This document shows, piece by piece, positions 1-32,000 of a DNA stretch of 32,000 nt. Source of the DNA: Methanopyrus kandleri AV19. Its GTDB lineage: Archaea; JAADCQ01; Methanopyri; Methanopyrales; Methanopyraceae. The DNA lies in NCBI RefSeq assembly GCF_000007185.1, contig NC_003551.1:1290001-1322000 (forward strand), in the 5' to 3' direction. Under the pieces are notes generated by a model. That model was given only the letters and a program-made list of their open reading frames with translations, was not told where the DNA came from and did no database searches. How positions within the stretch are numbered: position 1 is the stretch's first letter; the number at the start of each line of letters is the position of its first letter. Position numbers and translations under genes: made by a program.

Positions 1-386
1 CGGTCTACAGGTCGCTGTGGGGCTACCCGAGGCCCGACGACGCACCGGGTCGGGAGGTCGGGCCGCCGCTGAGGGCGCTGGGACTGGATCCGAACGACCT
101 CCCTTACCTGGACGCGGACGGTAGGCTGAAGACCTACCGCGAGAGGCGGGAGTCGCGGCTACGGCCCGAGGAGGATCCCGTCGACGCGTTTCACGCGGCG
201 CTGCTGGAGGTGTTGGAAGACGGTCCGGGATCCGCCCTGGAGGCGCTGCCGGAAGAGGTGAGGGGAGAGGTCCTCGGGCTGGCCCTGGCGGTGGCCCGTG
301 CGGCGCGCCGTCGCGGTGAGGATCACCCGGAGGCGGAGCTGGCGCGGAGGCTCGTCGGGGTGTCGGCCGGTGCCGCGGCGCGGTGA
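1..386 (+). CDS. 3' end of an upstream gene (partial, product unknown)
   Basis: The frame starting at nt 3 is open from the window edge (VYRSLWGYPRPDD...AELARRLVGVSAGAAAR) and ends at TGA 384-386. It has coding-like composition but no start in the window and no recognisable family. Confidence 0.5.
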   Translation, partial: VYRSLWGYPRPDDAPGREVGPPLRALGLDPNDLPYLDADGRLKTYRERRESRLRPEEDPVDAFHAALLEVLEDGPGSALEALPEEVRGEVLGLALAVARAARRRGEDHPEAELARRLVGVSAGAAAR

Positions 387-390
387 GCCG

Positions 391-1122
391 GTGGACACCG
401 AGGGAAGGCTCCGGGAGACGATAGGCCGCTACCATGGTGTCGTCCTGGACACCAACGCGTTCGCGGCCCTCGCCAAGGCCTTCGTGGACGACATCTGCGA
501 GACCCCGGTCGATAACGTCGTGTACGCGTTCTTCCTCGAGGTCAAACGGATGATGGGTGAGAACTTCCTCCTCTACTCTTACGAGGAACTCCGGGCGGAG
601 TACGCCAAGCGCCTGGAAGATCTCAGAGACTACGACGGGCAGGAGGTGTGCTACGCCTGTCCGATACTCTCGGAACTCTTGGGGCCGACGGTGAGGGGCC
701 TCTGCTACCTGTTCAAGGGTCACGAGGACGTGAGCGTACACGATGATGTGCTGTCACGGCCGGAGTACTCCGAACAGCTGGAGAGGTTGTACCGGGGACT
801 GCGACGCGGGGGGTACGCCGGGTTACCCGAGTCCCTGCGGGGTTTCAAGTGCAACTTCGAGGAGGGTCAGGTCGGTGACAAGCACGTGGACGTGGCGAAC
901 GTCATGGTGGCAGCCGTCAAGGGGTCCGTCCTCGTGACCTCCGATCGTGGGATAAGGGACGCCTGCTCCGAGCTGAAGCCCAGATGTCTCTGCGTATATT
1001 TCAACCCCGGATACGTCGACGACCCCGTCCGCGAGGAGTTCGAGTTCGAGCTGGTTCCCCGTCCGGGAGGCCTGCCGGTCGGGCTGAGGTACCGCAAGGG
1101 GATCGGGAAGTTCACCCGCTAG
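391..1122 (+). CDS. PIN-domain-like protein (putative VapC-type nuclease with a large insert)
   Basis: GTG at 391 is in frame with ORF 298..1122 and sits just after the upstream stop. The N-terminal 'GVVLDTNAF' and C-terminal 'GSVLVTSDRGI' resemble the first and last acidic motifs of PIN domains. The part of the ORF upstream of 391 overlaps the previous gene. Confidence 0.55.
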   Translation: MDTEGRLRETIGRYHGVVLDTNAFAALAKAFVDDICETPVDNVVYAFFLEVKRMMGENFLLYSYEELRAEYAKRLEDLRDYDGQEVCYACPILSELLGPTVRGLCYLFKGHEDVSVHDDVLSRPEYSEQLERLYRGLRRGGYAGLPESLRGFKCNFEEGQVGDKHVDVANVMVAAVKGSVLVTSDRGIRDACSELKPRCLCVYFNPGYVDDPVREEFEFELVPRPGGLPVGLRYRKGIGKFTR

Positions 1123-1278
1123 TCCGTGACGTCCGGCCGTACCGTGTGTGGAGGGACGCCTGACGAATCCACTCGAACTTGAGACGATCGCATTACTACC
1201 GTCCGACAACGACACGTAAACCATGCGTAGATAATATGACATCGATATGAGCACTATTCGACTATCGTACGCGAACGC

Positions 1279-2064
1279 TCATACTGTCCGAGGTCGGAGC
1301 CGCCATCCGTGCTGCAGTTTCCAGCGTTCGAGTTCGAGTTGTACGTCGGGTACCTCGTGCCTCCCGTTGAGGGACTTCCTCCGGGAGCGGATCACCTTGC
1401 GGAGGTAGCTCGAGTAGTGGGCGGGCCAGCCTCCGAGGGTCCTCACGGTGAAGGACTCGAGTCGATCGGGTAGTTCCTCGAGTAAATCCCGGATCCTGGG
1501 TGATTCGGAGGGTCTGGCGTCGAATGTCAGCGCGAGCCCGCGGGTCAGGACACGTCTCGCCCGTTTGTATGGGAGGCTCGAGACCTCGGTGAGGAGGGTC
1601 TTGAGGACGGAGCGGAGGTTGCGCATCAAGTGCCGCGCGAGTTCCAAAACCTGTTTCTTATCTAGGGAAACCAACCATTCGACGAAGCTCACACTCTCGT
1701 TCTCCGGCTTGCCCAGGTAGAGCGTCCGACCGTGCCTGTGTCGAGAGCCACGCCTCCACCTCGCGACGTAGTACGGACCGCACGTGCTCCCGTTCACCGT
1801 CCGATAGGTCACCTCGAGACTCGGCTTCCTCCCACGACGGTGAACCTCTCGGAGTACCCGGAGGACTCGGATCCGCTCTACCGGGTCCGAAGGTATCGGG
1901 ATGTGAACGTGCGATCTCACCAACCCCGGCACGCGATCCAGGGTAGTGACCCCAAGTTGTATGGAGACAGAGGTGAAGCGGCACCTCGAGATATAAGCCT
2001 TGTCATCTCGGACCCCGATCGCATCTTCGGTTACCATACAAGCTCCGCAGGGAACTCCCTCCAC
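1279..2064 (-). CDS. hypothetical protein (CxxC plus 'CGPYYVARWRRG...GRTLYLGK' motif)
   Basis: 261-aa ORF with a GTG start, 27 nt downstream of the MNT-HEPN gene on the same strand, so probably co-transcribed. The Cys pair and the GPYY...YLGK hairpin-like motif recall small zinc-ribbon/DNA-binding modules, but I cannot name a family confidently. Confidence 0.5.
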   Translation of the reverse strand: MEGVPCGACMVTEDAIGVRDDKAYISRCRFTSVSIQLGVTTLDRVPGLVRSHVHIPIPSDPVERIRVLRVLREVHRRGRKPSLEVTYRTVNGSTCGPYYVARWRRGSRHRHGRTLYLGKPENESVSFVEWLVSLDKKQVLELARHLMRNLRSVLKTLLTEVSSLPYKRARRVLTRGLALTFDARPSESPRIRDLLEELPDRLESFTVRTLGGWPAHYSSYLRKVIRSRRKSLNGRHEVPDVQLELERWKLQHGWRLRPRTV

Positions 2065-2091
2065 CCGCGGGCCGGAGGAATCCCCGGCCGG

Positions 2092-2835
2092 TCAATCCCC
2101 GACGTCGACGAGCCTCAGGACGTAGTCGCGGACGGCCTCGACGACCTCCCGGGCGACCTCGACGAGTTCCCCCACGTCGACGTCCTCGCCCGGGTAGTGA
2201 CCGTACCGCACCTCGGACCACGCGTGGGAGAGCTCCCTCAGCTCCCATCGGTACCGACGCGACAGCTCCCCGAACGCGTCCTTCCCCGTGACCCGGTGGA
2301 GCCTGCCGAGCAACTTCCCTAGAAAGTGCGTTCCCGGCGGCGCCTCGCCCAGAGCTATGAGAGCCGCTTTGATTGTCAGCTCCACGGCCTGGTGCGCGTG
2401 GAGTGCGGCTAGGTCGTTCCAGCCCCGCTCCTCGGACTCGACGGCCGACCTCAGGAACCTCTCACCGCGTTCCAGCAGCTCCTCGACCAGCGCCCTCGTG
2501 TCGTCGGATTCCGACGTCATGAGCATACGACCCCAAACCTCGAAATCTTTCGGTCTCACGATCAGCACGTCGACACGATCCTCCGGTACCCCGGCCTCCT
2601 CGCACAGTTCGTACGCGATCCGAGCCCTCTCCCTGAAGGAGGAGGGTGCGCGCTCGCTCACCACCATCACGTCCAGGTCGCTCCCGGGCACGGCCCGGCC
2701 CTTGGCGACGCTGCCGAAGGGTACCACACGGGCGTCCTCACCCAGCACCCGCCGGGCGGCCTCCCCGAGCCGCCTCACCCACTCCCAGCTCGGGACCGAA
2801 CCCACGGCACCCGCCCCCGGCCCCGTGCGTCGCAT
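2092..2835 (-). CDS. fused minimal nucleotidyltransferase (MNT) - HEPN domain protein
   Basis: The N-terminal half has 'VVPFGSVAKGRAVPGSDLDVMVV', the GS...DxD signature of the Pol-beta-type NTase. The C-terminal half has 'LHAHQAVELTIKAALIALG...GTHFLGKLL...VRYGHYPGEDV', the classical HEPN helical pattern. ATG at 2835; a GTG about 10 codons downstream is an alternative start. Confidence 0.75.
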   Translation of the reverse strand: MRRTGPGAGAVGSVPSWEWVRRLGEAARRVLGEDARVVPFGSVAKGRAVPGSDLDVMVVSERAPSSFRERARIAYELCEEAGVPEDRVDVLIVRPKDFEVWGRMLMTSESDDTRALVEELLERGERFLRSAVESEERGWNDLAALHAHQAVELTIKAALIALGEAPPGTHFLGKLLGRLHRVTGKDAFGELSRRYRWELRELSHAWSEVRYGHYPGEDVDVGELVEVAREVVEAVRDYVLRLVDVGD

Positions 2836-2838
2836 CGT

Positions 2839-4143
2839 ATGAAGGATCCAGGTGGGACCGACGGTGTTAAGGCGGAGTTCCCCTTCCGAAGGATGATACC
2901 TCGAGGAGGACCGGGGGTATCCCCCTCGCCGCGCGTTGAGTTCGCCTCCACGGTGGGCACCTCCACGCTGAACAACCTGGCACGGGCGCTCGGGAAAGGT
3001 GACCTAGACGCCGATTTGGACCCGGGAGACGCCTACCGCGCCGCGAGGAACCCGGAGGCGGTTGAGGAGATCGGCGAGGAAGTTCTCGAGGAGGCTCTCA
3101 TGGAGCTAGTGGAGGCGGATCCGAAGCGGGCTTCCGCCGAGCTGAACACGCTCCTGCGCATGGCGGAGCGGGCCGAGCGCGAGGGTCTCGAGATCGACTC
3201 GATCGCGCTGATCCCGACGAAGACCGCCAACTGCCGGTTGTGCGCGAGGGTCGTGGCGGAGTACCTGCGGGAGGAGGGCTACGCGGTCTGGGAGACCGAA
3301 CCCGTCAGGGCGGGTGTGGACCCGGGGGAGTTCTGGTGGGGTCTAAGCGACCTGCTCGAGCGGCTCGAGGACGTCGGCGTCACGGACCCCTCGCGGAACG
3401 TGTGGGTGGCCGCCACCCCCGGCTTCAAGCCCGAGGCCGCCGTCCTGACGCTCGTCGCGTCGCTGTTCGGCAAGCCCGTGTTCTACGTGCACGAGGTCAT
3501 GAACGAGCTCGTCGAGATCCCGCCCGCGATGCCGGTCGTCACCGACCCCGGGTTCGTGCTCGGACTGATCGAGCTCCGGAGGAGGCTCGGTGACGGCGCC
3601 CCCGAAGAGGTGGCGGAGGAGGTCCTGAACGACCTGGCGCGGGACGAGGAGGAAAGGGAGCGGTACAAGCTCTTCCTCGTGGAGGATCCGCGGAGCAAGA
3701 ACATCGGACCGTCGCCGCTGGCCCGGCTCGCCGAGTCGTTCCTGGCGCTTGGCCTGCTCGCGGCGAAAGCGCGGAACTACTCCGTTGAGATCCGGACCAA
3801 GGGACACACCGTCCCGGTGAGCCGGGGAGGCGGTGTGAAGAAGGTCGACCGGGCGACCCTGAGGGAGCTCCCGCTGGAGGACGACACCCTCGAGGTCCTG
3901 GCGACCGTGGCCGCGCTCGAAGGCGTGGATGACACCTGGTTCGTGGCCGGCGAGTGGACGACCGAGGGGACGCGTCGGCACGCGAGGACCGTGGAGGTAC
4001 TCGAAACTCGGGACGACGCCGTGGTCGTGTCGGTCAGGGACCGACGGGTGCACATCTCGAGGCTCCTGATCCCGACCGAGGATCCCGAGCGGGTGGCGCG
4101 GGCCCTGAAACAGCTGGTCGGGGCGCTGTCCGACGCCCGCTAG
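2839..4143 (+). CDS. CARF-domain protein (APE2256/Csx1-like sensor) with an uncharacterised ~170-aa C-terminal domain
   Basis: The N-terminal Rossmann-like pattern is 'VEFASTVGTS', 'RASAELNTL', 'IALIPTKT', 'VAATPGFKPEAAVLTLVASLFGKPVFYVHE'. The last element is equivalent to the TGGFK motif. This is typical of CRISPR-associated CARF proteins. The C-terminal beta-rich region (about aa 260-434) matches no effector domain I recognise. ATG 2893 is an alternative start. The gene is divergent from the MNT-HEPN gene. Confidence 0.7.
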   Translation: MKDPGGTDGVKAEFPFRRMIPRGGPGVSPSPRVEFASTVGTSTLNNLARALGKGDLDADLDPGDAYRAARNPEAVEEIGEEVLEEALMELVEADPKRASAELNTLLRMAERAEREGLEIDSIALIPTKTANCRLCARVVAEYLREEGYAVWETEPVRAGVDPGEFWWGLSDLLERLEDVGVTDPSRNVWVAATPGFKPEAAVLTLVASLFGKPVFYVHEVMNELVEIPPAMPVVTDPGFVLGLIELRRRLGDGAPEEVAEEVLNDLARDEEERERYKLFLVEDPRSKNIGPSPLARLAESFLALGLLAAKARNYSVEIRTKGHTVPVSRGGGVKKVDRATLRELPLEDDTLEVLATVAALEGVDDTWFVAGEWTTEGTRRHARTVEVLETRDDAVVVSVRDRRVHISRLLIPTEDPERVARALKQLVGALSDAR

Positions 4144-4370
4144 CCACGACGTGGGAAGTCACAACACCGTACAACCGGCGCGCATCGGGTCACCTAGGAC
4201 CCGAAACCCAAAAGTTCCACGATCGGACGGTCCGTTTCCCGATGACCGACCCCGGATCGGCCCGCCCGATCGGACGGCACCATCGGAGTTTCCGTAGCGT
4301 CATAAAACCACAATTACGTTAACGCGACACACCATCCACACCGACGACCGCGACGCACGGGGGGTGTCCC

Positions 4371-5660
4371 TTGCGGACCCTCCCGATCGCGCTGACCCTG
4401 CTGCTCGTACCGGCGGCCGCCCACGCGCTCCAGCCGGAGGTCCTGTGGAAGGGAGAGTTCCCCGACTGTCCGGGGAGCGGCTTCGTACACCTGGTACCCG
4501 TCGAGAACGAGGAGAACACGGCGCTGCTCGTCGTCCGTACCTTCGAACGCTGGTCGCTGTACGAGGTGAAGGGCTCCGAGGTCACGCACCTCGGGGACGT
4601 CGACCTGGCCACGCCGAGGTCCACCGAGGTCACGGGGGCCATGTACTACCCCGACCGGAACGAGCTGCTGGTCACGGCCGTGATCGAGGAGGAAGGGGAG
4701 GGACCGGGCGGCGGCGTCCTAGCGATCAGGGTCGGACGCGACGGGGTCGACGCGCGTAAGTTCGACGGCGCCTACGTGCACGCGAGACCGTGCCCGGACG
4801 GGACGATCCTGGCGCTGCTCCACGAGGGCCACGAGTACCTGGAGGACGAGGGTGTCCACCGTCACGACCTCGCCCTGATACGCCTGTACCCCGACGGTCG
4901 CGCGGAGCGGTTGGTCACGTTCGACGTCTTCTCCACGCTGCCGCCCAGTGCCCTGCTGATCCCGGGGACGCTCCGGATCGAGCCGTTGGGCGACGACTAC
5001 CTGATCACGGGCTCGGACCTCGTGAGCATGGTCGAGCTCAGGAGGACGGCTTCCGGCTGGGATACGAGGTACTACGGCCCGATGAACCTCGGCGCCAGGA
5101 TAACCTACTACCTCGAGGAGTCGACGGTGTTAGACCCCCGGAAGCGGCTGGTGCTCGTCCGGCAGTCCAATCTGGACGAGCCGCTCGAGGGTTACTGGGC
5201 GATCTGCGAGCTCGTCCCGGAGTCGGGACTGGGAGGCCCGGTCCTGAAGGAGCTGCGCCGGGTCGACCTCGGAGGCGATGACCTGTACTTCCCGCAGTCG
5301 GGGGTCAAGCTGGAGGTCGGCGGGTCGACGTACTACGTGGTACCGGCGGTGGGCGCGTCGTCGACGAAGCTCCTGGTGCTCGGACCCGACACGGCCCATG
5401 TATGGGAGGTACCCGGGTTCAGGGAGCTGGCGGTGACCCCGAGGCTCTACGGGGCGAGGGTCTCGGAGAGGGAGACGGGAGGGTGCACGGTCGAGGTCTG
5501 CGCGTTCAAACCCTCGAGGGGCGAGGAGTGGCTGACGCCGCTCTTCGGCGGCACCGGGGAGGGCGAGAAGAAGGAGGAGCACAAGGAGAACGAGGGCGGT
5601 AAGGTCGCGATCGTCCCGGTCCTACCGGCGATTCCGTTCAGACGTCCCGGTAGGGCGTGA
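4371..5660 (+). CDS. secreted protein of unknown function
   Basis: TTG start preceded by GGGGGGTG. The N-terminal signal peptide is MRTLPIALTLLLVPAAAHA/LQ. The C-terminus has a Glu/Lys linker, then 'VAIVPVLPAIPFRRPGRA'. Confidence 0.65.
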   Translation: MRTLPIALTLLLVPAAAHALQPEVLWKGEFPDCPGSGFVHLVPVENEENTALLVVRTFERWSLYEVKGSEVTHLGDVDLATPRSTEVTGAMYYPDRNELLVTAVIEEEGEGPGGGVLAIRVGRDGVDARKFDGAYVHARPCPDGTILALLHEGHEYLEDEGVHRHDLALIRLYPDGRAERLVTFDVFSTLPPSALLIPGTLRIEPLGDDYLITGSDLVSMVELRRTASGWDTRYYGPMNLGARITYYLEESTVLDPRKRLVLVRQSNLDEPLEGYWAICELVPESGLGGPVLKELRRVDLGGDDLYFPQSGVKLEVGGSTYYVVPAVGASSTKLLVLGPDTAHVWEVPGFRELAVTPRLYGARVSERETGGCTVEVCAFKPSRGEEWLTPLFGGTGEGEKKEEHKENEGGKVAIVPVLPAIPFRRPGRA

Positions 5661-5770
5661 GCCCCTTCCCCCACTTCTTCCCCAACGGGCGATCGCGGTG
5701 CTCCCGGCCCGGTGCCGCCGATTCTCTCACGCCTCGCTTCCCGACCCCTCACACCCTCCGGGAGCGACGC

Positions 5771-6913
5771 TCACGGTGAACCCCGCCGGCGGGTCCCGGC
5801 GATCCGCCTCCGGTGAGCGCGACGTAGCGGCACCACCTGTGGGGCGTACACCCAGAACCCCTCCCTCCCCTCGGGGAACAGGAACACGACGTTCGGATGA
5901 GCCTTCATCAACCGCCCGACCTCCCCGAAATCGCCCCGTCGGTACGCCTCCACGACGTCCGAGATGAACTCCATCATCGGGTCGTCCCGCGCCACCTCGA
6001 ACCACACGAGCAACGGTTCGAGACCGTCAGCCGTGCGCATCACGACCCCGCCCTTCAACGTCCCGACACCGTCCTCGGACGTGTCCCCCGTAGGCCTCCA
6101 CGGGACGGCGACGTGTCGGGTCCGTATCTTCCCGGATCCGAGGTCGAACGTGACCTCGACCCCCTGTAGAGGGGCGACGTCCGCCTTCCGGTGGGAAACT
6201 GTGGCGATGGCCAGCTCCAACGCGGAGGTAAGCGGGTCTTCGAGCAGCTGAACCCGCATGTTCACGACGTCGCCACCCACGAGGTACTCGACGTCCAGCA
6301 GCGGCCACGGTCCATCGGCCAGGACCACCCGGTCCGACGATCCCCCGCCCTCCAGTACCGCCGCCGGTGGCACGTAGGGGCGGGGAGCGAGGGGACAACC
6401 ACCGTCGATCGGGAGCTGAACACCGCCGACGACCGTGCACCGGTAACCGTCTACCAAAGCGCTCACGTCGAGGGGGATCGGCGGGTAGAGCCCCCGAACG
6501 ACCACGGCCGGCCCTTCCACCACTACGGTCCGGCCCACGCGGTCCAAACGGATCCGGACCTTCCCGGGTTCGCACTCGACGTACGACAGGGGTAGGACGT
6601 CCGAGACGCTCGTCACGCTACCCCTCGGACGTCCCCCAGCCGGAACCACGAACGCGTCCAGCCCGGGGACGTAGACGACGTCCACGGTCCGTCCCCGGAA
6701 CCCGCGCGCGTCGACGACGATCCTGGCGTCCGCACTCTTCCACTTGGGTTCCACGACGGACTCGAAGTACCGGGCCAGGTACCCGATGTCGTCGCTCGCC
6801 TTACCCCGGATCAGGGGCTCACCCGCCGACGGTGTCGCGGTCAGGATCAGCCCCAGAACCAGCGGGACGACCGTCACTCGCGGCCCCGTGGTGACGACGT
6901 TTCGGGAGCTCAT
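5771..6913 (-). CDS. secreted protein of unknown function
   Basis: The ORF is open to 7030 (MKKAN...). I prefer ATG 6913 because it gives MSSRNVVTTGPRVTVVPLVLGLILTATPSAG, a good signal peptide, and is preceded by GGAAAGGG. The C-terminus is '...APQVVPLRRAHRRRIAGTRRRGSP'. Confidence 0.6.
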   Translation of the reverse strand: MSSRNVVTTGPRVTVVPLVLGLILTATPSAGEPLIRGKASDDIGYLARYFESVVEPKWKSADARIVVDARGFRGRTVDVVYVPGLDAFVVPAGGRPRGSVTSVSDVLPLSYVECEPGKVRIRLDRVGRTVVVEGPAVVVRGLYPPIPLDVSALVDGYRCTVVGGVQLPIDGGCPLAPRPYVPPAAVLEGGGSSDRVVLADGPWPLLDVEYLVGGDVVNMRVQLLEDPLTSALELAIATVSHRKADVAPLQGVEVTFDLGSGKIRTRHVAVPWRPTGDTSEDGVGTLKGGVVMRTADGLEPLLVWFEVARDDPMMEFISDVVEAYRRGDFGEVGRLMKAHPNVVFLFPEGREGFWVYAPQVVPLRRAHRRRIAGTRRRGSP

Positions 6914-7127
6914 AAGTCCGTTTCCCTTTCCGGGTAGCAACGTGGGGTTTTCATCCGGGCCCGTAGGCCGTGCGTGGACCGAGCGTGCCGGTTGAGAGGT
7001 CGTGGAACCGGCGGCGTTCGCTTTTTTCATGAAATTAATTAGAGAGTCCCGATCCTGTACCGCCGTTGGTTATACTACAGACTAATCATGAAATGTTATA
7101 ATATTGTTATAGAATAATGTTAATGCA

Positions 7128-7617
7128 CTATCACTATCTGCATTATTACGGTTTAATTATAAGTTTCTAACAGTTGTAAAGTTAATAATCATCTATACAG
7201 CAGCGAGTACAGTGCAGTTTCATTACCCGTGTTATTACGGGTTAATTGCGAGTCTGTTGTATTGGTATTGGGATGTTCCATGTGACTTTTACTCTGGCGT
7301 ATGGTTTCATTACCCGTGTTATTACGGGTTAATTGCGAGAGACAAACTAGTAGCGTTCGCGAGATTCAAAGGAGATATCACGGTGTGTTCGTTTCATTAC
7401 CCGTGTTATTACGGGTTAATTGCGAGTTTTGCAATCGATGATGCTTTTGCTAGAATTTCTTTCATTTCTGGGTCTAAATCTCTTAATGTTTCATTACCCG
7501 TGTTATTACGGGTTAATTGCGAGCATGGACATAGACACGGACATAGACATGGACACGTCAACGGCTGTCGACATTCTAGCCGTTTCATTACCCGTGTTAT
7601 TACGGGTTAATTGCGAG
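7128..7617 (-). CRISPR. CRISPR array 1: five intact 36-nt repeats plus one degenerate terminal repeat
   Basis: On the plus strand GTTTCATTACCCGTGTTATTACGGGTTAATTGCGAG occurs at 7217, 7304, 7391, 7488 and 7582. A degenerate copy (~25/36 matches) lies at 7128-7163. Spacers are 53, 51, 51, 61 and 58 nt. Minus-strand sense is inferred from three things: the ...ATGAAAC repeat end, the degenerate repeat at the far end, and the TATA box in the 7618-8147 leader. Confidence 0.95.
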
Positions 7618-8147
7618 GGCGGCCAGTTCTTCCGGAGGACCCACCTTTACACTATGAAACTACCGAGGGGATTCACTATCCCTTACCCACCAGAACTAGC
7701 ACATCGGTCCTATTTAAAGATTGCCCCGATTTCGCTGAACACTTAATCATACTAAAATCCAATACTAATTCGTTTCCGTTTAACCGAAAGCCTTATATAT
7801 AATATTGGTAATACCGAAAACCATAGCTTTCTCTTACGAGTAATTAATCTGTTAACTTGATGAAGTAATAACTGTACAGTACTCGTAAACCGCCTTAATA
7901 CCTCATGAGAACTGTAATCCTTTACTAACAGTTAGAATTGTTATCCTTTCGAAGTGAAGTAAGGTGAAAATCTTGCACTGTTAAAGTGCACTAGTTAGGC
8001 TGCAGGAAAAACTATTACCAGTATTGATAAGTATGAGTAAAAGTGGTAATACTTCATACTCAAACCCTCCGGAACGACCGTTTCCTACGGGGAAGAACCC
8101 GCCTTTCTACCAAGTAAGTTAACCCTATGAAAAACCAGTACGAGATG
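7618..8147 (-). promoter_or_regulatory. CRISPR leader 1 (about 530 bp), inverted copy of leader 2
   Basis: AT-rich. It is a reverse-complement homologue of 16384-16913 with long identical blocks. TTTAAATA (minus strand, 7711-7718) lies 94 nt upstream of the first repeat, the same spacing as in leader 2. Conserved oligo-T tracts (A5 on the plus strand at 8007-8011 and 8130-8134) follow the cmr6 stop. Confidence 0.8.
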
Positions 8148-8181
8148 GTACGACCATTACTTAAATTAAGTAATACTCCCA

Positions 8182-9390
8182 TCAGTACCGAACCTCGCCG
8201 TACCCGTAGCCGGCGCACGTCCTGGCGCCGATACCCAGGCGCTCCACGCCGTACTTCAGGAGCCTCAGGGCGACGTCCAGCGACCCCCTCCGCTCCGAGA
8301 CCAGGACCGTGCGCCACCTGGAACCCCGCCGGACTGTCAGGAACTCGACGGGCTTGGGTCGCATCGACTCGTGGGGAGGCCCCTCTCCCTCGTAGTACTC
8401 GCCGTAGTGCGGGTTCAGGACGTCGACCTCGAGCGGCGAGTCGACGTCCCTCAACCAGTCCGGATCCGGGAGCGCGTCGTGGAAGGTCACCTCGCCGGCG
8501 CGCTTGGACTCCGATGCGTTCCCGTCGTCGGACTCTTTGGGTTCCGACTCCCTTGGCTTCGATCCGAACACCTCACGGAAGCGCTTCCGGGCCTGTCGGG
8601 TGTCGTCGGCCCCGAAGTACTTCCTCAGCTCGTCGGGGTCTCCGCGTTCGAGGATCAGCTCGCCGGCCGCGCGGGCCACGCCCTTGAGGGTCGTCCCCGG
8701 GATCACGGGCAGGCCGGTCACCGGGTCCAGGGTGAGGTCGTTCTCGGCCGGGTGCGGGCCGCCCATCCCCACGACCAGCCTGGAGTGCGGGAACCGGAGC
8801 TCGACCTCGCGGACCCTGAGGTGCGGGCTCCGGCCCAGCTCCCTCAGCGTCTTCAGGTAAGACCCGACGTACCCGCGGATCTCGTCGGAGCGGGCCGCTT
8901 TCTCCGCGGCGTCCACGACCCGTCTCAGGAGCCTTCGGACCTCCCGTCTGAGGTTCTCCTCCCCGTCACTCAGCGCCCGGAGGGCCAGCGTCCGTTTCTC
9001 GTGGTACGGGTGCGTCCGGACGCCCTCCTCGGGGACTAGGGACTCCTCCGCCGCCTCCGCGACCCTCCGGCGCAGTCTTTCCACGCGGTCGCGCCCCTCA
9101 TCCTCGGGCAACTCGCCGACGGCGGCCGCGTTCCGGGCCAGGTCGGCGAGCCGCGTGGCCAGTCTGTCGGCCCGGGGTAGACCTTCTCTCTCCAGCTCGC
9201 GTTCGATCCGGTCGAGCGGCAGCCTCGAGAGCGCCTCCCTCACGTCCTCCCGTTCCGCGAGCACCAGGGCGCCCGGCAGACCGTAGTACAGGAGGACCGA
9301 GCACAGGGTCGAGAGGTCACCCTTGAGCTCCTCGTCGACGTCCTCCCGGAGCCGCGACAGCAGGACGTTCTCCGGGGAACGCTCGCTCAT
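8182..9390 (-). CDS. cmr6: Cmr6 (type III-B RAMP subunit)
   Basis: ATG at 9390 overlaps the cmr4' stop as ATGA. A helical N-terminal ~210 aa is followed by RAMP motifs: 'RLVVGMGGPHPAENDLTLDPVTGLPVIPGTTLKGVARA', 'VLNPHYGEYY', and C-terminal 'LGIGARTCAGYGYG'. In the six-frame track this gene is the 3' part of the 694-aa ORF 8182..10266. Confidence 0.8.
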   Translation of the reverse strand: MSERSPENVLLSRLREDVDEELKGDLSTLCSVLLYYGLPGALVLAEREDVREALSRLPLDRIERELEREGLPRADRLATRLADLARNAAAVGELPEDEGRDRVERLRRRVAEAAEESLVPEEGVRTHPYHEKRTLALRALSDGEENLRREVRRLLRRVVDAAEKAARSDEIRGYVGSYLKTLRELGRSPHLRVREVELRFPHSRLVVGMGGPHPAENDLTLDPVTGLPVIPGTTLKGVARAAGELILERGDPDELRKYFGADDTRQARKRFREVFGSKPRESEPKESDDGNASESKRAGEVTFHDALPDPDWLRDVDSPLEVDVLNPHYGEYYEGEGPPHESMRPKPVEFLTVRRGSRWRTVLVSERRGSLDVALRLLKYGVERLGIGARTCAGYGYGEVRY

Positions 9391-10266
9391 CCCAGCTCCC
9401 CCTCGAAGTTCAACCGTAGGACGCCGAAGCCGACGGAACCGCCCGCGCCGAGCTGTACCGAGGTCACCCTCCGGAGGACCTCGAGCGCGCGCTCCTCGGT
9501 CGGACCCAGCGTGGACGCGTCGACCTCGTACGGTCCCGCGAGGAGGGTGAGCCTGGGGCAGGAACTCCTCGGTCCAGAGGGCGCCCTCCTCCACGGTCTT
9601 GTCCCACGGGCCACCCAGCCGGACGCGGGTGCGGAGCTCGGTGACGACGGGCCGGTCCGGGTCGAGGAGCCCGGCGAAGGTAGCGTCGTCGAGGATTAGG
9701 AGGCGGGAGTGCAGCGGTAGCTTCCACGGTCCCGGGACGACCAGCTCGTCCGCGACGCCGTCGACTTTCCCGTTCCTGCGGACCACGAGCTCGCGGTGCT
9801 CCAGCACCACGCGCTCCGCGGGGAAGCCCGAGGGCGCGAGCGCCTCCCCGTCGGGCTCGGGCGCCTCGACGCCGATCCAATCCAGGACGTAGGGACAGGT
9901 GAGCCAGACGAGGGGCGTCGTTTTACCACCCTCCAGCGCGACGGGCGCGGGGACGGCCACGGGCAGGAGGTCCCCGAACGTCACCGCGCCCTTGGTGTCT
10001 CGGTCGCCGAAGAGCACCCGCAGGGCGCGCTCCCGCCGCTCCTCGGTGTCCTCACCCAGATCGCGCAGGATCTCATCGACCAGGTCGTCCGGCTTCTCCA
10101 GCTCGGCCTCGACGTGGGTCCTCAGCGCTCCCTTCACGGAGCTCCCCGGGACGTAAGGTACGCGGGTGTGCCTGCGCCGGATCAGCGGGAGGTCGATCGC
10201 GCCGGGTCGCCCACCAGTGCCCACTCGGGTGGGGGTCACCGTGAGGGCCCAGAGCCGGTTCTCCAA
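9387..10266 (-). CDS. cmr4: Cmr4-family RAMP paralogue (cmr4'), frameshifted as sequenced
   Basis: TTG start. The N-terminus 'LTVTPTRVGTGGRPGAIDLPLIRRRHTRVPYVPGSSVKGALR' is a Cmr4/Cas7 signature that includes the catalytic Asp context. The frame is lost after '...GALWTEEFLP'. The Cmr4 C-terminus 'LTLLAGPYEV...VQLGAGGSVGFGVLRL' continues in the +1 frame (ORF 9387..9614). The length is 880 nt (3n+1), consistent with one extra base near the CCCC run at 9555-9558. Confidence 0.75.
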
Positions 10267-10272
10267 GGGTGT

Positions 10273-11404
10273 TCACCCCGCCGATTTCGACACCCTCACG
10301 CGGCTCTCGGTTACTTCGATCCCGTGGCGCTCGACGCCGCGGAACGACCGGCGTAGCGTCCTCTCGAGAGCGTTCTCGACCCTCTTCCGATCCCCCTCCT
10401 CGACCACGACGGTCCCGTTCCCGGGGTGCAGCTTCCCTAACCACAGCAGCAGGACGGAGACCACGTAGCGACCGCGGTTCACGCCGTCGAGCTCGACCGG
10501 CGTCACGGAGAGGAGGAGCGGGGATCGCAGCAGCCAGGGGACCCCCGGCGTCGCTCGAACCTAGCAGCCACCGGAGCTCCTCGTTCGAGTTCTCGAACCT
10601 CTCGTTCCGGAGCCTCCGACGGGCCTCCCTGAGCGTGCCCCCCAGACGGTCCAGGAGTTTATCGACGCGCTGCTTCCTCCACTCGAACGTCCAGAGGGTG
10701 GCGCGACGGAAGCTCGGGAAGGATTCCACGGGCCCCGAGGTACCGTCGGAGCGTTCCGCGATCAGTTCCCTGAGATCGTCCAGGCACCCGCGGAGCCTAT
10801 CGACGAAGTCGTCGGTACCCTCCACGCGGGTGGACAGGTCGTCGGCCCGGACCTCGAAGCACCCGAAGGCGCGCCTGAACCGCCGGCCGTACCCACCGAT
10901 CAGGGACAGCAGCTCCAGGGAGAGCTTCGCAACCTCGAGTGCGTCTTCTCGGAGGCCGGTCAGCTCGAGCTCGAAGGTCGCTCCGGCCCGGATCACGAGA
11001 GGTTGCTCTTCACGTCGACCGCGCAGGTAGATGGGCGGGCATAGATAGCACCGGTTGTCGACCCGAAGTCGACCGTCTTCGTCGATCGTGATGCGGTATC
11101 GCCTTCGACGCCTCGCACACCGGCCACCCTCCTCGACGTCGTCCTCACCCACGCCCCTCCTCAGCCGCACCGAGACCGGGGAGGGTCGGAGGTCCTTCCC
11201 CTCCGACGGTCTGCCGCCCCAGAACTCGGCCTCGACGCGGCGGAGCCCGTCCCCGTCCAGGAAGGAGGCCGCGACGGCCCGGAACGCCCACCTGAACTGT
11301 CCCCTGAGCTCCGGGGGTCGGGGGAGCGGTCCGTCCCGGTCGTACCTCACCTGCGAGGTGATCGCGGGCGTGGCGAAGGTGCACCCGACGGTCAGGGTCC
11401 TCAA
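10273..11404 (-). CDS. cmr1: Cmr1 (type III-B RAMP subunit), frameshifted as sequenced
   Basis: TTG start. Signatures are 'CTFATPAITSQ...ELRGQFRWAFRAV' and 'LIGGYGRRFRRAFGCFEV' (G-rich loop). The frame is lost after '...EELRWLLGSSDAG'. The C-terminus 'PWLLRSPLLLSVTPVELDG...RYVVSVLLLW' continues in the +1 frame (ORF 10273..10506). The length is 1132 nt (3n+1). The shift lies in the GGGGG-T-CCCC run (plus-strand 10537-10546). Confidence 0.75.
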
Positions 11405-11474
11405 CCGCGGCCCCGGTCCGCCGCCGGGGATAGCTTTGATAAAGTTAATTCAGGGAGAGTGGCGAGGCGCCGGG
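11405..11474. promoter_or_regulatory. bidirectional promoter region between cmr1 and cas10
   Basis: This is the only AT-rich island (ATAGCTTTGATAAAGTTAATTC, about 11430-11451) in an otherwise GC-rich 70-bp gap between the divergent start codons (TTG 11404 on minus, GTG 11475 on plus). TATA-like elements sit roughly 25-40 nt from each start. Confidence 0.55.
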
Positions 11475-13472
11475 GTGAGCCGGGTGCCGAAGCTGGTCAC
11501 CGTGCGCCTACGGCCGTCCGGCGGCATCAAGACCTGGCTCCGGGGTCGTAAACTGGCGGACTCCCTCGCGGCGAGTTGGTTGCTAGGCTACCTGGTTTAC
11601 CGCGTGTACGAGCGGCTGTGCCGTAGGCTGGACGTCGAGAGGGTCCTCCGACCCGTCCTACCGGGGAATCACCCCTTCGAGAAGAAGCCGGATAACCTGG
11701 AGCCGTGGGAGACGCGCGGGTGCGTGATGCCGGACGCCGTCGAGCTGGTCGTGGACGGCGACGTGAGCGCGGAGGAGGTCGCCCGCATCGCCCGGGAGAC
11801 CGTGGAGGACGTGCTGGAGGACGTCTTGAAGCGCGGCCGCGAGACCCCCTGGAGGTGTCATAACGTCAGCCTGTACGAGCCGCTCGAGGACTGGTGGGAG
11901 CGCACGTCCGGGAGGTCCGCGGCGAGGGTCGAGCTCCCGCCCGGCCTGATCCAGGTCTCCGCGGCCGTCGTGGACCTGGAGGAGCCAGACGACGAAGAAG
12001 CGTACCGGGAGGCCGTCCGCCGCGTCGCGAGCCTCGTCGGGACGCGGGCCGAGGTGATGGACGCGAGGGGATCCGGGGGTCAGCCCTGCAGCGTCTGCGG
12101 TACGTACCCGACCGTGGGAGATCGTGAGTTCTGGGAGGAGCTCTCGGAGCGGCTCCCTCCCCAGCTCCTGAAGCGGTGGGAGGGCGGCTTCGAGCGCCTC
12201 TGCGCCGCGTGCCTGCTCAAGCGCTACTTCGGGACGCACGTGATACGCTCCTGGTACCTGGAGAAGATCTCCTGGATCCCGTCCACGGCCGAGGTCGCGA
12301 TCACCCCGGTCAAGGTCGGGATACTGAACAGGTGGGAGGAGCTCAAGGACGACGGGGGCTTCCGAGAGGCTGCCCTCGGGTTTCTGAGGGAAGTGCTACC
12401 GGAGCAGCTGCGGCAGATCGCCCACTACCTCAGGTGCGTCAAGGAGGTGGATCGGGCGGGGGAGCTCGAGGAGGCCGCCAAGGACCTGAAGAGGGACCGC
12501 CTGGAGCCCGAAGGGCTACCGGAGGACGTGAGGAAGGAACTCCACCGGCTGACCCCCAAGGCGCCCAGACTGGACGAGGAGCTGGGGGACGTCGAGGATT
12601 CCCTGATCGAGGTCCTCCTCTGCGTCGAGGGCAGGTTCTGGTACGATCCCGAGGCCCCGGGGGGACTGAGGGAGCTGCTCGAGGCCGGCGACCTGGAGAA
12701 CCTCTACACCCCGTACTACGCCCTCCTGAAGCTGGACGGCGACCGCATGGGCGAGCTCTTCTCGCGGGACCCGGAGACGACCCGCGGGGCCTCCCGGGCC
12801 ACGATCGAGTTCGGCCTGAAGGCGATGAGAATCGTGCACGGGCACTACGGGGTCCTCCTGTACTGCGGGGGCGACGACGTCTTCGCGGCGCTCCCCCTGC
12901 ACACGGCCCTCGACTGCGCGTTCGAGCTCGAGGAAACCTTCCGGGAGAGCCTGAAGAAGTGGAAGGGGACCTGCAGCGCCGGGCTGGCCGTCGTCCACCA
13001 CCTCCACCCGCTCCGGGACGCGATCGACCTGGCGTACCGGCTCGAGAAGAGGGCTAAGGAGGCCGGCAGGAACCGGCTCGCGGTAGGACTGTACCGGAGG
13101 AACGCCCCGGAGCGGGTCGCGGTCCTGAAGTGGGAGGCCGACGGGAAACGCCCCTGGGGGCTACTGTTCGAGCTCGCGGACCTCGTCTCCAGGAGGGCCG
13201 CGTACCACCTGCCGCGGGACTGGTGGGAGGGCTGGTGGGAGGAGCTCGACGAGCCGAAGAACCTGCTCCGCTCGCTGCTCGGGTACGTGGCGCTGAGGCA
13301 CCGAGGTGAGGGCGCCGACGAGGGTGAGATCGTCGGGCTCGTGGAGAGGATCGCCGAGGTCGTCGGGAAGGCCGGACCCGAGGACGGCGACCCGGGCGCG
13401 GAGGTGGGTCGCGCGCTGGAGATCGCCCTCGAGCTCCGCTCGGAGTGCCCGGCCGGGGGTAACGGGGGTTGA
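11475..13472 (+). CDS. cas10: Cas10/Cmr2 without an HD domain (GGDD cyclase motif intact)
   Basis: GTG 11475 (or 11484) is in frame with ORF 11055..13472; the upstream part of that ORF is antisense to cmr1 and then crosses the promoter gap. Motifs: 'KLADSLAASWLL', zinc finger 'CSVCG...CAAC', 'LLKLDGDRMGELF', 'LLYCGGDDVFAALP'. About 665 aa. There is no room for an N-terminal HD domain. Confidence 0.85.
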   Translation: MSRVPKLVTVRLRPSGGIKTWLRGRKLADSLAASWLLGYLVYRVYERLCRRLDVERVLRPVLPGNHPFEKKPDNLEPWETRGCVMPDAVELVVDGDVSAEEVARIARETVEDVLEDVLKRGRETPWRCHNVSLYEPLEDWWERTSGRSAARVELPPGLIQVSAAVVDLEEPDDEEAYREAVRRVASLVGTRAEVMDARGSGGQPCSVCGTYPTVGDREFWEELSERLPPQLLKRWEGGFERLCAACLLKRYFGTHVIRSWYLEKISWIPSTAEVAITPVKVGILNRWEELKDDGGFREAALGFLREVLPEQLRQIAHYLRCVKEVDRAGELEEAAKDLKRDRLEPEGLPEDVRKELHRLTPKAPRLDEELGDVEDSLIEVLLCVEGRFWYDPEAPGGLRELLEAGDLENLYTPYYALLKLDGDRMGELFSRDPETTRGASRATIEFGLKAMRIVHGHYGVLLYCGGDDVFAALPLHTALDCAFELEETFRESLKKWKGTCSAGLAVVHHLHPLRDAIDLAYRLEKRAKEAGRNRLAVGLYRRNAPERVAVLKWEADGKRPWGLLFELADLVSRRAAYHLPRDWWEGWWEELDEPKNLLRSLLGYVALRHRGEGADEGEIVGLVERIAEVVGKAGPEDGDPGAEVGRALEIALELRSECPAGGNGG

Positions 13473-14803
13473 CCGCGCGCCACGTGGCGGTCGGGTTCCT
13501 GGTCCTGCCTCAGGACCGCGCGTTCTTCCGCAGGCCCGAGCCATTCAGGGCCGCGGCCGAGTCGGTGGCGGAGTCGGAGGGTCCCAAGCCCTGGACCGTG
13601 GCCGGCTGCGTCCGCAACGCGCTCCTGGAGGTCACCGACGGGGACCTCGGGGAGGTCCTGGAGTACCCGCGGAAGCTCGTCAGGTCGGCCCCGCCCGGGT
13701 CGATCGGGGAGGCCCTGGGGGAGACGGCCCTCTTCCTCGGGACCTGGGTCGTCGAGGTGCGGCCCGGGGCGCCCGACCGGCTCGAGCGCGTCTGGTGGCC
13801 GTGCCCCGCCCACCTGGCGAGGTACGAGCCCGAAAGTGGGGGCGAGGCCGTCGACCTGCTGAGGGTCGAGGAGGTCGGGGACGCGGCGATCGCGTTCTCG
13901 GGTCACGACGAAGCACTCCGCCGCCGGTACGGGTTCATGACGCCGAAACCCCCGAGGCCCGGCTCGGACGTCGAGACCCCCGGGCGCTACGTCGACACGG
14001 GAACGATCTCGAAGATCCTCGCGGGAAGGACGCCCGCGAGAAGGACGCCGGACCTCGAGGACAACGTCGCGGGACCCGGGGAACTCCTGCGTCCCGAGCT
14101 CCACGTCGGCGTCAAGCTGGTCGGGCTCAAGACCGCGGACGAGGGCTACCTGTACGCCGCGAGGTTCCTCAGACCGGGCAGGTCCCCGGTGGACGGGGGT
14201 AGTCTCGTCGGGTTCCTCACGGTCCTGGCGGTGCCCGAGGACGCGTGGGACGACGGGGTACTGGAGGACCTCCCCTCCCCGGGCGGCCGACTCGGCCGGG
14301 GACGGCACGCGTGGGTGATCCCGCTCCGCGCGGGGGACTGGTCGGACGACGTCTTCCCCGAGGTGGAGGAACCGGAGGGGGACCTCCCGGGCCTGTACCT
14401 CGAGACCCCGACCCCGTTCCCGGAGGGTGACGTCCGGTCCTCCTCCCCGGGCGACCGCCTGAAGGCAGAGGCCGTCCTCGTGAGACCCGGGAGCCCAAGA
14501 GATCGCGTCCTCCAGGTCGAGCTCGAGGTCTCGGAGGTGGAGTCCGAGGTACTGGCCGACCGGGTGATCGAGACCCGCCGCGTCTCGACGTGGTCCGGTA
14601 AGCGCGCCTCCCCTGACCACCTGGCCGCCGCCGAGGGAACCGTGCTCGCGCTCGGGAAGCTCGACGTCGACCCCGGCACGCCCCTGCTCCTCTTCCCCAG
14701 GATGGGGGATGAAGACAGAGAGCTGCTCGCCTCCAGGCTCGCGTTCCACCTCTCCGGCGTGGGTACGGCCTACGCCCTGAGCCTACCGGGGGTGAGCCCG
14801 TGA
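13469..14803 (+). CDS. cmr3: Cmr3
   Basis: The TTG start overlaps the cas10 stop (TTGA). Motifs: 'LPQDRAFFRRPEPF...PWTVAGCVRNALL' and 'ELHVGVKLVGLKTADEGYLYAARFL', with a C-terminal Gly-rich end. The gene-order position is as expected for cmr3. Confidence 0.75.
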   Translation: MTARHVAVGFLVLPQDRAFFRRPEPFRAAAESVAESEGPKPWTVAGCVRNALLEVTDGDLGEVLEYPRKLVRSAPPGSIGEALGETALFLGTWVVEVRPGAPDRLERVWWPCPAHLARYEPESGGEAVDLLRVEEVGDAAIAFSGHDEALRRRYGFMTPKPPRPGSDVETPGRYVDTGTISKILAGRTPARRTPDLEDNVAGPGELLRPELHVGVKLVGLKTADEGYLYAARFLRPGRSPVDGGSLVGFLTVLAVPEDAWDDGVLEDLPSPGGRLGRGRHAWVIPLRAGDWSDDVFPEVEEPEGDLPGLYLETPTPFPEGDVRSSSPGDRLKAEAVLVRPGSPRDRVLQVELEVSEVESEVLADRVIETRRVSTWSGKRASPDHLAAAEGTVLALGKLDVDPGTPLLLFPRMGDEDRELLASRLAFHLSGVGTAYALSLPGVSP

Positions 14804-15828
14804 CGGACGCCCTCCCGTACTTCCTCGTGTGCCGGACGCCGACGAGGGCGGGTGCGGGTCAGCGGGCGACGGACGTGATCGACCTACCCCTCCAGCGCGA
14901 GGCGCACACGAAGCTCCCCGTGATCTACGGCTCCACGCTGAAGGGCGCCCTCCGCCACGCGACGCTCCGGAAACTCTCCGAGGAGCTCGACGGGGAGACC
15001 TCCGAGGGGCTCGTCGACGCGGTCTTCGGGGACAGACCCGGCGAGGGTAGCCCGTCACCGGGCGTCGTCGCCTTCAGCGACGCCGTCCTCCTGGCCATGC
15101 CCGTGAGGTGCGAGCCCGGCTTCCTGGCCTGGGTGACCTCACCGTACCAGCTCGGTAGGCTGTACGAGGTCCTGGAGCTGACCGGGGAGCTGGAGGACCT
15201 CCGGGAGGCCGTCGAGGAGGTCCTGAACGACTGTAAGGACCCGCGGGGGAACGGTGCCCTCGCGCCCGAGGAGGGCACTCTCCTACTCGACAGGATCAGG
15301 GTGAGGGCGGAGGCCAGCGACGCCGTCGGGGATCTCGCCGGGGTGCTCTCGGAGACGGTGTTCGAGGGCGCGCCCGAGCCCCACTTCCGGCGCTACGTGG
15401 AGGAACGGCTCGTGGTCCTGGGCGACGGCGCGTTCGCGGACCTCGTCAACTCGTGCACGGAGCGCGTCGTCCGCGTCCGGCTCAACGAGGAGAAGACCGT
15501 GGAACAGGGCCCCTGGTACGAGGAACGCGTGCCCGAGGGGACCGTCTTCTTCGGCACGCTGAACGTGCGGCACGACACCGTACCGCCCAAAAACGGCGTC
15601 GACGCCCGGAAGGTGCTGTTCGGGAGGTGGGAACCGGACGGCGTGCCCGACGGGGACGACAGGAAGTTGGAGGCCCTCAAGGAGGCCGCCGGGGAGCTGG
15701 AGGCGGGCGTGCTCGGGGCGGTCGCCGACGGGAGCGGGGACGGCTACCTGGACCTCCGGTTCCAGGTCGGGGGCAGCGAGACGGTGGGCTTCGGTCTCGT
15801 ACGTCTCAGGCAGTTCGTGGGGGAGTGA
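14800..15828 (+). CDS. cmr4: Cmr4 (backbone RAMP subunit), intact
   Basis: The GTG start overlaps the cmr3 stop (GTGA). Motifs: 'VCRTPTRAGAGQRATDVIDLPLQREAHTKLPVIYGSTLKGALRHA', 'EQGPWYEERVPEGTVFFG', and C-terminal 'FQVGGSETVGFGLVRL'. Confidence 0.85.
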   Translation: MTDALPYFLVCRTPTRAGAGQRATDVIDLPLQREAHTKLPVIYGSTLKGALRHATLRKLSEELDGETSEGLVDAVFGDRPGEGSPSPGVVAFSDAVLLAMPVRCEPGFLAWVTSPYQLGRLYEVLELTGELEDLREAVEEVLNDCKDPRGNGALAPEEGTLLLDRIRVRAEASDAVGDLAGVLSETVFEGAPEPHFRRYVEERLVVLGDGAFADLVNSCTERVVRVRLNEEKTVEQGPWYEERVPEGTVFFGTLNVRHDTVPPKNGVDARKVLFGRWEPDGVPDGDDRKLEALKEAAGELEAGVLGAVADGSGDGYLDLRFQVGGSETVGFGLVRLRQFVGE

Positions 15829-15831
15829 GCG

Positions 15832-16332
15832 GTGACCGTGACCCCGTTCCGGTGGGCCGTCGAGTGCGTGAGGGATGTGGAGCGGCTGACGGGCACGGTC
15901 TGGAAGGACTCCGACGACCCGTTGGAGACGTACTACAAGCGCGCCACGAGGGCCGCCGTGATGGTGCTCGAGGAGGGCCTCCCCCTGACCCTCGCGTTCA
16001 TGGCCTCCCGGGGATCGAAGGACCCCGGCACCCTGCTGGCCTACCACCTCGCCATGTACCTCAACCACGTCGTGTTCGCCGACGAGCCCGAGTGGTCGGA
16101 GCTCAGGGAGGAGTGCTTCGGCCGGTTCGACGACGTCGACGAGGACGAGATCGCGGAGAAGGTCGGAGAGTACGTCCGGGACGAGGTCAGGGAGGCCCTG
16201 GTGGAGCTGGCCGGGAAGGAGGGCACCCTCGAGATGCGCTACGCCGAGTCACGGGCGCTCGAACTGCTCAACGTGATCAAGCGCGTGGCCGAGGGTTGGC
16301 ACAAGGTGTCGAGGTTCGGGGGCGGGGATTGA
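15832..16332 (+). CDS. cmr5: Cmr5 (small subunit)
   Basis: 166-aa helical protein starting 4 nt after cmr4. 'YYKRATRAAVMVLEEGLPLTLAFMASRG' and 'LEMRYAESRALELLNVIKRVAEG' fit the Cmr5 pattern. Confidence 0.75.
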   Translation: MTVTPFRWAVECVRDVERLTGTVWKDSDDPLETYYKRATRAAVMVLEEGLPLTLAFMASRGSKDPGTLLAYHLAMYLNHVVFADEPEWSELREECFGRFDDVDEDEIAEKVGEYVRDEVREALVELAGKEGTLEMRYAESRALELLNVIKRVAEGWHKVSRFGGGD

Positions 16333-16383
16333 TCCCACCTTTCACCCGTCTTTCTTATGAGATATCATCGAAGATTATAGTAT

Positions 16384-16913
16384 CATCTCGTACTGGTTTT
16401 TCATAGGGTTAACTTACTTGGTGGAAATGCGGGTTCTTCCCCGTAGGAGACGGTCGTTCCGGGGCGCTTGAGTATGAAGTATTACCACTTCTACTCATAC
16501 TTATCAATACTGGTAATGGTTTTTCCTGAAGCCCAAAATATGCACTTTAATAGTGCGAGTTTTGCATCTTATTTCAATTCGAAGAGATGACGATTCTAAC
16601 CGTTAGCAAAGAATTATAGTTCTTACAAGATATCAAAGCTATCTGTAGGCACTATGTAATTATTACTTCATTAAGTTAACTCATTAATTACTCATCAGGA
16701 GAAACTATAACTTTCGGTATTACCGATGTTGTATATTAAACTTTTGACTAAAGGGAAACAGATTAGTATCGGATTTTAGTATGATTAAGTGTTCAGCGGA
16801 ATCGGGGTAATCTTTAAATAGGACCGGTACGCCAGCCCTAGTGGGTAAGGGATAGGGAATCTCCTCGGTGGTTTCGGAGTGTAAAGGGTGATCCTCCGGA
16901 AGAACCGCCTGCC
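16384..16913 (+). promoter_or_regulatory. CRISPR leader 2 (about 530 bp), inverted copy of leader 1
   Basis: Homologous to the reverse complement of 7618-8147. TTTAAATA at 16813-16820 lies 94 nt upstream of the first repeat. T5 tracts at 16397-16401 and 16520-16524 follow the cmr5 stop. Confidence 0.8.
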
Positions 16914-17701
16914 CTCGCAATTAACCCGTAATAATATGGGTAATGAAACGGTAATGAAACTAGTATAATCTCCGTTAATTCATCTGCTACCTCTGGTAGT
17001 CTCTGTATTTCCGCAAACGCTCGCAATTAACCCGTAATAATATGGGTAATGAAACAACGCCTGGAGAAAAGCCTTCGGTAAACCCCTAACAGACACAGCC
17101 CTAAGACCCCTCGCAATTAACCCGTAATAATATGGGTAATGAAACAATACCAGAACGTCTCACCCGCATGGAACTTCGGCTTCAGCGGAGTACCACACTC
17201 ACAGACTCGCAATTAACCCGTAATAATATGGGTAATGAAACCGCTGTGGATAAACGATTGTCCACCGTGATACATAGCCGTCTAACCCTTCTTCGTCTCG
17301 CAATTAACCCGTAATAATATGGGTAATGAAACCTGTCTTCGCTTCTGGCCTTACTGTCTTCGTGAATGTTCCAAGCTCCAGGTAGTCAACTATCATCCTC
17401 GCAATTAACCCGTAATAATATGGGTAATGAAACTCTTGAGTAGGATACCGTTGATGATTGCCTCTCTCGTTTCCTTTGCCTCGTAGCCTCGCAATTAACC
17501 CGTAATAATATGGGTAATGAAACTGTGCTGGTGCTAAGTGAAAAGATTGCCACCCAATGCCCTAGATCTCTGACTCGCAATTAACCCGTAATAATACGGG
17601 TAATGAAATCCCACTACCGTCCTACATACTGCAGAGAGGTCCACCGTTGTTTTTATCCCATAACTCTCGTAATTAATTCGTAATAAAACGGATAATAAGA
17701 C
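16914..17701 (+). CRISPR. CRISPR array 2: eight 36-nt repeats plus degenerate terminal repeat(s)
   Basis: CTCGCAATTAACCCGTAATAATATGGGTAATGAAAC occurs at 16914, 17020, 17110, 17206, 17297, 17398 and 17488. A variant lies at 17574 (...AATACGGGTAATGAAAT) and a degenerate copy at 17666-17701. Further relics run to about 17800. Spacers are 70, 54, 60, 55, 65, 54, 50 and 56 nt. Confidence 0.95.
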
Positions 17702-18019
17702 ATTCACAAACTCTTTAAAGTTATAAATTCAATCATTCTCCGATTAACCACTATTTTGCAATTAACCTACAACCTATAATAATATTTGTGGTTAACCTAC
17801 GTACAATATAAACGACGACTATCGTTATCGGAGGCCATTCGTCGGCCGACCGCGACGCCGTTCCCGACTCTTTGAGGGAAGCGCGGGGACTGTCCGTGGC
17901 GTCCGCTTACACGTGGCGTACCCCGGGTCCGGATGGTGGTACCGCCCGTCGGCTCGCGCCGATCGCGTCGTCGGGACGGAAACGTTACGAATTACGTAAC
18001 TAATGGCGGGGAAGGGGCG

Positions 18020-20213
18020 TCAGGCCGAGATCCACCGGCGGAGCGCCGCCGGCGTCGGCACCGGTAGCACCCACCACACCGGGAGCCTCCGACCCTTCGG
18101 CTCCCGCGGCTGCGGTTCCCGTTTCACTCCCTCAGCCCCCTCGCTCTCTCCCCCGTTCTTCCGCCCCTTCCCGGTGCCTCCGTCCGGTTTCTCCGGCTCC
18201 GAGGGCTTAGGTTCACCCTCGGTCCCGTTCTTCGAGCTCTCGGTGGCCCCTCCGGTACCCTCGGTGCCTCCGGTCGGTTTTCCGGGGCCCTCCGGCTTCG
18301 TGGACGTCTCCCGGGTTCGATCCGTCTCCGTCCCGCCGCCCACGCCGTTCGCGGGCTTCTCTTCCCCGGGTTTCTCCTCCGTCCCCTCCTTCTCCTCGGG
18401 CTTCTCACCGGTCCCCTCCTCACCGCCGGTCTGGGTCCCCTCGATCCCGCTCGGTCGCCCGAAGCTCACGCTGCGCACGGGGGCGGGCATGGGGCCGCTG
18501 AAGGTACTCCTCAGGTAGAGCGTTTTACCGCGCCACTCGATCCTCGCGAGCGCTACCACCCGGTAGTCCCCGGGGTCCACCTGGAAGGTCGCCGAGAAGT
18601 CCCCGTACTTCCCCACCGGCACCTCCCGGGCCGCCACCAGTTCGTTCCCGCGGTACAACTCGACGCGAACCTCCCGGATCTCGATCCTCTCCGACGAGCC
18701 CCCCCGACACCAGCAGGGCTCTGGACGTGCTGCCCTTCACGCGTACGGGCGACGTGTCGGACGACTCGATCCCGGCGAAGAGCGGGATCTTCAGTCCGGC
18801 CACCGCGAACACGTCGTCCACGGTACCGTCGCGGTACCGAGCGACTATCCGGAAGACGTACAGGGTGTGCCCGTCCACGTCGATCGTCAGCACGCCCTCC
18901 CCGGACCGAAGCTCCCCGCTCCAGACCTCGTAGCAGCCGTGGTAGCCGTAGTCCTCGTAGAACGTCGCCTTGAGGCTCTCGACCTCGCCGGTGACCCGGT
19001 ATCTCAGGACCAGCGTGGTCCCCCGCTCGGTGACGTCGAACAACTCCATCTCGGCCCTGACGTCCGCGGGTCTCCAGTACCCGTCGTAGTACACCCGCGG
19101 GTTCAGGTACGCCTCGAGGGCGCCCATCGCGGCGGCCGTCGTCCCCTCGTCGTCCGACCAGCTCCCGTACTCGGGTCCCGTGGTCGCGACCTGTCCTTTC
19201 AGCAGCCAGCGGACGGTCGCGTGCAGGTCGTACTCCGGGTCCTCGATCAGGTCCCGGAGCTTCCTCTTACCGCCGGGCGTGTCGACCTCGACGTCCGTCG
19301 CGATATCGTACCACAGCGCCTTCAGCAGGGCGAACCGCAGCACGTCCCCGGTCGTTCGCACGTCGGGCGAGCCGTTCCGCGTCCAGACCGGTCCGTGCGA
19401 GCCGTCCACATCCTCCCAGGTTACACCCGACTCGGCGCTGAACAGCCACTCGAGGCCCTTGCGGACGGCGTTAAGGATCCCGTCGCGGTCCACGTCCAAC
19501 CCGAGCCGGTCCGCCAGCCGGTACACGTCGATCAGCGTCGAGATCACGCGCGCGTGATCGGCCGGGTCCTGGTCGAACCCGCCGTCGCTCCCCTGGTGTC
19601 CCAGCAGCCAGGCCATCCCACGCTCCACCGCCTCCCGCACCTCGGAGAACGCGGTGTCGTCCAGCCCCAGCTGACCGCCGACGACGTCGCGGAACTGGAG
19701 CACCCTCAGCAGGAGCTCCACCGCCGAGGCCGTTTCTTCGGGCTTCTCCTCGCGCCATCTGCCCCAGCTCCCGTCGTCGTCCTGGGCCTCGACCAGCCCC
19801 AGGATCTTCTCCCTGATGACGTCGCGGTCGGTCACGGGCGCGAGACCCTGGTAGACGGTCTCGTGCAGGATCGGTTCCAGTAGTCTGTTCACGTCCCGGA
19901 AGGTCGGGTACAGGAGCAGCCCTATGCGGACGGCCGGCCACGTGTCCGCGGGGCTCGACGCCGGGACGTGCAGGGGTACCCGCGAGGCTAACGAGTCCAT
20001 GCGCTCCGCCGCGAACAGCACCGGGTACGCCGTATCGAACGCCGCGTTCAGGTGTTCGTTGCCCTCGGCGAACCACCAGATCGTGGCTCGCTCGACGGCT
20101 TGCCTACACTCCTGCCCGATCGCACCGTACTCCTGGGAACCCGTCCAGTCCAGGGCCGAGGTCGGCGCGAGCGCCGCCAGCAGCACCACCGCTACCACGG
20201 TCGCGGGTCGCAA
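18020..20213 (-). CDS. large secreted protein with prenyltransferase/terpene-cyclase-like alpha/alpha-toroid repeats, frameshifted as sequenced
   Basis: TTG start. Signal peptide MRPATVVAVVLLAALAPTSA. Repeated 'QDDDGSWG', 'HQGSDGGF' and 'GPEYGSWSDDEG' motifs. The frame is lost at 'RALLVSGG' in a 7-base homopolymer (C7 at 18699-18705 on the plus strand). The protein continues in the +1 frame (ORF 18020..18658) into a Gly/Glu/Thr/Lys/Pro-rich linker and the tail 'RRLPVWWVLPVPTPAALRRWISA'. The total of 2194 nt is 3n+1. Confidence 0.7.
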
Positions 20214-20225
20214 GGTGGCCCCCTT

Positions 20226-20245
20226 CGGTTACTGAAAAGTAACCG
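20226..20245 (-). promoter_or_regulatory. perfect 8-bp palindrome between the TATA-like box and the start codon (candidate operator)
   Basis: CGGTTACT-GAAA-AGTAACCG lies immediately downstream (minus strand) of TTTATTTAT (20247-20255) and 13 nt upstream of the TTG start at 20213. Confidence 0.35.
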
Positions 20246-21335
20246 ATAAATAAAGCTCGCAACGCCCGCGTCCGGCGCCGTCCTGCCGTACCCGAGGAAC
20301 GCGAGTCGAGGGAAGCCCCCCTTCGAGCCTGTCGATGGGTTAGGGACAGCGCGACGGCGAGCGCGTACAGTGGGTACACCTCGAGCGTCCTCTCCACCAC
20401 CCGGTGGTACAGCACCACCTCGTCGTGAAGGGGTACCGTGGATCCGCTGCGGACCGCGTGGTCCCTCCGCCCGAGCGGTACGCGCCCGACGTCCTTATCC
20501 TTCGGACGGTGTCGGACCTAGCCCCCTCGGTCCCGACCCCGGCGGGGATGACCTCCGGGGAGGGATGTGAACCTCTAGAAGCTGCGAACCGTGATCGTGC
20601 GGGACGACCAGGAGCAGGGAGAGCAGGTCCGACGTCCCGTCCGGTGGCGTGACGCACGGTTCGAACGCCCCGCGCTGAATAGGGAGACGACGCGTCGACG
20701 CGGATCGAAGGGGCCCTCCGGGCGGGTTCCCACCGTCACTGAGGCGACGACCTCGGCGGGCGATCCCACGGTGCGCATCCTATCCCGACGTCGGACGGAC
20801 GGTGCTCCGCCTTCGGGACGACCGCGGCGATTCAAGGTCAGGCCCCTTCTCCGGCGCGACGCGGGGTCCGGACCGTCCGCTCGGTGCCTCGACTTCGGGG
20901 GAGGGGGCGAGATGTTGCGCACGGGTCGACGGGCCCGACCCCGATCCGGTCCCTCGCGGCGGAGAGGGCGTTCCGACGGTGGAGGGGGTTCACGGTCGGT
21001 GCTCCGTGATGTGGACGGTTCGGTCGAAGACATCCCCGTACGGGTCCGCGGGGGATGACTCGATCGACAGTCGGAACCGTTTCGACCCTTCCCGGACCGG
21101 GCGGAGCCCCCGGAGGGTCCGTTCGAATCCCGGTCCTCACGCACGGTCCCGACGGTCTCCGAGGTGAGCGACGATCTCGGCGGGCTCGCGGTGCCGTCCG
21201 GGATCCATCGGAGACCGTGGGACGTCGCCGCGGTACCGGGCCCATCATCGGGCCCGAATGTACGATTCCGGATACACGTAAATACGCTTCGAAAACGGGT
21301 TACCGGGTCGGGGATACCCTATCTACCCTCCCCGG

Positions 21336-22216
21336 ATGACCGTGAGTTCTCGAGGCCGTCACCCCGGTGTTCATCGGGAAGAGTTGTCCTCCGGTACTGG
21401 CTCAGGGCGCTCCTCGGGCGGTGTTCGGACTGGAAGGAGGTGCGCGGGTTCGAGGCGGCCGTGTTCGGCGGGAAGGTCGACGACGAGATGTTACCGCCCT
21501 CGGTGAACCTGGTGTTAGTCGGAGAGCGGCAGATCGGGTGCTCAGAGGACTACGGTCCGGTCGTGGGGGGAGACCGGAGGAAAGGTTGGGCTTGGAGGTT
21601 CTACCTGAGTATCCCGTACGGGAGGGGTCGAGGTTCGAGCTGGAGGCCCGGTACGTCGTCTCCGAGCGTGCCGAGCGGATCCTCGAGGAATACGGGCTCG
21701 ACGGGAACTCCGTCCGGAAGGCCTTCGAGCGGTCCCTGAAGTTCCTCTCGCTGCTGGGAGGTGTAGGAGCGCGCTCGCGTCGGCGCGCCGGGTCGCTGAT
21801 GTGGGAGGAGGTCGTACTTGGGGATGGATTACGGGAGCACGTCAAATAGATCGTCGACTGGATCGAGGATAAGCTGGGCGACGGACTCCGGGACGAACCG
21901 GGGGTTCCCCGCGTTCAGGGATGGTTACTTTGCGGTCGGCGTCGGGCCAGGGGCGAAAAGCCTGAACGAGGCGTTGGAGTGCGCCTGGAAAGTTTACGAC
22001 CGGCTGAGGAATGAGTCGGAGAATAAGAGACGAATGGGGCACTACCTCGGGATCGGTCGCAGGTACTCGCGCTCACGGGTTCACTTCCAGGTCAAGCGCC
22101 TGAAGAACGGTGAGTTCGTGCCCGTGGTGACGGCGTTCGCGGGGCGGAGGAAGGAGAGGGGAAACCTGAAGGGCGTCCGGAAGGCTATGGGGAAGAGTTG
22201 GACGCTTTACCCGTGA
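21336..22216 (+). pseudogene. decayed solo cmr1-like RAMP gene
   Basis: Cmr1-type motifs are spread over three frames: 'LEAVTPVFIGKS', 'LRYWLRALLG', 'FGGKVDDEMLPPSVNLVLV', 'FLSLLGGVGARSRRRAGS', 'FPAFRDGYFAVGVG' and 'SRVHFQVKRLKNGEFVPVVTAF'. Frame changes occur at 21340-21400, at the G6 run 21565-21570 and at the G5 run 21900-21904. There is also an in-frame TAG at 21847-21849. Confidence 0.7.
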
Positions 22217-23237
22217 GGCGGCGTCTCCCTCGCATCGGCGGCGGCACTATCGGCGGAACCGGTAGCTCGTGCTTCGCCGGTTTCTCCCGCTCGGGTTTCC
22301 GACCCGTCTTCGGACTCGAAGGCTCCTTCTTCTCCAACCCGATCACCGCGACCACGGGCACGTACGGGAACCCGAACCTCCCGGTGACCCGCGGCCACTC
22401 CGACTGCACGACCCGTTCCCCTTCCTCCCGCACACCGACGACATCGACGGCGGCGCCACTCCCTCCACCACTTCCTCCGAGCGTCAGTACCAAGTGGTCC
22501 GTGAGCGACACGTTCGTGAAACCCTCTTGGATGTCGGCGAACCCACCGGGCCACAGGAACAGGACGTGCGGACTCCAAGCGTCCGATGTCGCCCAACAGT
22601 TGAATCCGCCTCCCCGTCCTGAAGGCTGTAGCGGCGCGGGCCACTCGATGCACCCGAAATAGTAGTAAGATCCTAGCTCTGGGTAGTGTTTCGGTCCCGC
22701 GATCGGTAGTCTATCGATCTCTTCGGGCTCCCTGTGGGCGGTCGGTATCCTGAGCTTCAGGACCAGGGCGGAGCAACCGTGCCTCCGCTCGTCGTACTTA
22801 GGCGTCACCCGGAAGTCGAGTTGGGTCCACCTCCAGGTCCAGCCGAGCACTTTCCACGTGACCTCCGAGCGGCTCACGGGCTCGATCCGTTCCCACTTGA
22901 CGTTGACATCGGGGCTGTCCAAATCGATCCCCTCGATCGGGTATAATTCGGGATAGAACCTGGCCTCGAGCACCTCCGTGCCCTGCGGTAGGAGCACGTG
23001 CAGCGTCACCGGCTTCCCGGGCTCCTTAACCCTGATGTACGCGCGGTACTCCGCGTCCACGTGGTCGACGACTTCGACTCCGTGATCGGATTCCTTCAAG
23101 TGGACGTCCTCGATTATCAGGTCGCTCTGCACGCCCACGTCCAGGAGCGCCTCCGGACCCACCCAAGCGTCACCGTGAACGGGCAACGGTAGGACCAGCG
23201 CCAACAGGGCCGGTAGGAGGACCCACCGCACCCTCAC
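22185..23237 (-). CDS. secreted protein of unknown function
   Basis: GTG start. Signal peptide MRVRWVLLPALLALVLPLPVHG. The C-terminal Lys/Glu/Pro linker is followed by 'LPVPPIVPPPMRGRRRL'. The 3' end overlaps the convergent pseudogene by about 30 nt. Confidence 0.65.
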   Translation of the reverse strand: MRVRWVLLPALLALVLPLPVHGDAWVGPEALLDVGVQSDLIIEDVHLKESDHGVEVVDHVDAEYRAYIRVKEPGKPVTLHVLLPQGTEVLEARFYPELYPIEGIDLDSPDVNVKWERIEPVSRSEVTWKVLGWTWRWTQLDFRVTPKYDERRHGCSALVLKLRIPTAHREPEEIDRLPIAGPKHYPELGSYYYFGCIEWPAPLQPSGRGGGFNCWATSDAWSPHVLFLWPGGFADIQEGFTNVSLTDHLVLTLGGSGGGSGAAVDVVGVREEGERVVQSEWPRVTGRFGFPYVPVVAVIGLEKKEPSSPKTGRKPEREKPAKHELPVPPIVPPPMRGRRRLTGKASNSSP

Positions 23238-23372
23238 GCGGAGGCCCCGCGATGGGAGTGCGGCGGTGCGGGATTACTGTTTTTCGCAACGTGGACGTCG
23301 TGTGGTGAACCGGGAAGCCGGATCGCCCGGTGTAGGACCGGAACCCCCGACCGGAGGGTATCTCCGCCACGG

Positions 23373-24599
23373 TCAGCAGCCCCCGTTCCCACCGTCACCA
23401 CCGTTACCACCATCGCCCCAGTCTCCTCCGTCGCCGAACCAGCCACCATTTCCCCAGCCCCCTTCCATCGATTCGGCGATTTCAGCGATGCTATCCACGA
23501 TACTCTCGAAGATGCCACCGGACTCATCGGAATCCCACCAGTGATAATCCCCGAGGCCATCGCCCCCTGCGCACCAACCGTTATGGTCACCGTCATGGTC
23601 CCGGTGCCGTCGGGACCCGTGTCCGTCGTCGGTCCTACCCTCGTGTGGGTGGAGCTCGGAGAACGTCTCCCCGAGCGGGACCACGCCGCCGAAGGCGAGC
23701 GTCCAATCTTCTGCTGAACCGCGGCGACCGACCCCCAGCAGGGCGACAATCGGGGCGCGGTCCTCCGACCTGCGGCCGAGCGGGATCGCGATACCGCGGA
23801 GGTCGTGCTCGGTCTTGAACTCGTACCGGCTCGTTGGAGGTATCACGAGCGTCACGTGGAAGGTCACGAGGCTACCTTCCTCGGCGAATTCGCGCAGGGC
23901 GTCCCCGGAACCCACGATCTTCAGGGCTTCCCTCAGCGCACCCCTACACCCTTTGATGTAACCCCTACTTCCCACTACGAACTGGGTTCCCTTCCCTCCC
24001 GAGAGGTCGCGGTCCGGCACCTTCAGGAGTCCGGAGAGCCTGCGGTCGAGCTTGTCCGGAGTACCTTCGGCTCTGAAGACGACACCGACGATGTCTTCGG
24101 CCTCCTCCACGATCCTCGACGCCTCGCGGACCACCTTACGCCCCGCCGATCTCGCCGACCAGAGCGCGGCGATCAGTAGTATCACTGAGAGTACGATCAC
24201 CTCACGATCCGCCAGTCTCGCCGACCATAGGACGACGATCAGTGGTATCGTCGAGAGTACGAACCGTACGGGTGCGGTCATCGGTGCCGATATTAGCAGC
24301 AGTACGAATAGCAAGAGCAGTGAGGGGAGGAGACCGAAGACGAAGAACACGATCGCCGTCGTCAGGCCGAGGATCACTATCCAGACGTCGGAGAACAGTT
24401 CGAGCCATCGCAGGGCGAGGAGCGTCGAGCGCTCCCCGATATCGGGTGCCCCCTCGACGCCGGCGGAACCACGGATTCTCCCGGCGGTATAAGCCTTACG
24501 ATAAGTATACGGTGGCCGGGCGGTGCCGGTGCGTGTCGATACGAAACGCGGCGGTACCGGCGGTTCCATCCCGCGGGTCGTCCTGGTGGTGACTTTCAT
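23373..24599 (-). CDS. membrane protein with a Gly/Asp/Trp-rich C-terminal tail
   Basis: The ATG overlaps the stop of the upstream membrane gene (ATGA). There are several hydrophobic helices, including a duplicated '...LWSAR(L/S)A(D/G)R(E/K)' segment. A soluble domain, a His/Asp-rich stretch and the tail 'GGWGNGGWFGDGGDWGDGGNGGDGGNGGC' follow. Confidence 0.65.
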   Translation of the reverse strand: MKVTTRTTRGMEPPVPPRFVSTRTGTARPPYTYRKAYTAGRIRGSAGVEGAPDIGERSTLLALRWLELFSDVWIVILGLTTAIVFFVFGLLPSLLLLFVLLLISAPMTAPVRFVLSTIPLIVVLWSARLADREVIVLSVILLIAALWSARSAGRKVVREASRIVEEAEDIVGVVFRAEGTPDKLDRRLSGLLKVPDRDLSGGKGTQFVVGSRGYIKGCRGALREALKIVGSGDALREFAEEGSLVTFHVTLVIPPTSRYEFKTEHDLRGIAIPLGRRSEDRAPIVALLGVGRRGSAEDWTLAFGGVVPLGETFSELHPHEGRTDDGHGSRRHRDHDGDHNGWCAGGDGLGDYHWWDSDESGGIFESIVDSIAEIAESMEGGWGNGGWFGDGGDWGDGGNGGDGGNGGC

Positions 24600-26125
24600 C
24601 CCCGGATGGTCGGGTCCCGTGGGCGGACCTCTTCACCTCCGTGTCGCTGGACCTCGATCACGTAGGAAACGAAGTTGTTGTAGGAGAGCACCCGGTACGC
24701 CTCCGTGTGCAGGTTGAGCCACATGCGGACCGCGGTCAGCGCGCACACCGTCGCCGAGGCGCAGGTCCCCATCAGGTAGCCCAGGGCGAGCCACTTCACA
24801 CCCCACCGATGCCACGCCAGGAGCTCCGCGATCGGGACGAGGGAGAGCGCCACCGTCGCCTCGATCTCCCGGCGGAACGTGATCAGCTGCGGGTACGTGT
24901 AGACCACCAGCGCCCCCGGGACGCTCCCCAGCAGGTACAGTACCAGGAGGTCCGGGTTCGCGCCGGCCAGTTGCCGTTCGATCCACTTCACCAGCGTCGC
25001 CAGGTTCCCGAACGGCGGGACGGGGACGGCGCTGACCGCGTGGATCAACGCTGACGACGCCTTCAGGACCGGCCCGAGGAGGTACGCGACGTCCCCCGAC
25101 ATCCAGTAGTGGAACCGAGGTCTCACGAACGAGGCGGTCACCAGCGCCAGGACGCCCGAGAGCGCGAGGGCGATCCCGGCCCCTTTGATGAACTGGAGGA
25201 ACATCCGCCGTCCTATCTCCTCGAGCTCCCTCGACTCGACCCTGTAGATCCTGTCCAGGTCGTCCCCGACGTCGATCCAGAAGATCCCGGCCGCGAACGT
25301 GCCGGCCAGCAGGGGGACCATCCCCACGGATGCCGGGACGTCGAGCGGTGGGTACGGGAACCCACGCCCGCACCAGATGACGATCTTGTCGAAGAACATC
25401 ATGGCGTAGTACGCGATCGAGGACAGCGCGATCACGAAGTAGTCCAGCGCCGCCGCGGCGGCCACCACCAGGCACCCTACCAGGTACTCCTTGGTGATCT
25501 CGGGAGGGTTCTCGAGGTGTTTCCGCGCATTCGCGACGAGGCTCGCCGTGAGGGTGATCGCCAGGAGGGACGACGAGAGTACGAACGACCTCAGGACGTC
25601 GGAGGTCACCGCCGCGAGGACGGCGAACGCGACCGAGAACGCCGTCCAGGAGGCCACGATCTGTAGGACGGCCTTCCACCGGTACTCCTTCCAGCTGGCC
25701 GCGACCATGCAGGTCAGGGTGTAGACGATACCCGTCAGCTCGGCGGCCAGAACGACGTCGTGCGAGAGCTTCAGACCGAAGGACTCCGAGAGCAGCCGGC
25801 TCAGGAGGTACGGCACGGGCGGGTAGACGACCGCCAATAGCGCGAGCACGCCGATGACGGGGGACAGTACCCCGAGGTACCTCGCGTCCGCCACCATCCG
25901 CGAACCTAAGACCTGGAAGGGTGAGGACGAGAGCAAACCCACGATGAGACCGAAACTGAGCCTGGGTAAATCGTTGAAGGACATCGATTCCAACAGTGCC
26001 AACAGCGTGATGACGCTCCAAACTGGGGTGAAGAGTAACGCCGATCTGACGACGGACTTGAGGTCCGCCCTTCCCCTCCTCACGCCCCGGATGACCTTGT
26101 CGATGGCGTCCGATAGGAACCCCAT
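24596..26125 (-). CDS. polytopic membrane protein (possibly PelG/polysaccharide-transporter-like)
   Basis: 509 aa with about 12 hydrophobic segments. It starts 6 nt after the glycosyltransferase stop. Its position next to a PelF-like GT and the N-terminal '...LLFTPVWSVITLLAL' suggest a PelG-like role, but the family assignment is weak. Confidence 0.6.
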   Translation of the reverse strand: MGFLSDAIDKVIRGVRRGRADLKSVVRSALLFTPVWSVITLLALLESMSFNDLPRLSFGLIVGLLSSSPFQVLGSRMVADARYLGVLSPVIGVLALLAVVYPPVPYLLSRLLSESFGLKLSHDVVLAAELTGIVYTLTCMVAASWKEYRWKAVLQIVASWTAFSVAFAVLAAVTSDVLRSFVLSSSLLAITLTASLVANARKHLENPPEITKEYLVGCLVVAAAAALDYFVIALSSIAYYAMMFFDKIVIWCGRGFPYPPLDVPASVGMVPLLAGTFAAGIFWIDVGDDLDRIYRVESRELEEIGRRMFLQFIKGAGIALALSGVLALVTASFVRPRFHYWMSGDVAYLLGPVLKASSALIHAVSAVPVPPFGNLATLVKWIERQLAGANPDLLVLYLLGSVPGALVVYTYPQLITFRREIEATVALSLVPIAELLAWHRWGVKWLALGYLMGTCASATVCALTAVRMWLNLHTEAYRVLSYNNFVSYVIEVQRHGGEEVRPRDPTIRG

Positions 26126-26131
26126 TCGATC

Positions 26132-27613
26132 TCACCCGGGGTCGGGGACCGCGTACTTCGCGTATCGACGCGTGTACTCCTCGCACATCCTGGTGACGTC
26201 GAACCTCCGGGCCTCCCTCGTTGCCGTGTACGACATCCGGAGGAGGGCCTCCGGGTCTTGGAGCAGTTCCAGGAGGGCCCGTGCACCGGCCTCGTGGTCC
26301 TCCGCCGGGAACGTCCGTCCTATCCCTTCCTTGACGATGTAGGGGACCGCGCCCACCTCGGACGCCACCACGGGACACCCGGTGCTCATCGCCTCGAGGA
26401 GGGCCATGGGGAGCCCCTCGGACCTGCTCGAGAGCACGAACACGTGGAACTTGTGGTAGAACCGCAGGATCTCCTCCGGAGACTGGGATCCGTGGAACTT
26501 CACGACACGCTCCAGCCCCCGCCGCTCTACGATCTCCCGACACCTCTCGTAGTGCTCCCGGTCATCGATGGGTCCGACCACGTGGAACCGGACCCTGTCG
26601 TGTCCCATCTCCTTGGCGACCCTCGCCGCCATCCGGACGAACACGTCGATCCCCTTGATGGGTTCGACCCGGGCGACCGTCCCCACGTGGAGTCTGTCCG
26701 CCTCGCGGAACTTCCTCTCCACGTCCGAGGGCGGTGGAAACCTCCAGGTCTCGATCCCCGAGTAGATCACGTCGATGCGGTCCTCCGGCGCACCCTGCTT
26801 CACGGCGTGCTCCCGGTGGTAGTCGGAGATCGCCAGGATCTCGTCGCAGTACCGGTAGGAGGTCTCGATCATCGACTCGAAGCACCGCCGGTACAGCTCC
26901 CGGGCTACGTCCCCGAGTCCCTCGAGGCGTGTGTCCAGCTCTCGGATCAAGACGCCGTGCTCCGTGATGATGTACGGGGTTCCTTTGACGGCCTTCCTGA
27001 TGGCGCACAGGAAGCCACACACGCCGCAGTTCTGCGGGTGAGCCACGTCGCACTCGGGCATGTGGCGGACGCCCGATGCCGCCCCCATGACGAAGGAGCA
27101 GACGTTCGACACCGCCCAGTACAGGTCGCTGAACCGCTCGTCCGAACCCAGCTGGTCCTCCACGTACCGGGCCAGCGTGTACACCGTCGGTCCTTCCAGT
27201 ACTTTCACAGGATTCTCCGAGACCTCGTACAACCGTTTCAGCATCTCCTCCTCCAGCGGCTCGCCCTCCAGTATATACTCGAAGGCCCGCTCCAGGACGC
27301 GGAAACCCCTGGGAGCCCACTCACCTCGGCGTCCCAGCAGCCACCGGATCCTGTGAACCGGGAACACGCGGGCCGCCCAGCGGCGCTTCCCCATCCGTCT
27401 CGGTACCAACTCTCGGACGACCACGTCCCGGACGTTCTCCGGGATGTCCACGACCGGCTCCGTCTTCCCCGGGGGCGCCAGGCAGAGCACGTTGAACCTG
27501 ACGTTCGGGGAGTGCTCGATGAGACGCTGTACCCAGGTCGTGACTCCCCCGAGCGCGATGGGATACGTTCCCTCCGTTACGATGGTGACCTCGGGCCCAC
27601 CCAACATGATCAC
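26132..27613 (-). CDS. GT4-family glycosyltransferase with a PelF-like (DUF3492-type) N-terminus
   Basis: The N-terminal 'VTIVTEGTYPIALGGVTTWVQRLIEH' matches the PelF-type pattern. The C-terminal 'FVLSSRSEGLPMALLEAMSTGCPVVASEVGAVPYIV' matches the GT-B/GT4 E-x7-E region. An AT-rich promoter-like region lies at 27614-27690. The start is GTG 27613 or ATG 27607. Confidence 0.8.
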   Translation of the reverse strand: MIMLGGPEVTIVTEGTYPIALGGVTTWVQRLIEHSPNVRFNVLCLAPPGKTEPVVDIPENVRDVVVRELVPRRMGKRRWAARVFPVHRIRWLLGRRGEWAPRGFRVLERAFEYILEGEPLEEEMLKRLYEVSENPVKVLEGPTVYTLARYVEDQLGSDERFSDLYWAVSNVCSFVMGAASGVRHMPECDVAHPQNCGVCGFLCAIRKAVKGTPYIITEHGVLIRELDTRLEGLGDVARELYRRCFESMIETSYRYCDEILAISDYHREHAVKQGAPEDRIDVIYSGIETWRFPPPSDVERKFREADRLHVGTVARVEPIKGIDVFVRMAARVAKEMGHDRVRFHVVGPIDDREHYERCREIVERRGLERVVKFHGSQSPEEILRFYHKFHVFVLSSRSEGLPMALLEAMSTGCPVVASEVGAVPYIVKEGIGRTFPAEDHEAGARALLELLQDPEALLRMSYTATREARRFDVTRMCEEYTRRYAKYAVPDPG

Positions 27614-28033
27614 CCGGTATTCATTACTGAAAATACAGCTCGATAATGTACATTTCCCATATGGGTTACATTAGCTAACGTTAACTCACTCGAGCATTGA
27701 CGGAACTAACATCTTGAAAACATCAGCCGGTCGGATCGTCGGCCGACACGGGCCTCTAGATGATACCCGATACGGCACGCTGTCTCTGGGTCCACGGAGC
27801 GAGGGAGGGTATCCTTCGACGTGTACACGGGTCACCGATCGCGCGGATAGAATCCTCGTCCCGTTAACGATACCCAACTTTCTGCTACGTTAAACCAACG
27901 TGATCGGGTTGAGTATCACGTGACGGTAGGATGACCGCAGGTAGTGTGTATCCGTTCATAAGACGCCCGCACCCTACGGTCCGGTGGTAGGTTGGGAAGG
28001 CCGTCCACGGCTCGGACCGGGACGCACGAACCG

Positions 28034-28490
28034 TCACGACTCCGACGTCAGCTTCCGGGCCAGTCCCTTCGCGTCCTTCACGGTCAGCGGTATGTACCCG
28101 CGACCCCTCAGGTGCACCCTGACCGTCTCGGCCACGACCCGCGTGGTGCCTTCCGTCCGCTCGGTGGTCCTCCATCGTGACCACTTCCGCTCCCTCGATC
28201 AACTGTCGCGGTATCTCCTCACCGCGTTTGAAGAACCCGTAGTCCCGCACGATGACCAGCCGATCCGGCTCGACCCGGACGTGACTGCACAGCAGGTACG
28301 TCAGGATCGGTAGCCCCCTGGAGGATCGGCGCGGATAGTCCCACCTCGAAGTACCAGCTGGCCGTAATGCCGAACTTCACGAGCTTCGCGAGCGTGATGA
28401 CAGGCTACCCACCGTCGCGACGCGGTACAGCCGGATCCGGTTGCGACCGACGGCCCCGCCGTAGAACCGGTAGCACCTAGCGTTCAAATC
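28034..28490 (-). pseudogene. multiply disrupted ORF of unknown family
   Basis: Protein-like segments lie in successive frames: 'RFYGGAVGRNRIRLYRVATVGS', 'VITLAKLVKFGITASWYFEVGLSAPILQG', 'LPILTYLLCSHVRVEPDRLVIVRDYGFFKRGEEIPRQLIEGAEVVTMED' and 'TTERTEGTTRVVAETVRVHLRGRGYIPLTVKDAKGLARKLTSES*'. There is also an in-frame TAG. One junction is at the C5 run 28314-28318. Confidence 0.4.
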
Positions 28491-28568
28491 CGTCCGAGGT
28501 ACGGTGCCGCGACCTTCATCCGTATTCCTCGATGTCTCGAAACCTTTAGAGGATGCTATCTCGAACCC

Positions 28569-28907
28569 TCACATCTCGCGGATCGCCCGGGCGAGTCCTT
28601 CGGTGTCCAGCACGGACAGCGCCAGTTTCTCACCGTCCACCGTCCTGAGGACCGCCGTGTCACCGAGGATCGTCACGTCGACGACCTCGTCGGACCGCAC
28701 GAACCTGGAGCGGAAGGGTTCCCACACATCGAGACCGTCCGGCCTCACGACGACCCTTCTCATGAACGAAGAGAACACCTCGAAGGCGCCCGGTACCGAC
28801 GCCGTTACGATCGCCACCCAGACGAAGAACCAGATGTACTCGGAGAGGGCCCTCGGCCCCTTGACCGACAGGATCAGGAACGAACAGGCGGCCATCGCGA
28901 TGGGCAC
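28569..28907 (-). CDS. small two-TM membrane protein with a PH-like C-terminal domain
   Basis: 112-aa ORF with a GTG start. It has two hydrophobic helices, then 'RRVVVRPDGLDVWEPFRSRFVRSDEVVDVTILGDTAVLRTVDGEKLAL', a beta-rich, bacterial-PH-like pattern. An N-terminal extension from ATG 28986 would need a +1 shift at the G5 run 28944-28948. Confidence 0.55.
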   Translation of the reverse strand: MPIAMAACSFLILSVKGPRALSEYIWFFVWVAIVTASVPGAFEVFSSFMRRVVVRPDGLDVWEPFRSRFVRSDEVVDVTILGDTAVLRTVDGEKLALSVLDTEGLARAIREM

Positions 28908-29236
28908 GGACGGCGCCAGGGCCTGGAAGGTTCCCCGAGGCCCGGGGGTCGTAGCTCGGGTACTCCGGCCACTCTACCCGCCTCATCCCGACCTCCGACT
29001 CCTCGCGGTGTCGGAACTACGGGCGTTACGTTTCGAACGATGCGGTGCGTCCGGATTCCAGCGGTCGTATGACGTCCTCGGGGTATGGTGCGTAGGACGT
29101 ACACGGACGGTACGCGGTGGATATCACCGACACCGTGTCCTGACCGGACCACCTCGGGCGCGGCGGCTGCCCGACGGGCGGCTCGTACACCACGACCTCT
29201 CACCAGTCCGTCTCCGGAGGTCGTCCACCAGGTCGG

Positions 29237-29530
29237 TCACGTCCGGACCTCCACGGCCTCTCGGAGGACGCCCCTCCACAGGGCCTCGTACTCCTCGGGA
29301 TCGACCACGTGCATCTCGATGGGGTGCGCCCAGGATTCCTCCAGACCCAGCTCGCGTTCGATCTCCGCGACGATCTCGGCGCGTTCGAGCGGTTTCTCGG
29401 GCGCGTTTCCGCTGACGATCACCACCCTGAGCCGGTCCCCTTCCACCGACGCGTACACCCTCGTACGCCCTCCGAGGAGGTCCCGGGCGACCTCCGCGAT
29501 CCGCTCGGCCCAGTACCTCCACCTAGTCAC
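29237..29530 (-). CDS. small nucleotidyltransferase-fold (MNT-like) protein with a degenerate active site
   Basis: 97 aa with a GTG start, 42 nt downstream of the helicase-like gene. Its layout matches minimal NTases, but the GS...DxD motif reads 'VYASVEGDRLRVVIVSG'. Confidence 0.55.
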   Translation of the reverse strand: MTRWRYWAERIAEVARDLLGGRTRVYASVEGDRLRVVIVSGNAPEKPLERAEIVAEIERELGLEESWAHPIEMHVVDPEEYEALWRGVLREAVEVRT

Positions 29531-29572
29531 GAACGGCCGGTACTCCGGGGGGACCTCGGCCGCGGTCCCGTG

Positions 29573-31555
29573 CTAGGGAACCTCGGAGAGCTTCCCGTCC
29601 AACCACATCACCAGGTTGTCCAAGGCGGCCTCATCGAGCTCCCTCAGGTACGTGGGCTCCGGTAGTTCACTCCCGTCCTCGATCAGGTCGTACTCTCGAT
29701 CGGTCCTGGGATCGTAGACCATCACGCGGGGCGCCCAGCCGCCGAAGGCGTCCTTCACGCCCCTGTACACCTCCTCGACCTCCTCGGGGTGCTCCGACGC
29801 GGTCTTTACGATCGAGCCCGCGCCGAGCACCGCCAGGAACGCCTCGGGGACGGCCTGTGCCGTCCTCCCCGCCACGGTGATCATCTCATAGAGCACGTCC
29901 TCGAACGCGGTGAGCCGGAGGGCCGCCACGGTCGCGTCCTCCTCGGAGAACCCGTACCGGTCCATCAGCCGCTCCGCCCGCCCCCTCACCTCGCATCGAC
30001 GCGCGAGCAGGAGGGCCACCGACAGGTCGGGGGCGTAGCTGGACAGGTACTGCCTGGCGATCAGGAACCCGCTTATACCCATGGCCTCGCACCCGACCAG
30101 TCCCACACCCACGGTCCCCACACCCAGCGCGCCCCGCCTGGCGGTCGCGACGTCCTTCAGGTCGTTGCAGCTCTCGAGCCTCCTGAACTCGACGCCGAGA
30201 CGGCCGTCCCTCCTGAGTCTCCTGAGCCCTTCGATGATCCTGTCCACGAGCGTCTCCGCCCTGTCCAGGAACGCGATCCTGTGCCGTCGGAGGTCGAGCC
30301 TCGTCAGGATCTCCAGGATCAACCCCACGTCCTTCTCCTTCCGCAGGTACAGTGGCAGCAGGTAAGCGCGCCACTCGCCGGACGCCTCCACCGAGACGCG
30401 AACCGACGGTCTCTCCAGCACGGGGCGGTTGGCGATCACCACGTACGCCCCGGGCAACCCGTAGTACTCGCCCAGCATCAGCTCGAGCGCCTTCTCCACC
30501 GAGTCGACCTCCGGTGCGAAGACGACCCCGCCACCGGTGGCGAGCGCGATCCAACCGCCGATACCGACCTCCTCACCCGTTCTCACCGCGTGATCCAGCT
30601 CGAGGAGGGCCCGCACGACCCTTACGCGTCCTTTACCCTTAACGCTCTCGATCCACTCCTCCAAGCGGCTCTCGACGACCTCACGGACCTTCTCGGCGTA
30701 GTCCCCGAACACGACGTCCCGGAGCTTCCCCCTGGTATCCTCGCTCGGGTTACGGTCCAGGGCCGCCCAGACCGTGCTCAGGTGGACGAGCCGGCCACCC
30801 AACGACTCTCTCAACGAGTCGCGCACGATGCCCTCCTTGACCTCCGCCAGGAGCGATCGGACGAGGCCGTGGTGGGCGTCGTCCAGGACCACCAACGACC
30901 CGCTCAGGACCTCGCGGAGCCTGTCGACGCTCATGTGAGGTTCCTCACCCTCCTCCCGCATGGCCCGCTCGCGCGATTCGACGAACCGGGGTAGGTCCCC
31001 GAGCTTACGGTAGGTCAGCAGGACGACGCCGCGTTTCACCTTCCTGGCTCCGACCATGAAGTTGTGATCCCTGACCACGTCGCAATCGCCGCACCGCTCC
31101 CAGGTGCACGGGCCCTCCACGTACTCGCGAAGACGCTCGAAGTAACCCCAACGCCCGAGCTCCATCGGGTCCCCGTCGGCGCGTCTGTACACCTCTTCGT
31201 AGAACTCGGGGGTACACTTGGGCAAACTGGAGAGTTTCGGATCTTCTCCGAAGTTCTTCAGGAACTCGCTCACGGGTATCTCGCACTCGTAGTCACCGAG
31301 ATCCTTCAACCGGAGGACGTCGGAGGAGCCCGAGAGCTTGTCCCTCAAGACCCGCTCGACGTCGTCCAGGAGCGGCTCGGGGGCGACGTAGAAGCATATA
31401 TAGGACGCCTCCCCGGCCGTCAGCAGGTTCTCGACGACCCTACCGACCGTGTACGACTTCCCGACCCTCGAGGACGTTCCGCAATCCGGCATCCCCCACG
31501 CGACCGCCTCACCCCGGAGTGACGCGGAACGACGTCGCGATCCCGGGAAGGGCAC
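29573..31555 (-). CDS. divergent XPD/Rad3/DinG-like SF2 ATPase (putative Fe-S helicase)
   Basis: 660 aa with a GTG start about 25 nt downstream of an AATTATTTT box. Features in order: an atypical P-loop 'GMPDCGTSSRVGKS'; five Cys at aa 91/114/150/155/158 (C-x4-C-x2-C); 'GVVLLTYRKL'; and Walker B/DEAH-like 'LVVLDDAHHG'. This order (motif I, Cys cluster, motif II) is the XPD arrangement. Possible motif V is 'GLVGCEAMGISGF'. The family call is tentative. Confidence 0.6.
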   Translation of the reverse strand: MPFPGSRRRSASLRGEAVAWGMPDCGTSSRVGKSYTVGRVVENLLTAGEASYICFYVAPEPLLDDVERVLRDKLSGSSDVLRLKDLGDYECEIPVSEFLKNFGEDPKLSSLPKCTPEFYEEVYRRADGDPMELGRWGYFERLREYVEGPCTWERCGDCDVVRDHNFMVGARKVKRGVVLLTYRKLGDLPRFVESRERAMREEGEEPHMSVDRLREVLSGSLVVLDDAHHGLVRSLLAEVKEGIVRDSLRESLGGRLVHLSTVWAALDRNPSEDTRGKLRDVVFGDYAEKVREVVESRLEEWIESVKGKGRVRVVRALLELDHAVRTGEEVGIGGWIALATGGGVVFAPEVDSVEKALELMLGEYYGLPGAYVVIANRPVLERPSVRVSVEASGEWRAYLLPLYLRKEKDVGLILEILTRLDLRRHRIAFLDRAETLVDRIIEGLRRLRRDGRLGVEFRRLESCNDLKDVATARRGALGVGTVGVGLVGCEAMGISGFLIARQYLSSYAPDLSVALLLARRCEVRGRAERLMDRYGFSEEDATVAALRLTAFEDVLYEMITVAGRTAQAVPEAFLAVLGAGSIVKTASEHPEEVEEVYRGVKDAFGGWAPRVMVYDPRTDREYDLIEDGSELPEPTYLRELDEAALDNLVMWLDGKLSEVP

Positions 31556-31838
31556 CCCCGTTATCCCGTAGGAAAATAATTGACCGACGACACCACGACG
31601 GACGCCGTCACGGGGGTGCCCGGCATCGAACGTCTCCGTATCCCGGCTCCCGACCCAGGGATCCCGCAGCCCGGGGGACCGGCGAAGGTGTCGTGACCGA
31701 CGTCCCGCCCGTTGGGGCGTCCGAACTGAAGGTGGGCCTCGGATCTAGAACGAACTGATGGGTGTAAGGGAGTAACGACCGAAGCCGACCCCGAAAAACG
31801 GTTAGTAACCTCGAAACGCTTCGACCGGTGGGAGCGGT

Positions 31839-32000
31839 TCACCCGAACAGGAACGACTCGACGAGAGCCTCGGCCTCCTCGTACTCGCCCTCGTCGAGCA
31901 ACTCCGAGAGGAGATCGGCGGGGTCGTACTCCGACCCGCTCTCCATGAGGACGAGAGCGTCCTCGAAGATCCTCCTCGCCTCGTCCAGCATCCTCAGGGC
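31839..32000 (-). CDS. 3' end of a gene running off the window (acidic helical tail, product unknown)
   Basis: The reverse frame is open from the window edge (ALRMLDEARRIFEDALVLMESGSEYDPADLLSELLDEGEYEEAEALVESFLFG*), with the stop at 31839-31841. Confidence 0.5.
   Translation of the reverse strand, partial: ALRMLDEARRIFEDALVLMESGSEYDPADLLSELLDEGEYEEAEALVESFLFG

Follow-up and report, generated by a model that had tools for sequence, protein, structure and literature searches.

Two CRISPR arrays lie in mirror image on either side of a divergent cmr gene block in the hyperthermophile Methanopyrus kandleri AV19, raising the question of whether the symmetry marks a palindromic machine in which guides and effector genes are expressed together, or two ordinary arrays beside a shared cassette. 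In the window (the whole 32-kb stretch of DNA that was analyzed), inverted leader copies, arrays on opposite strands and a divergent cmr block were all seen, so the mirror layout described in the original prediction was borne out (Table 1). We are highly confident that the region is a type III-B (Cmr) CRISPR-Cas locus flanked by the genome's CRISPR clusters 2 and 3, with two autonomous array units placed around a conserved cmr cassette. The mirror symmetry would be particular to the lineage, with an ordinary array unit set on either side of that cassette, and probably no special co-transcribed palindromic machine lies behind it. Both arrays were described before, as clusters 2 and 3, by Su, Tripp & Randau (2013, Nucleic Acids Res, PMC3695527). 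The locus is mostly ordinary because its outward transcription, promoter, transcription start site (TSS), crRNA tag and very long spacers had already been published; the conservation of the leader above that of synonymous sites and a possible concerted evolution of its copies are modestly new. Neither the inverted 530-bp leader homology, nor the leader conservation in other Methanopyrus-like genomes, nor the cmr4' frameshift is mentioned in the available parts of PMC3695527 and PMC1892036.

Table 1. Features of the locus; positions are counted from the first letter of the window
Feature	Coordinates	Strand	Basis and remarks
CARF-domain effector gene (Cas_APE2256; CARF-RelE/Csm6-like)	2839..4143	+	Profile searches, PADLOC
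NurA-like type III accessory gene	5771..7030	-	PADLOC NurA 'Type III coevolved', E 1.3e-107; just beyond left array
Left CRISPR array (cluster 2)	7128..7617	-	Five intact 36-nt repeats and one degenerate outer repeat; spacers 51-61 nt
Left leader	7618..8151	-	39% GC; T5 tracts; conserved motifs including GTATGAAGTATTA
Box A/TATA promoter TTTAAATA, left array	7711..7718	-	Sequence; TSS and box A mapped by Su et al. 2013 (available part)
cmr6	8182..9390	-	402 aa from its own ATG; TIGR01898 202-237 bits; RefSeq 402-aa Cmr6
cmr4', second Cmr4/Cas7 paralogue	9390..10266	-	Profile search and comparison with relatives
cmr1-like RAMP gene	10273..11404	-	Pfam RAMPs 26.8 bits (cut-off 22.1)
Divergent intergenic region	11405..11483	.	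79 bp; one near-palindromic TATA-like element
cas10/cmr2	11484..13472	+	TIGR02577 416 bits (cut-off 79.4); Pfam Cmr2_N, Cas10-Cmr2_palm2
cmr3	13469..14803	+	TIGR01888 348 bits; PF09700
cmr4	14800..15828	+	TIGR02580 344 bits
cmr5	15832..16332	+	PF09701; TIGR01881 30.1 bits (cut-off 27.9)
Right leader	16380..16913	+	36% GC; T5 tracts; motifs same as left leader
Box A/TATA promoter TTTAAATA, right array	16813..16820	+	Sequence; TSS and box A mapped by Su et al. 2013 (available part)
Right CRISPR array (cluster 3)	16914..17797	+	Seven identical repeats, then three increasingly degenerate; spacers 50-70 nt

Both arrays consist of regular direct repeats and unique spacers, and the degenerate repeats sit at their outer, leader-distal ends, as had been predicted. 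The intact left repeats start at 7582, 7488, 7391, 7304 and 7217, and the degenerate copy spans 7128-7163; on the right, the identical repeats run from 16914 to 17523, and the outer ones decay stepwise at 17574 (2 mismatches), 17666 (8 mismatches) and about 17762. The two arrays were said to carry the same 36-nt repeat in opposite orientation; the orientation holds, but the sequence differs at two positions, with ...AATAACACGGG... in every left repeat and ...AATAATATGGG... in every right repeat. The only Rfam match was CRISPR-DR11, that is, the repeats themselves (62 bits versus a gathering score of 45). No spacer is common to the left and right arrays. Right spacer 3 resembles left spacer 4, but no more than shuffled spacers do, and this was attributed to chance. 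Protospacer searches gave no match in GenBank phages, IMG/VR (two 25-mers) or any relative locus retrieved, and the array repeat was not found in IMG/VR. In a plasmid database neither the complete locus nor the leader had a match, and the genome-collection scan returned one 3.9-kb contig. Spacers of 51-72 bp were earlier noted as the longest known (PMC3695527; CRISPRdb, PMC1892036; available parts).

Profile matches confirmed a type III-B locus with a split, divergent cmr gene set, in which the cmr1-like gene, cmr4' and cmr6 are on the minus strand and cas10, cmr3, cmr4 and cmr5 on the plus strand. Between the arrays there are only cmr effector genes and no adaptation genes. Cmr3 (Cas5-like), Cmr4 (Cas7 backbone), Cmr5 (small subunit) and Cmr6 were each identified, and Cas10 is 100% identical to the Cas10 on contigs assembled from SRR606249 and ERR9765783. 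The Cas10 translation contains the GGDD motif, and an HD domain gave no profile match there. Logan gene calls put the cas10 start at 11436. The divergent gap measures 79 bp by homology, not 70 bp as first given, and contains the near-palindromic TATA-like element CTTTGATAAAG (about 11434-11447), which is conserved in the relative L002 and is a candidate promoter of the divergent cmr operons. Both operons, cmr1-cmr4'-cmr6 and cas10-cmr3-cmr4-cmr5, would start from this gap.

The Cmr gene set had been called complete, which does not hold for AV19: the canonical cmr4 is intact, but cmr4' is frameshifted. The cause is a C-run (about 9557-9560) that is one C too long (CTGCCCCAGG versus CTGCCCAGG in L002 and L003 and CT-ACCCAGG in L074), and the zero frame therefore runs on into cmr6 as a 694-aa ORF (AAM02509.1). 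This 694-aa "two-RAMP-domain" protein is a frameshift read-through product. Cmr6 of relatives aligns to 9390-8191. The extra base occurs in the reference and in two Illumina assemblies and is absent from the second M. kandleri genome, L074. Given the frameshifted cmr4', this Cmr complex may have lost part of its function, and the Csm system may be the main user of the crRNAs. The cmr1-like gene matched TIGR01894 weakly, at 11.9 bits versus a cut-off of 28.65 (alignment over 9-164 of 167 model positions), and its position is conserved in all relatives. It also carries a 1-nt frameshift, an extra G in the run 10537-10540, which is missing from Illumina contigs that encode an intact 376-aa protein. 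For users of AV19 Cmr proteins, this means that cmr4' is frameshifted in the strain and that the reference has an extra base in cmr1; the relatives L002, L003, L072 and L074, with intact genes, are a source of corrected sequences.

Each array is likely to be an autonomous unit composed of a leader of ~530 bp, a box A promoter and 36-nt repeats. [quoted passage not shown] The same part of that paper reports RNA-seq crRNAs of 'cluster 2' (neg) and 'cluster 3' (pos) in Table S1, which match the AV19 array spacers exactly, carry the 5' AATGAAAC tag and are read outward from the cmr block. Transcription from the leader promoter and processing to tagged crRNAs are documented there for these very spacers (Table S1 and Figure 5), the 8-nt 5' tag being AAUGAAAC. 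These small-RNA data lie on the outward strand for both arrays ('neg' left, 'pos' right), in agreement with the predicted outward transcription. The repeat is cut 8 nt from its 3' end, which gives the crRNA its documented 5' tag; the enzyme is presumably a Cas6 encoded outside the 32-kb window. Profile searches and PADLOC found no Cas6, Cas1 or Cas2 genes in the window, and processing and adaptation are therefore assigned to genes elsewhere; Cas1 and Cas2 are encoded elsewhere in the genome, flanking an Argonaute gene (PMC3695527, available part). These crRNAs would in turn serve as guides for Cmr complexes and probably for the Csm complexes of the genome as well. The GGDD motif kept in Cas10 and the CARF-domain gene nearby suggest cyclic-oligoadenylate (cOA) signalling, the CARF-domain protein being the presumed cOA-responsive partner of Cas10. 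In relatives, the CARF-gene orthologue lies directly downstream of cmr6, and a NurA-like homologue is found near the cmr block in L002.

The two leaders are reverse complements with 82.6% identity over 530 aligned positions and zero gaps, and BLAST between the two regions was highly significant (E = 1.7e-180 for the stretch including the first repeats); this upholds the predicted reverse-complement copies, and all four quoted identical runs are present. Both leaders are on the inner side of their arrays, so that two inverted arrays with homologous leaders face one cas cassette. This AV19 comparison covers clusters 2 and 3 of a genome with five leaders/clusters. The duplicated very long leaders were described as peculiar to this pair, but homologous leaders of 430-530 bp are present at relatives' arrays, one of them with no cas genes identified alongside. 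The leader of L004 (Methanopyrus sp.) shows 71.5% identity over 529 nt with one indel, and in L002, L040 and L014 the homology extends from the invariant GTATGAAGTATTA (about -440) to the repeat; the neighbourhood of the L040 array contains a Prim-Pol gene and gave no cas-family matches. A metagenome scan with the leader pattern returned 63 loci, of which 3 were real, all from JGI sample 3300026512, and the rest were chance matches. Between Methanopyrus species, the leader shows stronger conservation than synonymous sites and is nearly indel-free, with an identity of 71.5% versus a random expectation of 25.9%, compared with 68.7% versus 41.8% at third codon positions. From these alignments, the long leader is a conserved and apparently non-coding DNA element shared by arrays across the Methanopyrus lineage. 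The divergent cmr order is conserved in six relatives (L002, L003, L004, L072, L073 and L074), but the array positions vary.

It is very unlikely that the locus is a co-transcribed palindromic unit in which each cmr half is transcribed through the leader into its array, with effector and guide expression physically coupled. Operon, leader and array do have the same direction on each side, with just 48-50 bp of unique sequence from the stop codon to the duplicated leader, but two T5 tracts lie between the operon end and the array promoter at equivalent positions of each leader, on the sense strand only (8134 and 8011 on the left; 16397 and 16520 on the right). T5 tracts act as archaeal terminator signals, and those found here may be terminator-like signals between the operons and the array promoters. 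In relatives, moreover, this leader also drives arrays that do not lie downstream of cmr genes, and at least three AV19 CRISPR clusters do not adjoin this cmr block, according to the available published description. That each array is 'fed by' half of the effector genes was thus overstated, since each has its own promoter and need not depend on the cmr operons. A recent inverted duplication specific to the pair, or ongoing gene conversion between leader-plus-first-repeat units, is possible though unlikely; the 570-bp inverted repeats would be a recombination substrate through which the 8.2-kb cmr cassette could be inverted or the leaders kept alike. The AV19 copies do share more identity with each other (82.6%) than with L004 (71.3% and 71.6%), their cmr-proximal ~130 nt are 94.7% identical, and contigs built from short reads end precisely at the edges of the inverted leaders. 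Before alignment column 100, the left leader is ~87% identical to its orthologue in the second M. kandleri genome, compared with 96% for flanking coding DNA, although this comparison consists of 147 nt at a contig end, in a repeated element, and is possibly mis-assembled. Each array nevertheless has its own fixed repeat variant, with zero spacers shared. Because the long leader is found at other arrays in relatives, a pair-specific duplication is not needed, and because an inversion would yield an equivalent arrangement, no function follows from it.

We consider it extremely improbable that the conservation is explained not by leader function but by a separate product, such as a small protein or structured non-coding RNA, encoded in the ~430 bp of leader on the upstream side of the promoter. 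The conservation above synonymous sites, the near absence of indels and a stop-free antisense frame of 63-66 codons kept in three leaders are compatible with such a product, but the substitutions are spread 33/30/31 over the three codon positions without codon periodicity, and the two AV19 copies disagree at about 18 of 63 residues in the open antisense frame. Coding potential was rejected on this lack of periodicity and on changes that are mostly non-synonymous. Conserved RNA structure was also unsupported, as the RNAalifold consensus fold was weak (only -12.7 kcal/mol over 465 columns) and the leader had no match to any Rfam family; the available supplement tables of Su et al. list no small RNA at the leader coordinates. 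DNA bending or wrapping was set aside, with no 10-11 bp AA/TT periodicity in the leader, as was an origin from decayed repeats, whose best matches were inside the shuffled range. As a conserved DNA element, the part of the leader that precedes the promoter would most likely have a role in spacer integration, in control of the promoter, or in both. A further proposal, doubtful and distinctly unlikely, is that the ~430-530 bp leader forms one large cis-acting DNA element of nearly fixed length, kept uniform by gene conversion and needed for the lineage's unusual adaptation system that inserts 50-72 nt spacers (cas1/cas2 flank the Argonaute gene), so that the inverted pair around cmr would be maintained and not accidental. 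The indel-poor, non-coding leader of ~530 bp is a defined target for studying long archaeal leaders upstream of the promoter.

Descriptions of AV19 clusters 2 and 3 and the III-B gene set (PMC3695527; PMC1892036) concern, in their available parts, the same DNA, with the same strands, 8-nt tag, TSS and box A. The layout had been considered unusual, but this locus was already characterized, and paired CRISPR modules and cmr-linked CRISPR loci are described for Sulfolobales. There, a cas or cmr cassette is physically linked to more than one CRISPR locus, and every such locus has its leader region. Their family I pairs are in inverted orientation with leaders of several hundred bp. Like these pairs, the AV19 locus has two leader-bearing arrays linked to one cassette; however, the family I cassette contains adaptation and type I-A genes, whereas that of AV19 is a Cmr effector cassette alone, in two divergent operons, and its host is a euryarchaeal methanogen. 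The likeness is one of architecture, not of family membership. In canonical type III-B systems (Pyrococcus furiosus, Thermus thermophilus), the gene order is cmr1-cas10-cmr3-cmr4-cmr5-cmr6. The AV19 genes, in contrast, form two divergent operons and include cmr4' as an additional Cmr4 paralogue, cmr1 is only weakly assigned, Cas10 is without an HD-domain match, and the spacers and crRNAs are far longer. AV19 resembles the canonical Cmr systems in that Cas10/Cmr2, Cmr3, Cmr4, Cmr5 and Cmr6 are all above curated NCBIfam cut-offs and, in the available published data, in the 8-nt 5' tag on its crRNAs.

The two leaders flanking the cmr cassette, 7618-8151 and 16380-16913, are reverse complements of each other, with 82.6% identity over 530 aligned positions and 0 gaps (BLAST E = 1.7e-180). 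This confirmed the inverted homology of about 530 bp proposed in the original prediction, and the four identical runs quoted there were all located in the leaders. Arrays and leaders together form islands of 36-47% GC within DNA of 65-74% GC. Both leaders carry TTTAAATA at -101 to -94 relative to the first repeat, and G at -71 and -73.

For transcription, published crRNAs were used. Su, Tripp & Randau 2013 (PMC3695527) reported that transcription and processing occur at all five CRISPR clusters, that mature crRNAs have an 8-nt 5' tag, that degenerate terminal repeats still yield crRNAs, and that the conserved box A element is TTTAAA. The crRNAs in Table S1 of that paper are identical to the window spacers base for base, each following AATGAAAC. 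As their strands point outward, the outward direction of both arrays is established, and the crRNA mapping suggested as its test was answered by these published data. The same paper also maps to each array a promoter and start site of its own, with the same promoter architecture at clusters that do not adjoin these cmr genes. The first spacers of clusters 1 to 4 lie at contig positions of about 1,112,440, 1,297,520, 1,306,950 and 1,328,570, and cluster 5 has its leader-proximal end beyond 1,363,090.

Each leader contains two sense-strand T5 tracts, placed alike in the two copies (16397 and 16520; 8134 and 8011) and lying between the operon stop codon and the promoter; no A5 tract was found on the T5-bearing strand of either leader. 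Archaeal transcription usually terminates at oligo-T tracts, and the T5 tracts may act as terminators between the cmr operons and the arrays. With a separate promoter and start site for each array, the same architecture at clusters not beside these genes, and T5 tracts in between, the arrays are probably not fed by the effector operons, contrary to the original proposal.

Positions of the arrays, the published crRNAs and the flanking genes (window positions; crRNAs in contig NC_003551.1 positions)
Feature	Position	Strand	Placement	Basis or remark
DUF1678 protein	1279-2064		left edge of locus	Pfam E 3.8e-101
Fused MNT-HEPN gene	2092-2835	minus	outside left array	
CARF-RelE/Csm6-like gene	2839-4143	plus	outside left array	
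429-aa ORF	4371-5660	plus	outside left array	uncharacterised
NurA-like 'Type III coevolved' gene	5771-7030	minus	just outside left array	
Left array, 36-nt repeats	7582, 7488, 7391, 7304, 7217; degenerate copy 7128-7163			repeat finding
Right array	seven identical repeats, 16914 to 17523; then increasingly degenerate copies 17574, 17666, ~17762			repeat finding
CRISPR cluster 2 crRNAs	~1,297,028-1,297,520	neg		match left spacers; Table S1, PMC3695527
CRISPR cluster 3 crRNAs	~1,306,950-1,307,600	pos		match right spacers; Table S1, PMC3695527

Homologous leaders were also found in relatives, so the long leader is not peculiar to this pair. In the Methanopyrus sp. locus L004, whose Cas10 is 71-73% identical to that of AV19 depending on the alignment, cmr5 is followed by an intergenic region of ~567 bp and an outward array; its leader is 71.3% and 71.6% identical to the two AV19 leaders over 529 nt, with one indel. 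The leaders of L002, L040 and L014, all from one hydrothermal metagenome, are more distant, and 9 of the 36 positions in their repeats are different. Their homology spans from an invariant GTATGAAGTATTA (about -440) to the repeat; TTTAAATA and GCCGCC just 5' of the repeat are common to them. The L040 array (10384-11630) adjoins a 1270-aa Prim-Pol gene and several ORFs lacking Pfam matches; no cas-family gene was matched beside it, and it may lie beside an integrated element. The L002 array is located past a convergent gene and reads toward the cmr block.

The divergent cassette cmr1-cmr4'-cmr6 / cas10-cmr3-cmr4-cmr5 is kept in six relatives (L002, L003, L004, L072, L073 and the second M. kandleri genome, L074), either whole or in the part covered by each contig. 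In four of these six, the next feature after cmr6 is a same-strand CARF gene and not a leader, and MNT and HEPN are encoded separately, which indicates that the left flank was inverted and rearranged in M. kandleri. In L074, the leader begins right after cmr6. Because the cassette is conserved and the arrays are placed otherwise in the relatives, the mirror layout is an M. kandleri-specific rearrangement. On these comparisons, the layout is assembled from array units that carry the long leader wherever they are located.

The leader was then considered as a sequence element. Between the AV19 copies, 94 substitutions are spread 33/30/31 across the three codon positions, and in the sole open frame retained in three leaders, ~18 of 63 residues differ between the AV19 copies by our count; this flat spread and the residue divergence show that the leader is non-coding. 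Derivation from decayed repeats was rejected on comparison with the repeat. No convincing conserved RNA fold was found in the leader (-12.7 kcal/mol over 465 columns), Rfam searches over leaders and arrays matched the repeats alone, and the leader has no helical AA/TT phasing. Between AV19 and L004, leader identity is 71.5% against a random expectation of 25.9%, compared with 68.7% against 41.8% at third codon positions of cas10-cmr5, and gap events number 18 in 1,593 codons of the coding genes and 1 in 529 nt of leader. Judged by these alignments, the leader is evidently under constraint though non-coding.

Two motif pairs are conserved in three Methanopyrus leaders, both of those in AV19 (16380-16913, 7618-8151) and that of L004 (6345-6883): ATGAAGTATTA and TATTACTTCAT, inverted and spaced 175-176 nt, and TTGAGTATGA and TTTAGTATGA, in direct orientation and spaced 306-307 nt. 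A TGCAC...GTGCA...TGCA(C/T) cluster is located at about -340 to -380. We read the motif pairs as candidate protein-binding sites, and the leader upstream of the promoter would most likely serve spacer integration, promoter control or both.

The two AV19 leaders are equidistant from that of L004 and closer to each other than to it. Over the ~130 nt nearest the cmr genes the copies share 94.7% identity, and the left leader is only ~87% identical to its L074 orthologue before alignment column 100, against 96% for the coding DNA beside it. These values hint at gene conversion between the leader copies, a reading that is tentative because the L074 comparison is based on one contig end within a repeated element.

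The type III-B assignment and the divergent cmr set were supported by NCBIfam and Pfam matches. Cas10/Cmr2, Cmr3, Cmr4 and Cmr5 on the plus strand all exceed curated NCBIfam cut-offs, and the minus strand encodes a RAMP protein in the cmr1 position, the second Cmr4 paralogue cmr4' and Cmr6. The module has the expected type III-B features save for a weak Cmr1 assignment (Pfam RAMPs over threshold, the Cmr1 model under threshold) and a broken cmr4'; contrary to the original claim, the gene set is not complete. The halves do diverge from one gap, of 79 bp by homology rather than 70 bp. In its middle lies a near-palindromic TATA-like element, CTTTGATAAAG (11434-11447), with GCTTTTATAAAG in L002 (~7964-7980), and this single element could serve both operons. 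Cas10 (11484-13472; ~660-680 aa) matches Cmr2_N and palm2 and has a GGDD cyclase motif, and no HD domain was matched in it. These features and the CARF gene suggest a system relying on RNA cleavage plus cyclic-oligoadenylate signalling.

In a three-frame reading, cmr1 and cmr4' both switch frame within the window. Compared with two independent Illumina-based assemblies (Logan contigs L005 and L006; SRR606249 and ERR9765783), the window has one internal difference in 8.3 kb, an extra G in the run 10537-10540; the sole further difference is at a contig end. SRR606249 is presumably a defined mock community with M. kandleri AV19 among its members, and the window Cas10 is 100% identical to its contigs. 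The extra G is missing from L005, L006 and L074, and the Illumina assemblies encode an intact 376-aa cmr1 product, so the cmr1 frameshift is confined to this sequence version and probably reflects an error or a variant in the reference. In cmr4', by comparison, an extra C in a C-run (9557-9560, minus strand; CTG CCC CAG versus CTG CCC AGG in relatives) is present in the reference and both Illumina assemblies and missing from L074, which has an intact 294-aa cmr4'. CCC-C is the type of site where +1 ribosomal slippage can re-pair. Past the shift, the 56 residues of the +1 frame are still 84-86% identical to relatives, so the insertion is recent. The zero frame continues for 55 codons with no stop into the cmr6 ATG, giving a 694-aa ORF, AAM02509.1, labelled 'two domains of the RAMP family' in GenBank.

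The arrays were predicted to share one 36-nt repeat in opposite orientation. The orientation is as described, but the repeats are array-specific variants: ...AACACGGG... / ...TAATAACACGGGT... in the left array (7217-7617) and ...AATATGGG... / ...TAATAATATGGGT... in the right (16914-17523). Fixation of a different variant in each array suggests that the two have grown independently since their separation. By our reading of the repeat hairpin, its closing pair is G-U in the right variant and G-C in the left.

Spacers of both arrays (7164-7581, 16950-17665) are 50-70 nt long, and their GC content is 31-54%, compared with 65-74% in the surrounding host region. M. kandleri was already noted in the 2007 CRISPRdb paper (PMC1892036) as having the longest spacers known, 51-72 bp. 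No protospacers were found in GenBank phages, IMG/VR (two 25-mers tried) or the fetched loci. Spacer 1 of the right array, the newest and longest (70 nt), starts with GGTAATGAAAC (16950-16960), the exact last 11 nt of the repeat, and cluster 4 spacer 3 of Su et al. (PMC3695527) also has ATGGGTAATGAAAC; such copies may have arisen through imprecise integration. A 12-nt tandem repeat of 2.4 copies, GGACATAGACAC, lies in spacer 1 of the left array (7527-7555). Beyond the right array, AT skew is strong (-0.53) over 18001-18400, and GC-rich ORFs contain tandem repeats at 18363-18456 and 24132-24262, with periods of 30, 24 and 66 nt.

In substance, the feature was known before. What remains new is the ~530-bp leader conserved across species nearly without indels, the frameshift of cmr4' in this strain and, tentatively, gene conversion between the leader copies. 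Paired inverted CRISPR modules are known from Sulfolobales; they differ from the M. kandleri locus, where the cassette between the arrays consists of effector genes only.

Follow-up and report, generated by a model that had tools for sequence, protein, structure and literature searches.

The window analysed here, a 32,000-nt stretch of Methanopyrus kandleri AV19 DNA, contains a type III-B (Cmr) module lying between the leaders of two CRISPR arrays. On the plus strand the module has cas10/cmr2, the gene for the type III-B large subunit (11436..13472; TIGR02577, E 2e-124, 416 bits against a cut-off of 79), whose product carries the Pfam Cmr2_N and Cas10 palm2 domains and occurs in the protein database in a 678-aa form. 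It is followed by cmr3 (13469-14803; TIGR01888, 7e-104), cmr4 (14800-15828; TIGR02580, 1e-102) and cmr5 (15832-16332; TIGR01881, 5e-7), each of which also has a Pfam match. A divergent operon of three genes occupies the minus strand (8182..11404; families assigned with NCBIfam, Pfam and PADLOC) and consists of a cmr1-like RAMP gene (10285-11404; Cmr1 in PADLOC), a second cmr4-like RAMP gene (approximately 9390-10266) and an intact cmr6 (8182-9390). Cas10/Cmr2, Cmr3, Cmr4, Cmr5 and Cmr6 all score above their NCBIfam cut-offs.

The cmr1-like and cmr4-like genes of the minus-strand operon are both frameshifted in runs of G/C, as revealed by tblastn comparison with intact orthologues from relatives (loci L002 and L003). 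The cmr1-like gene is split over two reading frames near 10537-10541; its orthologue in L002 is intact, and the frameshift could be either a sequencing error or a real lesion. The cmr4-like gene is interrupted near 9553-9557. A 694-aa ORF at 8182-10266 was considered as a possible Cmr4-Cmr6 fusion and rejected, since it is the frameshift that makes this ORF run into cmr6. The first-pass annotation of this DNA had drawn attention to two Cmr4 paralogues as a hint of longer effector backbones. The second gene is real, and has intact 297-aa orthologues in relatives, but it is frameshifted in the present sequence, and the hint is weaker than first appeared. Because two Cmr genes are frameshifted, the crRNAs made from the flanking arrays may in AV19 serve mainly something other than the Cmr complex.

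The window also contains genes for type III accessory proteins, namely a HEPN plus nucleotidyltransferase protein (2092-2835, minus strand), a Csx1/CARF-family protein (2839-4143, plus strand) and a NurA-like 'type III co-evolved' nuclease (5771-7030, minus strand). No convincing Cas6 was found among the window ORFs, the only candidate being a weak RAMP/Cmr1-like match at 21367-21849. The Pfam family DUF1678, which is specific to Methanopyrus, is represented as well and agrees with the assignment to this genus.

Array 2 (16914..17701, plus strand), which corresponds to AV19 'CRISPR cluster 3', has nine 36-nt repeats and eight spacers. All of its repeats were found by a fuzzy search with the 36-nt unit CTCGCAATTAACCCGTAATAATATGGGTAATGAAAC: seven identical copies (starting at 16914, 17020, 17110, 17206, 17297, 17398 and 17488), one copy with two mismatches at 17574, and a degenerate terminal copy with eight mismatches at 17666. 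The spacers measure, in order, 70, 54, 60, 55, 65, 54, 50 and 56 nt. The leader-proximal spacer opens with an 11-nt plus-strand copy of the repeat 3' end (GGTAATGAAAC, 16950..16960), and is 70 nt long with this duplicate and 59 nt without it. Array 1 (7128..7617, minus strand; AV19 'CRISPR cluster 2') has five identical 36-nt repeats (7582-7617, 7488-7523, 7391-7426, 7304-7339 and 7217-7252) and a degenerate terminal copy (7128-7163); two loop/stem positions distinguish its repeat from that of array 2. Its spacers are 53, 51, 51, 61 and 58 nt long in plus-strand order; reading outward from the leader reverses this order. The lengths in both arrays, obtained by the fuzzy search, and the 11-nt duplication, seen on inspection of the sequence, agree with the figures given in the first-pass annotation.

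Each array is directly preceded by a leader (array 2, 16739..16913, plus strand; array 1, 7618..7792, minus strand), and the two leaders are 83% identical (146/175 positions). Both contain a TTTAAA box, the degenerate repeats lie at the leader-distal array ends, and transcription of both arrays runs outward from the leaders. The same leader architecture is found upstream of some 28 arrays in relatives. Su et al. (2013) described a conserved TTTAAA box and a transcription start site (a G 71-73 nt upstream) for all five M. kandleri clusters.

Are the long intervals in these arrays really single spacers? Identical 36-mers at such regular spacing cannot have arisen by chance. In CRISPRdb an array is defined by at least three near-identical direct repeats of 23-55 nt that are regularly spaced and separated by unique sequences; here there are nine and six copies of a 36-nt unit (seven and five of them identical) separated by unique spacers. 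The ratio of spacer to repeat length is 1.4-1.9 (50-70 against 36 nt), within the CRISPRdb range of 0.6-2.5. The critical point is the repeat boundary. Were the true repeat longer than 36 nt, or did each interval harbor a degenerate extra repeat, the real spacers would be of ordinary length. Nothing was found that speaks for such an arrangement; the 11-nt duplicate at 16950-16960 is the sole repeat-like material in any spacer. The information per column is at its maximum throughout the 36 repeat positions and is already close to zero in the column next to the repeat on either side. The 36-position Rfam model CRISPR-DR11 (RF01324) matches 13 repeats from position 1 to position 36 with 61-63 bits, against a gathering score of 45; these are the 13 non-degenerate repeats, the two terminal copies being the exceptions. 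Different spacers have no more 6- to 10-mers in common than shuffled spacers do, and a search for repeat-like 12-mers inside the window spacers found none. The same 36-nt boundary recurs in about 25 arrays of relatives, and the published crRNA 5' ends (see below) all fall 8 nt before a spacer and none within one. We therefore regard a longer or a hidden repeat as barely credible; the first-pass annotation had likewise argued that the repeat does not extend beyond 36 nt, and both of the re-annotations that it named as able to overturn its reading (a longer unit and a cryptic additional repeat) fail on column information, k-mers and Rfam. The repeat itself folds as a short hairpin ending one base before the last 8 nt, which is the published cleavage site.

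[quoted passage not shown] We mapped the RNAs that their Table S1 lists for clusters 2 and 3 to the window, and all 14 of the 14 match without a mismatch (six from cluster 2, eight from cluster 3), in the right order and orientation and with one per spacer. Thirteen are tagged crRNAs and the other is a transcript whose 5' end falls within the degenerate copy that closes cluster 2. Their spacing fits an offset of about 1,290,008, placing the window at approximately 1.290-1.322 Mb of NC_003551. The exact mapping identifies the two arrays as AV19 clusters 2 and 3, and the 36-nt repeat, the spacer range, the 8-nt tag, and a leader with TTTAAA and a G start agree in showing that this is the same locus; no observation speaks against this identity or against the measurements. 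The published RNA-seq thus documents transcription and processing to unit-length crRNAs, each starting 8 nt before a spacer. For the leader-proximal spacer of array 2, the published crRNA begins at the genuine tag (16942) and runs through the 11-nt duplicate.

The same data bear on whether the long spacers are trimmed after transcription. The 13 tagged window crRNAs in Table S1 are 55-83 nt long, with 47-70 nt of spacer and 0-16 nt of the next repeat, and eight of them span the complete spacer and extend 2-16 nt into the following repeat. Table S1 gives one representative sequence per spacer, drawn from total small RNA and not from complex-bound RNA; with that scope, its 38 tagged crRNAs measure 37-83 nt (median 64), 37 of them are at least 50 nt, and only one is 45 nt or shorter. 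The most abundant window crRNAs (coverage 84,000-160,000) are 61-66 nt long. The first-pass annotation had offered extensive 3' trimming, with type III crRNAs cut back to about 37-45 nt, as one outcome of such long spacers, and had proposed small-RNA sequencing as the check. The 2013 data in effect provide that check: with 47-70 nt of spacer retained in the published crRNAs, total small RNA lends no support to trimming down to 37-45 nt, although its 3' ends are ragged.

A related possibility is that the functional crRNA is of canonical length even though the spacers are long, the RNA being trimmed from its 3' end to approximately 37-45 nt inside Cmr or Csm, with the distal 10-30 nt of spacer unused and the long RNAs seen by RNA-seq being intermediates. 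The ragged, 'gradually degraded' 3' ends (Su et al. 2013) would fit this, as would the single 37-nt crRNA in Table S1, the several RNAs that still carry 2-16 nt of the next repeat and so look like intermediates, and the fact that the sequenced RNA was total small RNA rather than complex-bound. Against it, the tagged crRNAs are nearly all at least 50 nt with the median noted above, the window's most abundant species are among the long ones, and no accumulation at 37-45 nt was reported. We consider canonical trimming within the effector unlikely, and favor long crRNAs.

Long spacers in this organism have been noticed before. The CRISPRdb paper (Grissa et al. 2007) singled out the M. kandleri spacers as the longest observed, listing five CRISPRs with direct repeats of 35-36 bp and spacers of 51-72 bp, and Li et al. 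(2017) repeated the case as an example of spacer-size heterogeneity. The 51-72 bp of CRISPRdb and the 50-70 nt measured here reflect a one-base difference in drawing the boundary. The finding is thus correct and already known, the spacers since 2007 and the long crRNAs from both arrays since 2013; with the organism, its long spacers and its long crRNAs all in the literature, it adds nothing new in itself. The question it leaves for specialists is how this lineage captures 45-70 bp with a loose ruler, and why, in relatives, the spacers are phase-locked (see below).

To place the two arrays in their lineage, we turned to related sequences. The Cas10 relatives of the window are from Methanopyrus sp. 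and Methanobacteriota MAGs. A metagenome scan with the pattern TTAACCCGN{8,11}GGGTAATGAAAC returned 37 loci, nearly all of them from one JGI sample (3300026512), and Cas10 relatives added three further loci. Among genome contigs, the Cas10 scan found only one short MAG contig and the repeat-core scan found no match, the source genome evidently being outside that collection. About 200 distinct spacers were collected from some 30 arrays that share the leader architecture and belong to the same 36-nt repeat family; apart from the window and L004, all come from one metagenome. Their length has a median of 53 nt, 96% are at least 46 nt, and the distribution has a single peak and spans about 44 to 72 nt, the few longer values near 80 nt being artefacts of array edges. 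We conclude from these figures that long spacers are fixed throughout the order Methanopyrales and are not peculiar to these two arrays.

What do the spacers derive from? The window spacers have 31-54% GC and the genes around them about 68%, in keeping with a foreign origin of the spacers. No protospacer came to light: neither the repeat pattern nor three leader-proximal spacers taken from relatives had a match in viral contigs, all 13 window spacers had no match in GenBank phages, and a comparison of all spacers with 275 kb of the relatives' loci gave array-edge artefacts only. The case for contiguity accordingly rests on overlapping spacers in relatives. There are nine groups of independently acquired spacers that overlap in the same orientation and have different end points and lengths (for example 67 versus 44 nt, 56 versus 63 nt, and 52, 47 and 47 nt), and they tile contiguous targets. 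Each long spacer is therefore one captured fragment, the length of which is not dictated by the target.

This bears on another way of obtaining long spacers, namely acquisition at ordinary length followed by lengthening through local duplication or through loss of an intervening repeat. Signs of such events do exist: the repeat-end duplicate with which spacer 1 of array 2 opens, a 12-nt tandem repeat within spacer 1 of array 1, and one AV19 cluster 4 crRNA that includes half a repeat. However, 11 of the 13 window spacers have no internal duplication, the relatives' overlapping spacers tile contiguous targets, and fusion of two spacers should give about 70 nt if the repeat is lost or about 108 nt if it is retained, not a unimodal peak at 53 nt. 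Later lengthening is thus a very improbable source of the long spacers, and capture of long fragments is preferred.

Because the extra length is already present in the DNA, the adaptation machinery must in any event take up pieces of 50-70 bp, and to this extent the unusual adaptation proposed in the first-pass annotation is borne out. The genes for this step lie elsewhere. Family scans of the window ORFs for cas1, cas2 and ago/Piwi gave no match, and tblastn with a relative's Cas1, Cas2 and Ago found nothing in the window, so that neither array has cas1/cas2 next to it. According to the literature (including Su et al. 2013) the M. kandleri Argonaute gene sits between cas1 and cas2. In a relative, contig Ga0256842_1000929 carries an array followed by cas2 (TIGR01573), a gene for a 755-aa Piwi protein (PF02171) and cas1 (TIGR00287), from which we conclude that the cas1-Argonaute-cas2 arrangement of AV19 is conserved. 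The Cas1 and Cas2 of this relative (332 and 100 aa) are of ordinary size, and so nothing in them visibly extends the ruler.

The position of Argonaute between cas1 and cas2 raises the possibility that it is the specific cause of the long and loose spacer length, either by supplying long fragments or as a part of the capture complex. The gene order, found in AV19 and again in a divergent relative that has long-spacer arrays, would agree with this, as would the ordinary size of Cas1 and Cas2 themselves. A parallel is offered by Marinitoga piezophila and Thermotoga profunda, where a long Argonaute is likewise encoded beside cas1 and cas2 in a CRISPR locus, the Marinitoga operon having in addition a primase-polymerase (CAPP). 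In M. piezophila the CRISPR-linked Argonaute binds the primase-polymerase, which also binds Cas1, and all four proteins, Cas2 included, co-purify in pull-downs (PMC8211822). That said, in Methanopyrales the link between Argonaute and spacer length is one of co-occurrence alone, and archaea without Argonaute, such as Pyrobaculum (38-53 bp), also have long and variable spacers. Moreover, the known 'chopping' products of Argonautes are much shorter than 50 nt, which counts against it as the cause. On balance, Argonaute is unlikely to be the specific cause.

Spacer length is likewise broad within one genome in Pyrobaculum aerophilum (38-53 bp) and Haloferax mediterranei (33-54 bp), and the papers on these organisms take the variation to mean that the Cas1-Cas2 ruler is not the sole determinant of length. 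In both, however, the range starts at normal lengths and the genome has type I systems, whereas the Methanopyrales arrays almost never go below 46 nt and the genome has type III effectors only. A review that covers AV19 lists two types and reports no type I system.

Canonical III-B Cmr systems, such as those of Pyrococcus furiosus and Thermus thermophilus, have spacers of about 35-40 nt and mature crRNAs of 39-46 nt. The AV19 system resembles them in its set of cas10/cmr2, cmr3, cmr4, cmr5, cmr6 and cmr1 genes (the last a frameshifted cmr1-like gene here), in the 8-nt 5' tag and variable 3' end of its crRNAs, and in the presence of CARF/Csx1 accessory genes. It differs in that its spacers are 50-70 nt and its listed crRNAs, from total small RNA, are 55-83 nt, outside the typical range of about 39-46 nt; in the extra Cmr4-like RAMP gene (frameshifted here, intact in relatives); and in that the adaptation genes, Argonaute among them, are away from this locus. 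Another counterpart as regards RNA length is the III-A Csm complex, in which the backbone lengthens in 6-nt steps and can hold crRNAs of about 70 nt (PMC5965380); however, the long Csm RNA is an intermediate that has yet to mature and owes its additional nucleotides to the repeat, whereas in M. kandleri the extra length is spacer. According to the same review, type III backbones grow with the crRNA, the number of Csm3 subunits ranging from five to ten. By analogy, longer Cmr4/Cmr5 backbones in M. kandleri are plausible. The scheme of the first-pass annotation, in which spacers this long imply an unusual adaptation ruler, longer backbones or extensive 3' trimming, was a reasonable one and is partly supported, existing data separating the three options in part.

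Taken together, the arrays flanking the AV19 Cmr module very probably consist of genuine spacers, each interval being one contiguous piece of foreign DNA whose length was set at acquisition. Each 50-70 nt interval would have been copied as such a piece. As seen directly or in the published data, both arrays are transcribed outward from their conserved leader promoters, the transcript is cut within every repeat 8 nt before the spacer, which yields the 5' tag, and the 3' ends are only nibbled back, giving cellular crRNAs of 55-83 nt with 47-70 nt of spacer. Spacer length would be fixed at acquisition by the cas1-Argonaute-cas2 module encoded elsewhere in the genome, with Cas1-Cas2, possibly together with Argonaute, applying a ruler that is both long and loose (about 45-70 bp, with a mode near 53). 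Two type III effectors, Cmr (encoded here) and Csm (encoded elsewhere), would probably use the resulting long crRNAs, either on Cas7/Cas11 backbones extended in proportion or with 3' tails that stay unprotected.

The spacers of relatives have two further features. When read in the crRNA sense they are rich in C and poor in G, the mean GC skew being -0.22 and negative in 85%. A codon-position likelihood classifier called 86% of 182 of them antisense to coding sequence; as this classifier detects no more than 77% of the true antisense fragments in simulated data, essentially all of the relatives' spacers are perhaps antisense. Such a strand bias fits RNA-targeting type III immunity.

The second feature is a 3-nt periodicity that is locked to the spacer 5' end. 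Of the 157 spacers classed as antisense, 60% have their first nucleotide facing codon position 2, 26% have it facing position 3 and 14% position 1 (chi-square p = 3e-12); in a simulated control the three positions were evenly represented. Clustering does not remove the bias, which extends to every length class and to 25 of 30 arrays. In the commonest class of spacer the first nucleotide faces codon position 2 and the last faces position 1, in line with an excess of lengths equal to 2 modulo 3. Three simpler origins of the phase lock (a single flanking nucleotide, CC/CG dinucleotides, and a need to avoid base-pairing to the 5' tag) were tested by hand against codon-position frequencies, and none reproduced the 60:26:14 proportions. 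In the 35 AV19 spacers, which are few and AT-richer, the lock is not detectable.

These features lead us to suggest, tentatively and as something still short of probable, that the long spacers of Methanopyrales are captured or retained in a strand-specific and codon-phase-specific manner. The literature searched held no report of the antisense bias or the codon-phase lock. If the suggestion is true, and if the pattern is not a by-product of a flanking-motif preference, an organism with type III systems only would have a novel type of rule for selecting spacers, located either in the cas1-Argonaute-cas2 module or in type III interference; in combination with crRNAs of about 64 nt, this would mean in addition that effector backbones are of unusual length. 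The lineage-wide data set, with its roughly 200 spacers, their overlaps, the strand bias and the codon-phase locking, is a concrete starting point in the search for the cause.

The overlapping spacers also allow a look at the sequences flanking the captured fragments. Judged from nine overlapping-spacer pairs, a sample too small to define a PAM, the 5' flank has no strict motif (CG in three, the rest mixed). On the 3' side, again in a small sample, the first nucleotide is C in six out of seven.

The spacers of the Methanopyrales relatives (182 spacers from the arrays of loci L002 and L004-L041, nearly all from JGI metagenome 3300026512) are rich in C and poor in G when read in the crRNA sense, and a classifier placed 86% of them antisense to coding sequence. 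The spacer 5' end sets the phase of a 3-nt periodicity: within the 157 spacers classed as antisense, codon position 2 lies opposite spacer nucleotide 1 in 60% (p = 3e-12), the simulated control being uniform. Spacer lengths of 2 mod 3 are in excess in these arrays.

Among relatives' loci (L006/L034, L013/L041, L015/L024/L041, L017/L027, L019/L020, L022/L031 and L016/L041), independently acquired spacers overlap common targets. Their orientation is always identical, and their ends and lengths vary (67 versus 44 nt, for example). In 6 of 7 cases C comes first in the 3' flank; no strict 5' motif is visible in the flanks. One relative's contig, Ga0256842_1000929 (25 kb), has four or more arrays, along with a gene for an MCM helicase. 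A long-spacer array on it is directly adjoined by an operon (997-4525; L010 997-4143, running into L017) that encodes, in this order, Cas2 (100 aa), a Piwi-domain Argonaute (755 aa) and Cas1 (332 aa).

Some AV19 spacers and repeats are irregular. The leader-proximal spacer of array 2 opens with an 11-nt duplicate of the repeat 3' end (16950-16960), and its published crRNA starts with the genuine tag and then runs through this duplicate. Similarly, one crRNA from AV19 cluster 4 contains half a repeat. Together these two cases suggest occasional slipped integration or recombination. In array 1, the spacer next to the leader (7524-7581) has an internal 12-nt tandem repeat, GTCCATGTCTAT, in about 2.5 copies. 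At the other end of array 1, a published 79-nt RNA (cluster 2 'spacer 6') corresponds to 7072-7150 (-); it starts inside the degenerate terminal repeat, lacks a normal tag and extends into the trailer. The degenerate repeat is therefore still transcribed, yet processed differently from the normal copies.

The neighbours of array 1 are type III accessory genes. They encode a NurA-like 'type III co-evolved' nuclease (5771-7030, -; PADLOC E 1e-107), a Csx1/CARF protein weakly similar to ring nucleases (2839-4143, +) and a HEPN plus nucleotidyltransferase protein (2092-2835, -). In relatives the Csx1 gene directly abuts cmr6, whereas in AV19 the two are separated by array 1, the gene for the NurA-like nuclease and a 429-aa uncharacterised ORF (4371-5660).

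Two RAMP genes of the Cmr module change frame, the second cmr4-like gene (9390-10266, -) near 9553-9557 and the cmr1-like gene (10285-11404, -) near 10537-10541. Both sites have G/C homopolymer runs, and the orthologues in relatives L002 and L003 are intact. The frame changes could reflect sequencing error or true decay of the module. A 694-aa 'Cmr4-Cmr6 fusion' in the mechanical ORF list is false, arising because the reading frame switches within the cmr4-like gene.

To the right of array 2 (18525-32000), most large ORFs (562, 350, 408, 636 and 660 aa) gave no match to Pfam, NCBIfam or PADLOC. A DUF3492/GT4 glycosyltransferase (26132-27613) is the exception. A 160-aa ORF (21367-21849) with a weak RAMP/Cmr1-like match could be a remnant or a divergent Cas6. 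The 408-aa ORF (23373-24599, -), itself without a family match, includes two 66-nt tandem copies (24129-24260) that are 79% identical.
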